The notes under the pieces: model-generated
What the model was told of the DNA's origin: nothing
Seen by the model: the letters and a program-made list of their open reading frames with translations, nothing else
The model's database searches: none
Program-made: the position numbers and the translations under genes
From: Podarcis melisellensis
Lineage: Eukaryota
Direction: 5' to 3' (one strand)
Length of the DNA stretch: 64,000 nucleotides
Assembly: GCA_964234715.1 (NCBI GenBank)
Contig: OZ174288.1
Part shown: piece after piece, positions 1 through 64,000 of the stretch
How the letters are laid out: each line of letters starts with the position of its first letter
Position numbering within the stretch: the stretch's first letter is position 1

Positions 1-52
1 GGACAAATTCCTGGACAGCGTCACCCGCGTCCTGACCTCCTGCCACCGCTAG
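1..52 (+). CDS. HBA: 3' end of last exon of an alpha-type haemoglobin chain gene (partial, truncated by window edge)
   Basis: Frame starting at nt 2 reads DKFLDSVTRVLTSCHR-stop (TAG 50-52); 11/16 identical to the canonical alpha-globin C-terminus DKFLASVSTVLTSKYR with the stop at the same position; followed by AATAAA at 102. Paralog identity (alphaA, alphaD, other) cannot be fixed from 16 codons. Confidence 0.85.
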   Translation, partial: DKFLDSVTRVLTSCHR

Positions 53-101
53 GCAGGGCAAGACCGGCTCGCCCGGGCGCCCTCCCCGTCTTCTCCCTCC
101 T

Positions 102-107
102 AATAAA
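102..107 (+). terminator. Polyadenylation signal of the alpha-globin gene
   Basis: AATAAA about 50 nt after the stop, preceded by a C/T-rich tract (81-101); a second AATAAA lies at 253-258. Confidence 0.75.
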
Positions 108-1709
108 GCTATGGGCTCTTTCAACTGCAGCGCTGCGCCCTCACCTCTCTGGGGGGCGGCTGGGGGGGCTGGACGGCCCTCGACGGCGCTCCCCTCGAGG
201 CGGTCCGTAATGAATGTCACATTGCCCCGGGACCGGATGGTGAAGACTGGGTAATAAATGAGTTTATTCACCATCAAGCCTTTCCGTGCCTCGGGGAAGT
301 GGAGGACCGGCAAGCCTGCGGCTTTCCCCTCTACACCCCTGTGCTGAGAGAGAACAGCATAGAATCGCAGAATTGGAGGGCACTCCAAAGGTCATAAAGC
401 CCAACCCGCTGCAATGCAGGCACTGCAGTAAAGGGGGCATGGGATTTTTGTTGGGGGGGTAGGCCTTTTGTTAGGGGGAGCAGAACCCACGTTGGCTATG
501 CATTTATGTTGATTTCTATTGATTTAGGGGGGCAGCCCCTCTCTGGCCCCTCTTGGCTACGCCCATGAAAGGGAGGCTGCTCAAACCACCCCATCCTAGG
601 TGTTCTTTGCTTCCGCTCAATGATGGGGAGGCCAGCCCCCCCAAAAACATCCGCAGGCCGAGAAGGGCGCAGGGAGGTCTCCGCGCAGGCAGGGGGCGCC
701 TCAGGCTCCAGTCCTCCGAGATCGCGATGGCCAGAGCAATGGGGAAAGGCACGTGGCAATGGGGGGGGGCGCTGCCTCCTTCCCTATCTGCACCCAGCAG
801 CAGGCAGGCAGAAGGACCCCACCCAGGCAGCAACAGGCACAACCGCTCGGGGAGGGGCAGCAGGCCTTGGGGGGGGGGCGAGGACGACACAGATAAGGAG
901 GCCAACCCTGGGTGTCAACTACTTCTCCAGTTCCGGGGCAGGGGGGGGCTTTGTGCGAGGGTTGCAGGACCCCCCCAGGAAGCAGCGGCTCAAGGAGAAC
1001 GATGGGGACCAAAGGCCAGTTGTGGCCGAATGCTGATGCCGCCGCCTTTCCAGTTGCCCCAAGAAGGTGCAAAGGCCAGTTTGAGCTTTGGCGCAAAGAG
1101 AGGAGAGGGGGCCCGCTCCTCTTTCCCCACCTCCATGGAGTGGGGGCAGGGGCGACCATCCAAACCCCACCCCGAAGGGAAAAGCAGGGGGGGGAGGTAA
1201 ACACGTTTGGTTTTTAAAGCATTTTATTCATTTTCAAGAAAAGAATATAAACACAAATATGATCAAAACAATTGGTTTCTCCCCCCCCCCCAGAGCAGAA
1301 GACTATTATAGTGTCAAATTCTCCCATAAATCCATACACGTAGTTTGCGGGCGCCAGCCGTCAGAGAAGCTCAATTGAATGTTTTATAGAAAAAGGTGCC
1401 ATATTTCAACAAAACCACCCATATCCGAAGCATCGGTTCAGGGCATGTATTCTCTTAGCTTCTCAGATAAAGCAGTTTATACATTCTGCTTCCACTGTGT
1501 GATCTACAGGTGAGCTTCCTTTCTAGTCTCATGCTATAGGCAATCTTGCCACTACCAGAAAAAAGTGGCAAGTCCCTCTTGTGATAATTTGAGTATATTC
1601 AAATATTATTAATAAACCTAGACATGGGTTGCAATGTACATCCTGGTTTGTAATTTTGCTTATTTCTGCCAATGCAGTTTCCCAAAATGGTTGCACAAAT
1701 TCATATATC

Positions 1710-1863
1710 CATAGCTGTCAACTTTCAGATTTGGAAATAAGGGGTCAGCAGCCTCACCTGTCCCGGGGACAGTCTACGGGATATCTAACAATCCGGGATA
1801 GCAGCAGGAAACGGCGCTGGAATAAGGGAATTTCCCCCCCAAAAGGGAAGGGTGACAGCTATG
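1710..1863. mobile_element. hAT-type MITE (154 bp) nested in the L1
   Basis: Terminal inverted repeats CATAGCTGTCA...TGACAGCTATG; 8-bp target duplication CATATATC (1702-1709) / CACATATC (1864-1871), one mismatch. Confidence 0.8.
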
Positions 1864-2523
1864 CACATATCCATGACATATGGAACAATTTCTATGCCTA
1901 GGTCCTTTCCCCAATTTTGCTTAATAGTCAAGCATTGTTCAATGGCTATGTCAGTGAGTATTTTGCATAAAACCGATATTAGTTTTTGGGTGGGGGTGTT
2001 CAGTGATATTCAGAATCAGTTTTTTCAAATGTGAAAGGTCTAATTGCTTGAGATTCAGCTGTTGGGCTTGAGATAATATGTGTCACCTGATAGCCAATTC
2101 ACATTACAACCCTCAATTCTTTCCATAATTTGCTGTGAGAAAAACATCTTTTTTATAAAAGTGAATCAATCTGCACAAGCGTTTTTCTTTCCATTTCATA
2201 TCCATCAGTTTTCTATCAGACGTGTCGAAGGAGGGGTGCAATGCAAAGAAAATACGTAGAGGTGGTGCTGATTTTTATATCCAGGATCGCCAGATCTCCA
2301 ATTCTGCTTTTACAAATGGGTTTGTTATCATTACAAAAGTTTTGTTGTTATTCGAAAATGGGATGCCTGATATTCTGTGTTGCACAGGTTCATCTAATTT
2401 CAGTTGCATCCAAGTCTTCTCTTTTACACTGAATATCATACTAATGACATTCTATATATGGGCCACATCATGGTATGGTAGACCCATTTACCCTTCACTG
2501 AGAAAGCTGATTTAATACAGTTA

Positions 2524-2927
2524 CTGTATTTTTTGCCCCATAGGACGCACCTAGTTTTTTTGGGGGGAAATAAAGAAAAAAAATTTTATTTCCCCCGCAG
2601 GTGCTGGGCTGGGGCGGGGGAAGCCCGAGCTTCCCCTGACCCCAGAACAGGCTGCTATCCACAAGCCGTGGGAGAGCTGCGCGAAGCCCAAAGCCTGGGG
2701 CGTCCTGAGCTCAGCGCGCCCCAAGCTTCTGGTTGCAGGCAAGCTCTCCGCTAGCCCTGGGAGAGCTGTGCGACTTCGCGCAGCTCTCCCACGGCTAGCT
2801 TCCTGAAGCCTGGACCCCTCGCTCTCCAGGCTTCAGCGAAAGCCTGCATTCACCCCATAGGACGCACACACATTTCCCCTTCATTTTTGGAGGGGGGAAA
2901 GTGCGTCCTATAGGGTGAAAAATACGG
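2524..2927. mobile_element. Non-autonomous Tc1/mariner (Tc2-like) element nested in the L1
   Basis: TIRs CTGTATTTTTTGCCCCATAGGACGCAC ... GTGCGTCCTATAGGGTGAAAAATACGG, flanked by TA on both sides. Confidence 0.8.
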
Positions 2928-3713
2928 TAGGTGCAGACCAGGTCTCTTACTGTGATGACTCAAGCTTACATTCATTTATTTTTTTGCCATATCCTTAGAG
3001 TATTTGTTGAAATAGATAGGCTTTGAAACATATATATATATGTGGTAATATTATTTTAACCAATCCAACCTACCCTTTCAAGAGATTCAAGGTCCCTTGT
3101 ATGGTTTAAGTTTCTTAATTACTTTAGTTACATCTTTCAGCATTATTGGTACTACCAAAGAGAGCTGGTTCCATTTCGGAGATTTCACTGTTTAAATTTA
3201 TATGGAATTTAATACACCTGTGCAACAGAGCATCACATTTAAAAGTCCACAGGCATGGCATATGCACAGGGGGCGAGACAGCTCACACTCCCTGCCCCAA
3301 CTTCAAACAGCTCAATATGTTAAGGGTATTGAATTTTCTCTTGCAAAGATAAAAGAATGCCAGTTTCAGCTTTCCTTCACTCACTCCTTGCCATTTTCTT
3401 CACTTAGCATAATATATGAGATATAGTTATAAAAATTAAAAGTCAAACCAGTCAGTTTGCAGAAGAATGATGTTTCTAATTTCTTTAAGAAACTCTTGGG
3501 TTTCTTATTTCTCTTTGACCTCCCTTGCCATCCATATTGCCTGTTTCTCTCCTCCACCTGTTCTGTGTATTGGAACTCCAATTGTTCCCAAAGCTAGTTT
3601 GGCTTCAGCCAGAATGGTGACGATGGCTGGATCTACAGACGTCAAAGAAGCGATTAAGTTAAATGCGTTGTAAACTCATACAGGGAAATCAGGCAGGGAA
3701 AGACGGGACTCCA

Positions 3714-3731
3714 CAGCGCCATCTGGTGTCA
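3714..3731 (-). promoter_or_regulatory. CTCF-like motif
   Basis: Minus strand TGACACCAGATGGCGCTG closely matches the CTCF core consensus (CCACCAGGGGGCGCT). Confidence 0.55.
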
Positions 3732-3779
3732 CAGTCTTATATCGCATATACAACACTTTTCCTTTAGCTGAGCCCTATC

Positions 3780-5100
3780 AGTATTGCTATCTGCAAAATA
3801 AGTTTAAATGGGAAGCCCCATCTGTATTCCACCCCAGCAGCATGTAGGGTAGTATTTTTTGAGGTTTCTTTTTTGTAGTGGACTTTCTTCCCTTCCATGT
3901 TAAATTCCGTTCCTTCTCTTGCTACTTTCTCAATTGCTTCTTTGAAGGAGGAATGTGCCATTTTCTTCATATGCCTCCTCCATATGAAGTCTGGAGAGTA
4001 GCAACACCAGAACAGGGCCTTTTCTGCAGTGGCTCTCCGCTTGTGGAATGCTCTCCCCAGGAAGGTTCTCCTGGCGCTTTCATTATACACCTTTAGGCAC
4101 CAGACAAAAGCGTTCCTCTTTAACCAAGCCTTTGCCCTTTTAAAATGTGTTGGGGGGTGTTATTGGGTTGTTTTTGGCTTTACTTTGATTATGTATTTTG
4201 TGTTTTTATATTGCAATTTTATCCTGTGAACTGCCCTGAAATAATAAAAATTGTTGCTATTTTATCACAGGGTTGCTGTCTGGGGGGGGGGGGGCGGGGG
4301 GTGTTGCCAAAGCCTCATGCATTCTTTGTATGCAGTTTGCATTCACGCTTAAAAGTTAACGAAAAGGGCTTTCATACCTGTTTTCCGGAGCTCCTCCTTT
4401 CAGTCATAAATTATCCATTCTACTCCTATCCTCCCAGGACTCCACATGAAGTTGCAAGTCTGATGCAGTTCTAGTGAGTCTTTTAATGGTGGGTTTGTGG
4501 CATATTCCTAAATCCAAAGCTGAAGCAGGCAGTTCAGTAAATTTCGTAGGCAAGTCTTTCAATTCCATTTTTATTTTATCTCTAAAAACATTGAAGGCTG
4601 AATTCCTTTTTCCACTGCTAAATCTTTCTGTAATTGTTTTACAAGGTCATAGAAGGGCTCAAAGTCCTCTTTAGAAAGATGCGCAAGTTTCAGAGCCATT
4701 TCTGATCTCATTTCTTCCTGACCCATATCTGATCTTCCGCTGCCAAAGTATCTAAAGAAAAAATGCTCAGAAGGTATTTGGGGCAAGGTGGGCATAGCCT
4801 TTTAGCATCCTGTTCTTTCCCGGGTACCCTTTAGCTTTCAGAAGTTTGTAACAGCTGAGCAGTGCAGGCGAAGGGTTGAAACTAGAAGATTTAACAATCT
4901 TGAATGATGACATCACTACCCTCCCCAGAAAAGAAAAACGGAATAGAACTGTCCAGAACAGCTCCTCTTTGAAATGACATGTATTTCCTAGCAATTGGTG
5001 GAAAAGGCCACGTTTGTGTTACTGTGAAAAGTGTGCCTGCATTTACACAAGTAGCAGCATTGTGCAATTCTAAGGGGAACACCTTCAGAAGCTGAAATTG
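3780..5100 (-). mobile_element. Degraded L1 ORF1 remnants, with an L2 3' fragment inserted at about 3960-4250 (+)
   Basis: ORF 3764..4090 contains LHAAGVEYRWGFPFKL, typical of the L1 ORF1 C-terminal domain; coiled-coil-like ORF 4571..4795; 4015-4140 resembles an L2 3' end (GGGCCTTTTCTG..TTGTGGAATGCTCTCCCCAGG). Confidence 0.55.
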
Positions 5101-5527
5101 GCTACAAGAAACATTCACAGTGCCCAAGCAGAGCAGGCAAGGTTAGGGCAACTGACTGAAAAATTATCATTCCAACTTCTCCATCATATATATGACTTGC
5201 CCCCAAGCCACTTTGCTACCTTGAGTAGACAGATACATACCATCCTATGAGTCTGTCGTGAGGGCAGTGCCAAGTGATCACAAGTTCTTGGGAAACACAT
5301 GCAGGTAAATCCAGCCCACTTATCCCTCGGAAGAAAGAGCGTTTCCACAAAGTGGCACAAAGTGAATCGCGAAAATCGCTTCTCCAGATCTACCAAATTT
5401 AAGATGGCGCAAAGGAATCTCCAGTACAGGAAAACCGTTTAATATACAATTGATTACAGATCTGCAGTAACAAGTCAAAGTGAATGTGTATATTTACCTT
5501 CTATATACATATAGTATTTCACACATA

Positions 5528-5532
<5 letters not shown>

Positions 5533-5566
<34 letters not shown>
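5533..5566. repeat. (GT)n microsatellite
   Basis: Uninterrupted GT dinucleotide run. Confidence 0.95.
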
Positions 5567-5567
<1 letters not shown>

Positions 5568-8500
5568 TTTAGAGCCAGACATATGCAGGCTATTTACAGT
5601 TAAGCTACTGTAGTGAAGGACGGCCTTTGGCACTCCCAGCAAGCAAAACTCTGTGAAGCCACTGCCTCCTCCTCCTCCTTCTCCCCACCTGGTGTGGGGA
5701 GGGGCCTGCTCTTCCTTTCTGCAGGGAGGGCAAGACAATGTCAACCAGAGTAGTGGACGCAGAAAAGGAGGAGAAAGCTGGGTGGTTTTCTGCTCACACC
5801 TGCGCCCGCAAGTACAGAATTTGGGGCATTTCCCCATTGACGCCAATACTGCGTGGAGGCAATATTCCAGGAAAGCCCTTCTTCAAGGCAGACCAGGAGC
5901 TGATAGGCACCTGAAGGACAATACTGTGGTGTGTGTTTTTTCACAAAATGAAAGGAGTTTCAAGTTGCTTTCATCTTTTGCCTCTCCCAAGTTTCTCAGC
6001 ACACCAGGCTAAAATGATGAAAAATAGGGGAGGCTCGTTTGTGCATATCAAATACTGAAATAGTGTTGCATAGGCTGCCTAAAGGCTGGCACCCTTCTCC
6101 CCCCCCCCCCCCAGTAACTAGTAGTTTATTCAACACAAAGCCTCAGGGCCAGTAACAGCATTATCTCAAAACCAAATAAAAATATAAATACACATTAAAA
6201 TACAACCGTACATGTCTAAAACAACCCTGTAGATACTGCTGGTGAAGAACACCAGTGTGAACCGTCTTGGATGGTTTGCAGAGGAAGGACTCCCGTTCTC
6301 CACCAGGAGGAGCTTTCTGAGAAGGGAAAGTCAGGCTCCAAAGGACCAGCCCGACAGAAGGCCCCTCTCTCCAGCCCCCCCCACCCAGGGCTAAAGAAAC
6401 AAAAGGGTTGCTTTGCGTCAGCCAGGAAGAGAGAGCCAGAGGTGGCCTTGGACCCGCAAAGCTGCTTCCAGCATTTCCTGCTCAGTCACACCTGACCCAG
6501 GCCCAGGACTTGCCCTGTCCTACTGACCAATTCTTTCCAGTGGCTCTTCGCAAGTATGCAAAGCCCAGGCCGGTTAAGAGTTTCTGAATGGTATTGCCAT
6601 CAAAATAAGGAGTTGGCTTTAAATCATCAGGTCCTGAGAAGTGAAGAGCCAGGCTCCCTCTCCATGGCAGCAACCGGAGGGTGGGAAGAGGGGAGCATGC
6701 AGCCTCCGTGGCCCTAGAAGGGACCAAAGCCTTCAGCACCTCAGGGAACGGGCACCCTGGACAGAGGCAGGGGGAGTCATCCCGCGGAGACACGGCCACA
6801 GGCCTGCCACTCTGCTTGTTTAGGTGGAGTTCCCCTCCCCCATCTCGTTAAGGCTTTGGGCTTTTTATTACTTCTGTTTGTCCTCCTGACGTTGAGGCAA
6901 CAACCTTAAAGCTGCTGCCCCAAAGGGATGCTTTGGAGCCCTTGGTTTACATTGCTGCAATATTTCCAGGAAGTCATGTTTGGCTATGGCTACTGCAGAA
7001 GAAGGACACTGGCCCGGCCAGGCGGGAGAACGGCTGAAGTCAGAGAGAGGAAGGCAGGAGTGCAGCTGCGGTGCATAAACCAACCAGTATTTACACGCGA
7101 GATACACCAGCCTTAGGCTCATTTCTAAGAGGAGAAGCTAATGCCTCAGAGACCCAGGAAGTGCCTAGAAGAAATGCTTTCTGCTTTGTGATGCTTCTCC
7201 CCAGGTAAGTGGGGGGACAGGGCATATTGCAGGTATAGGCATGAGGAGCGTGGGATGGGGGGAGGAGAGAACGGGGAAGAGGCAGTAAAGAGCTCTGTGG
7301 GACACTCAGCAGGACACCAAGAGCTCCTCCTCCTACCAACTGGACCTGAGTGGGAATAAGTGCCCAGAATGCTGCCTCTCTGTGGGGCAGATGGAGGAGG
7401 AGGGGCTGGTGGCCACTGCCTTTCAGCTCACAGGAGGGGCAAGGAGAGGGTGGGCCTTCCAAGAGCAGCCAAAGTCACACAGGCGCATTTTCCTCCACCT
7501 TGCACACCCAGCCCTCAGATACCCCTCCAGCTCCTGTGGAAGAAAAAGGGAGGCCACCCATCTCATCATGTGGCTCTGCTAGGAAGCCAAATGGCAACAA
7601 GCCTCCAGTGACAAGTTAAAAGAGCCTTTGGAGAAGAAGCCAAGTGCATTGTTTCTATTTATATATAGTCAGCGGAAAGTAAGTTCTAAATAATTAAGTA
7701 GTTATTTAGTCCTTAAAAGGTGCTTTGTCTCATTGATTTCTGTAGGACTGAAGCAGGCCTCAATGAGTGCGGCTGAATAAAAAGCCTCATTTACTGCTTT
7801 CAGAGACCTTGGAGCACGGCAGGAGAACAGAACTTGCTCTCTTGGGGCACTTCCTTGTGCATCCCAAAACTTCGTTGCCAAGGAGTTGGCAGCAGAAGAC
7901 CTAGGCTTCTGCAAACCTCGCCTCCCCCTGCCTGTGCCCTCCGATATTTCCTTCTGCCACCCGACTTCCCAGCCCAACTCTAGGTAAAATATCTGTTTGT
8001 GGTGTGAGCAAGGCCCTTTTAGTGCCACGTCAATTAGCATCATTAGTTCCAGAGCCCTGGAAATAAGGCTTCTGCTGAAAAAACCCAAAATGACATCCCT
8101 GGCTCATGTCCAGCCCGATCTTCAAAGGAACAACTGCCTCCTTTGCATGCCACTGCTTGCTCCCTCACCAGGCGTGTGTATTTACCGCTAGGTAAATCAT
8201 CTTGCATTATTGCTACCAATGTAGCGCTCCAGTTTTATTGCTATAATTTTAGGCATGGTGTGATGAACCGGTGGCCCTCCAGCTGCTGCTGGGATTCCCA
8301 TCCGCCCCAGCAACGAGCCTGGCCGATGCGCAGGGGTGATGGGAATTGGAGCCTAGCAACATCTGGAGGGCTCCTTCAGGTTGCCCACCCTGCATCCACC
8401 AAGGCCTAAAGTACAGGCAACAAGCCTTCGGGGACCGTTCCACAGGCAAGCAGCAGAAGAGCTCCCTACTACCTCTGCGTAAGTATTTTGCCTGGCAAAT

Positions 8501-11276
8501 AAAATGCTTTTGGGGAGGTATGTGAAGAAGCAACGATATGCAAGATGCTTTGCAGGCAACGTCCCACTGCAGGAAACCCTGTTGTTGAGAGCAGCCCATG
8601 AATTCACACAAAGAGCAGCTGGGATGCTGCTATTTCAGCATCCAGGATGAAGCAGACACCAATCAGAGCCTTTAAAATTCAAGCTGAACATACCTTTCAT
8701 GTGCCCGGCCAGAGAAAGAGCAAGCCAACCCCTGCCCTATGACTAAAGACATCACCTGCCTGGCAGAGAGCAAGATACATTTGCCAAGGGCCTGAAGCAC
8801 CTACACAAATTTTAAAAAATGAAATAAAAGACTTCAACCATTTGAGCATTTTTTACACTGCAAAGAACTGGTCTTAGGAACATTCCCCCAAGACGGGGTA
8901 ATTGCAGTCTTTTTACAAAAGCAAAGACCCAAATTCCTTGTGGCTAGAAATCTGCAAGTTTCCAACAATTCTCACAACTGAGAGAAGCAGGTCACACATT
9001 AAGACAGTTGGCCCCAAAGCCTCTCATTCTCACAGGGCCAGATCCGCCACAAGCCACCATCCTTGCTGGCTATTATCAGTGTCCTTAAACTTCCCTCTTC
9101 TGACTTTTAGCTCTTGTGGAACCCCAGCTCTGTTCTGTATGCTGCAGATGGCCTGGAAACACCTTGGGACTAAATCAGCTCAGCAGTAGGGGAAACAGCA
9201 GTTCAGTCGAGAAACCAGAAGCTAGAATCCTGGCGATTACCTTCGGAAGTTTCTTTGATTTGACTGAGGCAAGAGAAGTTTACAAAATGATACTAATCTT
9301 CTGGAAAGCCCAACTCAGGGAACAGCCTCCTCCTACACATTTTATTCACAATTAAGTCCACTGCATACGCTGGAGTAAATGTGCTTAGAATTGCAGCCAC
9401 AGTGGAGGCTAGTACTGTACAGTACTTGGGGCTGAAGAAAGTAAGACTGTTTTTAACTACATACTGGGAACCGTTCAGCATTGTCCTCCTGGACCCAGCC
9501 TGCACTGGAAATTCACTACCCCTGTCTTGGTTCAGCCCCAAAGGCTTTTATCAAAAGATGCACGTATTACAGTGCTGCTCAGTGAGGGTGTCGGAATGTG
9601 AGACATACAGAAGAGAGTGGCCCACAGAAAAGGTATTCTATGTGCTATCAAGCAAAAGCCCCTTTATGATCATAAATTCCAGGGATGCTCTTAACAACTG
9701 AGCCAAAAGAGAGAGAGAGACTGGCTTAGTTTTAAAGAAGATTAGCATGCCAACAAAATAACAGAAGCGACCAGCTGATGAGAATGGTCATAGTTGTCCA
9801 TTTCACTCCAAAGGTCAGAACACAGGAGATGCTAGCTTTTTACTGGACCAATTTAGGTTGCAGGATAAGAAAGTGCAAGGGGAAGTATTCTATGAAACAA
9901 CAAACTTCCTAACCCTAAAGTACTTTAACCCTTTTCACGTCTTCTAAACTTGCAAAAAAGTAGAACAGCCCCTCCTTTATTCTGCATGTGTATTGTTGGG
10001 CAGATTTATGCTTGGCTACGTCACCTTTAGGTGAATCACAAAACCTGGCTGCATTAAGAGTCCAACGCGTTTGACTCTTCATTCAGTAATACAACAGGAG
10101 TGAAAATGCAAAAAAAAAAGAAAGATTGTCAACGGGAGTTCATTCTGACTGAATCCACACAATAAAGCGCCGAAGGCTTATGATCTCCCTACTCTTGTGC
10201 TTTTCAGCTCTGAACAGACTTCTCATTCCAACTCCCACAAAGGGCAAACACAGTAAGGGCGAAATATGTGCCCCAACCCTGCTAAGTCAGCCACGTCTGA
10301 CAGCTTGAGTGCTGTTGGCACCAACTGTGCCTAAAGAAAGGCTAGACTGAGTATGCAGACACGGTTAATGGGCACCTGCCTTACAATTGGCACCACTGCT
10401 TACAATCCCTACCGTCCCCACAAATACAGAATTAAGGGGGAAGGGAGGAATAAGAAGGAAGGGATAAAACCCCCATCATTTATTATCTTTCTCTTAGGCC
10501 TGACCAGATTGAGAGAAAACCGTTTCACCCAAATGCTCAGAAGTCCCTCCTGGCAGAGGTCAGAAGCGAAACACCTGAGGCTGAGATTGGCCACGCTTCT
10601 GCCGCTGGAGCACTGTGCAGCCAGCGCCAATCCCCACATGGCAGAGGCCTGTGGGGTGAATGGCAAGAGACCACACGTCCCAGAACACACAAGGGCACTT
10701 GAGTCTGATTATGGCAAGCAGAACAGCCCACGGATCACTTCAGGTAAGTGCTGGACTGCCAAGGCAAGCTCCCTGCTGCTCCTCCAGCTGCCCAGGGGGC
10801 AACTCTGCCAACTCCTCTCTCGCCTCACATCATCTTCCCTTAGTGGCTGTTTGTGTCAGTCAGGTAAACATGCATTTGTCTGTGTTTACATACAAAAGGC
10901 TTAACATAATAGGCAAAACAAAAACAAAATAGTAGTGCCAGTGAGAAACAATAAAAATGATATAACCACGGCTTATCCATCGAACGTATGGTCAACTTTG
11001 TGCCTCTGTTCCTAGACAAGGAGTCCAGCAGAGTCTATCTGAAGGCACTTGATGTCTCATCTCAGCTGAAAAACTGTTCCAAGGGGACCTGGGGGGTGAG
11101 AGAGGCACAAAAGCCCTGGCACACCAGTGACCCCCTCGGATCCCGTTGCCAAAGTGAAGTCAGATGTCAGAGCCGTCCAGCCACTCCCTCTCCTGCCCCC
11201 TCCTCCAGGAGAACACAGCCTGCTGAGAGCACCTGCGCTCTTGTAGACAGAGCAGACCACACAGCTCTCCAGCGCA

Positions 11277-12468
11277 TCATACGCTCCGCGAGTTATTCAG
11301 CTTAGTCAGCTCACTGGTCTCACCGGGACCTGCTTCTTTGCAGTCGTTTTTCTCAACAGACTTACCAAACCTACGCCCATCCTCTGGCTTCACTGTCTCT
11401 TTTGGGAGATTCTTGAAAGAGGGGAGCCCGCCCTTGAGCTCCAAATTATGGTCCGAGACGTGGGGCGTCTTGTCCAAATTCTGTACAGAAGGCACCAGGT
11501 TGGTGATCTCGTCCGTCGGAGACCGCCCAATGCTGCCATCCACTTGAACACGGATGTCTGGAGATATAGATAACTGGTGGTGGGGGACGATGCCGTTGTC
11601 CATGCACTTGGGGTACAGGAAGGTCTTCATCTGCCCTTTGCCCTTCACGTTCACCGTCCCCCTGTAATCAAAGTCATACCCCATTTTGTTCAGGATGCGG
11701 TAGCTCTCTTCACTCACCTGGATGCGACACTCCACTCCGGTCGTGTCCATCCTGCTGGCGATGTTCACAGTGTCACCCCAAATGTCATACAGGAGCTTGG
11801 TGGTGCCAATGACCCCGGCAGTCAAGGGGCCGTGGTTGAAGCCAATCCGTAGTTTGAAATTGAACCACAGCATGTTGTTGTTAAAGTCATCAACCACTCG
11901 CATCATTTCTTTGGCAAATTCGAAGAGGGTTTGCAAGTGGCCGTGCGGGCTGTTGCTGTCTTGGCACTGGGACGTGTTCAGGCCAGAGGCGGCCATATAC
12001 GTGGCCCCGATGGTCTTGATCTTCTCGATGTTGCTGTAGTCAGGCTTGCTCAGCAGCTCGTCAAAGTCCCCAATCAGTTCGTTCAGGACTCGGTAGCACT
12101 CCTTGCCTCCTTCGTAGTTCTCCTCGTAGAACTCGCTGAAGTTCACGATGCTGGCAAAGATCACGCCACCACTGTCGTGGTTTTTGGAGTAGCTCTGTGA
12201 GACTTTCAGCTGCTCCGCCACGTGGTAGGGAATGATATTCCGCAGCAGCCAGTCCGCCTGGTCCCTCATGCTCTGGATCTTGGTGCGGTGAAGGTCGGCT
12301 TCCACGTCTCCATGGTAATGCAGGCGGTAGCTCACTTCAAACTCACGGTTTAAGAACCAAACCAGGAGGAGGAGGAGGAAGAAGCCCAGAATCACTTCAT
12401 GGCCAATAAGGTCTGCTGGCCGCCTGAAGTCTTCCAAGGTTGATCGGTAGCATGGATTCCTTATGGAA
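11277..12468 (-). CDS. ADCY9: ADCY9 last coding exon (exon 11): end of extracellular loop, TM12, helical domain, C2a catalytic domain and C2b tail
   Basis: Acceptor ccag|TTCCATA; 1192 nt to TGA at 11279-11277; encodes SIRNPC..LIGHEVILGFFLLLLLVWFLNREFEVSYRLHY, KIKTIGATYMAASG, DIWGDTVNIASRM and the AC9-specific ISPDIRVQVDGSIGRSP segment. Confidence 0.98.
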
Positions 12469-13054
12469 CTGGAGTTGATTTTTTAAAGAAAATATAGACA
12501 CACGCACATACACAGAGTAAATGTAAAAAAGAAAAGAAAAAAGCATTTGTATGTTTTCTCTATTCTTATATTCCTATATTCTAATCACAAGCACACAACG
12601 TTACTCTATTTTAAAATGTTATTCTATTTTAAAATATGATTTTCTAGTCCCCCATGGCAACAGAGACAATTATGACAACTTCATATACGCAGGACCAAAC
12701 TAGACATTGTGTCATTCACACAATGGGACTCTCTTTATTTTGGAGTGGGGGGAGTGGAGATTCAGATCAGGACTGCTGTGGTGAGCAAAGATCCAGACCA
12801 CCCACCCACCCACCCTGCCTAGCTTCTTTTTCAAAAATGTTTTATTGTTTTATTCATTTCAATGGGTATATTTCAAGTAAAACATAGTTGAATAAAACCT
12901 AAAACTCTTTTGAAGTTTTATCACTCAGATACAAATCATTTAACTAAATATATGCAAACAAAACACAAAATGAGCAAACCAAATAAAATTCTGTGCTGCC
13001 ATCAAAAGGCAAACAATCGAATCCTTATTCTTCAAATATTTATTTTAGCTGGTA

Positions 13055-13280
13055 CAGTGGTACCTTAGTTTTTGAACGTAATCCATTCTGGAAGCCCGTT
13101 CGAGTTCCGAAACGGAAAACTCAATACAGAAGCCTCAAAATGGAAAACTCAATACAGAAGCCGCGTTTCATGTTTGACTTTCAAGGCGGGTTCAAAAATG
13201 AAGCATTTACTTCCGGGTTTACGGCGTTCGAAAACTGAAACTTTTGTCAACAGAGACGTTCGAAAACTGAGGTACCACTG
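13055..13280. mobile_element. Tigger/pogo-like MITE
   Basis: TIRs CAGTGGTACCT..TTTTGAACGT / ACGTTCGAAAACTGAGGTACCACTG; TA on both flanks. Confidence 0.8.
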
Positions 13281-13754
13281 TATACAGATTTAAGAGGGCC
13301 AATTGGGTCCTGATAGTATATCATGTTTCACAATTTTCTGAACCCTCTAAAAATCCCAAAATTCATTTGCAGGTTCACCACTTAAGTCATGATGTACCAG
13401 TTTTGTTCCAATACAGATTTTCTTCAATTGCTATTTACTTTCCCTCTCCCTACCACCCCCCCCCACTCTCTCTCTCACACACATACATGGATAGTGTCAC
13501 AATTAGTCACTACTTGGGTAAATCACATCATGTCCAGTTTGGTCCTCAGATGTCAAATAAAGTATTCTGTCAGAGACTCATCCCAAGTTTTCATGTGAGA
13601 GTCTGTTTAACCTTCATCTGTCACAGTTATCTGCAGATTAATATGTCTATGACTGACTAATCTAACAGCACCACTCTCTACATTTCAGAAATATGAATGA
13701 TCAAGCAAGCAAAGGAAAAACACAAAAAACTGGGAACTAGGTATCAATTCTTAC

Positions 13755-13796
13755 CTATAGTTCTGTTCTAACTGAAGATGGGAGATTTCTGTGGAG
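13755..13796 (-). CDS. ADCY9: ADCY9 exon 10, copy c (42 nt, phase 2-2)
   Basis: atttcag|CTCCACAGAAATCTCCCATCTTCAGTTAGAACAGAACTATAG|gtaaga; reads (S)STEISHLQLEQNY(S), aligning gap-free to human exon 10 SSVLTSPLDAVQNFS. Confidence 0.85.
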   Translation of the reverse strand, partial: LHRNLPSSVRTEL

Positions 13797-14358
13797 CTGA
13801 AATCCAAATATAGCAAAACATCAACAGAAATGAATAGGAGAGGTAATAATTGCAGGATTTAGTGAGCTTAATCTACATTTAGAATTTCCATTTCTTAGTC
13901 CCAGGGATTCCACTGGAGTTTTACCTATATATAGCTTGGTGGCTTCAGACATTCACCATGAAGTGATGAAAAGAATGAAGTTTGATGTTGATCAAGCCCT
14001 TAAATGGAAAACCATTTGCTTAAGTCTGAAAACAGCTACTTCTGTTCTTGCCATTATTTAGGGTGCAGACACATGGTGAGCGTTTCTTCTCCTCACTTTC
14101 GCTTCTGTGACACCACATATACCAGGCTTCAAAACTAGCACCGATGTAGGCACACACTGCATTTTTCCTTTTTTAAAAATCCAGGCAACTGTTGTATTTC
14201 TCTAGTTTATTTGGTATTTTTTTACAGTCAATTTGGTTGTTCCCGAGCTAAATTCTGAAGCAGGCTGCTGATGTCTAACTCTTTGGACATGGAGTTCAGT
14301 GTACAGTTGACCTTTTTTAGTGTTTCTAATCAATACACAAGCAAGGTTTTATAGCATA

Positions 14359-14814
14359 CAGTGGTACTTTGGTTCTCAAACGCCTTGGTACCTAAATGCC
14401 TTGGTTCTCAAACACTGAAAACCTGGAAGTAAGTGTTCTGGTTTTTGAACATTTTTCAGAAGCCGAACGTCTGATGCGGCTGTCGGCTACTGTTCCCGGG
14501 GCGCCTGCACCAATCAGAAGCTGCGCCTTGGTTTCTGAACATTTTGAAAGTTAAATGGACTTCCAAAATGGATTAAGTTTGGCGCTTTTGTTTTTGCTAT
14601 TTATTTTACATTTTTTGTCTTTGAGGCTTTTTTGGTTAATTTGTTTTTATGACTATATGGAACCCAGTTCAGCTACTGATTGATTGATTGTGTGACTGTG
14701 GAAATGGATAAAAAAAAAAACCCATCCAAGCAATGACTATCATCAGTGCAGGGATGCTTTGGTTTTGGAAAGGACTTCCAGAACGGATTAAGTTTGAGAA
14801 CCAAGGTACCACTG
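14359..14814. mobile_element. Tigger/pogo-like MITE related to 13055-13280
   Basis: TIRs CAGTGGTACTTTGGTTCTCAAAC / GTTTGAGAACCAAGGTACCACTG; TA on both flanks. Confidence 0.8.
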
Positions 14815-14944
14815 TAATAGTTTTAAATAACAGTTCTTTTAAAGCTTTCTTTTTTTAAAAAAAAAAAATTGTTATAGCACTTCATTTAAGCCTTTGAGGA
14901 GAAAGCAGAAAGTGCAAGCAAGACTGCTAGGTGTTAATGATTAC

Positions 14945-14986
14945 CTGATGTTCTGTGTAGAGTTGAAGATTTCCATGGAGCTGAAA
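14945..14986 (-). CDS. ADCY9: ADCY9 exon 10, copy b (42 nt, or 36 nt from the inner AG; phase 2-2)
   Basis: ttgcatttcag|TTTCAGCTCCATGGAAATCTTCAACTCTACACAGAACATCAG|gtaatc; reads (S)FSSMEIFNSTQNI(S); branch-point-like CTGAT upstream; nucleotide similarity to copy c. Confidence 0.75.
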
Positions 14987-16061
14987 CTGAAATGCAAGAA
15001 GCACTGGATCAGCAAGAAAATTCACAGGCCACTATTCCCTCTGCAGCAACAGCTGCTTGACAAAATGTGACTCTGCCCTGATGCATCAGTTATTGCATCA
15101 AGCATTTCTTCAGAAATGGGCAATGAGCCTCATGTATCTCTGCTGTCTCCAAGGTTGACATGTTACAGCTTCTTAGTCCGTGTCGGATAACCAGGTCTAC
15201 AATATGGTCCTTAATGTGTTTAGTTCAATTGACATGAAAAGGCCATTTTAACACCTGCATAGTGCATGTTTTATGAGGATGGAGGTTGTGTAGAACCAAA
15301 CGGGGGAAATGTTCTGGAAGGCCTGTAAACACCACCTTGGTAGCCAAGATAAATTCAGGACGAATTGGCAGTCGCTGCCAGAATCAGCTCACATTATGTT
15401 TATGCTATAGTACCCTAGCTAACAGGACCAGTGGTCAGGGATAATGAGGATTGTAGGCTGGAAAACATTTGGAGGGCCATGTTTGCCTATGCCTGGCATA
15501 AAGGCTCTGCAGGCTGCGATGTAGGCTAGTGCAGTCTAAAAATGCACTGGAATTGGCCCTTCTGGCATTTTTTACATTCTTTTTTGGTATCCCTACATCA
15601 AACCACTCACACAGGCTCTCTTTTGGGCCTGTGGATCAGGACAGTGGTAGGGCAAGCTCAGGCTGGAGGCTCCAAGTGCCCACTGACCTGAAATACAAAC
15701 TGGTCACCTTACAAATGATCTAAGTAAAAACTGGAGATAATTATCCTCCATTTGGCCGTTTCCATTTTCCTTACACCAAACAATAACGGGCAGGGTGCAA
15801 GGAACCTCAAATCCAAGCTCAAACCAAAAAGGAAAAGGCAAAGGGATCCACCTGATGGCTATCATGCAGTAAAGCATGATGACTTCAGATCCAGAGCTCC
15901 AGAGCTTCTCAGAACCATGTGAATATAAGCTGGGGGAGGGGGAGAAGGAGAAAGCAATTGTTCAAGGTCTAAAAATGCTGCTGGTTGATATAAAGACTTA
16001 GGGAAAAGGCTGCCAGGCTCAGTAATAGCCAGAAACGAAAGGAAATCCAATGAATGCTTAC

Positions 16062-16103
16062 CTAAAGTTCTTTACTGATTCAATATATGATTCCTCCACA
16101 GAG
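16062..16103 (-). CDS. ADCY9: ADCY9 exon 10, copy a (42 nt, phase 2-2)
   Basis: gcgtttttttcag|CTCTGTGGAGGAATCATATATTGAATCAGTAAAGAACTTTAG|gtaagc; reads (S)SVEESYIESVKNF(S), gap-free alignment to human exon 10; strong acceptor and donor. Confidence 0.85.
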
Positions 16104-16532
16104 CTGAAAAAAACGCAAGAGACAGACAACAACAAATCAAAAGCATGGAGGAGAAAAAGAACAGCTGCAAAAAACACCCCTCAAAAAGAGAAAAACGAAA
16201 CACCCCTCCTGGCTGCCACTCTCCAAATCTCATTCTGGGCTGCTAGATACCCATTCTGACACGGAGTTATACACCAGCCTCAATCCTCCTTCCCCCCAGG
16301 GGTTAACCACATTACTTCACAAAACGTCAAAGTATACATCTGATGGCTAAAGTGGCAGCACTTCTAATCAACAAAGACACCTGGTGAATCTGCTTCCAGG
16401 TGGATGAGCCATAAGAATACCTATTTCACTCCAGCTTCCTGATGATGGTCTCCAAGACCCTCACTGGGGAAAAGACACTGTCCCAACTCACAGGCAACAG
16501 GCAGGCAGCACCAGTTTTCCTCAAAGGCTCAC

Positions 16533-16681
16533 CTGTCAGGGCACAGAGGCACCCACAGCAAAACTAGCAAGACTCCTCCAACAAGAGTGGCCAGAGATGA
16601 TCTCATCCAGGAGCTGAGCTGGCAGAAGTTACAGTACTGGACAATAGTGATGAGAATTGCAGAACACATAAACATGGTATA
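16533..16681 (-). CDS. ADCY9: ADCY9 exon 9 (149 nt)
   Basis: ttgcag|TATACC...GACAG|gtgagc; YTMFMCSAILITIVQYCNFCQLSSWMRSSLATLVGG..LCPD. Confidence 0.95.
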
Positions 16682-16826
16682 CTGCAACAAACAGAAACAG
16701 CAGCTATTAGTCATATATGATCTATTGGAATGGGATGTCTAAGTAAATGCACAGGAATCCACTTTTTTCTTTTTTTAATGGCTGTGGCCACGAAACCAAT
16801 ATTTCACTAGTCATTATGCCTCCCCT

Positions 16827-17114
16827 CAGGGCCGGATTTAGGTTTGATGAGGCCCTAAGCTTACTGAAGGTAATGGGGCCCTTTATATGTCCAGCTGTCC
16901 TTTGTCAGCAACAAATTGTCACTGTTTATTGTGTTGAATATATGCTATATTTATGGACCTACACTGCTGCTATATGTAGGTTTTATTTTATTTGTTTTTA
17001 TCTTATATTTTGGAAATGTACATCCAGGTTTTTTCCGTAAAATTTTTTTTGGGGCCCCAAGAGAGTGGGGCCCTAAGCTATCACTTGTTTAGCTTACATG
17101 TAAATCTGGCACTG
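16827..17114. mobile_element. hAT-type MITE in ADCY9 intron 8
   Basis: TIRs CAGGGCCGGATTTA / TAAATCTGGCACTG with a perfect 8-bp TSD CCTCCCCT (16819-16826, 17115-17122). Confidence 0.85.
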
Positions 17115-17520
17115 CCTCCCCTCTTCAGGCTCACAACACCGCTCACTCCATTTAACGTACGTTGGCTTCACATGCAGTCAGCCTCTCCATTGCTGCCTAC
17201 TCTCTCTCCTTTGAAGAATGAAGCACCCCATAGCCAGCTCACTGGAATTGGCGGGCCCTAGCCTGCTAGGCACTTCCTTTCCCATCTCCCTCAGCACTGC
17301 TTCCAACTCCTCTTGGGAAGAAAGCAACCTGCATACTTTTGGGTCCCCAGGGAAGATCTACCCACCAACGTTTCTGGTAACTGAATTTTGAAAGAAAGAA
17401 GGAAAGCGAGAGAGCCAACTTGTGGTTCTCAATCTCGATCCTCTACCTGCTTCCTCCCAGGATATAGCGGGAGCACAGAAAAACCAGTCCAGTCATGGGA
17501 TTCAGCAATGTATGACTTAC

Positions 17521-17680
17521 ATAAATGTTTGTTTCAAATTCCAAGCTGAAGTGTGAGAAGACTGCGACAGCGGGGAGGGAGATCCAAACGGCACCAATGA
17601 AGTGTCGCGGCAACCAGCCGGCAATCCCCTCCAACAACCGTTTTGTGCAAGCCATTACGTCCTCCAGAAAGAACACCATT
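17521..17680 (-). CDS. ADCY9: ADCY9 exon 8 (160 nt)
   Basis: ttttcag|AATGGTG...ATTTAT|gtaagt; MVFFLEDVMACTKRLLEGIAGWLPRHFIG. Confidence 0.95.
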
Positions 17681-18190
17681 CTGAAAACAACACACATCCA
17701 AGTCAGGCAGTGTGGCCGCTTCTATCTATGACAGAACTGAGCCTAGAAAGGCAAAGGAGCGGAGGGGAATGGTTTTGCAAGTCTCTCTGTATAGCTGCCA
17801 CTTCACGGGCCTCTACGCAGGGAAATGGCATGCTTGATTTCCTCTTAATCAGACTAGCAGCGGCAGCCCCGCCATTTTGCTGGATCCTGTTCTCTTCCCT
17901 TTTCTGTCACGTTCTCACCTTTAGGGTGCCTTACATGTTTAATTATGTCCAAAGCGACCCGTGGGTTTTGCCTGGCCTAGGGTGGACCACTAGTACAAAT
18001 CTGAGAGTCCTGGCTCACCTCTAAGTGGTGAAAGGAGGAGTCTGTTTCCCATACAGCAGAGCTACGAAGGCCCTCACAGAACTCTCTGTCCCATTCTTAG
18101 CTATGCCCATTTCAAACCCAAGAAGCAGGCCCTGCCTCTGCTGCTATCCTACGCGCCCTGTGAGAGTGATCCAGAGTCTGCCTCATTTAC

Positions 18191-18399
18191 CTAATGGAGA
18201 CGATAAGGGACAGCACCTCTAGCAGGATGGCAATGACCACCACAACCACTGCTGCAGGCGGGGGAGGAGTTGCAGCCATCCCATGCTTCAGGAAGCAGGT
18301 GACAGAGAGGATGAGGAAGACGGTTGTGGACAGCAAAACATCCAGAAGGGAACTAAAGGTAGCACTGGCGAAGGTCTTCACGGGGGTGTTCCTCATAAC
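18191..18399 (-). CDS. ADCY9: ADCY9 exon 7 (209 nt)
   Basis: aaacag|GTTATG...ATTAG|gtaaat; VMRNTPVKTFASATFSSLLDVLLSTTVFLILS. Confidence 0.95.
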
Positions 18400-19434
18400 C
18401 TGTTTCAGATAAAGGCAAAAAGAACAGAATGAGACAGTGCACCAATATGTGGGTGCCCTCTTTCTTGGTTGTCTTTTAAGGAGAGTCAAATCCATTGTAG
18501 GCATTTCTGTCAAATACGATGGCACAGACAGAGCTTTTGGGGGTAGGAGACAGAAGGAAGGTGTTACATTATTTAATAAAATGTATATACCACCTGTTCA
18601 ACTGAAGACCTCCAAGCTATTTACAAAGAGCAATATAATATTTTTTTAAAAACACAGATATAAAACAAACAATACAATTTTTTAACATATAAATAACTCA
18701 TCACTGATTCTGTCCATTTGTATGCTTTATTTCCTTGGGTTAAAAAATTCTCTTTTTTACCCTCCTTTGGCCTTCCTTCAGTATAATAGGGTAAAAAGGA
18801 TGTTTTTTTAACCCAAGGAAATAAAGCGTACTATTTCTGTTCTTCCCAGCAAGCTTCCCCCCCCCATTCCTGTCCTCAATCTTCTTGCTTTCCTTCCTTC
18901 CTTTCCTCCCATCCTCTTACTGCACCTCCACACTCCATCCTCTAGGCTCCGCTTTGCCCCAAACTGTCACCCTTACCTGCTTTCTTGTTCTCAGCTTGGG
19001 AAATGCAGCCAGCTGCCTTTTCATTCTTCAGCTGTGTGCATTCCTCAGCTCTGACTGCATTGCTAGGAGCTCTCCTTCCAGGAGGCCACTCAGTCCAGCT
19101 GCCAGCTGCTAAGTTGCCTTCGGACAGTATCTTATATCCCACACTCTCAACAGCAACTTATTGCAGTGCTGAATGCAGGGGGCAGCTGCACCTTTGGGGT
19201 CTTCAAAAGGCCCTGTGAGGGGACTATTCACCAGAACCAGTGATAGTGTAACAAAACACGAGGGATTTCAGCGACGCAAATTTAGACTGGATATTAGGAA
19301 CTACCTTACAAACAATTTAAGAAGAGGCAAAGCTCCCATGACTGTTGAGAAACTCCCCCAGGGTAACAGTGCATGTTCAGGATGGTTTAGGGATGGAGAA
19401 CCTTTACAGTGTGATGGACCTTTGTCCTATCTTT

Positions 19435-19745
19435 TGCCTACATAAAGGATGTTCAGGTGCTGTCACACAAAAGATGGAGCAGGCTCATTTTCTCCTGCTC
19501 CAGGGTAGGACTCAAACCCATGGCTTCCAGTTACAAGGAAGGAGATTCCGACTCAACATCAGGAAGAACTTTCTGACAGTAAAGAGCTGTTCAGCGGTGG
19601 AATGGATTCCCTTGGACTCACTGGAGGTTTTTAAGCAGAGGTTGGATGGCCATCTGTCATGGATTCTTTAGTTGAGCTTCTTGCATTGCAGGGGGGTGGC
19701 CAAAGGACCCTTGGGATCCGTTACAACTCTGCAACTCTATGGTTC
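19435..19745 (+). mobile_element. CR1 LINE 3' fragment
   Basis: Encodes GRRFRLNIRKNFLTV..LEVFKQRLDGHL, the CR1 ORF2 C-terminus, followed by the CR1 3' UTR. Confidence 0.8.
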
Positions 19746-20122
19746 CTGCAACAGCGTATGGTTCTCTATCCTTAAACCATCCTGGCATCAAGTTCAGTAA
19801 CTGCCCAAAAAGGAACCGAGTCCTAACCATCACATCCTCCAAAACAACTCATAAAAGCCACAGACATGAAGGAGTTAAGCATCTCTCTCCCCTCCTACAA
19901 AGCTCCAAATGTATGTTCAGAAGTATGAATTCAGAACCCTGGGGAAAAAGCAACCAGGCTGGGTGAGATTAAGGGCAGAGGACAACGACAAAGCACCCCT
20001 CCCTCCACAAAACGCAACACTCCAGGACTACTTTTCAGTGAAAAATGAAAAATTAGCACTTCATTAGTTTGCTTCTCAGAGACAACCAGAACATACACAA
20101 CACACAACACACACAAACACAC

Positions 20123-20225
20123 CTCTTCTTGATAGCTGCTCCTATAGTTCATCTCCAATTCCTGATCCAGGAAGTTCAGGCTCAGTCTGTTAATGGGCGG
20201 CTTAAAAAAATAGTCTTTCATCAAG
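20123..20225 (-). CDS. ADCY9: ADCY9 exon 6 (103 nt)
   Basis: tctag|CTTGATG...GAAGAG|gtgtgt; LMKDYFFKPPINRLSLNFLDQELEMNYRSSYQEE. Confidence 0.95.
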
Positions 20226-21369
20226 CTAGAGGAAGAATGGAAAAGAGTTTACTTCTGCACAGTTATCATTTGAAGAAACAATTCCTAATGTTCCATTTCC
20301 AGGTTACTTCTTGGTTGAGCAACTGCTCTTAGTCTCTCACTATTCGGTATCTGTGTCCACACAAGGAAGGAAGGCAGTGCTCAGAATATTTCCATCAGGT
20401 AGACAGAGCCAATTCTAATTTTGTCCCTATCCTCCCCCCTACTGGATTGTGTAACGACAACACTGAGACAGAGGAGGAGGAGGAAGAAGCTGACAGTGTG
20501 TGCTACCTGCTGGACTGTGAAGTAAGAAAGCAGGCAGGCAGGCAGGCAGGCAGGGACTGGCTGAGGGAGATTCTGGCATTGCAGGTGGTTGGACTACCAG
20601 CCTCCAGCGGAGATACAATTACGGTGAAGCATAACAGCAGAATGATCCACCTATGTCTTGCAGGTAACTCGACTTCTGAGACAACCCCCCTTCTATATGG
20701 GAAATGTGGTCCCATGTTGTCCCCAAGGACTGCACACACGACTTGCACCATTTACAGATTTAAAGTCTCACCACGGATGGCACGAACGTCCTGCAAGTTA
20801 TGAGGTGGCATGTTACTTCCTTCATGCACAGACCTATTGTGTTTTAATTTGTTGGAAGCTGCCCAGAGGGCCTGGGGGAACCCAGTCAGATGGGCGGCAG
20901 AAAAATAATTTCCGTTTACACTAAGATGGGGAGCAAGCCTGTGCGGCAAAATGTAAACCCAATTTGCACAAACTGTTGGGGTATGCACAAATGGCAGAAC
21001 CTACTGGAAGATTAAGATGTTGCATACCATCTTTGCAACACCCATACAAGGTAGCCCAGTATTATTATCCACACATGCCGATGGAGGACAAAGGCTGAGA
21101 GATGAGTAACCTAGCAAGTTAATGCAGAACATGAATTTAGAACTGGGAACTACTTTGCTCCCAACTCCTGCTCACAGCCACTCTATCACACCAGGTCTCA
21201 GGTATGCTGCTGTGCCCACTAGGGTGGGAGAAACGCCAAACCCCCTGGAGAGACCAGCTGCTTCGCTGGGGCTTGAATGCTCATGGCCAACTGCCCACCT
21301 CACAAGGCGCTGCTTAGACAAAGCTCACAGTCACCTCCTGAAAATATTTAAAAACTGTGACTAGTTATT

Positions 21370-22070
21370 TAGGAGCATGTGAAGAACCCTGATGGATCAG
21401 ACCAAAGAGCTATTTAATCCAACATCCCATTTCCCACAGGGGCCAAGAGGAGAACACGAGGGCCCTCTCCCCAATGTTGTTTCACAGCAACTGGTATTCA
21501 AAGCCTGTTTCCCCAAAGGTCGTACATTTTCTTGCCTCATCCCATTTTAAAGACAGCTAAGTGGATTTCTGCCACAATATCACGTGGTAGTGAAACCCAG
21601 TTTAACTGTGTGCTGTGTGATGACTCTACTGGGTTTTCGTACGGGAGGTTGGGGAAAACTTAAGTCTACCCAGTTTCTCTACACAATGCATAATCTTATG
21701 TACCTGTGTAATGGTAAACTAAAAAGCACCATATGTTGCAAACTTTCCCTTGATCACTCCGATTGCCCTTTTCTGACTCTTTTCCAGCTCTACAGTCATT
21801 GTTTCTGAGGTGAGGTGGCAAGAACGACAAACGGCACTCCGAGTGTGGTTGCACTACAGATTTGTATGACAGCAGTAAGATATCAGCAGTTTAATTTTCG
21901 ATCCCATTCCTAACGATCCCCAACATGGATTTTGCTTTTTTCACAGCTACCATGCACTGCACTGGGTCCATATTTCCACTGAGCTATCCACCACGAGATC
22001 AATACCCCTTTCCTATTCAGTTGCTGCTAGTTTAGACCCCACCAGTGTGTATGAGAAGCTGGGATTCCCC
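21370..22070 (-). mobile_element. Old CR1-like LINE fragment (approximate limits)
   Basis: Resembles antisense CR1 RT-region sequence (e.g. GAGTGTGGTTGCACTACAGATTTGTAT, CCCATTCCTAACGATCCCCAACATGG). Confidence 0.5.
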
Positions 22071-22095
22071 CCCCCACCCCATCCATCTTTCTCAC

Positions 22096-22313
22096 CTGTC
22101 TTCTTTTATCACGTCAACAAAGTGAGCGTCCGTTTTCTCCCTGATGTTTTTGAAGCGCAGTGGCAGAAGTGGTGACTGGTCCAAGCTCACGCCAACCCAT
22201 CTTCCTTTCTCCTGCAACATTTCATAAAGGGATGTTTGGCTGTTGCTCAGCTTCTCCTCTTGTGGAGGACTTAGAAGACCATTCTGGGACTTGGGACTGC
22301 ATCCTCCAGGGCC
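22096..22313 (-). CDS. ADCY9: ADCY9 exon 5 (218 nt)
   Basis: aatcag|GGCCCT...GACAG|gtgag; QNGLLSPPQEEKLSNSQTSLYEMLQEKGRW..LLPLRFKNIREKTDAHFVDVIKED. Confidence 0.95.
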
Positions 22314-23165
22314 CTGATTCAGATCAAAGGAGGGGCAAAAGCACAGAGAGACAGAGTGATCATGCCATTCCATTGTTCATCCTCAAGAAATTTTGACAGA
22401 AAAACTGCCTCAGCTCAAACAGTTTATAATTTGGAGTGAGAAAGCCTGCAAGCTTCTTTTTTCAACAATTTTCAGGTTTGTAAACAGAACCAAACAATTA
22501 AGACAGAAGAAAATTTCAGGAGATTTTTACAGTGCAAATTATTTTTATGCACATTATTTGTTGTTTTGCAAGTCGAAACACCCCTTGTCTGAAACAGAAG
22601 GGATTGTATTCAGCTAAATTTTATGCAGCGTAGAGCTACTGAAATTTATGGACCTAACTTAGCCATATTCATTAATTTCAATGTATCTCTATGTAAAAAT
22701 TATGTAATACTATCAAAGATTTTCACAGCACTGTGCAACCTACACTTTTTGCCCCAAACTAGCTAGTGATGTTCACGGGGATTTGAGTACAAGATATATT
22801 GGTCTCTTATCCAATTAAGGCACACTGGCTCCACACAAAATCAGTGGCATGATCAAACATGATTTTACAATTTATTATTTACTTATTCAATTCCTATGCC
22901 ACCCTTTACCTGATACCTGGGCCAGCACTGGGTTTAAAAAAAAAAATTATACTCTTCTACAAACATGGATTGGAGGAAGCTAGATAAGGCTAGCCATGGA
23001 ACTTTGTTGCTGGCTCTAATGTGTTACACCACATCAGGTTGAAGCACCCAAGTGCAACTTCTGGAAGTATACAGATCAGTTCTGAGAATGGAATTCTGTA
23101 TGTCAGTGGTTAAGTCAGTTTTCTCTTGAGACTACCCTAAGTGAGTTTCCAAATCTTGGACTTAC

Positions 23166-23186
23166 CACATGAATGGGGCAGGGGAG
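23166..23186 (-). other. Candidate 21-nt in-frame micro-exon (LPCPIHV) just downstream of ADCY9 exon 4
   Basis: cactaat (branch point) ... ttgcattcttctctag|CTCCCCTGCCCCATTCATGTG|gtaagt; phase 0-0 like exon 4. Sequence signals only. Confidence 0.35.
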
Positions 23187-23221
23187 CTAGAGAAGAATGC
23201 AAGCTGATAAATTAGTGTTAC

Positions 23222-23326
23222 CTTTGTGCTGTTTTTATGTTCATCTTGGCCCCCATTTTGGATAGCTCCTTCCTCTATACTTGCAGCAGAAGCAGATGCC
23301 AATGTAGTATTACATGAAGGGCATGT
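23222..23326 (-). CDS. ADCY9: ADCY9 exon 4 (105 nt)
   Basis: ttccag|ACATGC...ACAAAG|gtaaca; TCPSC...QNGGQDEHKNSTK. Confidence 0.95.
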
Positions 23327-26300
23327 CTGGAAGCCAAAAGAGAAAAACACTGCAAGATTAATGTGTCTCTTTTAAATAGCACTGACATTGCAAATCTTAG
23401 CATGTCCAATCTGTATAAATTTCAGGATTCTTGGCAAAAGGTTTCTCAAATGCAGTCCATAGGATGTTGCCAACAGGTTGCACATCACACTTAGTTGTCC
23501 TTTTTCCTTCCTTGAATATTTGGGAATAGAATTAAAATCACTTGAGTGTAAAGGAAAGTAGTATCACATATGAGAAAAGCTATAACCACTTAATGGAAGC
23601 CTAACTATAATTAAACAAAAATACAGCGAATGCACTTGTACTTAGATAATCTGTTTGGAATAATGGAAATGCCAGCTTAAAAAGAAAAAGAAAAAAAGAT
23701 TCTAGTTCTCACGGCCACAGATACAGAATGTTAAAGCTGAAAACATGCTCCATAAAAGATAGAGAAGCAGCTCTAATTCATCATTTATCTTATTTTTATA
23801 TCCCGCCTTCCAGCTCACCAGAAGGGACCAGGAGGAAGATCTCAGTTGACACACCTTCCTCACAAGGTGTACTTGTTCAGAAAAGCACAACACACACACA
23901 CACACACACACAATGGCTGCAATGGTTTATAGCAGGGGCAGGACACCAGTGGCCCTCCAGATATGGCTGGACTACAACTCCCATCACCCCTAAACATTCG
24001 CCATGTGGGCAGGGACTGAAGGGAGTTGGAGTCCAACAACATTTGATGGGAAGGGGGATGTCATAGGTTACACCATCCGTGGTTTATAGAAACCAGCCCA
24101 GTCAGGCAACCATTACAGAAGCCCCAGGCTATTCAAGTGATTTATTGTCTAAGCAAGGTTTGGATATAAAATACTAGAGAAGCATCAAACCTCAAAAGCA
24201 GTAAAGGAATGGACTCTCAAGTGATGAAGTTATTTCACATTATATAATATAAAACCTCAATCAACCCGAGTGTCAAATTGGTTCTGGTGTTTGGAAAGGC
24301 CCCAGATGTTTGTGGCATTGCATACTCTCATACTTCCTTGAAACCCTTAAAGCAGCAGTTATTATACAACTTCTTTAAAAAATTGCTGGACCCAAACATT
24401 GTGGCCAATTATTGCCCAGTCTCCAATATTTCATTTCTGGGTAAGGCAACAGAGTTTATCACAGAGTTTAAGAAATGCATTTGACACATCTAATGCCTGC
24501 CTGCACACTGATGTACTCTGAAAATGGTAACATAATAATTCATTGATTTAACCTTGACTTTGGCCACTTTTATGTTAAATGTTAATTTCTCTGCCAGGGC
24601 AAAGTTCCAAAGTCTGCGGAACTATGCTTCAAATGCTAGTTCATCTGTCATTTTCCTGCACTTTTGATCTGTGCAGCTATTAACATAAATGAAAGTAAAA
24701 ATTTGTGCATTGCAACTTCATTCCCCACCCCCACAAATATTTAAATGTATCAGCCGTCAGGAGTGCTACATTTTGCTTTGCGCCAACACCACTTCTCTGA
24801 AAACCATGGTCTAATAAGGGACAACCTTCAGACACTCCCAACAGACAGGTATGAATGAGCCTCTTAGTTCTCAACCCCTCCAACAATTCAAACCCACCCC
24901 TGGTACCTCCTACAGTGGTGATCTATTTCAGTGAGGACACCAACTATTGCAGAAGTTGACTTCAGAGCCTGCTATCTCTGTATAGATTGCCCTATGCCAT
25001 TCTTCCTGTCAGTCCTTCAATGAGCTAAATGAATTTTTCATTTAACAACAACAACAACAACAACATTAGCCGAGACCGGGCTCAGGGCGACTAACACCAA
25101 ATACATTAAATACATACATTGAATAAATACATTAAAAACACAAAATCAAACAAATAGTTTAAAATCCAATTAAAATCACATTTAAAATCAAAATAAAATA
25201 AAGTGGGAACCCACTAATCGTAACCATAGGGGTGAGGAATTAAAAGTTCACCAGGCCCGACCACCCGTGCTCGTCCCATAGTTTGAAAGTGCCAAGGAGG
25301 TCACTTACAATAAAGTACACATTTCGGAAACAAAGCCTTGTGTTGAATTCTCATTCTGCAAAATCAGATGCTTCAAATGAGTGAGGTCCCTTATACCAGT
25401 TTCTCTAGTAACTTGGTTTGCTATAAAATAATGCAGTTGGTGCAAATGGACCCAGTTAATGTGGAGTGGCAAGCCTCTCTACTGACACAGGTTTTCTATT
25501 CGTGTAGACAACTCCTTATTTGTATGATCTTGAACTTCTGTTTCTTCCAGACCATCAATGTTGCCTTTGTGGAAGGGTTATCAACCCACTCCAAATTTCT
25601 GATAGGTGATTGTCCCAAAATCATTATTAGATTTCTCTTTTTCAGTCCCTTCCGCTGCTACCCACAGCCTGTTCTCTGGCTCATGTCTACACAGGCTGCA
25701 GCATTCAAAAACTGAAAAGCCTCATAATAATGCAACAAGCATGGCTCCCCCACCCCACCCGTTTTGCACGCTCATGGGGTTTTCCTTTACCAAGTCAGGG
25801 CTTGGCACTTAAAGTGCCAATGTATTTTGTTGCAACCCTTTGCCGCACAGAAATAATTTGTGTTTGAATTTCAATACATAAGATTTGGAAGTAAAAGCTG
25901 ATTTCTGAGAGATCAACCATTAAAAACACTTTCCCTGTGTTGATAAATTTGACTTCCATTGGTTGAAACCTTTTTTAGCACAATCCAGCCTCTGGAAATA
26001 AGTTTAATGGTAGTAATGTATACATTGAGATTCCTGCATTGCAGGGGTTGAAATAGATGACCTTTGGGATCCCTTCCAACACTACAATTCTATGAATGTT
26101 TTAAATTCCTGAGGATTATGACCCCCAGGAAGAAATCCATTAATGTGACATAGATATAGGGTGAAGCTCTATATGGTGTGCAGCTGTCTCTGACACTCCA
26201 GGGCTATACTGAAACACCTTATTCAAGATTCATTATAAATTTGAAGGACAGCCACGCTGCCATAATCCTTAATATTTCATCTGCAATTGCAGATGAAAAT

Positions 26301-27737
26301 AATCATATCCTTTTTTTACTGAAAACACACAATCACATAAAGAACCATAGCCTAAAGGGATGAGGAAAATATTTAACAGACTTGCTATGAATTACAAACT
26401 ACAAATGCATCAGTTGATACTGACAGCATGTCCATCCTGCCTACATCTCAAACTCAAGGCTGATAACAACCTTACATCTCATTTATTCACCCTCCCACCA
26501 CCCTGTGAAGGCTCATACAGGCCGAGATGAACCAAGTATCTACAGAGCAAAGAATATGGGATTTGTAGCTAAGCCTCTCAGGGCACTTGAAATGGCTCTG
26601 GAACACCCTTAACCAGCAAGGTGCACCCCAGATGTTTTTATTACAGCTCCCATCAGCTCCTGCCAACACACAATTGTTTTTCGTCAACAAATAAAAAAAC
26701 TTATATCCCACCCTTTCTCTCCAAAGGGTGCCAGGGTAGTTAACAGCATAGGGGTGGGGAACCCAGTCTCCAGTATTTTTTATATTAAAAATGTTAATAT
26801 ATATTGCAAATTATTAATAATATATAGTTTGTTCCTTACACGTTTCCGTTCAGTTTGCATGTGCTTTGGCTTAATGGAACAGACATCCCCTCCTCCTCCT
26901 TACAAGCTCCTTGAGGCAGAGCCCTCCCTTCTTTTTCAAGCTTTTGATACATTTATTGACAATTTTATGAGGAAGTTTAAGTGGTATGATTAAGGCAGGC
27001 ATTAGAATCAATGGACTCTTGTTTCTCTACCATCACAGCATTTAAGCTAAAGAACGCTTTTATGTTAAAACAAAACCAAAAGGTTTCTGCTCTGTCACCT
27101 GCTTTTCTTTGTAAGCAACACACACACAAAAATTTCAATCAGTTATTTTCCCCTTGCAGATATCAGAAAAGCAACCCTGAAAAGTGACTGGTCAGCTGGA
27201 ACAAATATTGCGCTAGGAACAAATGCTTGGAAGAGCACACCACATTGTGCACAGCAAAGAAGTGTCTCTTCCCACATACATTTGGGGATCTGAAGCCACA
27301 AATCATACTTAAGGATCAGGACCCGAGAACAAGAGTTCCTGCCACCCCCTTGTTCCATTTGCCACCTGCTCCAAGGAACTCAAAGCAGCATTTCCGCACT
27401 AACACTGCTGCGGTGAGGGAGGTTGCACCACTGAGATATGGAGAACTGTCCACCTGGGGAGATTCATGGCAGAATGGGAATTTGAACTGGTCCCTCGCAG
27501 CCAACCCTCCACTTTAGCTATTATCACGCTGTATGGTTCCTCTCTCATTTTAGGGCTTCATAAGCAATAAAATGAAGAATGAAATCTTTCTGTTTCTCCT
27601 TCTTCAAGGATTCAGTGATGTGTGTTCCTAGTTCTACTCCAACCACCCAAGTGGCTATTTAATGTCCCCAACGAAAGCTTCTCAAACAAGTTTCTGATTA
27701 AAAACCCTTAGAAGTTTGAAGAATACATTTGACAAAC

Positions 27738-27910
27738 CTTGTTTTTTTCCAACTGTCTGAAACCTTTTGCTAAGTTGCCAACATTCTCTGCTGATGAGGT
27801 TCCCTGTAACTTGCTTCTGTCTCCTGCTTCTAGACCTGGAAGCAGCATCTGTGAGCAGCTGCAGGGGGGCTCCTTCACTTTCAAACCAGAAATCAGGTAT
27901 GTTTTCAAAC
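27738..27910 (-). CDS. ADCY9: ADCY9 exon 3 (173 nt)
   Basis: cctgtag|GTTTGAAAAC...AACAAG|gtttgt; GLKTYLISG..CSCSQ; phases 1-0 fit the flanking exons. Confidence 0.9.
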
Positions 27911-30516
27911 CTACAGGAAAATTACAGTTAACAGAGCTGAAACCATTCTTCCACTACTATCCCTCCTCCCCACTTGTTTGTAGAACCCCTCTCTCAAATG
28001 TGCACTCCACTATGACTAGGCAAACCACAGCAGCCAGCTACTACTGCCAGCGAGCCAGCTATTCCCGTGGCTCACTTCTCCTCTTGGGAACAGTCAGCCC
28101 CATCCTCTGGCAACAAAAAGACATTTCATAAACTGCTCTTAACAGACTTTTGTTTCCCTTTTCCTGCCTTCCCAATCCCTCACAATAAAAAGAAAGGCAA
28201 GAATAGGCTTATACAATACAGGGCCGCAGTATTTTACAATTTTTGAATACTGCAGGCATTTCTGTCCCACGCAGTAGCACTTGATTTCATTGGCAAGTGT
28301 GAATGTTTGCTTAAAAACAACAACCACACACACACACACACTTTACATGTTATGAAGAGTGGGAATCCTGCACCAAGGACTACTGCACTGCAGCATCTGA
28401 ATAATTGTAAGACTTTTCTCGACTAGCGGAATGCTAGCAGGACTCTGCCCCCCTCCCCACCAGTTTAGCAATGAGGTACAGCCTAATGGCCTGCAGATTA
28501 TCTTCCTACAGCAAACATGGTGTCAAACACATTTAGCAGTAAGCAGAATGGCTTGTGTACACACAGAAGTCCTTCAGGACACAAAGCTGACCCACCACCA
28601 CTCAAGGTAAGACCCCTTCAACGTTTCCAAGGCTGCAACCCTATGCACATCTTAAACAGAAGTCCTGTTGAATTCATTTTCCAGAGGGGAACCTGATAGT
28701 TAACTGCAGCAACAAAGACTCCTGCATCTAGTACATCTAGTATACTAACAGTATTCAAAGCTCATTCCTGCATACTTGAATCCCTCTTTCACTAAACTGA
28801 GCTGAATCTAAATAAAAGCCATGAGAGTGGCATAACCACATTAATTACCTGCATATGTTTATTATATTTTCAATGTAACACTATACAAAGTGTAACCCAA
28901 TTTAGAACTACCCATAAAAGCAGGTTTTTAACCGAATTTATCCAGTGTATGCAAGTTAAACATCCATTCAGTTAAGTGTGTTGCTGCAGAAAACAAAGGC
29001 TTCTCTTTACACAGCACAATGCTCCTCTGCAGGATAGACATAAGAAAATCTTCTAATTATGTCTTATCTTTGTTAAATGCTTAAGTGTACTGCTAGAACA
29101 GCAAGTAGGCGCTTTGTGGTAGTCATTCCCATCAAAGGCTTTCTACCACATCGGGAAGAGCCAGAAACCCTTTTTCTTTTAAAAAAAAAAAGAGAAAGAG
29201 AGAGATATTTCACTACAATACTGTATTTGCAACTACTGACCTAGGAGTGTATTCTGTACTGGAAACACAGACTATAAATGTTATAAAGAAGTAGATATAT
29301 AATAAACAAATATAAATTAGCCTTGGTGTCCTAGGGTGCAGCATATCTTGTACACTTCTGGGAGCTACAGAATAAACAGCACAGACTTTCTTCAAAAATC
29401 AGGCTGCCCTAACAGCAGCTGACTTGGTCGAGGTCAAATGACAGTTAGAAATTCAAAACAATTTATACAGATAACAATTACTGGTACCCTTCATCTGCTG
29501 TGAAGGAAGGAAGGCTGAGTCCATTACTACATTTAAACTTTCTGCCTTTTAAATTTCACCATGCTAAGAAAACTCAAGAGGAGGAAAGATGGAGACATTT
29601 TCCAAGCTGTCTTGAGGAAGCTTTAGCTTTGCATATTTTATGTCATTTTATGCTCCATGCCCCATCTGTTACTCACACTTGGCTGTCTCCCTTCCAGTGC
29701 ACTCTGCTCTTGCCTACGGTTTCTAAAACTGACTATTAATTAAAACAGTATCAAATACTTCATTTTGGATCACATTCAGCTCTTTCATCTGTTCTTCAGA
29801 CTCATAAATACAGTACAAAGTACCTGAAACAAAACATTATTAGACTGTTTTCGGAGGAGCATCTAACACATATTCTTTTAAGTTCTGACTTCTATTTGAA
29901 ATTCATTAAAATATATGCCTTTTCCCTAAAGTATTTGTCAAACTGCCACAGGTTTTCTAAAGAACAGATTTGTAACTGGGTGCCTCAAATCTATTTGTAG
30001 CTTCAACAAAATAGGTTAGTGCTTTATAAGTCAAGTTCTAACCATTACAACTCACCAAATAGCGGTACTTTTCTGGAGAAACCAAAAAGCAAATCTGCCT
30101 TAATACGAGGTGTCTGCAGTCTGCTCCTCAGCATGAAGACAAAGTTCTTTTCTGAACGTCATATTTTTTTCTAGAAGCCTATGAATCACTTGAAACCCAG
30201 ACTATATGAAAGTATATGAACTATAAAATATCTGGCAGACGATTAAAATGCAACATTAAAACTGCCCTTTAAAATAATCAGTTTTAAAATCAGAAAGCGT
30301 TGCAACCGCCAAGCATATGACATCAAATACCTTATCTTTCATTCCTTGAAGAATCAGCAAGGACAACCTCAAAACTAAAACTCTGAATCTCAGATGTTGT
30401 ACTTGATGTGTCCAGACTTGCCCATGTCAGCACAACAAGCATAAAGAGCTATGGGAGGAAAGTATTGAAGTATACCAGTTCATTTTAGACACACACACGT
30501 AGATATATATATATAC

Positions 30517-32368
30517 CTTTAAGCTGGTCTACAACCACACTCTGACCAACACGCTCAGTCACCTTTCCATCCTCCATTTCATAGCGGTCATCTAAGTATT
30601 TTGCAGTAGCTTCTGAAATATGGACCTTTCCTGCCACGCCCAGTTGCTCCATAAGGTTGGCCAAGTTGACGTCATTGGACCACACATCGAACTTGAACCT
30701 TCTCATCCCCAGGATGCCACACAGGACCGTCCCAGTGTGAACACCAACCCTCATGTTCACCATCTCTTTCTTTTCCTGACAAAACTGCTCAATGGCTTTA
30801 ATCATGCCCAGCCCCATCTCGATGCAGCAATAAGCATGGTCCTCTCGGGGCTCAGGGCACCCTGCCACACAGTAGTAGCAGTCCCCCAAAGTGCTTATCT
30901 TCTCACATTTTGTGTCCTCGCACAGGCGGTCAAAGCGACCAAAGAGATCGTTCAAAAGCCCCACCAGAGCATGCGCAGATTTGTTGGCACTCATTTTTGT
31001 GAAGCCCACAATATCCGCAAACAAAATACTGACTTGTTCTATCTGCTGCATTTTAAAAGGACGGAATATGATGGGGTTTTTCTGTATAGAAGGCTTTTTC
31101 TTTTTGTTTTTGGGGCTGGAGGTGGAGTGGCGCTTCACGGAGTTCTCGCTTTCGTCGTCCCCCTGCTTCATCAGGTCGTCGGCAATAATCCTGGGCATGA
31201 CGGAATGGATCATCCTCTCCTTGAGGGCCTTTTCCACCTCCAGGTCTTTGCCGTGCATGATGGACTGCCCCACTTTCAGGAAGGTGCTTCTGGACCGCAC
31301 TTCGGACATGATGAAGAGGTGGATGCCGGTGGCGTGGATGCACACGTGCAGCAGGGCTTTGCTGAGCAGGTCCCAGGCCAGGAGGCGCTCCCCAAAGGGC
31401 GAGAAGCAGCTCTCCTCGCGGAAGTAGTAACCGAAAGTCTCGAAGAGGACCGAGTAGGAGAGGCCCAGCAAGAAGCTCAGGTAGAGGGGCAGGTGCATGA
31501 CGGTGTAGAGCAGCAGCAGCACCTCGATGCACATGGAGAAGCTGCCCACCTGCGACAGGCAGGGCCCCGACGGAGGACCCCCCCACTCGTCCGGGGGTCC
31601 CAGCGCCTGCAGCTGCGGCGCCAGCGTGATGGCGAAGACGAGCAGCACGAGGGCCAGCGAGGTGCGCGCCGGGTGGCGCCCGTAGGCGCGCGTGAAGGTG
31701 AAGGCGAAGAAGGCGAGGCAGGCGGCCAGGAAGGCCAGCGCGGGCGCCACGAAGGGGGCCTGGTGCCGCCGCCGCCCCCCTCCTCCGCCGGGGGGGCCCA
31801 GCCGCAGCGCGAAGTAGCCGCCCCACAGCAGCCCCGCCGCGCCCAGGTACGAGAGCGCGTAGCGGAAGCGGCGCCGCGTCTGCGGGAAGCAGCGCTCCCG
31901 GCAGGCCTCCTCCAGGTTGCTCGAGTCGAAGGTGGGGTTCCACCACTGCGCCGAGGCGCGCTCGAACAGCTGCGGGAGCCGCGTCGAGCGCCGCCGGGAG
32001 CCCAGGCCCAGCCCCAGGCCCAGGCCCAGCCCGAAGGCGCCGCCGCCGCCGCCCTGGTCTCTCCTCTTCTTGCCCCGGCCGCCTCGCCCGCCGCCCGCCT
32101 GGGTCCTCCTGGCCGCCGCGTCTCCCGAGCTGCTGCCGCTGGAGGAGGAGATGCTGGCCTTGGCCTTGGCCGCCCCCGGGGGGCTCCGGGCGCAGATCCT
32201 CACCGTGACGCTGCCGCCGCCGCCGCCGCCGCCCGAGTCGCAGCTCACCTCGGTGCTCCGCCGGCGCCGCTGGGGCTGAGGAGGCTGAGGCTGAGGCTGC
32301 TGCTGCTGCAGGAGCTGCTGGTGCGCCGAGGAGCCCGAGGGCGGCGGCGACGCCGACGAGGAGGCCAT
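30517..32368 (-). CDS. ADCY9: ADCY9 first coding exon (1852 nt): N-terminus, TM1-6, C1a catalytic domain
   Basis: ATG in gccATGG context; HQQLL..STEVSCDS, LPQLFERAS, SILFADIVGFTKMS, KISTLGDCYYCVAG, MRVGVHTG, FDVWSNDV; donor AAAG|gtatat. The spliced CDS with one exon-10 copy is 4203 nt (1400 aa) with all phases consistent. Confidence 0.98.
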
Positions 32369-32970
32369 GGCCCTCCGAGCGCGCCCTTCTCCCTAGGCAG
32401 CGGCTCTCAGCGCCGGCCGCCCGCGCCGCCTCCGCCGCCCGCGCCGCCTCCGCTGCCGGGGTTCTGGGTGCCGCCGAAGACCGCGCTGCTGGGGCTCCCG
32501 CCAGGCCGCTCCGGACCCCGCCGCATGGCGCTGCGCCAGGGCCGCGCCTCCCTCACGGCGGGCCGCTCGGCCGCATCGCCCGCCTCCCTGCAAGCGCCTC
32601 ACAGGCCGCGGCGCCGGCTCGGCCGCCCTCGGGGGAAGAAGAAGAAGCAGCAGCAGCAGCGGGGCGAGGGCGGAGGCGGCTGTCACTGAGGCGCGCGGCG
32701 CAGGCGCGCTCGGGAGGGAGGGAGGGAGGGAGGCGGGGACTCGCGGGCGCGCGCACAGGAGAGACCCCGGCGGGGCGCGCGCGGCGGCGGCGGCCGCGGC
32801 GAAGAATCCGTGACCAGAAGCCGCGCTGCCCACTGCGCAAGCGCCCGCGAGATGGCGCGCAGGCGCACGCTTGTCTTGCGCGGCCAAGTTTCCCGCCTTT
32901 GGTCTCCTCCCTCGCCTCAGCGCCCCTCCCCCCCGCGGCTTCTCGTGAGGAAAAATTAGATGGCGGGAGC
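31540..32970. promoter_or_regulatory. CpG island and ADCY9 promoter
   Basis: Extremely GC- and CpG-rich; three NRF1-type GCGCnnGCGC motifs (32698, 32835, 32857), E2F-type TTTCCCGC (32889), GC boxes; no obvious TATA box. Confidence 0.85.
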
Positions 32971-35589
32971 AAGGCAAGGGGGGCCACCCTCAGGAAGACC
33001 CCGTCTCTCCCTGATATCTCATGAACTTTTTTGTTTTTAAAAAGCATTTGTTAGCTTGTCATTTCCACCAAAACTTCTCCAAGCAATTTCTATATGGCTT
33101 GATTGATCAAGGATTAGTCAGAGAGTTATTTACACCCAGGGCGACTTTAGCAAAGGGTTCCCACACGGATCTGCACCCGTAATGCTCCCAATTTGTCTTC
33201 TTGCGAAATGGAACGCCTCGCTCTTTGACTCCCAAGAGCACCATCCGAAGACGTTGGAAAGAAAACCCAGCTAAGCACTGAAGGGCTTGAGGGCAGATCG
33301 CATCCGCAGCGGGAGAAACTCGAGCGAAGCTGGCGAGTCGGGAAGAGTGGGGCCAAAAAGAAAATGGCCGCTGGGCAGAGCCCAAGTGCCCCAGGTGATA
33401 AAGACACCTAGCGGCTTCTTCCCATCTTGCTTCAGAGTTTCTGAATGGTTAGGTGGCTGAATCAATATTCTCCAGTCAAAGGTTTTTTAAGCCAATTCAT
33501 TGTTTCTTTTTCAACAAACAGCTTCTTCTTTCCAACCCAAATATCAGCGACAGGCACCATTTTGGGAAACTGCTGAGGGAAGACTGAGAAGTGACGTGTG
33601 AGGGAAGAACTGCTGAAAGCCTCTCAGTGACTTTTGGGGAATGCCGTTCTCCATTTTAGGGAGCTGGTCACCCCAGGGTAGCTCCCAGCTTCTCTTCTCC
33701 ATATTCCCACCGCATTTATTGTCTCCAGAATTGCAGCCATTGAACTCTGCAGCACCAGGCAGGTTACCAAGGCCAGCCCTGCGGCGAAGTAAAGCAACGT
33801 GGCGGCTGGTTTTTCACGAGGCAGGAAAAGGTGCAAATCGTTAGTTATTCCGTCGAAAGGACTCCTGAGGTTTATCTAGTCCAACCTCCTGCCAATGCCA
33901 TGCAGGGATCGCAGCGAAATCATCCCTGCCAGGTGGGCACCCAACCTTTGCTGAAAAACCTCCAATAAAGGAGACTCCATCACCTTTGGCTTAATAATGC
34001 CTTCTTACTGTGGTTTTATTTCCACTCGCAGGATTTTCTGCCTTGAGTGCCGCAATCATGGGCAGCCTGGCTCTGGAAGGGAGCTCTTCTGTTGTTGCGC
34101 CTCAGGCAGCAAAGGTCTCGGCCTCATCCTGCAGGACCACCTGGCTCTGGTTCGCCCCGCAGAACTTGGGTTTTTCGCATAGCTGCCAACGTTTTCCCTT
34201 TTTTAAAGGGAAATTCCCTTATTCTGAATAGGATTCCTCGCAAGAAAAGGGAAAAGTTGACAGCTATGGTTCTTCGTTGCTGAGAAGACAGGAGGATGAG
34301 CCCCAAAGCCACTGCCACAACTCCAAATGCCACCGCGCATAAGCGAAGAGATCGGCTTTGCACCGTCGTTTCCCCAAGGGGGCTCCTGGGCCACAGGTCT
34401 GTGGTCCTCCATGGCACCCACCGCTCTGGATGCATTTCGCTTCCCCTGGGAATGGCCTTTTGCAGCCAGGAGCCGCCTGAGGAGCCACAAGTGTGTGCTG
34501 CCTGCTCAGCCCAGATCCCCACACCAGGCTGCACAAAATACCTTGCTGCTCTTAATATCTTTTCCCTGGACCTGCTCCTCTCTCATTACAGCTAATTAAT
34601 TGCTGCCGTAGAAAGGGTAAATTATTCAGCAGGGAAGAAGTCAGCCGGTGGTTCCACTGTGGCACCGTTATGATGCGCGGCCTGAGTCAGAGAGCAATTA
34701 AAGGCTTGGCGCGCAGCGGGTTGTCCCTGATCTCGCTGCCACCCTCTCTCCCCTTCCGCGCCCTCATTAGCTGCAGCTGACATAGTTGCCTTTGCATGTT
34801 TCTGCCCTCTGTTCTGTTATCTCTTCCTGCCTCCCGCTTACCATCTTTGGCTCCCACACAGAGTCCTCTGATGCTGTCACAGAGTGTTCTTCTCATTTCT
34901 CCTCCTTTCCCTCACATCCTCACATCCCGATCCTATGTAGAGTGGAAAATCAACAGGCAGCACGCCTATCCTTGCTGAGGCCTACATCTTATGCAGGGGG
35001 GTTTATTCATTAGGACTTTCTCTGAAGCAAACATGCATATGGTGATGGAGAAAGTGTTGGGTTTTGGTCCCGGCAATAAAAAAAAATCAATCTGCTGCAG
35101 CCAGCAAGCTATTTACTATATTTATTTATTTATAAACTGCTTCCCTACCAGGCTTCAGTACATCCTCTCACTGGTGCTACTCTGCAGTCTTACCTCAGCA
35201 TTGAAACTGCATTTTTATATCAGAAAGTGGGGGGGGGGGGAGAGAGAAAACAAACCTTAAGAATTTCTAAAATGTGATCATAAATTTGGGGGCTTCCCTG
35301 ACAAACTCCACTGATAATTTCATCTTTTTTTACAAAGTGACTCTTCAGGTTGCATTCTTACGTGGGGAGAAGAATTACCTTTGAAATTAGAACACTTATT
35401 GACACCGTTGCCCTCAATATGCTTCCATATCACTATAAACTCTACACATGCCCAGATACTCATTAATACATGCATATATAACCAAAGAATGTATTGGGTA
35501 TTCAATATTATTATTTCATCACCAGTTTCTCAATAAACACTTTTCAGGGGCAAAATATATATGCAATAGATCTAGATTATGTGAAGACT

Positions 35590-35666
35590 GAAGACAGGAG
35601 TGCCTGGCGTGCTCTGGTGCATGAGGTCACGAAGAGTCGGACATGACTAAACGACTAAACAACAAA
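35590..35666 (+). mobile_element. RTE/BovB-type LINE 3' tail
   Basis: GAAGACAGGAGTGCCTGGCGTGCTCTGG..GGTCACGAAGAGTCGGACATGACTAAACGACTAAACAACAA, the BovB-like 3' end; flanked by near-direct repeats TGTGAAGACT / TGTGAGGACT. Confidence 0.8.
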
Positions 35667-35891
35667 CTGTGAGGACTGAAAACAAGTATTCAATCTCCAG
35701 TTGTTCTAGAATAAAATGTTGTGTGTGACAATTTGCAAGCAGGCTTTCTTGGTGATAGTATCCATCCTTTGGAGTATTCTCTGTCAGGTATTAGTGTGGT
35801 AGAGAGAATAATGACCTTAAATGCATCTTAAAAGTTTATGCAAGCTTTCATTAACCCTGGCTCTTAACTTTATTTTTTTTTGTTTTGTATA

Positions 35892-36288
35892 CAGGTGTCT
35901 CCCTGCTTACGTGCATTCAGCTTGCACGACTGTGTATACGTGTGACGCTGGGAAATAAATCAATTTAAATTGCAAAAAAGACGCGAAAACGGCCCCAAAA
36001 GGTACCAGCAACAGCAAGTGAATCTGACACACAGCCAGCCTCTTCGGGGCACCAATCTCTCTGCCCTTGTTGTTGATTCCACATCACCCTCCAGTGATGA
36101 GGAAGACCAAGAGCCATCATTGCCACAATTCATGGCAGTCTGGTAAGTGCTTCTGGTTTTTTAAAGGATTTTGCAAAGGTTTCCAGAGGTTTAGAAGGCT
36201 TTTTAGATGGTGTTCCCTACTATATGTGATATCACGTATATGTGCGGTACCCGGAAACGTAACCCTTGCATAAGTGGGGAAATGTCTG
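35892..36288. mobile_element. Tigger-like MITE
   Basis: Imperfect TIRs CAGGTGTCTCCCTGCTTACG / CATAAGTGGGGAAATGTCTG with TA flanks. Confidence 0.6.
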
Positions 36289-37454
36289 TACTGTTCACTT
36301 TTATCAGTGTGTAACATACAAATGGTATATTTTCGTAAACTGCAAATTTGCATTTGCATTTTGGTTTTATCTGATTTTTATAAAACTGTATTGAATGTTG
36401 TATTTTTATTGTTTTTATATAAGCTGCTTGGATTTGTATAAGAGGTATAAAATGTAAAAAATGAACATGTTATGTACTTTCTAATTATCTGGAAACATTT
36501 TCATGCAGTTCACAGTATACCAGGATCCTGGTGGTTTTGCACATACACTCATGAGGGGCTGAGCTAGTTTTGTTGGTAGCGAGTCTGATCCTGCAAGGGT
36601 TCAGAGAATGGAATTACTTGTGAGGATGAAGCATGATGGAGATGTGAGTAACAATCCAAACCGACACTTCTGCAGATATCCTTCCATTTCCTAAAGCACA
36701 CTAAATCCAGGCCTTCAGAAGATTAGGAAGCAGAGTGATGGCCACTTTGGGAATCCCCATCATTGACAGCAACAGAGAATCGGCATTTAAGCTGAACATG
36801 TGAGCCGTTCAGAGTGAAAGGAAAGAATCTCTGCAGCACCCTATTGTGGTTTAGCCACTTCCTGATTGCAGCTTGAAGTCTCTCCCCTAATGACTTCCTC
36901 CTTCCTCACTGTAGAGGGGAAACCCTTTCAGTAACCTCACCAAAACTCAGACCACAATCATAATCTAATGAAACAAAATACAGTTAATAAGAGATTTGTG
37001 CTTCTAAGAGATTATTTTCCCAATTTATGACAACTATCACCCATTACTGAAATAAATAAGGACAGAACTATAGTGGAAATAGGTGGGTGCAGCACACTTA
37101 ATGGAGTCAAAAGGGTTAATTCAGATCCTCTGGCAGACCTGATAGGATAGTACTGAAATGAACAAAAAGCAGGGGAGAGCAGTATAACAGGAAAACACTT
37201 TCCTTGGGTTTTTAAAGTTCAGGCCTGCAAGTTTGATGAGAAGAGTGCTTACAATGTCATCATTAAGTAAAGAGTTGCCTCAAAGCCAGGTCTTGGCTCA
37301 TCTTTTGTAAATAAAGCAACTAACCATGTTTGTGCATCTGAGAGCATCCTTTCACCAATTTGCTGGACCCCAAATTATTTTATCTACCAGCTCAAAGATG
37401 TCTTCTCTACAACAGAAACAAAGCATCAAGGAATGTGATTGGAAAAGATCAGAA

Positions 37455-37460
37455 TTTATT
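37455..37460 (-). terminator. Candidate distal SRL polyadenylation signal (others at 40157-40162 and 38867-38872)
   Basis: AATAAA on the minus strand about 2.9 kb after the SRL stop; motif only. Confidence 0.4.
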
Positions 37461-40341
37461 AGAACAGCTGATGTACATGGTCTCTCCAAATACAGATTAT
37501 TATTGTGAACCACTAACTGGAAATATATTACAGCTATGTAATTCCTTTAAATGTATCTGTCCAAATTCCTGTTCAAAAGAAGCACACAACAGTGGATTTG
37601 ATTTGGTTTTGGTAATTTAACCAAATGGAGAAGTCCACAGGCTCCCCCCCCCCCCGATCAGTGGCCCACAAAGTTGCATATTCTCAAGACTGAGAAGAGA
37701 CAGACTGGTAATGCTAGGAACCATTTTTTCTGGCTGATCCTCAGACAGTGCCAGTTTAGGTGGATGCCAAACTATTTCAGCCATGCTGTCAATGGCTAAA
37801 ATTCCCCCAGAGAAATCACCTACTTAGTTTTCGGTGCTGGAGTTTCCACTGTTCTTGAAATACCACGTGATTGTCAGGTGCCAACAGAACATGTTGTTGT
37901 GAAGTGGGCACTACTCAAAAGAGACCCTGAGTGTAGATTTGAGGGTGGGGGAAGGGAAGGAGGGCAAGGCGGGACCTGGGGAGCCCTGGGATGTTTCAGT
38001 CCCAAGGGGCCAGGAGGTTTTATTCAGTGCATTGGGCTGAATCGCCACCTTTCAGCACAGGTCAGCAAGATTGTCGCTCAGCGTTTCTCCCCACCTCCCA
38101 GCATCTCATTCCAGCAAGCAGCAGGCAGCTGCACACCTTGATTCCCTTTTCTTTCAGCGCTACCACCAAATTGCAATTTCTGCTGTGTTGGGTGTCTGGT
38201 GTCATCCCAGATCCTACTGCCCATCAGCAGCCTTCAAAGTCATGCCAGCGGACAAGACATGTGTGCCTGTGGGTTATAGACCATGGGAGTCACTTCAGAC
38301 TTGTCACTTCAGACTTGCACCCCACACTGAACAAGTTGCTAAGCTAAGCGCATCTTGCAGAAAACAACCTTGTCTCATTGGACATGACCTGTAATATATT
38401 GATGCATAAGAAGAAAGGGGACAAGAAAGATGAATGAAAACAAGAAAGTCAAGTGGCAGAAGAGGAGAAGAGGGGAAACTCAACACATGAGGATGAGAAA
38501 GGTAATGGAAGCGATGGGGCCCATCTGTTGGGGGTCACTGCTTCCTCAGAGAACAAGGCAGTTTCAGCACACTTCTTTTTTTCTCTTCCACCAGTTGTAG
38601 AGACAGATGCAGGACCATTTACAAGAACAGAGCATCTGACTGGGAAAAAGCACTGCAGGGTGGGAAGCAGTTGGTGATATGAGAAGGGTAGGAAGCCAAC
38701 ATACAAGAGAAGAATGGAGGAGGAGGTTGCAGCAGCAGCAGCAACTCCAAGATATTGTGGGGTGGGGGGCTTTGCTCTGCGCTGACTCTTCCCCTAGCTG
38801 TTATCTGGTGCTGAGCTGCATTTTCACCTGCTGTCCATTTCCTCAAAACTTTCAATTTTCAAATACTTTATTTGGTGGGAAAGCAGGTAAACCAATCCAT
38901 CATGCTACCTTCATCTGCTTCACCTTTTCTTCTTCACTTCCGTCTTTCTCAGGTTGCTTAATTATACCTTTCTTGAACCTCCCTTGCAAGATTAATAAGG
39001 CATGCCAGCATGTTATCTCAATGCTGATAACTGGCTGGATGTCATAATTGCTGCAGGCCCCCTTCACACTCAGAGAATATTATCATCAGGGTGTAAGGCC
39101 TGGACATCTCTGCTTACCACTCACTAACCTCATGTCTCCAGTTTGCGCTCAGCACTGCCATCAGCTGTGCTACCTAAAGGACTGCTTCTCCTATTTCACA
39201 TACAAGAAAGCTGAGCTTTGTTCTAACTTAAGAAATAACCATTTGCAGCTAACCACAAAAATTTGATGTTGAGGTGCAGGGAGGCAAATGAACAACTGGG
39301 AAGCTATAAAAGAGAAAAGATAGGCAAAGTCTAGCCAGTTTTTAACCCACAGTGAGAAACCTGGAAGGGTAAGGGCAGCGGCGGCGGCAGCAGCATCAAG
39401 AGGACGCTAAAGGGCCAGGAGATGCCTGGCAATCCTGGGTCTCTGATACCAGCCCCATCACCATGCCAAGTCCTAGCGAGTGAAGTGCTAAGACTCACAA
39501 TTTTAAGCTTGTAGCAGCAGGTTTCTGTGTCCATGTACACACATACAAAGTAGCCTCCACTGCAAACGAGACTCCCCAAATTCCAGGCTTCAAATGGCCT
39601 CTGCAGGAGCCGCTTGGATTCTGATGTGTGCTGGAGGATTTCTGTTTCTGAACCAGGTTTCCAAGAGAGTAGGAAGCTGCCTTCTTTTGGACCAGGCAGA
39701 ATCCAGAGGAACAGCAGTCTGTAATCTTTCAGTTATGGGGCAGTAGGGGCACTGAACGCATTACAGGGGGAATGCTCAGATGCAGCTGAAGTGGGGCTTG
39801 CTGATGAAGAGTTTGAGATGGTGGCCTGCTGTGAGTCTCAAGCAGAATGCTGGTTATACATGTGGCGATGAATTCTGTGGTCCTCAATCCCAAGTGCAGC
39901 AGAGGGAGCTGGAAAAACTACATACAGATTGCGTGCAAGGGAGGGCCATGCCTGTGCTTCTCCTAATGTCAGGAGACCAGCCTCTTTTCGCCCTCAGTAC
40001 TCTCATCCTTCCTTCCTCCTCCCTGCTTGCTCAGTACATGCAAGGGCCTATGACCGCCTCAGAAGAAATGGCCCCTCCATTGGACTTTCAGCTCGATACA
40101 TGGCCTCCTACTTAGAATAACAGGTTAGATAATAAAAATCAGGAATTCACAGTGTTTTTATTCTCTTCTGTAGGCTCACCCAACTTCCCTGCCACTGATG
40201 CCAGTGACTCCAAGTCCTCATTGCATATTAGCTCTTGCCAGTGTGGCACTCAAAGGGTTAACAGACCTTGGCTTCTTGGACAGATAAGACATAAGCTCAT
40301 TCACCAACAGGAACACAGGAGTGGTTACACTGAACAGATTA

Positions 40342-41178
<837 letters not shown>

Positions 41179-41521
41179 TTAGAGTCCAGGAACTTTCTGA
41201 CATCTGGCACATGACAATGATTGCCCAGAACCCTTAGTGATACATCTTTGGAAACCCAAGCTCCAGCTCCCACCAACCGCAGCACCTGGGGTGACCAGTG
41301 GTCAGGGATGATGGGAGCTGTAGTTCAGAAACATCTGGAAGACTGCAGGTATAGCTGCGCTGCATGAAGAACCCCATCCTATTTGCTGTTATCCCTTGAG
41401 TGGATAGTTAGAGTGGAATGGAGAAAGCAAAGTTCAAAAGGGGAGGAATGCAATTCAAAAGCTTGGCCAAATTGTGAAGTCGAACTGATGTACAGTACAT
41501 ACTGCACTATTGACAATGCTA

Positions 41522-41839
<318 letters not shown>

Positions 41840-42729
41840 TCAAGGAGAAAGCAAAACAAAGGCCACACTCACACATCTGGCAAAAAAAAAAACAGTTAAA
41901 ATCTCAGCTCCCTCAAAGCCCAACAAGTTCACAGCAGAGGAAAACAACCCTACTGTCCCTTCCAAAACTCTCTTATCAGTGCTTATGCTAAGCAGACAAA
42001 TGGTTTCATTCCTTTTTCCTGGCTGATGACGTGACTTCAGAATACATCCTGATGGCTTAAAATAAATAGCTTCTTGAAGATGTGAAATGACTATCAAATC
42101 AGTATTCATTGTCCCAACTTCTGCCACACTCAAGGAAGAGGGCAATTCCCTGCTCTGTTTGGCAGAAACCTGGGTAGCTATAACACTACCACTCATTCTG
42201 CTGACACAAAGGAAGATAGTACAGCTCAGGCAACAGACTCCACTCTGGAGACCACATTTTTGCTGCAGTTTCTAGAGCTGTGCTTAGAAGCATTTTGCCA
42301 CCTGGTCCAAGCTGTTCAGCATCGTATGCAGAAAAGGAACCCCCAAATTGCTGAGCTTGTTTCATCTTGCTTAGAAATTTCATTTAAATGGAAAGCTTTG
42401 CTCATTGGGAATCAGAGAGAAAGGAAGCCCCAGAGGGTGGTAGGAGGTGGGGAGGAGAGAACACTGAAAAGGTCACTCCTGCTCAAACTAATTGGCTCCA
42501 TGCAGGGAAGGCAGAAAATTGCAAGTTCCCTTGTGCTTGCCAACTGTGGTTCTTGCAGTCAGGCAACCACCTGAGGAGGGAAGCCAGCCCGATGGGGAGT
42601 CTCCTGGCCTAGCCCGACCTGCTAAGCAGGGTGCACTCCAGAGAGGAAATGGGGCTGAGCTGGAAAAGCTGGAGCTTGAAGCACAGCTAGCAGGAACTGT
42701 TGCTGCGGCTGCGGCTGCTGCTGCTGCTG

Positions 42730-42732
<3 letters not shown>

Positions 42733-42775
<43 letters not shown>
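42733..42775. repeat. (CT)n microsatellite preceded by a (GCT/GCG)n tract
   Basis: Directly visible. Confidence 0.95.
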
Positions 42776-42778
<3 letters not shown>

Positions 42779-42915
42779 CCTGGCTTGGCCCCAAGGCAGA
42801 GACTTTTTTCTGCATGTGAGGCCTGGGCACACCAGGGAGCTCACTTTGCTGGACCCTGACCATACAAAGGTCTGTTCTGACACTAACTACAGAGATTTTA
42901 ACAACCCCTATGCCG

Positions 42916-43656
<741 letters not shown>

Positions 43657-43888
43657 CTAAACAGCCATTCCTTGGGGCAATCAGTGCACGCCAGGGATGA
43701 AGGCATCACAACCTACACAGAGTGGGTAGGGTGAGGCATCACAGTGCACACACAAGCTGCTCACCTGCCAGCACCCTCCACAGTCTCCAAGCAGATGGGA
43801 ACTCTTAGCCATGCCAATCCTCTCCAGGGTTGCCCAAGCCCCTGCTGTGGCCATGGCAGGGCCCTTCGGTTACATTAAGATTTTTTAA

Positions 43889-44210
43889 ATGAACGTTTTC
43901 AGTTGGTATCTTACTCTGGATAGATTAAATCAGGTCTACATGTGCTGGAGATGTAAAGCTGCACATGCTGCTCTTACGCACATATTTTGGCCATGCTGGA
44001 GGATAAAATCCTTCTGGGCAGTTGTATTAAGTAGCATTGAGAGCATTACAGGAGGCTTCTGGGATATAAAAGAGATCATGTAATAGAGAAATAGTAACAT
44101 ATTTCTGATCTGGCAATTAGTTATCATCGAAGAAAAATAAACACACACCCCCCACAGACACTTAATGATTGGATTACAAAAGAATGTTTTAATTGTAAAG
44201 TTGATGGACC
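43889..44210 (+). mobile_element. L1 ORF2 C-terminal (zinc-knuckle) fragment
   Basis: WYLT..CWRCKAAHAALTHIFWPC..FWAVVLSSIESITG, the CCHC motif of L1 ORF2. Confidence 0.75.
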
Positions 44211-44240
44211 TTGTAAGAGGGAAGGCAGGCAGGCAAGTGG

Positions 44241-44278
<38 letters not shown>

Positions 44279-45156
44279 CGCGCGAGCCCTTTCATTATGC
44301 ATTGGTGCAACAAAATATAGGAGGCTGCTGAGCCACAAATATCACTAGAAACACTGTGATAACATTGTGTACTCCTTTCCATCTCCCCTTGTATCTCTCT
44401 CTCCCTTTTCTGTCTAAACAAAAGTATGTATATTTCATATTAAGTTTGCATTGGTATTTACTTGGTTTGTTTCTGTACGTGCAGATTTAATGATAGTAAT
44501 AAGTTGTTGCTGCTGCTGCTGTTGTTTGTTATTTAACAATAGCCTGTTTAGCTCAGCCAGGCAGGTAGGTGGTCTACTGGTGATGGTGCAGAAGCCACCT
44601 TAGGCAACCAAAGAGGCACAAGGGGTACGTTTTCCTTCTGGTCCAGCAAGAGGGGCTGCTAGGCGCAGCAAGGAGGTGGGGGAGATGTCTTGTGACACTT
44701 CCTTGCTCAGCAGAGAGAGGCTGCCTGAGAGGAGCCGTGCTCACATGCAAGTGACAGGAAGCCATACCCACCTGTGGCTGAGGAGCCCAAGGTGCGTCCA
44801 GGGTAAGCTGTTAGGCAGGAGAGGACAGGGCCAGGGGGAGAGAAAAGGCAACGTGAGTAGGGAAAGGCTCAAGGAAAAGGGATGCTTGGTTAGGCTGGTA
44901 TCAATCAAGAACTGAAGATGGGCATTGGCATTCTCCGAGGAAGGATGCAGCACCAACGGATCTTTCCCCCCGCCCTATGAAAGAGGCTGGAATCATGATT
45001 CATGATCCACACAGTAACACAAGAAGGAGCTCATGCATCAAAGACCTCTTTTCCACAGGGATTAACATGCAAATCCTATCCCAATTTTGTTGGGAGGATC
45101 ATCAGCTAGGGGCTTCTTTGCATACTCAGCCCCTCTGCAGTCTGATGGATTTCACA

Positions 45157-45395
45157 GAATCATAGCGGTTGGGTACCCCCAACCTCTAATCCAACCTCTC
45201 ACAATGCAAGAATCACAACTAAAGTATCCCTGGCAGATGGTCACCCAACCTCTGCTTAAAAGCCTTCAAGGAAAGAGATCCCACCTTCCCAGGGAGTCTG
45301 TTCTACTGTTGAACAGCTCTTACTGCCAGAAAGTTCTTCCTAGTGTTTAGCTGAAATCTCCGTTCTTGTAACTTCAATCCGTTGGTCCAGGTTAC
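45157..45395 (-). mobile_element. CR1 3' fragment
   Basis: Antisense of the same CR1 end seen at 19435-19745. Confidence 0.7.
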
Positions 45396-45831
45396 AAGAA
45401 AGGAGATTTTGAAAGGGCATCTGCTCTCCTTAGCCTTTTTCACATGGGCTTAAAGTACATTGAGAATGGAAAGACCAGCACAGTCCACAGACCAGAGATG
45501 TATCGGCTGTCCTGGAGAAACCCGAGGCTGGCAAAAGGACACTAAATGGTGGGGGGAACACCCTACTGAGAAGGTGCTCAGTGGTTACAGAATGCTGTGG
45601 AAGGGGGAATAGAATGAAGTATCCAGAAGGGGGGCATGTCCAGAACAGGAGCATTCCACACTGCAAAATTTTGTTGTAGGTCCTGCTAGTAAGTTTCTAC
45701 TTCTGATTCCAGCAGCACCACGGCCTTCTAAAATGCTGCAGTGCAAGATGAGACCCCTTTGGGCTGAATGTTCTGCCTCTCCACTTCCCTCCTACCTCAC
45801 AAGATTGGCCACGAAACATGGCAGCCCATCA

Positions 45832-46053
<222 letters not shown>

Positions 46054-46786
46054 TCAGTGAAGTGGCCATTGGCAGTCAGAAGCTAAATGTGCAGGCATAT
46101 GAGGCAGGCGGCTCTCCCAGTTGGCCTTTCCCCTGTTGCACACGCATGTTTTACCAACAACATTGCAAAGAAGGTGTGAGAGGATTTTACGTTTTCTTGA
46201 AATAGGAAGAGGCTGCTCCTTTTGGTGCGCAGGGCTGTTGGGGTGGTCCTTCTGGCAGGAGGAATAAGTGATGCCACTTGGCAACACCTTTGCTCTTCTT
46301 CCCCCATCTCCACCTCCTTTGCTCTCCCTCCAGGGGCTTCCCAGGTCCGATGGGGCAGTTTCCTCACTCTGCAGAGGAGCACCTGGCATTCATCTTCAGA
46401 GAAACAAGAGAACACACGGACGCCTCTGCAGCTCACCAGTTTTGGGTTCCCCTTTGGCAGGCTGGGTACATGCCTCCAAGGAATCTGACCTCTGCAGTCC
46501 ATGTTTGCAAGATGCTCCAGCCTCAGAAAGAAAAGCTGACCCACATCATGCGGTGGGGTTTAAAGGGGAGCCTCCAGCCCAGGGCTCCTTCCCTGCTCTC
46601 CTCTGATGGGGATGGCACTGCTGATCCAGCCAGGAGGGCTCTGAAAATGGGGTTTCCCTTGCAGAGGAGGACACCCAGTGGTGAGGAGTAGCAAGGGCAG
46701 GAGAGCCAGAGAAACCATGAATGGAGGGCCACCAGCTCCCACTCTCCTGCACCTGCCAGAAGGAGGCAAATCAATCAGTTTATTCC

Positions 46787-46792
46787 GTGTGT

Positions 46793-46825
<33 letters not shown>
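46787..46825. repeat. (GT)n microsatellite
   Basis: Directly visible, one interruption. Confidence 0.9.
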
Positions 46826-46828
<3 letters not shown>

Positions 46829-47847
46829 CTGTGTTTGTGCACTTGGAGAAGGGTGGTTGTGGAAGACTGCGAAGGTTCAGTCCCTGCTATATCCAGGTTA
46901 GGAATGGAAGATAAATTTGTTTCAGTTTGCATTTAAAAGCAGGTCTATTAGATAAACACTTTCCGAAACCATGTGCAAACCAAAATACAGCTATCCTTCA
47001 AAATTTGCACTTACCCGAATTTTTTTGATAAGGTTCTCCAATCAAGCAATGTTTACAAAAATGCATTATATACGGGGAAAGTGTGTATGAAGATTAAGAT
47101 ATTAATGAAAAAGGACACACACAAAAGCATATATTAGGAGAGGCTGCTTGCAAAAAGGTACACGGTAGTCAAAACTGCACAAAAATGGGTTCATTGGGAT
47201 AAATTCGTACTAAAAATCTGACAAATTCTAATTCAAACATTTAATTCAAAAATTGCTGCAAAGTGCAGAGAACCAAAATAATGACTGGAAAAATGAAAAA
47301 TCAAGAGAACCTAAAGTGATCCTTCTGTCCCCTCATCGGAAAACCTTGAGAGCTGCTGCCAGTCACAGATGACATTATGGAGCCTGATGGACCACAGTGC
47401 CTGACTCAGTAGAAGGCAGCCTCCTAAGTGCGTCTGTATCATCATTCCTTGCTATGGCCTGCTAGTCCTTCTTCCAGAGGACACTAGAAGAGGTCTCAGG
47501 CCCCTTCAAGAAGCTGGAAGAGGGAAGGTTTGAGAGCTGGTGATGCTACAAGAGCTTCTGAGTAGGGAGCAAGCCCAGGAATAAGGCTCAGGGGAAGCAG
47601 ACGCCTGATGGTCAGTGATGAGATCCTGGCGGCACAGATATGGGGTCCTGTGCAATGTGAGAGGGTGCTGTAGGAAAACAGAATGGACTGGGCCTCAGGG
47701 CCCTCTCTGGAGAAAGAGCCTGGGGCCCTGTCAGGCAGCATGGGCTACTTTGCAGATGTGCCACACACAGGATGTGTGCCCATCTCTCCCAGCACATCTT
47801 TGCATCCTCCCCCTCCCCACCACCAACCTGTCCCCTTCCACTGGTAC

Positions 47848-47946
47848 CTGAATAGTCATCTGCAGGCTTCTCTTCCTTCAGCTTCAAGGTGCTTTCAATG
47901 TGGGTGCGGTCCCTCCTGGCAGACTCCCCGGCATCCTCCGCCTCTT
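47848..47946 (-). CDS. SRL: Sarcalumenin exon (99 nt)
   Basis: tttctgcag|AAGAGG...TCAG|gtacca; EEAEDAGESARRDRTHIESTLKLKEEKPADDYS, homologous to human [34 protein letters not shown]. Confidence 0.93.
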
Positions 47947-49394
47947 CTGCAGAAAGAGCAGAAACAGAATCACGGCCTGCAGGGAAGGTATCCAGGAGGA
48001 GGAGGAGGGCTCAGTCCCAGCTCCCAAAGGGGAAAGGAAGAGGCTTTCCATGGTGCTCATCCAGGCCTTTGGCACACGGTGAGGTTTCCCTTGTGCAGGC
48101 ATTCCTTCCCCGCCGCCCCCAACCCTGCCTCCCAAATGGAGCTAAGGGGCTGGCAGCTGCCGGAGGGCAATCTTCTAAATTTAGATGCTGCTGCATCCTG
48201 ACTTCACAATGATGGGCAAGGCGAGGGGGTCTCTCATGACAGGAATAACCTCTGACAGTATGCCATGCAACATTTTCGGGGCCTTTCCAAATGAACTTGT
48301 TGATACACTGGAACAGAGACCATTTTAAAACCAAGTTGACACTCCTGTCGATTGAGGTTTTATATTATAAAATGCAAAATAACTTCATCACTTGAGAGCC
48401 TAACAGGGATTTTCAGAAGACGGCATAGCAGGCCTCCCACCTAACACTTAGCATCTGGACCGCACTTCTAAGCATGTCCCTTGTTTTCTCAATGAAAGTG
48501 CTGACTTCAAATTAAAAATAAATTTTCAATGCCACTGTGGGAAAAGAATGTGGCTCAATAAGGAATGCTGTGAAGATGGGAGACTGAAGCCCTTAAGGTA
48601 GAGACAGCGAAGATCTTACGGTGAAGACTGAGCTATTAAGAAGACCAAGAATATTCAGGATGGCGATGCATTAACTCTGTTGACTGTTGGCATCTTACAA
48701 CAATTACTGGATGAACAATTAAAAGAGATCAGAGCTGAGTTTGTTGAAATGGTAAATGAAAATAGACCAGAGAAGGATGACATAGAAAATGGAATTAGAG
48801 AAAACACAGAAGCTTTGGACAATGATTTCGATTAAGGATTGCCAGAACAGGAGAGGGAAATGGTAAAGTTGGAGGCAGCAGATTATGAAATGGATAAATC
48901 CTTCACACAGGTGTCTAGAGGAATGAAACAGCCAAATGGCAAAGTTATGATGTTGGAGGAGTGAAATGAAGCCATGGATGAAGAGATCAAGAGACATCCT
49001 GAGCTGGCAGAGATAGAATTGAGAGAGAAATGATTCTGTGCACAATTTGGAGTGAATTCAGAGTAAAAAGCTGCCATGCCTCTGGCGCTTCTCTTGGAAA
49101 AAGAATGAAAGAAGTGGAAATGGAAGGTTTTTGTTTTTGTTTTGGGATGGAAAATAGCAAATAGAATTAGAAGATACGGAACTGAGTGTAAATTAATGAA
49201 TATACAATAAGTAAATAACCAAAAAATATTATTTTAACATATGACCACAGTGGAGAGACTCTTGGGTAAACAAAGACAACTAATTAGAGATCTACTTTTA
49301 GACTTTTTGTGTGAAAAGGAAAATGAATGAATTTGAGACATTTGGGTCTGAAGTCTGGGAAAACATTGCTTAGCTGCAGAAGGAAGAACAGCTG

Positions 49395-49577
49395 NNNNNN
49401 NNNNNNNNNNNNNNNNNNNNNNNNNNNNNNNNNNNNNNNNNNNNNNNNNNNNNNNNNNNNNNNNNNNNNNNNNNNNNNNNNNNNNNNNNNNNNNNNNNNN
49501 NNNNNNNNNNNNNNNNNNNNNNNNNNNNNNNNNNNNNNNNNNNNNNNNNNNNNNNNNNNNNNNNNNNNNNNNNNNNN
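49395..49577. other. Assembly gap (183 N)
   Basis: Run of n, preceded by a purine-rich, probably LINE-derived tract (about 48400-49394). Confidence 1.
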
Positions 49578-49715
49578 TTGGGATTATACACACATGAAGG
49601 TGATAGTAATCAGAGAAGGGAAGATCTCCCAGGGTGGGAGACTGGAGAAGAAAGGGATGCTCCCAGGTAAGAACTGGGAGGGTCCACCCCTTTCTGTGAA
49701 AGCCAAGAGTTAAGC

Positions 49716-49850
49716 CAGGGCTTTTTCCCGGCTGGAACTCACTGGAACTCAATTATAGCACCTCTCAGGTGGGCACCATTAACATTATAAGAGAACAAAG
49801 GAGGAGTTCATGGTGAGTTTGGCACCTCTTTTTCTAGAAAAATAGCACTG
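49716..49850. mobile_element. hAT-type MITE (135 bp)
   Basis: TIRs CAGGGCTTTTTC / GAAAAATAGCACTG; perfect 8-bp TSD AGTTAAGC (49708-49715, 49851-49858). Confidence 0.85.
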
Positions 49851-51123
49851 AGTTAAGCTCTACTTTTGGGGAAGAACTTTGTACTTTCTTTTTCTTTTTA
49901 TGCTTTGTTTTCATTTAGATTGGCTTGTTTTTTATTGTAATGTATTATGAAAAAGCTACACATATGAAGAAAAATACAGCTACATGGCAGGAAGCCCATG
50001 CACTTTCTCTGATGCAATTCACACTCCACCTCAACAGGGGCAGGGGGTCCAGCTGCTCCCCCAGACAGTGAGAGGCTTCTTGAAGGGGTCCTTCCTGGTG
50101 CCACCCTGACAAAGTGTGTTTGGCCGCATGGTCAGACAACTGGCAGCATCCATAATTTTCAGATGCTGGGTGGAATATAACTTTCATGAAGTATAACAAT
50201 GCAGCCAGTCACATGTTAATAAACAGCCCACAAAGTTTGCCACCCAGTTGTGTGACTGCAGACTAGATTCCCTTTTGTCTCATCCTCCCATCATGCCTCT
50301 GTGGTCCAAAATGCCTGTCCCAGTTCCTCCTCCGCTCCTGAACCAATTCCTTCCCATGTCACTGGGAGTCACTGGAGCCCTGCCTCGTTGCTGGGCCTGA
50401 CTGAATAGGCCCCGCGGCGCAGGTCTGTGGTGCCAGCTGGGAGCGGAGCCCAGCCTACCCCACAAGGCAGCCGATAGCTGCAGAGAAGACTTTTCTGGTC
50501 CCCAAATAGCCACTGGATACAGCTCTGGTTACACTTTGGCATCAGCTGTGTGTTCAAGAGCAGCATTAACAAAGGGAAGCTCCTTCTCGCTTCCTGCCCC
50601 CTCCCTCAAGGGCAGGTGATCAGATGAACATTCCTGGCATGGAATTTATTCCAAGGAACACCCCCTCCTGACAGTCATGCCAGCAATTAATTGCCTCTAG
50701 AGGGTTTTTCAAAACCTTACTGGTCGAAGCTGCGGGGGGGGGGAGTGGGGGGGGGCTTTCTTTGTGCAGTTGGGGGGGGGAAACATTGTGTGGATTTAAA
50801 ATCAACGTGGTGAATTTATTTAGCTTATTTGTCAATATGCTGGAGAAAATCCCTTTGAGTTCAGGAACCCCCTCCCTCCAAGCGACAGGCCTTCAGGCAA
50901 CATGCCAGAGAATTAAAATTATCCTTAGACTTCAAGACTTCAAGTCTGTCAACCATTATTGTACAGCATCTTGTTTGCATGCTTCATTTTATTATTGTTG
51001 TTATATAAAAATTATTATTCATGTTGCTGCTTTGCTGAATTAAAAAAACCCACAGAACATTTGACATAATAGAGATCTTGGATTTTTGCATCATTATAGC
51101 AAACCTGAACTGGTTTTGTATTA

Positions 51124-51241
51124 CCGTATTTTTCCAAAATTAAGAAATTAATATTTTAAACATTCCATGTATAAGAAGACCCCCAATTTTAAACGTTAAA
51201 AATTTGGGGGAAAATATTGTTTTATATACGGAAAAATACGG
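51124..51241. mobile_element. Short Tc2-like MITE
   Basis: CCGTATTTTTCC ... GGAAAAATACGG with TA flanks. Confidence 0.75.
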
Positions 51242-51700
51242 TATTTTCTGCAGCAATGCTGAACTGGTTGCCTCTAGACCACAACCCATACAGGACCACT
51301 TGGTAACCTACCCCATACAGCTGAGGCTTTAAACTAGCAAAAAAGGCACTGTAGATTTTGCATCCAGCAAAAGGGGAGAAAATGTAGAAGCACATAGCAA
51401 AACAGTGAGAACACCTAGAGGGACAGAGCCCACCACCCTTGCTTTCTTTAGATCTGCACTTAAAAATGCAAAATGCCTTTCGACCCAAATCCTTCTCTGA
51501 AGCTTCTTGGGCAGCTGCTTCTCTCCTCACTCCCACCCCTTCACTGTCCTGCGCTGGTGAGCAGTGGCATTGGGGTAGGGGGCAAAGGGGGTGGCTTGAC
51601 AGCCAGGGTAGGTCTGTTGGGAATATTGTGTATGGGAGCTGTTTTATTTAGCCCTACAATATGGCACGAAGAGGGCTGGAGCCTCTCCAGGTGAACTGAC

Positions 51701-53143
51701 CAGCGGTGGAAGTAGCTGGAGGGTTGCTGTGAGGTGCTGGGCTAGTGGCAGGCAGGGCTGGGTGGGCTTGCTCAGAGGATGCCTCCTCGTGACCACCGAG
51801 GGTGTCTTCATTGCTGGGAGGAGTGGGCATTGCTTCTGCTTCACTGGGGCCTCCCTCTTGATGCTGGAGCTGGGTGTCAACCTCAGGGTCAGATGTCAGG
51901 CTGGGATCTCCTGGCTCCACTTCACCCATGCCTTTCCCTGGGGAAGTCCCCTCTTCCCCCTCCTCTGCTCTCCCCTCTCTCTCTGATGGGGCAGGACCCT
52001 CTTCTTCTCCTCCTATTCCATGGGCCATGGCTGCTTCTCCTGCCAAGGCAGTAGCACCCTCTTCTGTCGCTTCCACTGTGCTGTCATCTTCCTGTGACTG
52101 AGGGCCTTCTTCCTCAGCCGCATCTTTCTGAGAATTGTCTCCTTCCTCAGCTGCATCTTCCTGAGAATTGTCTTCTTCCTCAGCCTCATCTTCCTCAGAG
52201 CTGTCTTCTTCCTCAGCCGCCTCTTCCTCAGAATTGTCTTCTTCCCCAGCCTCATCTTCCTCAGAATCTTCTCTTTCCTCAGACTCATCTTCATCAGAAC
52301 CTTCTCCTTCTTGTAGGCTGGTATCCCCCTCCCTGGCCACTGTAGCCCCTTCTTCTCCCTCCTCCTCCTCTGCATCAAGCTGCCCAGGACCATCCACTGT
52401 CTCCTCCTCTGCTTCTTCCTCCCGGGGGCTGGTGTCCTCTTCTTCCTCAGACTCTTCTTGCCCCTCTAACATGTGGGGCTCCTCTGGTGCCCTGCCTGGT
52501 GCCCCCAAGGTGCTCACTGCAGGGGAGCCATCACTAAAGTGTCTTTCCACAGAGGTAGCTCCATCTTCACTGCCCAAGTCAGCAGTGATGTTGTCCTCCT
52601 GAGCAGAGGACGGCTCCTCTCTGGTCTTGACAGGGGGCTGAAGGAGGCTCTGGGAGGGGGCCCCACTTCCGCCTGGGGGAGCATCTTTGGCAACTCCCTC
52701 TGACTGGACCTGCTCACTCTCTTTAGCCTCGTCTCCAGCCAAAACATCCTCCTTGTTGATGGCGAGATATTGCTCAGGTGCTTCCCTTTGCCCATCCGTG
52801 TCATGCCCTTTGTCGGGGGCATTCTGTGGTTCAGCAACAGGGGCTTCCTTTTCTTTCAGACCCTCATCTTCCAAGGAGCTGGTGTCCAGTTCAGCAGCTG
52901 CCTCAGTGGAGCCATCAGCACGAGGGCTTCCTTCCACACCTGTGCTGGCTTCCTCCTGGCTGTCTAAGGGCCGGAAGGGAATTCCTGTCCCAGGTGGGAT
53001 GGCAGCGGTGGCAGCAGCAGCAGCAGCAGAGTCTCCATAGAGCAGCTTCTCCTTCTCTGCCAGGCTTGGGTCTCCGGGCAACAAGCCTCCTTCGGCAAAG
53101 GTGGCAGAGTCTTCTGTGCCATCCGGGGCAGAGACTTGCAGTT
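51701..53143 (-). CDS. SRL: Sarcalumenin large acidic Ca2+-binding cassette exon (1443 nt, phase 1-1; long isoform)
   Basis: ctatttag|AACTGCAAGTC...GCTG|gtcagt; begins ELQVSAPDGTED..GDPSLAEKEKLLYGD, matching mouse ELQVSASGGTED..GDASLEEKERALYAD; Glu/Asp-rich; length divisible by 3, so skipping yields the short 53-kDa-type isoform. Confidence 0.9.
52107..52290 (-). repeat. Coding 33-bp minisatellite (about 5.5 units) in the SRL acidic exon
   Basis: Units such as TTCCTCAGAATTGTCTTCTTCCCCAGCCTCATC; peptide EEDNSEEEAAE / EEDSSEEDEAE / EEDNSQEDAAE / EGDNSQKDAAE. Confidence 0.85.
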
Positions 53144-54141
53144 CTAAATAGTCAGAACATGGTCAGTCAGTTTGATCTGTGCTCAGCCTGCCTCCCTCCT
53201 CAAAACGGCCTGCGTGGTTCACTCGGGGCACACGATTTGCACACGTGGCTCTGCATAAAGCCACAGGCAGAGCCAGGCTGTTCCCTTTCCTATTAAAGGG
53301 ATGTTGAAACCGATGCGCATTTTGAGGAGGCTTTTATAAATACATTCTTAACCCTGTCCCAACTACCAGGCTTGGAATCCAGCTTGCTTTTCTTGCTCCT
53401 ATCAATAAACTGGGTGCAAACTGATGCTGGTTGGAGGGAATATAGCTTGGGTTACACACAGGCAAACCCTAGCAAGTCTAAGCCCCGGCCGGCTGGCCCT
53501 CTCTCTCTGCTGGGCTTCCTGCCTTCCTAGGCTACAAGTACAGAAGGAGAAAAGCCAAGGAAGGAGAGGAACAGCTTGGGAGGGAGAAAGCAGCTGCCTT
53601 TAAATACTTTTTGAAGGTTTTAGCATATCCCAAAGTACCACGTAAGGCTAGGAATCACCAAACACTTTGTATTTCCTCTCAAAGTTCATCTTCTGTGCTC
53701 CAGAGGTTTCCTGCTCTCCTTTTCCTTCTGTTGGGGGCTAAGGAAAGCTGGACGGAAAAGGAGACAGAGGCCATGGGGTTCAGTTGCCTCCTTTGCCAGC
53801 CTCACGTTTGCGTTGATGTGATGGCACGGATCCTTCCAGAGTAGCTGGTTTACAGTTAAGGAGTCCAAACCCACCTGCCTCTCTCTGTGAGAACCCAGGT
53901 CAGTCTCTGTTGTTTGAACATGCTGGCAGGGGTACACCAGAGAGAGGCAGGGCTCTCTCCAAACAGCGCAGGCAGAGCTGAAAACGGGAACTGACTCACA
54001 AAATCTCCCGAGCCTTGTGGGATGTTTCATATGTCTGGATGCAAATGCTGGCAGTGAAAGTTCTTCTTTACTGGTATTGCATCTTCCTTCTCACTCCCAC
54101 TCCACAGAGAACACCCCAAATACAGAAGAGCCCTGTTGTTG

Positions 54142-54144
<3 letters not shown>

Positions 54145-54186
<42 letters not shown>

Positions 54187-54630
54187 CTTTCCCCCAAATC
54201 CGGGACTCAAGGCAGCTTACACCAATTAAAACAGCACCAACAAAATGCAAAAAGCTAAAAACATGTGAAAGATAATTGTTAAAAGTAATTAAACTCAAAT
54301 AGAATTAAAATAATATAGAAAGGAAATCTTCTAAAATGCAGATAGGAAAATGCAGGACTATTAAAAGCCCTTTCTTCTAAAAACCTTAGTCAGTTCCCAA
54401 AAACCTGTTGTAATAAAACAGTCTTCACCTGCCAACAGAAGGACATGAGGGAGCCAGCCTGGCTTCTCCAGGGAGGGAGTTCAAAAGTTAACTGGGAGCA
54501 GCTACCACCGAGAAGGCCTTCTCCCGCTTCCCCACCAAGTGTGCCTGGGAGGTTAGCAGGAGCAAGAGAAGAGTACCCTCCTGAAGATCTCAGAGCCTGG
54601 GCGGGGTCATTTGAGGTAACCTGGACTTAA
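54145..54630 (-). mobile_element. L2-like LINE 3' fragment with (ATT)n tail at 54145-54184
   Basis: (ATT)n run followed by an A-rich tract and antisense L2-like CAGGGAGGGAGTTCAAAAG..ACCGAGAAGGCC. Confidence 0.55.
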
Positions 54631-55367
54631 GCCGCATAACCACCCTTGTTAGCTTGTGCCAGAAAAGAGACCGGGAGCCAGTGGAGCTACTGCAACAAGG
54701 GAGTCACCTGCTCCGGTTTCTATCCGCTGCATCTCTAGCTGGGCTGGTGGACATCCTGGTGAGCCACAGCCAGGGAATCAGTGTGGACCAAAGTGGGTCA
54801 GTACAGGGCAGTTTCCTATGCTCCTAATGGCAGTTGCCCCCAGACACTGGGGCAGCCTCCCTAGTAAGCAGTGTGAACCAGTAGTTCAGGTTAGCCAATC
54901 ATTTCCTTGTGTCTCGGTTGCCATTGCAGGGAAACATGAGCCGAATTCGGAACACAGCCCTTATGCCATCCATAACAGGCCTCAACTGTCCAGCTGCTTT
55001 GACTGAGTCTACTTCCCTCTCCTCCAAGTCAGGGTCCCTGCGCCAGGGAAAGTGGTGAGTGAATCTGGCCAGTATCCCAGGAGTTGTGTGGGGGAGAGAG
55101 AAGGGGTCACTTGTGCTCTCCATGAGCCTCCCACCCACCACCATTTCTTATTGACCTGAAATGGATGCCTGAAATTCAGCAGACCTCCATTGAAAACAGC
55201 AGCAAGTTAGAGGGATAATTCTCCCTCCGCACCGGATGGCAGGGGGCAGGTCCCATTTGCTCATGCAAAGCTTTTCCTTTGTGCAGGGTATGTAGCTGAA
55301 GGCCGCCCACCCCTGTCACCTGGGGGAAGGCCCCAAGCATTGGCCAGCCTCTTTGAAAGGCTTTGGA

Positions 55368-55482
55368 ATCATCGAATGGAAAAGTTGGAAGGAACCCCAA
55401 GTCCAACCCCCTGCAATGCAGGAATCTCAACTCAAGCATCCACGGCAGATGGCCATCCAACCTCTGCTCAAAAACCTCCAAG
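55368..55482 (-). mobile_element. CR1 3' fragment
   Basis: Antisense CR1 end; ORF 55176..55481 starts EVFEQRLDGHL. Confidence 0.7.
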
Positions 55483-58154
55483 GCAGAAGGCTGCCTCCCT
55501 GCCTGCCTTGGAGAGGCCTGGCTCTCTTATATTAGAATATAAAAGGCACAACACCACGGTGTAAACATAATGACAATGCTTTGCTTTTGCTTATTAGAAA
55601 GAGAGACCTTGGCTGCTTCAGTGTGCGCCCAAATGCGAAAGGGATGCCCTCTGACCATCATAGGTCCATGGTTCTTCCCAGGAAGTGTCGCTTGGCCTGG
55701 GGTTCCTCCTCTTTCTCCTCCTCCCCCCTGCCCACCAAAGCTTTGCCCAGGAAGAGGTTGTGGGGATGATTGCAGGGCGAGCCATGGGGCTCAGACCTGT
55801 ACATGAAGAGACCAGGGGCATTTGCCCAGAGACAGGTGGACTGGGGTGTTCTGGAACTAAACAAAGGGCAGAACCTCAGTGGTTGGTTCCCTGTGGAGAT
55901 CTCAATGGTGAAAGACCTGAGGAGCTCCCTTGGGGGGCTGGACTCAGGTGGGAGCTCCTGGCCCCTCACTTCCTGTGACCTTCACAGCCTTATATAAAGA
56001 ACCCTCCTTGCCCTCACTGGCCCCAAACTGGAGGCCTCCAACTATATCGAGCACTGAATTCTGCTGACCTGCAGATAGTTAAGGGGTGTTTGCTCTGCAG
56101 CAAAACGGGCTGAAGGTTATGGGCTTAGCACCCAAGCAGCCTCCCTCATCGGCTAAAAATACCACCGGCAACTGGGTGGGGGGTGCTGCCGCTGCTGCTA
56201 CAAACCACAGAAACTCCCTTCATGGCTCCTGCCCCTGCCTCCCCGTTGCCCCCACAACACAAACGCACACACAGGGAAAGGTCTTGGAAGTGTCTCCATG
56301 GAGAGGAGCCCAGCAGGACTTTGGATGTAGGAGAGAGGCCTCATTCCTTTCCCTGTGGGTGAGGGGCAGAGGCGGTGGCAGGCTGGGTGGGTGGGTGGCA
56401 GGTGGGGGCAGGAGCCCCTCCAACGCATCGCACAAGCCTGTTGTAAGCTGACACCCTGGGATGCCTCTTGGACATGCCATACAGTACTGTATGCGTGCCG
56501 CACTAAGGGAGCCGAGGACGCCGAGAGCCGCCGAGAGCACGTCAAGAATGCCGAGTCTGCTGTGGCAGGGCAGATTCCAGCCCAGGACCCTGCAGGAGGA
56601 AGTGGTGACGGAGCCTTCTGGGTGGCGAAGTCGCAAGCAACAAAATGTCTCTGTGGCCTGGGAAGCAAAGGATGTCCAGGGTCAAGCCTCAGACACACGT
56701 ACCAATCCCACCAAACGGCAGCAGGCAGAGCAGCAGCCAGGTGAACCAGAGAGTGACATCCTGTCAGCCGGCAGGCAGCTACCTAGACACCTCATGCAAA
56801 GATTTCGGCTGCAGGCACATGACTCCAGGGTTTGCCCAAACAGAACCCCCCCAAGAGCAAGCCACAGCCCTCCACAGGCTCTCTCTGACATGATGGCATT
56901 AATCTGGCCCTCTTTATCAGCATACATCTAAAAACTAATGAAACAGTGGCTCAGCCTAGAAAGCAAACTTTTTCCAGGCGTTGTAACCGACTATCCCCAA
57001 CAGAGCTGTGACGGGAGAGGAAGAGGGGTGCCCACATAATGCCCACACAAGGCAGGGCTACGATGGACAAAGAGGGCAGAGAAGAGGATGCCAGCCCTCC
57101 ACAGCAAGCTAGAAATAATGCATGATGTTTGCCCCATAATAGAGCAGGATGGCTATAGCTCTTGCCCCACCAGCAGCTGCCCCTCCAGGAGGTCCTCTGC
57201 TCCCCCAACCACCAGCTGCCCTCTGTGGTGCTTCTGGATAACTCTGCTCCGGCCACTGCTCCCCTCCTGTCAGGACCAGCAGCCAACCTGGCCCCTGGGA
57301 GGGTCCTTGGGGGTCCTTCATCTGAGCACAGTGCTCCCTCTGCAGTCAGCCCATCACCCTCACAAGGTCAAAGGCCCACCTGTGATGGGGAAGCAAAAGG
57401 GAGTTTCCCACCTGTCCTTGTTGCTGTCTTGACAGCCCCGCAAAGTGGTGCCTGCTCTTCCCTGTGTGATTCCTGCCTGCTGGGCCTGGCTGTTACCTTT
57501 CCTCCTCGTCCTCCATTTTCTTAGAGAAGCCGCACTCCCTCCATGGGAGGGAGGTGGAAATCCCTTGCCTTCTGGGCACTCCCAGCACCTGACAGGCTCT
57601 GAGCCAAACCTCTGGCCCTCTTCCCACCCTGCCTCTGGCAAGAGGCCCTGCTTGCTGTCTGCAGCCCTGGGAATGCTGGAAGCCCCATCCCTCCAGAGAA
57701 GCGGTGAGGCCGCTGGGCACGTGGAGCATGGTTGGCTGGCAGAGAGCTCTGCTTTGCTCTGCAATAGTCACCATGCAAGTCTGGCAAGTTTTAGGCTGAC
57801 TTGAAATGTGTGCTGGAAGCCAGAGCTTTGGGCCACTTTGGCCAGTGCCATCCACCCTGATGAGAAGCCAGCTGCCACACAAGAAGAGGGACACTAGCCG
57901 CCACCCCAGGAGCAACCAGGACCCCCAGGGGTCCTTCCCCTGGAGTTGCTGGCTGGTTGGGGGTCCCAACATGGCAAGGCCTGCAGCTACTCAGCCTCTG
58001 GGTCAGGACTCCTACCCTTCTGTTTTGGTTTGGACAACAGAACAGAGCAGCCCCAGAGGCACTTGCAGAGAACTGAAGAGACAGGACTCTGCTCTGCACT
58101 CGGTGCCCACCAGCCAGCCATTGCAAGCCCCCCTTTTTCCCTCTCCAAGATAAT

Positions 58155-58445
58155 AGAACCATAGACTTGTAGAGTCAGAAGGGACCCCCAAGGGTCATCT
58201 AGTCCAACCCCCTTCAATTTAGGAAACTCAGCTAAAGCATCCATATCAGATGGCCATCCAACCTCTGAGGGAATCTACTCCATTGTCCAAGACTTCTTCC
58301 CCTGATAAAGCTCTTCCTAATATTTACTCGGAATGCCCTTCCTTGCAAGTTGAATTCATCTACTTGGGTCCTCCTCTCTGGAGCAGCAGGAAGCAAGCTT
58401 GCTCCATCTTTCACGGGACAAGATATTTGAAGATGGCTCTCAGCA
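58155..58445 (-). mobile_element. CR1 3' fragment
   Basis: Antisense CR1; translation CPVKDGASLL..AFRVNIRKSF..QRLDGHL. Confidence 0.75.
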
Positions 58446-58657
58446 CCTCGTGGTCCTTTACTGCGAGGCGAAGGGAGTGGGAATAGCTGGTCTTGTTCAG
58501 AACAATAGTGAACCAGTGAGTGTAAACCTGCCTGGGATGCACGTGCTTTCCCTTTCCCTTTCAGCATTCACACGTAGCACACGGGCATTCAGCAATGTCC
58601 CAGGTTAAAAAGAAGACCCTGGTCCTGCCGACTTCTGCGAAACTGCAGCCGCCAAGA

Positions 58658-58675
58658 CGCACCCTCTAGTGGCCA
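58658..58675 (-). promoter_or_regulatory. CTCF-like motif upstream of the SRL acidic exon
   Basis: Minus strand TGGCCACTAGAGGGTGCG, a close match to the CTCF consensus. Confidence 0.55.
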
Positions 58676-61600
58676 AATGCAGAGTGGCGGGAGGCCAAGG
58701 AATGTAATGCTGGATTCCGCAAGTCCCGAATCAAAGGTGCAAACTTTTGAGCAGCATAGATCTGCACTGTTGCCTGGCAAAGAGAAAAGATTCCTGGCTC
58801 CCACCCTGGTTCCTCCTAGCCTCTGAAAATAGCCCAGCTCTAAACCTGGTATCGCTCCTGTTTTCTTCAGTCCTCCAGAATGGCTGCCGTTTTGAAGAGT
58901 AGATGGACTGCACACCTGGTTAAATGCCCAGCTGGCTGCCCAAGCAAGAAAGGCGTTTTCCTTGCCTAGAGAAAGTTACCAGGAGAGAACACACGCAATA
59001 CACACCCCTTCTCTGTGCTGCGGCTGCACTGCTGGCACATCCTTTGGTGAGCAGTTAGGCCTCCAAAGGGGCAGGCAGGTTGCCAAGACTTACCCCTGGG
59101 CACAGGCAAAATGTGAGGTTGTTTTGAAATCCAAGATATTTGATCCCCACATAGGACAGCTGCATATTCCTGCATTGCAGGAGGTTGGACTACATGATCC
59201 TCAGGGTCCCTTCCAGCTCTACAATTCTGTGATTTAATTCTTTTAAGAGGTACCACACCTTTTTAATAACTGTTTGATGGCTTTGCTGCTGTAGGCTGCT
59301 AAATACTGGAGATTTTGGGTGAGATATTTAAGAGAAGGTGCAGAAGGAGGAGGAGAAAGAGAGACACATAGAGAGAGAGAGAAAGAGGAGTGGACATTGG
59401 GGATATATCTGTAGAATAGGGCACAGTCGGCCCTATTAGTGCAATGAAGGACACCTTTCATGAAGTTCCCACAATGGTCTCATATTCCAAAAGTAAATGA
59501 AGTTGCATAGCTCCTCCACTAAACAGAGAGGTTTGCGTTGCAGATGGTGTGTGCAAATTTAGGGACCTTGTGAAAGCATGCAACCCCCCCCCCCAAAAAA
59601 AAAAGCCTGTTAGTGATTACTTCTATGGTGCTCACTTTTCTGTGCTAACTGTGGGCAATCTTAAAATGAAAATATGCAGGGAAAGGGCCCGCTGGGTGAT
59701 TTGTAAGCCAATGCAAGAAGGAAATGCCACATGACTATCTCAGCTGGAGTATTGCTGCAGGAAAGGAACGAATGTCCCCATCATATGCACGTCTACAGCT
59801 ATTGTGAGGGGGGCAGAGAAGAGGCAATGGCCCCTAAAAAAGCAGACTCTTTCATGCTGTAGAAGAGAAAGGTTGTAAGTACCACTTACTGCATTGGCAC
59901 ATACGTCTCCTTGGCTTGTAATATTTGAAACCTTTTATTGTTTTCTAAAGAACAAATGAAAAATAAGTGTTCTCAGGTTCCAGTGAAGCTGGTGGAGACC
60001 TTGGGTTGTGTGATTCTGCCCTGTAGCTGTTGCTGGGGATGGAAGAGACCCAAGGCAACCCTGATCCTTGCGTGAGGAAAGGGCAAAGTTCGGTTCCTCC
60101 AGGAGGCTGAGCCTTTGTCTCCCTGACTCTGGAATAGAGGAGAATGGGCCAAATGTCTGGAAGAATGACCTCACCCTCCCAAAAGCACTCTTGGTGGCTG
60201 CCACAGGCTGAACCTCCAAATCCAGCAACGTCCCTTGCTTGGGAGCAGTGTAAAATACCCATAAGTTAGAAGGAAATAAAGGGGGATACTGTATTTCAGT
60301 GCAAGTTGCAGTTTGGGGGGTGGCACTTTCCTCTCTGGAAAGCCAGCTCAGCTCTGCCAGATGCAGCCTGCTGGCTGATGGACAGTGGCAGAACCATTGC
60401 TTGAAGTGAAACTCTGGGGGATCCTGTTTAGTTTTCCTTGTAGATAAGAACACTGGGAGCACACTGGTTGGCCAGGATGCCACCGGCCAGTAGCTTCCTC
60501 ATGCAAAAGAGATGCATGCAGAACGGGGAAGCAGGAGGCGCCTGGCGGAAATCCTGCCTCCTGTTCTCCTGGGACTTTGGGATCACAGCTGCTGGCTTTG
60601 ATCACTGGCTGATGTTCACACATTCTCATTGCCAGCTACCCAGAATCCTGTTAGCATGTGTTGCACTAGTAGGTCCAGCTCTCTTGACTTTTGCCTTACA
60701 GGCCTCACCCTCCAAAAGTACTCTGGTTGCTAGACAAAGGTAGTGCCAGAAAGTGCCCCAATTCTTGCACGCAGACCCCACCTTCCTTGCTTGGGTACAT
60801 CAATGGCAAAGGGGGGGGCTTTGTTTGTTCCATGCACACACCCAAAAAGCAGTTCTTACCAACCCCAAATCCTGCAACAATCAAGTCTATTTACATTCAC
60901 TCATTCCCTGTGGTTCAGAATATGAAGAGGAAGGGCATGGAGAAGCGCCCAAGTTAGAAACTTGCTTCTTCTGCTTCATACAAGAGGAGCTGCAATCCAC
61001 ACCGAGGCGCTCATGATGAAGTCACACAGCTCCTGTTTCTCCTAAGTGGAAACTGTTGGACCATCCCAGCAAGCGGAGGGAGGGAGGGAACGACAGATGC
61101 TGTGGAAAAGAGCTCCTGCACAAGCAGCAGCAGAGAGCAGACAAGGGTCCAGGCTCCCCACTGCCCAGTCTCTCTCTAGGGCCCTGCCCGCCTGCCACCC
61201 CCCTTACAGGCTCTCCCTCCCGCAGACTCGGCAGGCTTGACTGAGCACCTGCAGTGCGGCCTCTAAACCTCAGTAAAAGAAACCTGGGAGCCCTGGATTT
61301 CTTTGCAGCCATGCCAAGGCCCCAGCGCTTATTACTGGCTGTGGCTGGGTAACCCCAGGCGGGATAAATATAGCTCCCTTGCGCCTGCTGGGCTGCTCAG
61401 GTTCCATTGACTGGTCTCTGCAGACATCCTCTCTGCAGCTTGAGGGTGAGGGTGGCAGCCAGCTGCAAACTTGTCTGCAACACAGGAGGTTCCTGGACTT
61501 GGGCTGCATCACAAATGCACCTCCCACTTCAGTTTCCAACTGCCTTCCAGTCAAGCCCCCTCACCCCTTTCCTTTTGAGACCTCATTGGGCTTCCGAGTT

Positions 61601-64000
61601 ACTATGCAAGGAAATCAATGGTCAGAAGTGCAAGTTGGCATTAGGCCTCGAAAGTTCTCCAAAGAGAAGGCAGAAGGGAAGGGAGGGTCACTTCCACTGC
61701 AAGAGGCATTTTGAATTAGGGGTGCAACAGCCAAGACCTTCCCAAATATAAGCAGCTCCATGACTGTTATGGGGGAGGGCTGTGCCTTTACAGCCCAGAG
61801 GCATTGTGGCTTTCTCAAAAGGCAGAAAGAGAGCACCATCTTTCCTGGGCTGCGCTCAAGTCTTAGAGGTTGTGGGCCATGGCTGAGCCTAGTGACGCAG
61901 CAAACATCCCAGCTCTTACTAACTTGTGCATTGCTACAGGATCTGAGATTATTCCATAAAGGTAAATCCAGCTGTTTCTGTTTTAAGCAAGAGGTGGGAA
62001 TAAAATGAAGGGAAGGGCTTCAGATCTCAGCTGGATGAGTCAGCCAACACCTGGGCTTGGGCCTAGCCGAGGGGCGGGGGGGCAGCTACCCCCCTAGATC
62101 AAGGAAACAATAGAAATACTAAACTAACTGACCAATCACTTCGGTTCTGCCCCCCCCCGAACAAAAATCCTGGCTATGCCCATGCACCTGGGTGAAGGTA
62201 AAACCCAATTGAGCAGCTGAAAAGGGCAGAGAAGTTGGCAGGCGATGAAAGAAGCTCTGGCCAGGGCTGGTGGGAGTCTCAGCCCAACAACTGCCACCAC
62301 AGGTGGGCTGCATTTGGCCAGGAATGTGACCTCCCAGCAGAAAATGAAGTCAAACAAGACCAGAAAGGACCTTGAGTCAACAGGGAGAGCGGATACAGGG
62401 AGGCGGAGGAGGATGGAACTGCTGACAAAGACCCTCCAAGAACCTGAAAGTCACAGCAGCCTCTGAAATACAGGCAGGGAGCGTTTTGCCAGAACCAAGG
62501 GAGAGAGCAAAGTCTTCGCTGCCCTTCCTGCCTCAGCACCAGAGGAACTGGGAAGCGGCAGAGCCAAGGGGCACCTCAGGCCCATCTCCTCCCAATACTC
62601 CACCAACGATGCACAACACTACCTCGGAAGGGAAACTCAAAACACAACAACTAGGAACAGAGAACGGTGCAAACCTGGGACTCCGCTCCATCAGACAAGC
62701 TAAGGGCAAGGCTGGCTAGCTGGCTTGCCAGGGGGGTCAGGCACGGAGCAGGACCACCTGGGTACTCACTGGGGAAAGCGAGGCTGCTGTTGGCTGGAGG
62801 GGGAAGCCCAGGAGCCCACCCCCAGTCGCACCAGGAAAGAAGGCAGCTTTGGCCCTTCATCTCCATTTCATCCCCTCTCACCTCCCCACTGTCTGCAGAA
62901 GCGCCAGACCAGGTAATGCAGGTAGCCCAGGTAGGGCAGCCCCCCCACCTCCATCCCTGCAGCTGGAGGGCCACAGGCGTTTATTCCTTGAAAACATTCC
63001 TTAAGTGCCTCTCATCAAACAATTCTAGGGCTCTGAACAAAGTGTGAATAAAATCAATTCACACAGCATATAAATACAATTTCAAGCCAACAATTAAGCA
63101 TAACGAAATACAGCAATACAAAAACCAACCCTGAAAGCTAAAGACAGGATAAGCACAGTTCTGAAAACACCCGTCTACTATCCAAAACACCAAGCAAACA
63201 GGGAGGTCTTCGTGGGACACCCAAAAAAATGGCACTCCTGTGCAGGGCAAGCCAGTTCCATACAGAAGGGCATTCTAAAGCCAGGATGCCAACCCAGAAG
63301 GCCATCTCCGCCCCCCAAGGGTATTCCTGGGAGCAAGACAGGGCCTCTCAAGAGCATTTCACTGGCCTGGGAAGAGGCCCTGCCAGCCTTCCTGCCAGCC
63401 CCCAGCCCCTCAACAGGCCCCCAAGCCAGGGACACTCAGGACTCAGCCCTGAAAGCTGTTTTCAATATACAGACAAGGGCAAAATGGGCTCAGCCAGTGT
63501 GACCTGATGGCACACCCCAAGATACCGAGGGGAGAATCATCTGGGATACAGAAAACCCAGGGGGAGACTGAAAGAGCTGGTCCTCATGGGTGCCTGGCCT
63601 TGCTTCTCTGCTCCACCTGGGCTCCAGCTGCAGGTGAGCATCAGCTCAGGTCTTGGCTCAGATGCAGACACCAGGGTCACCAGGAAGCTCTGTGTGCCCT
63701 TTGCCCACTTCCAGAGCCCACAAGATAGCAGGAACCTTTGCCAGGGGGCAAAGAGAGGGTTACCCTCAAGCTCCAGAGCAGATTCCAAAGCAGGTGCAAT
63801 TCGGGGGCTCAACGTGTTTGTGTGTGTGTGTGTTCTACAAGGTCCAGCAGAGCCATAGCAAGGGCACCCCGTGCCCCACAGAAAGTGGGAGGGGAGGGGG
63901 ATCCCCAGCCCCCCACTAGTCCCTTTTGTTCTTGAGAATGACAAAGGATGTCCTTAAAAGGAGGCAAATCCGCAGCCCTGGCTCCTCCGTGACAGTGCGA

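Follow-up and report, generated by a model that had tools for sequence, protein, structure and literature searches.

The stretch of DNA analyzed here (the window) comprises 64,000 nucleotides of Podarcis melisellensis (contig OZ174288.1 of assembly GCA_964234715.1) and opens with the last 16 codons of exon 3 of an alpha-A-like globin paralog, at positions 2..49 of the plus strand. The translation of these codons, DKFLDSVTRVLTSCHR, matches haemoglobin alpha chains gaplessly over residues 126-141 and ends in SCHR, since the codons TGC CAC (41..46, plus strand) specify Cys139 (HC1) and His140 (HC2), positions at which other alpha chains show Lys or Arg and then Tyr. A TAG stop codon follows at 50..52 on the same strand (TAA in organism D, one of the species represented by the contigs discussed below), and behind it lies a C/T-rich 3' untranslated region (53..121, plus strand), 65 of whose 69 positions match Lacerta. 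The poly(A) signal AATAAA is located at 102..107 (plus strand) and is kept in both Lacerta and Rhineura. The likely cleavage and poly(A) site is at 117..125 (plus strand), where a 186-nt contig from organism F (X18) terminates at window position 121; we infer that this contig end, coming from a transcriptome-sized run, is the RNA end. The translation of 2-49 and the AATAAA at 102-107 confirm the preliminary description of this sequence, which had reported an alpha-globin C-terminus reading SCHR with an intact poly(A) signal. The two upstream exons and the initial 77 nt of exon 3 are 5' of the window start, and a six-frame motif scan of the 64-kb window found no other globin exon, so the window begins inside the last exon. 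An Rfam search of the window returned no match.

Tail to tail with the globin gene lies ADCY9, whose last coding exon (11277..12437, minus strand) has a Pfam Guanylate_cyc match and provided the synteny anchor for this work. Antisense to ADCY9 exon 1 (30485-32368, minus strand) runs a 689-codon open frame (30620-32689, plus strand; 54-63% GC) with no Pfam match, which is most likely a by-product of composition. Upstream of ADCY9 and on the same strand, the corresponding locus of Podarcis raffonei (L001, 1-1946) carries a sarcalumenin-like gene with EHD_N and Dynamin_N domains (953 residues), and a 476-codon ORF without a Pfam match in the window (51654-53084, minus strand) may be the large first exon of such a gene. 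A run of 183 N occupies 49395-49577. Two small features were observed closer to the globin gene. Twelve letters, GACTTCGGAGGA, are present after window position 175 in an independent sample of Podarcis melisellensis, in another species of the genus and in Lacerta but absent from the window, whose non-coding sequence therefore has either a 12-nt deletion allele or a minor assembly difference at this point. At window 358-400, many short contigs from the whole-genome run pile up to a depth of up to 192 and continue into unlike sequence, a pattern that marks a dispersed repeat directly downstream of the globin gene.

The preliminary description had named AAGTAC, in place of TGCCAC, as the reading that would betray an assembly error. 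That the unusual codons are an assembly or sequencing error for AAGTAC is extremely improbable. A 1741-nt contig of the same species from another study and sample (X6) spans window 1-400 with no mismatch before position 202, and its identity at TGC CAC excludes an assembly slip. TGC CAC is likewise retained in contigs of two further species (X15 from organism D and X18 from organism F) and in the Lacerta agilis reference, and the AAG to TGC replacement alone requires three base changes.

The penultimate Tyr, which the preliminary description had called nearly invariant in vertebrate alpha chains, does prove to be so among the sequences compared: it occupies position 140 in 27 of 27 aligned sauropsid alpha chains, where the window has His140 with Arg141 kept, and every full-length alpha chain among the 120 database matches listed ends in Tyr-Arg. 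At codons 139-140 the Lacerta ortholog reads TGC CAC, the Rhineura gene AGG TAC and a second, canonical Lacerta copy AAG TAC, and the SCHR tail is the same in Lacerta and three Podarcis species. In organism E (contig X17), C>T changes at 44 and 46 produce TAT (Tyr) and therefore the tail SCYR. Lacerta is the more distant relative, with 87% identity to the window over the first 200 nt as compared to 94% for organism E, and has His. By parsimony, His140 would thus be the older state and the Tyr of organism E a reversal, which holds only if organism E is nested among these species.

Residues outside 126-141 were read from the Lacerta agilis ortholog of this gene rather than from Podarcis melisellensis itself, and the ortholog was reached by way of ADCY9. 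A search with the ADCY9 first-exon ORF led to full-length ADCY9, and a profile built from ADCY9 and two window exons led to Podarcis ADCY9 proteins. The ADCY9 locus of Podarcis raffonei (L001) is 95% identical to the window and ends at about window position 1134, roughly 1.1 kb short of the globin gene. The ADCY9 locus of Elgaria has a 142-codon alpha globin 8.4 kb beyond the ADCY9 stop codon. A protein search with exon 2 of the Elgaria gene returned no lacertid among the 120 matches listed, and a profile combining the Elgaria tail with the window's 16 residues retrieved XP_033023746.1 (P0400 in our set), annotated as "hemoglobin subunit alpha-A-like [Lacerta agilis]" and ending in LDKFLCSVAHVLTSCHR. 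Window 1-10234 is collinear with 10621-20672 of the Lacerta locus (L003) at 86-90% identity, with window position 1 equivalent to L003 10621, and the window's coding tail corresponds to L003 10621-10669, the end of the XP_033023746.1 gene. Judged by this collinearity and level of identity, XP_033023746.1 is the ortholog of the window gene. The profile search that retrieved the Lacerta protein found no Podarcis protein with an SCHR tail, which could mean that Podarcis genome annotations do not call the gene coding.

The Lacerta gene is made up of three globin exons of 95, 205 and 129 nt (L003 10001-10095, 10225-10429 and 10544-10672) separated by GT-AG introns, and its 142 codons yield a translation identical to P0400. 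No premature stop, frameshift or splice defect was found in it, nor in the 16 codons that the window covers; the exons that the preliminary description had proposed to assemble are thus present in the ortholog and read through without frameshift or stop. P0400 matches the Pfam Globin family PF00042 at 5.3e-24 and human alpha without gaps at about 1e-41. Its AlphaFold model has a mean pLDDT of 82, dropping to its lowest values (~60) along the F helix and at the FG corner, and superimposes on solved alpha chains with TM scores of 0.90-0.92. An identity as globin Y or cytoglobin was considered and rejected, as the best matches are haemoglobin alpha chains, gapless over 138-140 residues.

The residues of the Lacerta protein (in human alpha numbering) fall into a kept and a changed set. 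Proximal His87 (F8), Phe43 (CD1), Tyr42, Val62 (E11), Leu91, Pro95, Asp126, Lys127 and Arg141 are kept, while distal His58 (E7) has become Leu, Arg92 Gln, Asp94 Ser and Asn97 Ser, and Phe46 has become Leu, Lys139 Cys and Tyr140 His. Of the three landmarks that the preliminary description had singled out for inspection, the proximal His and Phe CD1 are therefore in place and the distal His is not. Position E7 is His in 27 of 27 other chains. Likewise, the alpha1beta2 switch positions 92/94/95/97, invariant as Arg/Asp/Pro/Asn in the 27 others, read Gln/Ser/Pro/Ser in Lacerta. Among the 35 sites that are invariant in the 27 other sauropsid alpha chains, seven (20%) are changed in the Lacerta SCHR protein, as compared to zero or one in nearly all other chains and three in one odd 137-aa entry. 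By the contact lists that we assume for human haemoglobin, 14 of 17 haem contacts are kept, four of 11 conserved alpha1beta2 sites are changed, and one of six alpha1beta1 sites is changed. The Lacerta SCHR protein has five Cys, the highest number in the set compared.

A second alpha-A gene adjoins the ortholog in Lacerta. It lies head-to-head with the SCHR gene, 2.4 kb upstream (L003 6998-7629, minus strand), and is canonical throughout, with a distal His, the motif LRVDPVNF and an SKYR tail. More broadly, alpha-A-type globins are found between ADCY9 and a claudin-like (PMP22_Claudin/GSG-1) gene in Sceloporus, Elgaria, Rhineura, Lacerta and Podarcis (window 1-33000; loci L002-L006). In Sceloporus, ADCY9 is followed by a single alpha-A gene on the same strand and then by the claudin-like gene; in Elgaria, three tandem alpha-A genes on the same strand stand between the two. 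Rhineura has a single canonical alpha-A gene that is inverted and converges on ADCY9 as the window gene does, and Lacerta has the canonical copy in the old orientation together with the inverted SCHR copy, the one closest to ADCY9. The Rhineura and SCHR genes are collinear, and this extends to two short promoter blocks.

This site between ADCY9 and the claudin-like gene differs from the arrangement in geckos, where alpha-A has alpha-D and globin Y as its neighbors. That alpha-A stands apart in the anole assembly was put down to an assembly fault by Hoffmann et al. 2018 (PMC5786229); this separate placement may be real. The three tandem 142-codon genes of Elgaria multicarinata (L006 5674-10666 and L002 36523-37190) all have canonical residues, and the L002 gene differs from the protein P0270 at three residues. 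A single HBA1 copy has been stated for (land) reptiles (PMC12504858), a statement that the Elgaria and Lacerta loci contradict.

In a protein tree with one alpha-D outgroup, the SCHR gene falls within the squamate alpha-A clade rather than with alpha-D (support 80/82), on an end branch of 0.62, where the canonical Lacerta copy has 0.30 and the median is 0.11. The preliminary description had taken the gene for an alpha paralog and had suggested a sauropsid globin tree for placing it; the long branch inside the alpha-A clade and the canonical SKYR gene beside the Lacerta ortholog both bear this out. AU tests rejected neither the canonical Lacerta copy nor the Rhineura gene as sister of the SCHR gene (p = 0.13 and 0.11), so these tests do not place the sister group and the age of the duplication rests on synteny. 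On the evidence of position and sequence, the gene is an old, inverted alpha-A paralog. The inverted copy would have arisen beside ADCY9 before the split between lacertids and worm lizards, as suggested by synteny. Worm lizards would then have retained only the inverted copy, which is still canonical there, and lacertids would have retained both, the copy in the old orientation staying canonical and the inverted copy diverging into what is now the window gene.

With two alpha-A genes side by side, the window gene could be the usual major adult alpha-A of wall lizards and be lineage-specific only at its C-terminus. The NCBI name of the ortholog (alpha-A-like) and its grouping with squamate alpha-A genes would fit such a reading, which we nevertheless regard as very unlikely. 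A fully canonical alpha-A adjoins the ortholog in Lacerta, and the ortholog itself has lost the distal His and alpha1beta2 residues, so that more than the C-terminus is altered. In a study of Eremias, alpha-A was the main alpha chain by mass spectrometry, and its theoretical mass of 14,903 Da (~14.9 kDa) is close to the 14,939 Da that we computed for the canonical Lacerta protein without Met1 and not to the 15,274 Da of the SCHR copy, which argues that the major adult chain is of the canonical type. Eremias haemolysates are not reported to contain a peak around 15.3 kDa. The Eremias argus study also lists unassigned haemolysate peaks at 14,938.9 and 14,939.1 Da, and the canonical Lacerta copy has a mass of 14,939.1 Da; this match may be a coincidence across species or may reflect a further canonical chain of alpha-A type that was not cloned in that study.

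The preliminary description had left two alternatives for the gene, a functionally divergent paralog or a gene under relaxed constraint, and our results support them as a pair. As read in Lacerta, the copy has retained its frame, splice sites, promoter blocks, 3' untranslated region and poly(A) signal, and we lean, somewhat better than evenly, toward a maintained, functionally shifted haemoglobin chain. Relaxed constraint is the less probable of the two but a serious contender. On that account the gene would be heading to a pseudogene and perhaps be transcribed without giving a useful protein, like primate theta-globin, the odd residues being drift and the Lacerta frame a remnant.

Much of what bears on this question comes from the pattern of substitutions. 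Coding sequences of the canonical Lacerta copy and of the Rhineura and Elgaria genes were spliced together from their loci for translation, distances and trees, and a least-squares split of the distances on the four-gene tree assigns ~85 substitutions to the SCHR branch. There is no indel in the 429-nt coding sequence among the four genes, whereas the Podarcis-Lacerta flank has 116 gap openings per 675 mismatches. At even one third of the flank indel rate, ~85 substitutions would be expected to come with more than four indels, and none is seen. That the Lacerta gene has come through these substitutions without indel, stop or splice defect thus speaks against relaxed constraint, although the stop-free frame by itself says little, given that only ~1.8% of single changes create a stop in this GC-rich coding sequence. 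Against decay also stand the proximal His and 14 of 17 haem contacts kept in Lacerta, the SCHR tail that is identical in Lacerta and three Podarcis species, and the promoter blocks common to the SCHR gene and Rhineura. The 3' untranslated region points the same way, with a Lacerta identity (65/69, 94%) above that of the coding tail (44/48) and of the further flank (86-87%). Within Podarcis, the tail has 2 changes in 147 nt and the flank 24 in 522 nt (Fisher p = 0.09).

The rates of amino acid change favor relaxed constraint instead. In the 16 codons, Lacerta and Podarcis differ at four nucleotides, all four differences altering the amino acid, and the same least-squares split gives a branch dN/dS near 1 (~1.0) for the SCHR gene as compared to 0.5-0.8 for canonical genes, with all of these values inflated and dS unreliable at a GC3 of 0.96. 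Pairwise dN/dS is 0.75-1.03 for all squamate alpha-A pairs, canonical ones included, with dS only ~0.4, and is uninformative, as G or C is maintained at synonymous positions. On the SCHR branch, invariant sites have changed at roughly the rate of an average site, and the 20% of otherwise invariant sites that are altered include the distal His and key allosteric contacts.

Evidence on expression and protein is divided as well. The gene occurs in contigs of three transcriptome-sized runs (40-80 million contig letters, the RNA label of a run being a guess), one of these contigs terminating at window 121, where cleavage behind AATAAA would be expected. This would count against decay, and such contigs reveal neither splicing nor expression level. 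In keeping with relaxed constraint, the protein search brought up no SCHR-tailed protein from Podarcis, and the mass of the SCHR copy is not matched in Eremias blood. A preprint on Iberolacerta found four of five lacertid alpha genes expressed in adult Iso-Seq data, without specifying the silent one, and, by RELAX, purifying selection that is weaker on alpha-A genes than on alpha-D genes; both observations would suit a gene under reduced constraint.

If the gene is a maintained, functionally shifted chain, its residues allow some predictions. The protein is predicted to adopt the globin fold and bind haem, with the proximal His, Phe CD1, Val E11 and 14 of 17 haem contacts kept, and pairing with a beta chain is probable because alpha1beta1 residues are largely kept. 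With Tyr140, Arg92, Asp94 and Asn97 replaced, the normal C-terminal and alpha1beta2 contacts that stabilize the low-affinity T state would not be possible. Leu at E7 would make the distal pocket apolar, with no hydrogen bond to bound O2 and no water of the ferric form, and the five Cys of the Lacerta protein would supply extra surface thiols. As such, one would expect a minor chain, weakly cooperative or non-cooperative and with altered ligand and redox behavior, rather than a standard oxygen carrier. Squamates have lost the embryonic alpha-E gene (PMC5786229). One speculative scenario, which we consider unlikely, is that the inverted alpha-A duplicate was recruited as a stage- or stress-specific chain that forms with beta a non-allosteric haemoglobin with an apolar pocket and exposed thiols, serving embryonic oxygen uptake or the handling of NO, sulfide or redox stress rather than adult transport. 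Were this so, a stage-specific role would account both for the silence of one of five alpha genes in adult Iso-Seq data and for the conserved frame, promoter blocks and 3' untranslated region.

Few proteins are understood as well as haemoglobin alpha, and the distal His, the penultimate Tyr and Arg92-Asp94-Asn97 are textbook invariants of its oxygen binding and cooperativity. Compared to squamate alpha-A genes, the SCHR gene has the same three exons and 142 codons, globin fold, proximal His, Phe CD1 and C-terminal Arg, the same site between ADCY9 and the claudin-like gene and the same clade placement, and differs in its Leu E7, Gln92, Ser94, Ser97, Cys139 and His140, its five Cys and its long end branch, roughly double that of its canonical neighbor in Lacerta and over fivefold the median. 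Extra alpha-type genes beside the adult genes, with an intact frame, an uncertain product and weaker constraint, are also represented by theta-globin (HBQ1) and mu/alpha-D (HBM). These mammalian genes keep the distal His, and their origin is independent of that of the lizard gene, which is an inverted alpha-A duplicate of lacertoid lizards.

Haemoglobin Rouen, a human variant with raised oxygen affinity, has the identical replacement of Tyr140 by His at HC2. It is listed as alphaY140H (PMC4526547) and is a single change in an otherwise normal chain, whereas the lizard protein has many more; loss of the distal His should act on O2 binding in the direction opposite to that of Tyr140His. Engineered human mutants have been made at the same positions (E7 Leu, Tyr140, Arg92 and Asn97), and solved structures of T-to-T-high mutants exist for each of the T-state contact residues concerned. 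PDB entries 3qjb (human alpha H58L) and 1y0a, 1xz7 and 1y09 (the alpha1beta2 alanine series) are among the best structural matches to the P0400 model. Haemoglobin with Leu E7 folds and binds haem, lacks the coordinated water and loses haemin more readily (bioRxiv 10.1101/726216). The laboratory mutants are single changes; the lizard gene combines such changes naturally, and its tail combination is common to two genera. At E7, Gln has been reported in some reptile HBA1 and many HBAD sequences by a study that lists no Leu (PMC12504858); Gln can hydrogen-bond the ligand, which the Leu of the lizard chain cannot.

The gene model XP_033023746.1 is already public, and alpha clusters of five genes in lacertids are described in the Iberolacerta preprint. 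What is new is the residue pattern and history of the gene rather than its existence, and the literature searched gave us no mention of Leu at E7, of a tail reading SCHR or of the altered contact residues. The comparison also corrects the assumption of a single reptile HBA1 copy (PMC12504858) and, should the separate placement of alpha-A in anole be real, that of an assembly fault (PMC5786229). An alpha-type gene that replaces textbook invariants while keeping its frame, the haem side of the protein and its regulatory blocks amounts to a natural experiment on the potential of the alpha chain.

Follow-up and report, generated by a model that had tools for sequence, protein, structure and literature searches.

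Tandem copies of a micro-exon carrying predicted N-glycosylation sites in ADCY9 of the lizard Podarcis melisellensis

Tandem exon duplicates have been associated with exons being chosen in a mutually exclusive manner (Ivanov and Pervouchine 2022, PMC9013439, and the 2002 survey by Letunic that it cites). The three micro-exons of the adenylyl cyclase 9 gene (ADCY9) analysed here resemble the tandem exon duplications of animals (PMC9013439) in that they are homologous exons lying side by side in equal phase, stem from local duplication and can add to the range of isoforms. The textbook case, however, is the exclusive swap of one structural element, whereas the ADCY9 copies are apparently added serially and lengthen a loop.

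That adenylyl cyclases are glycosylated on extracellular loop 5 or 6 is established (PMC11021717). The adenylyl cyclase AC6 is N-glycosylated on both of these loops, at Asn805 and Asn890 (Wu et al. 2001, reviewed in PMC11021717); according to the same review, loss of its extracellular-loop glycosylation sites led to lower activity and altered regulation. The predicted sites in the lizard gene, like those of AC6 and human AC9, are sequons of a membrane adenylyl cyclase that lie in outside loops of its second membrane bundle. In human AC9, glycosylation was reportedly assigned to Asn955 and Asn964 by Cumbay and Watts in 2004. The AC6 and human AC9 sites differ from those of the lizard in being fixed in constitutive exons. 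To our knowledge, neither splicing nor copy number is known to control them.

The gene and its interval from exon 9 to exon 11

The minus strand of the window, that is, of the whole 64-kb stretch of Podarcis melisellensis DNA analysed, carries ADCY9. Homology searches were run per exon, and mammals were represented by PDB alignments (including bovine AC9) and one bat protein. Exon 1 matched residues 67-570 of bovine AC9 with an E value of 7e-284 but AC8 with only 1e-79, and exon 11 matched AC9 chains over residues 959-1353 with 4e-236 but AC8 with only 9e-76; the gene is therefore closest to AC9 and is its orthologue. PF00211 was present in relatives, and in Phrynocephalus and Lerista the downstream neighbourhood of ADCY9 contained a globin gene. 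The exon numbers 9, 10 and 11 are those of the preliminary description of this DNA; the tblastn map has eight coding exons upstream of the micro-exon copies.

Exon 9 (16533..16681, minus strand, as are all exons below) encodes the second-to-last membrane helix and aligned to bovine AC9 residues 892-943 (E value 1e-17). Its 3′ end reads CTG TGC CCT GAC AG/gtgagc (the slash marks the splice border), giving LCPD plus AG, with the last base at 16533 and the donor gt at 16532-16531. It is followed by three copies of exon 10. Copy a (16062..16103) is 42 nt long and encodes SVEESYIESVKNF; its borders are tttttcag/C TCT GTG and AAG AAC TTT AG/gtaagc, with N-F-S formed across the junction. Copy b (14945..14980) is 36 nt long and reads tttcag/C TCC ATG GAA ATC TTC AAC TCT ACA CAG AAC ATC AG/gtaatc; N-I-S is formed across its junction, and the peptide, SMEIFNSTQNI, also carries the internal N-S-T that had been described. 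A second acceptor located 6 nt upstream (14986) would yield a 42-nt form of copy b starting with T. Copy c (13755..13796) is again 42 nt long and encodes STEISHLQLEQNY, bordered by atttcag/C TCC ACA and CAG AAC TAT AG/gtaaga, with N-Y-S across the junction. Exon 11, whose start (12440..12468) aligned to ERNPCNSS at mammalian AC9 residues 959-966, reads T TCC ATA AGG AAT CCA TGC TAC CGA TCA from position 12468, which encodes S-I-R-N-P-C-Y-R-S, the first T completing the junction Ser.

A cag/C acceptor and an AAC-NNN-AG/gtaa end are thus common to the three copies. Any combination of copies is in frame, each length being divisible by three and the phase being shared by every copy, and the junction codon is AGC or AGT (Ser) in every combination, with four sequons at most (N-F-S, N-S-T, N-I-S and N-Y-S). 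The observation of the preliminary description, that each exon-10 copy ends AAC-NNN-AG with a junction Ser that completes N-X-S, was confirmed by reading of the minus strand, which showed three intact micro-exons. The donor of copy b (gtaatc) is weaker, and the pyrimidine tract of exon 11 is poor; with these two features, inclusion of the copies could be partial.

The copies are separated by introns of 1.1-1.3 kb and are identical to each other at 25-27 of 42-43 aligned exon positions, with the similarity running into the flanks. They are tandem exon duplicates: adjacent, of the same phase, of near-equal length (42, 36 and 42 nt), similar, and each with its own splice sites. Both strands of the whole window were scanned for an open frame that follows AG and ends in N-x plus 2 nt before GT, and seven matches were obtained. 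Four were copies a, b and c, with b found twice (once per acceptor), and the remaining three had poor splice sites. Three mutually similar matches on the correct strand within one 4-kb intron, with orthologues in other squamates, are far beyond chance.

Two MITE-like elements, to which no strand is assigned, are also located in this interval. The intron that separates copy c from exon 11 holds one (13053..13282), whose terminal inverted repeats are 27 nt long, and the intron that separates copy b from copy c holds a related one (14357..14816), whose terminal inverted repeats are 25 nt long. They show inverted-repeat pairing with each other, and copy c lies between them.

Copies in squamates and the single exon of other amniotes

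Orthologous copies were found in the genomes of four other squamates: a, b (36 nt) and c in Phrynocephalus, a and c in Lerista, a and b in Sceloporus, and a and c in Hemicordylus. Agamids have a+b+c, Sceloporus a+b, and the skink and the cordylid a+c. The core of copy b is identical to that of Sceloporus at 27 of 27 nucleotides, and the Sceloporus peptide, SMEIFNSTPNF, is near-identical; copy c, compared over 64 nt with that of Lerista, has 87.5% identity, and compared with that of Hemicordylus 86%, whereas the intron around it could not be aligned. In cross-species BLAST of the interval of about 4 kb, only the copies and at most about 160 nt of flank gave matches, and 30-160 nt of intron beside copies b and c were conserved between squamate families. 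The families compared are about 170-200 million years apart. Conservation restricted to the copies and short flanks is a signature of purifying selection on each copy. The three micro-exon copies are real and old.

The junction Ser is replaced in some relatives, giving N-F-R after copy b in Sceloporus and N-Y-G after copy c in agamids. The claim that the junction codon is always Ser thus holds in this lizard but does not extend to its relatives, and neither the number of copies nor each junction Ser is strictly required, given that Sceloporus is without copy c and that Gly and Arg junctions occur. In a protein search with a turtle-plus-squamate profile, the matches listed included Pogona, Sceloporus and tuatara and no lacertid, and were otherwise turtles and birds.

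Counted at the protein level, there is one 13-codon exon in turtles, birds, crocodilians, tuatara and a bat, and its end forms N-[FVILA]-S at the junction, corresponding to mammalian residue 955. Exactly one unit followed by PCN-S-S was found in these outgroups (among the matches listed, about 100 full-length proteins of turtles, birds, crocodiles and tuatara, plus a bat). The single exon 10 of amniotes (turtles, birds, crocodilians, tuatara and mammals) is similar to the lizard copies in its position between LCPD and NPC, its 42-nt length, its phase and its N-X plus AG end at the donor. It differs in being one copy accompanied by the second sequon, PCN-S-S, whereas P. melisellensis has three copies and an extra sequon in copy b, and has no PCN-S-S. 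Judged from these alignments, the sequon built at the junction is ancestral and no novelty of lizards; the novelty of squamates is the multiplication of the exon by duplication.

Predicted sequons of the last extracellular loop

The loop that carries the exon-10 copies faces outward, since it precedes the last membrane helix, which leads directly into the cytosolic helical and C2 domains. As proposed earlier, this extracellular loop is bracketed by cysteines, namely the conserved Cys of LCPD in exon 9 and that of NPC in exon 11. The ancestral pattern consists of N-[HR]-T in ECL2 and two sites in the last loop. Both other ancestral outside sequons are gone in this lizard. Alignment with mammalian AC9 bore out the replacement of PCNSS after the second Cys by PCYRS, and the first membrane bundle has no counterpart of the sequon that is N-H-T in bovine AC9 and was given as NLT for human in the preliminary description; the absence claimed in that description is correct.

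The other outward-facing loops were scanned, and no N-X-S/T was found outside the exon-10 copies in ADCY9 of this lizard. The potential N-glycosylation of the entire AC9 therefore rests on these copies. The four predicted sequons are N-X-S/T with X other than Pro, extracellular and clear of the membrane, as is expected of N-glycosylation acceptors. When exons are joined in the order 9-a-b-c-11, each sequon Asn is separated from either membrane helix by about 16 residues or more; junction codons and these distances were obtained by counting. Predicted from these motifs, the four sites may be occupied by glycans, and loop length or glycan number may affect how AC9 folds, is exported or is kept stable at the surface.

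Use of the copies and its meaning

Serial joining of the copies was found in relatives, several of whose gene models are automatic predictions. Copies a, b and c are joined in Pogona vitticeps (XP_020667597.1) and Phrynocephalus forsythii (KAJ7306064.1), and a and b in isoforms X1 and X2 of Sceloporus undulatus (XP_042293267.1/68.1). In a Logan RNA contig from another squamate (SRR12656982_12512), three 42-nt units lie within one uninterrupted ORF. Two or three copies are thus present in series, not one per mRNA, in the proteins of these three genera and in the RNA contig. These models share with P. melisellensis orthologues of copies a, b and, in agamids, c, joined serially, but differ from it in detail: the agamid junction after c is Gly and forms no sequon, Sceloporus is without c and has Arg after b, and all of them keep PCN-R/K-S, which P. 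melisellensis does not.

We consider it probable that a sequon micro-exon underwent serial tandem duplication and that 9-a-b-c-11 is the likeliest product, all three copies presumably being used in this species. The 42-nt ADCY9 exon encodes, between membrane helices 11 and 12, the central part of the last extracellular loop. In every amniote examined, it ends in AAY-NNN-AG over the donor, and the first base of the next exon completes Ser and hence N-X-S, equivalent to mammalian Asn955. A tandem duplicate of such an exon can be spliced in harmlessly after the original, because the exon has symmetric phases and nothing but a loop depends on it. Squamates would have duplicated the exon twice, with three intact copies retained in this lizard. 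The most likely 9-a-b-c-11 product would have a loop that exceeds the ancestral one by about 26 residues and carries four sequons. Minor isoforms are possible, as skipping of any copy stays in frame.

It was proposed in the preliminary description that the glycosylation of the loop depends on these cassettes, and that splicing could tune the glycan load. The first part agrees with our results for the potential sites predicted from the sequence. The second is unproven, and relatives join the copies in series. If a, b and c were independently regulated cassettes, their inclusion by tissue or state, set by the conserved flanks and perhaps by inverted repeats at copy c, would give between 0 and 4 glycans on a loop whose length is about 23-63 residues, and could tune the trafficking, stability or outside recognition of AC9. 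That all combinations are in frame, with Ser rebuilt at each junction, would suit such regulation, as would the tandem acceptors and weaker donor at copy b, and the related inverted-repeat elements around copy c could loop it out. Conserved intron flanks are typical of regulated alternative exons, and the 30-160 nt beside copies b and c are conserved among squamate families. Gene models also bear on this reading. Copy c is exactly what distinguishes the Hemicordylus Gnomon isoforms X1 and X2, but the locus behind this pair is ADCY9-like and truncated, lacking exons 1-9. The Lerista model leaves out its own intact copy c, an omission that could reflect either an oversight in annotation or true skipping. 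All the other full models and the single RNA contig, on the other hand, include the copies serially. We therefore regard regulation of this kind as unlikely, and the use of splicing to tune the sugar load is unproven; if true, it would be a case of splicing-controlled glycan number on a signalling enzyme.

More doubtful still is that only copy a, the nearest to exon 9, is used, with b and c being leftover pseudo-exons that are intact by chance or recency. Single-copy models do exist (Hemicordylus X2 and Lerista), and the copies are tiny, while very small exons are often skipped without enhancers. Against this, in distant squamate families in which the introns around them could not be aligned, copies b and c keep an open frame and a splice site at either end, and their orthologues variously occur in the RNA contig and in the proteins of Pogona, Phrynocephalus and Sceloporus.

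A mutually exclusive cluster with exactly one of a, b and c per mRNA, the classic outcome for tandem exon duplicates (PMC9013439) that share phase and similar length, is very improbable here and was rejected, since relatives have two or three copies in series in mRNAs and models, no steric block arises with introns of more than 1 kb between copies, the frame is intact when copies are included together, so that nonsense-mediated decay would filter nothing, nothing therefore enforces exclusion, and the repeat analysis found no docking/selector complementarity for exon choice apart from transposon-like repeats.

Serial joining, as found in the relatives, indicates that tandem exon duplicates need not turn mutually exclusive. 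The locus also carries a warning for annotation: exons of 36-42 nt are easily missed, and the Lerista model passed over an intact, conserved copy. Serial duplication, as we read it, would provide a natural example of a phase-symmetric micro-exon, with a sequon over its splice donor, that was multiplied by tandem duplication, each added copy bringing one more sequon and 12-14 loop residues. The copies being the only potential AC9 sites here, this lizard would offer a simple system for the role of last-loop glycans on a membrane adenylyl cyclase, and one-, two- and three-copy forms could be compared inside one protein family.

The ADCY9 gene and its three exon-10 copies

Homology searches were run exon by exon, and matches to AC9 chains identified the minus-strand gene as ADCY9. 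The large first coding exon (32368 to about 30518) matched bovine AC9 residues 67-570 (E = 7e-284); the exon with its end at 16533 matched bovine residues 892-943 and terminates with LCPD plus the bases AG; and the last exon, running from 12468 down to a stop near 11280, matched residues 959-1353 of AC9 chains in the Protein Data Bank (E = 4e-236). With the Pogona protein as query, tblastn placed eight coding exons upstream of the micro-exon copies, and the labels exon 9, 10 and 11 were retained from the preliminary description. The N-terminal cytosolic tail of AC9 (minus strand, about 31950-32370) carries long low-complexity runs absent from bovine AC9, comprising poly-Gln/Pro, Gly7 and the Gly-Leu repeat GLGLGLGLGLG. 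Elsewhere, an open frame on the minus strand (41522-41839) that contains a GTP-binding motif of the dynamin type resembles a sarcalumenin (SRL) exon; SRL neighbours ADCY9 in mammals. The 183 N in a row at 49395-49577 represent an assembly gap or a masked stretch.

Direct reading of the minus strand bore out the three exon-10 copies with a serine built across the splice junction, as earlier described: copy a (16103-16062, 42 nt, SVEESYIESVKNF), copy b (14980-14945, 36 nt, SMEIFNSTQNI) and copy c (13796-13755, 42 nt, STEISHLQLEQNY). Upstream of each lie a run rich in pyrimidines and cag; the exon itself opens with C and closes with AAC-NNN-AG, next to gtaag or gtaat. The last two bases of exon 9 are likewise AG and the first base of exon 11 is T; since AG is always joined to C or T, any junction codon is AGC or AGT and encodes Ser. 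The reading frame is kept in every combination of the copies, whose sequons (N-X-S/T) are N-F-S, N-S-T (within copy b), N-I-S and N-Y-S. The acceptors of copy b are in tandem (two adjoining tttcag motifs at 14981-14992, 6 nt apart), and use of the upstream one would add Phe-Ser, giving a 42-nt form like copies a and c that would start with T and still yield Ser at the junction. Searching both strands of the entire window for the same architecture gave only three further matches, all with poor splice sites, and the mutual similarity of the three copies reaches into their flanks; the three-copy architecture is not due to chance.

Two related MITE-like elements (13053-13282 and 14357-14816) lie in the introns flanking copy c. 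Their terminal inverted repeats are 25-27 nt long (TACAGTGGTACC...) and the elements are complementary to each other, at 70-75% over 68-80 nt; the pair could loop out copy c in the pre-mRNA.

Ancestry and duplication of the micro-exon

Mammalian AC9 has the end of LCPD at residue 942, and residue 959 is the one aligned with the second codon of exon 11, leaving room for exactly one 42-nt exon with N-X-S at 955-957; Asn955 and Asn964 are the glycosylation sites reported for human AC9. A protein search found LCRD-S-SIVISHLSAVQNF-S-SERNPCNSS in bat AC9, and about 100 full-length proteins of turtles, birds, crocodilians and tuatara all have one 13-residue unit ending in N-[FVILA] and then S, with ..PCN-S/I-S/T downstream. 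This single-unit pattern in the bat and the outgroup proteins shows that the splice-made Ser is old and the junction-built sequon ancestral. Donor sites by consensus prefer exons that end in AG. The base that opens the following exon has stayed C or T, not G, the usual preference of acceptors, and this points to selection for Ser over Arg.

We conclude that this ancestral sequon-bearing micro-exon of ADCY9 underwent a squamate-wide tandem duplication, with three intact copies here. Among the genomic loci of four squamates, Phrynocephalus has a (42 nt), b (36 nt) and c (42 nt), Lerista and Hemicordylus have a and c, and Sceloporus has a and b. Copy b of Sceloporus and that of the window have a 27/27-nt core in common, and copy c of the window is 86-88% identical to skink and cordylid copies over about 64 nt. 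BLAST of the interval of about 4 kb against the same interval in these species aligned the copies with flanks of no more than about 160 nt and nothing else, the introns around them having diverged past recognition; each copy is thus under purifying selection. The single copy in tuatara places the first duplication after the split from that lineage. Among the species compared, copy b was found only in iguanians and the window lizard.

An ADCY9-like gene of the frog Ascaphus truei (locus L006) has two identical 36-nt exon-10 copies, SSLIPESDTNY (11300-11335 and 16051-16086), 4751 nt apart with flanks identical in part, and the NCBI model joins both. Either this pair arose by an independent, recent duplication or it is an artefact of assembly.

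Splicing of the copies

In relatives the copies are used in series: a+b+c are joined in Pogona (XP_020667597.1 and a UniRef entry) and in Phrynocephalus, a+b in both Sceloporus isoforms, and Logan contig SRR12656982_12512 (2778 nt, from an RNA run) has an uninterrupted frame of 676 codons in which three 42-nt units separate LCPD from NPC. A mutually exclusive choice was rejected on this serial joining in relatives. The introns between the window copies are 1.1-1.3 kb, joint inclusion is in frame, and no selector-type complementarity was found apart from the MITE-like repeats, all of which fits serial use; for the three copies, serial splicing is the most likely outcome.

The preliminary description had proposed that splicing of the copies could tune glycan load. 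One isoform pair alone differs by a single copy, namely Hemicordylus X1 (a+c) versus X2 (a). The 'adenylate cyclase type 9-like' locus of Hemicordylus capensis (L005, CM050090.1) contains just copy a, copy c and the last exon, with a new first exon (MGTAGLCA); it has no exons 1-9 within 8 kb and adjoins an unrelated MOSC-domain gene, which identifies it as a truncated duplicate of the ADCY9 3′ end, and X1/X2 is therefore weak evidence for alternative splicing. A splicing dial on glycan number is permitted by the sequence but unproven.

The Lerista edwardsae locus (L002) has an intact, conserved copy c at 16256-16297 (STELPHLGLEQNY), preceded by tttcag and ending in AG before gtaaga. The deposited gene model omits it and reads FTSSFTEDPC there; the omission may be an annotation miss.

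Potential glycosylation of the loop

The membrane helix opening exon 11 leads straight into the helical domain and then the cytosolic C2 catalytic domain, so the loop before this helix faces outward. Adenylyl cyclases are glycosylated on loops 5 or 6, and an effect on AC6 activity has been documented (PMC11021717). Three sequons face outward in ancestral amniote AC9: N-[HR]-T within the first bundle's second loop, N-F-S at the splice junction, and PCN-S-S after the second Cys. Alignment to AC9 chains confirmed that the window lizard lacks the first, the bundle reading QALGPPDEWGGPPSGPC with no sequon, and has PCYRS in place of the third. No N-X-S/T was found in the other outward loops of the window AC9, and hence all potential N-glycosylation lies in the exon-10 copies; at the level of sequence, the earlier claim that glycosylation of this loop depends on these cassettes holds. 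Pogona retains N-G-T and PCNRS, and Lerista retains NAT/NGT and PCNRT. The junction Ser is lost in some squamates (N-Y-G after copy c in agamids, N-F-R after copy b in Sceloporus), so the sequon arrangement is favoured, not obligatory. By residue count, the distance from every Asn to either helix is about 16 residues or more in the order 9-a-b-c-11, which is compatible with glycosylation by oligosaccharyltransferase.

The ADCY9 exon-10 copies belong to the known phenomenon of tandem exon duplication, with the twist that the sequon overlaps the donor site, so that each duplicate supplies its own sequon.

Follow-up and report, generated by a model that had tools for sequence, protein, structure and literature searches.

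The adenylyl cyclase 9 gene (ADCY9) of the lizard Podarcis melisellensis contains three stop-free, in-phase mini-exons, here termed A, B and C, between exon 9 and the last exon. They were found in a stretch of 64,000 nucleotides, referred to as the window. Judged from the sequence, the three cassettes probably serve in this lizard as additive, partly optional modules of an extracellular loop and its glycans, a reading to which we assign a probability of about 0.7. According to this model an ancestral 42-nt exon, which codes for the tip of the TM11-TM12 extracellular loop, would have been duplicated twice in tandem. The duplicated unit would have included about 40 nt of upstream intron with branch point and pyrimidine tract as well as the donor, and both duplications would have preceded the crown-squamate radiation. 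Each included copy would insert 12-14 residues into the loop between two conserved cysteines (LCPD ... NxC) and would usually bring one N-x-S sequon, with a second, internal one in the case of B. For this species we infer a copy usage in which A would always be included and B and C would be either constitutive or optional cassette exons. The outcome would be AC9 forms that differ in the length of the last ectoloop and in glycan number.

The gene is located on the minus strand. Each exon was searched alone against solved chains, and both flanking exons matched AC9 chains best, which confirms the original prediction that the gene is ADCY9. Exon 9 (16681-16533, minus strand; 149 nt, phase 0 to 2) encodes TM11 and matched residues 895-943 of bovine/human AC9 with an E value of 5.5e-17, AC9 chains being the only matches. 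Its 3' end reads ...LCPD followed by the AG of a split Ser codon and then gtgagc. The coding part of the last exon (12468-11277, minus strand) follows a ctccag acceptor situated just before position 12468 and ends with the stop at 11277. Its first letter is T and completes the split codon to AGT for Ser. The exon encodes the remainder of the loop, TM12, the C2 catalytic domain and the tail (C2b). It matched residues 959-1353 of solved human/bovine AC9 with an E value of about 1e-235 (human 4e-236), compared to 9e-76 for AC8 and 2e-72 for AC5. In the numbering of mammalian AC9 exactly 15 residues separate the exon 9 match from the last-exon match, which corresponds to one 42-nt exon bounded on either side by a split Ser codon. 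The residue numbering is in line with the claim that mammals have one 42-nt exon at this position.

Cassette A (16103-16062, minus strand, 42 nt) is the first copy of the array and encodes SVEESYIESVKNF. For cassette B two forms can be read. Use of a distal acceptor yields 42 nt (14986-14945, minus strand) encoding FSSMEIFNSTQNI, in which F-S is added, and use of a proximal acceptor yields 36 nt (14980-14945, minus strand) encoding SMEIFNSTQNI. Cassette C (13796-13755, minus strand, 42 nt) encodes STEISHLQLEQNY. All three are of phase 2-2, and each is preceded by ...ttcag and followed by an AG|gtaa donor. The introns measure 429, 1075, 1148 and 1286 nt in the order from exon 9 to the last exon. 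On re-reading of the window the coordinates, lengths, phases, peptides and intron sizes originally given for the array were all reproduced.

Bare AG..GT stop-free 42-mers in the right phase occurred at about 2 per kb, amounting to 10 in the 4.07-kb interval. A stricter filter for splice signals required a pyrimidine tract of at least 0.6 and a donor with at least 6/8 matches to AG|GTRAGT, and A, B and C were its sole survivors in the interval. A and C are identical at 25/42 positions in an ungapped alignment, and B aligns to both of them with one 6-nt gap. Furthermore, B and C have about 20 nt of downstream intron in common, and the three acceptor regions form one repeat family in a repeat search (D2, which links all three, and D6). 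The cassettes are adjacent homologous exons including their splice-site context and represent a tandem exon duplication.

The intact copies from all species share a common set of splice signals. In 19/19 of them a branch-point-like ctgyTRAT at about -25, a TTGCATTT-like stretch, (t)ttcag and a gtaag/gtgag donor were present. In the window the arrangement ctgyTRAT...TTGCATTT...tttcag was observed upstream of A (16104-16143, minus strand) and upstream of B (14987-15026, minus strand). The analogous 3' splice region of C (13797-13836, minus strand) exhibited ctgTTGAT at about -25, followed by the GG-interrupted pyrimidine tract atttggatttcag. This interrupted tract is common to the C group and makes a weaker acceptor; the C-type 3' splice arrangement is kept in the C copies of Lerista, Hemicordylus and Elgaria and in a gecko pseudo-exon. 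Weaker acceptors are commonly found at optional exons. The exon of a bird showed the same branch-point, pyrimidine tract and donor context as the lizard copies. Consequently, the duplicated unit brought its own splice signals.

In cassette B two CAG acceptors, at 14988-87 and 14982-81, are offset by 6 nt. The distal AG aligns with a TG in the pyrimidine tract of relatives (ttcAGtttcag versus ttcTGtttcag). The branch-point-like A of B is located at about -29, so that both AGs are usable. B orthologues of 36 nt were found in four related genera, namely in the loci of Elgaria, Sceloporus and Phrynocephalus and in the protein of Varanus, and the orthologues of Hemicordylus and gecko comprise 42 nt. 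Since 36-nt orthologues exist, 42 nt is only one of the two possible forms in the window. The prediction of three segments of exactly 42 nt therefore holds for A and C and has to be amended for B, which measures 36 or 42 nt.

Eight loci were scanned in the same way: those of Phrynocephalus, Lerista, Elgaria, Hemicordylus, Sceloporus, Sphaerodactylus, the snake Candoia and the bird Pterocles, the last serving as the one outgroup locus at DNA level. Phrynocephalus and Elgaria each contain A (42 nt), B (36 nt) and C (42 nt). In Sceloporus A (42 nt) and B (36 nt) were present and C was absent, and Lerista carries A (42 nt) together with an intact, unannotated C of 42 nt (STELPHLGLEQNY). Two 42-nt copies were detected in Hemicordylus, copies of 39 and 42 nt in Sphaerodactylus, and one copy each in Candoia and Pterocles. 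No relic of further copies was found in the single-copy Pterocles locus. In BLAST comparisons of the window interval with each locus the cassettes appeared as islands of similarity within mostly unalignable introns. C was 83% identical to its Lerista counterpart over 86 nt (E 3e-19) and 81% identical to that of Hemicordylus over 99 nt (E 3e-20), and B was 72% identical to that of Elgaria over 166 nt (E 3e-23).

The copies were sorted into orthology groups by the scores of their flanks alone, with the exon itself, the acceptor's final 22 nt and the donor's initial 8 nt masked. Local scores in the B group, which comprises window B, Elgaria B, Sceloporus B and the first Hemicordylus copy, were 29-68, the 99th percentile of shuffled sequences being 22. 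This first copy of Hemicordylus is thereby an orthologue of B and not of A, scoring 68 to window B upstream and 50 to Elgaria B downstream. Flank similarity likewise unites the C copies of the window, Lerista, Hemicordylus, Elgaria and Phrynocephalus with the gecko pseudo-exon. By position and flanks, A orthologues are present in Elgaria, Sceloporus, Phrynocephalus, Candoia, Lerista and gecko. Orthologues of A, B and C thus extend across agamid, anguid, cordylid, skink and gecko loci, and the array is not private to the genome of the window. The decay of a lost copy is visible in the gecko, where C is a pseudo-exon, the third site of the Sphaerodactylus locus. Its reading frame runs STELPHFK up to a TAG, about 9 nt are deleted, and the GT of the donor is gone. 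In the snake interval (Candoia) similarity comparison with the window revealed no trace of a B or C remnant.

The simplest history that can be drawn from these sequences would place the triplication before the split of geckos from other squamates. The search of other squamates and birds that was proposed for dating the duplications hence points to an age greater than that split, with the bird locus being single-copy. A 6-nt deletion would have shortened B in the ancestor shared by the lineages that have the 36-nt form, namely this lizard, anguimorphs and iguanians. Independent losses would have affected B and C in snakes, C in Sceloporus, B in Lerista and C in Sphaerodactylus. Of the three window cassettes C is the best match of the bird exon, and its sequence also comes nearest to that of the one exon found in birds, turtles, crocodilians and mammals.

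The repeated losses in snakes, Sceloporus, Lerista and gecko indicate that the extra copies are dispensable. One may ask whether only A works in this lizard, with B and C being intact-looking but unused relics. A is the sole copy used in the snake and skink models, the C of Lerista is intact yet unannotated, and C combines a pN/pS of about 0.8 with its weaker, GG-interrupted tract. We regard this explanation as quite unlikely because unused copies in ADCY9 decay, as did gecko C, or vanish, as did B and C of the snake, whereas the B and C of the window are intact and have long conserved flanks. Both keep frame, length, acceptor, donor and branch-point motif, and both are 72-83% identical to their orthologues, apparently across deep squamate splits, with 100-160 nt of upstream intron conserved in addition. 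A tree built from the last exon was distorted by base composition and did not place the lizard of the window among these lineages. Moreover, these orthologues are included in the models of Varanus, Elgaria, Sceloporus, Phrynocephalus and Hemicordylus.

The use of the copies in relatives was followed in database proteins by reading the loop between TM11 and TM12 anchors; the isoforms concerned are computational gene models (RefSeq, GenBank and UniProt). Proteins of mammals, birds, turtles and crocodilians contain one copy with the consensus S[IM]ETSHLDSAQNF, and those of snakes one A-like copy, FLEESNLVSPRNA. A, B and C are joined in series in Varanus (RefSeq and UniProt models), in Elgaria (a single RefSeq model) and in Phrynocephalus (a GenBank model which may be purely ab initio). 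Both Sceloporus models, X1 and X2, contain A and B in series, as do the models of the geckos Eublepharis and Heteronotia with two copies each; the gecko Euleptes has one copy. Two RefSeq isoform pairs differ by 14 aa each. In Sphaerodactylus X1 consists of A and B and X2 of A only, and in Hemicordylus X1 consists of B and C and X2 of B only. These two relatives thus possess gene models with and without a downstream copy, B in the former and C in the latter, both in frame. The Hemicordylus model belongs to a truncated gene annotated as 'ADCY9-like', and exon 9 is absent from the locus examined. Cumulative or optional inclusion is accordingly present in the gene models of relatives. Among the annotated squamate proteins that cover exon 9 through the last exon, A was missing only from two elapid models, the exon-skipping UniProt models of Naja and Laticauda. 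The presence of the copies in RefSeq, GenBank and UniProt models of several lizards also means that the array is not special to the window genome.

The original prediction had left it open whether the copies are used cumulatively or in a mutually exclusive manner. The serial models of relatives favor the cumulative option. Mutually exclusive splicing, with one of A, B and C per transcript, would give three AC9 variants of nearly equal length. The copies do resemble classical exclusive arrays in being homologous, adjacent, in phase and similar in size, and the middles of their peptides have diverged. We nevertheless consider exclusive use very unlikely. In the annotated proteins of relatives transcripts are not restricted to one copy, as two or three occur in series; the models join copies or drop downstream ones and do not substitute for A, and one copy replacing another was not found in any annotated squamate model examined. 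The lengths of 42, 36/42 and 42 nt are multiples of 3, so that double inclusion stays in frame, and serial splicing is possible since every copy is of phase 2-2.

A mechanism that would enforce exclusivity was not found either when intron size, U2/U12 type, frame/NMD and RNA pairing were examined. The introns between and after the copies exceed 1 kb (1075-1286 nt) and all are GT-AG, U2-type introns, in line with the original prediction that steric exclusion does not operate. The first 80 nt of intron 9 were scanned for duplexes with the whole interval in eight loci. The best RNA duplexes reached z values of about -3 at unrelated positions, and no conserved docking/selector pairing was found in these loci. 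A 15-nt pairing near the exon 9 donor (I16) was considered as a selector and rejected, as about 0.4 such pairings are expected by chance. The option of three mutually exclusive variants thus finds no support.

A different possibility is that all three copies are constitutive, giving a fixed loop longer by 40 residues without alternative splicing. For Varanus as for Elgaria there is a single model, with A, B and C, and the splice signals at all three window copies are good. This explanation is possible, and we hold it to be somewhat doubtful: the gecko and cordylid isoform pairs differ by one downstream copy, B has tandem acceptors, and both the long conserved intronic flanks upstream and the low synonymous divergence seen in C are what regulated exons typically show. 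A more far-reaching reading would be that the copies form a regulated combinatorial system, in which up to eight combinations, all in frame, or more with the two acceptors of B, tune the length and glycan load of the last ectoloop by tissue or state. We think such a system unlikely. If it existed and if membrane domains act as receptors, squamate AC9 would gain alternative extracellular faces; adenylyl cyclase membrane domains have been proposed as receptors for lipids (PMC11606603).

Instead of dN/dS per copy only pooled pN/pS could be determined. The values, which are pooled proportions and noisy because the exons are short and partly saturated, were 0.67 for A, 0.41 for B and 0.81 for C. 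The value of C was indistinguishable from 1, so that selection on the C peptide is unproven. Nearly all copies retained their length, their phase and a C-terminal N-x with AG after it. The synonymous divergence of C was low (0-0.31 among the window, Lerista, Hemicordylus and Elgaria), which fits a splicing-related constraint at the nucleotide level. Conservation may thus act mainly on splicing or on the nucleotide sequence, and the peptide constraint on the cassettes appears weak, as for a flexible loop. The claim of selection on all three cassettes stands with regard to frame, splice signals and terminal N-x, but not with regard to the peptide of C with its pN/pS near 1.

The terminal N-x of the cassettes finds an explanation in the split codon. 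All exons able to follow a copy in the window start with C or T after AG. The split codon therefore encodes Ser, and the copy ends in N-x-S whichever exon follows. The junction sequon is N-F-S for A and N-Y-S for C, and B has an internal N-S-T in addition to the junction sequon N-I-S. Across species the junction sequon was retained in 16/19 intact copies, the exceptions being Elgaria A, Phrynocephalus C and Sceloporus B. The original prediction that the terminal N-x is kept is thereby substantiated and explained. By their sequence the cassettes qualify as putative N-glycosylation sequon modules. Mutagenesis of human AC9 sites has reportedly been published, and the homologous Asn is reportedly annotated or mutated as a glycosylation site. 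Glycans may occupy these sequons and may influence folding, trafficking or signalling of AC9. The protein is known to run as several bands, which has been attributed partly to glycosylation (PMC9724675).

The array is flanked by two conserved cysteines of the loop, C206 in LCPD, which is invariant, and C255 in NxC, which is conserved in at least 90%. A disulfide between the two may be assumed. An AlphaFold prediction of the TM2 half of the three-copy Varanus protein, based on 26 aligned sequences, gave a mean pLDDT of 47.7, which makes the model too poor for a fold search or for judging the cysteine pair. The three-copy loop was predicted as coil with pLDDT below 40 in this same poor model, which is compatible with a flexible loop but is no evidence for one.

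Tandem exon duplication is a known event type, and the copies are already contained in several public gene models. Tandem exon duplication arrays have been surveyed in animal genomes and are often discussed together with mutually exclusive exons. The ADCY9 array resembles them in consisting of adjacent homologous exons of the same phase and nearly equal length with co-duplicated splice signals. It differs from them in that the relatives' models point to serial, optional inclusion of the copies instead of one-of-N, and in that its very small unit of 36-42 nt encodes part of an extracellular loop and not of a folded domain. The single ADCY9 exon 10 of mammals, birds, turtles and crocodilians has the same position and phase 2-2, and its consensus also ends in an N-F-S sequon. 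In contrast to this one copy, squamates have up to three. For AC6, glycosylation of the TM2 ectoloops at N805/N890 has been described, the loss of which lowers activity and alters regulation (PMC11021717). The sequons of AC6 are likewise located in TM2 extracellular loops. In AC9 the occupancy and effect of the sequons are putative, and in contrast to AC6 the number of sequons would depend on the copy number and inclusion of exons.

The claim that such an array had not been described before was supported by the literature on adenylyl cyclase exon arrays, in which no publication was found that describes an exon array or splice variants for this loop in an adenylyl cyclase of any type. The literature on AC9 loop splicing, exon arrays and AC9 glycosylation sites contained nothing specific, AC9 reviews mention no splice variants, and one from 2026 none of such kind. 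What the membrane domain of the cyclases and its loops do has yet to be settled in the field (PMC12414865, PMC11606603). With one, two or three loop modules, squamates offer a natural AC9 series that is old and was repeatedly depleted by losses. This series lends itself directly to comparing what the last ectoloop and its glycans do. It would also be a clean example of the additive rather than the exclusive use of duplicated exons.

Two further observations concern the databases. The Logan protein P0276 carries the loop that the original prediction gave for human ADCY9. In practical terms, annotation often goes wrong at these micro-exons: models of birds, snakes and mammals leave them out or put other sequence in their place, and the intact C of Lerista was missed.

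The first part of the last exon of ADCY9 in Podarcis melisellensis (window 12440-12468) reads NPCYRST, and the second N-x-S/T glycosylation sequon of the TM11-TM12 extracellular loop is gone in this species. Other amniotes keep this sequon at the start of the last exon, in the form of NPCNSS or NxCNRS. As a consequence of the loss, cassettes A, B and C, the tandem copies of the small exon encoding the tip of the loop, would supply all loop sequons in P. melisellensis.

Cassette C (13796-13755) is flanked on both sides by copies of a short interspersed repeat (window 13034-13283 and 14356-14835) which lie in opposite orientation and share the core TACAGTGGTACC..GTTCTCAAAC. The inverted arms around the cassette comprise 80 nt with 70% complementarity and 68 nt with 75% complementarity. 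Inverted repeat pairs of this kind can promote exon skipping or back-splicing.

An intact copy of C is found in the ADCY9 locus of Lerista edwardsae (L002, 9256-9297; STELPHLGLEQNY), with the acceptor tttcag and the donor AG|gtaaga. The deposited protein model of this species does not contain it. The 42-nt exon is also skipped or replaced in many bird, mammal and elapid models. Thus, this micro-exon is frequently mis-annotated. The "ADCY9-like" model of Hemicordylus capensis (L004) begins immediately upstream of copy B, and exon 9 is absent from the 19-kb locus. A MOSC-domain gene is located 5' of the model on the opposite strand. The gene copy may be truncated, or the assembly may be broken at this point.

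In the ADCY9-like model of the frog Ascaphus truei (P0179), two identical 12-residue units, SSLIPESDTNYS, directly follow one another where the cassettes lie in the loop. Either the exon was duplicated independently and recently in this lineage, or the doubling is an artefact of assembly or annotation.

Elsewhere in the window, an N run at approximately 49400-49640, visible as X-runs in the ORF translations, corresponds to an assembly gap or a masked stretch. On the minus strand, the segments 40342-43626 and 51654-53084 contain ORFs that resemble an EHD/dynamin-like GTPase region and a long, strongly acidic Glu/Asp-rich ORF. These ORFs may represent sarcalumenin (SRL), whose gene neighbours ADCY9 in mammals.
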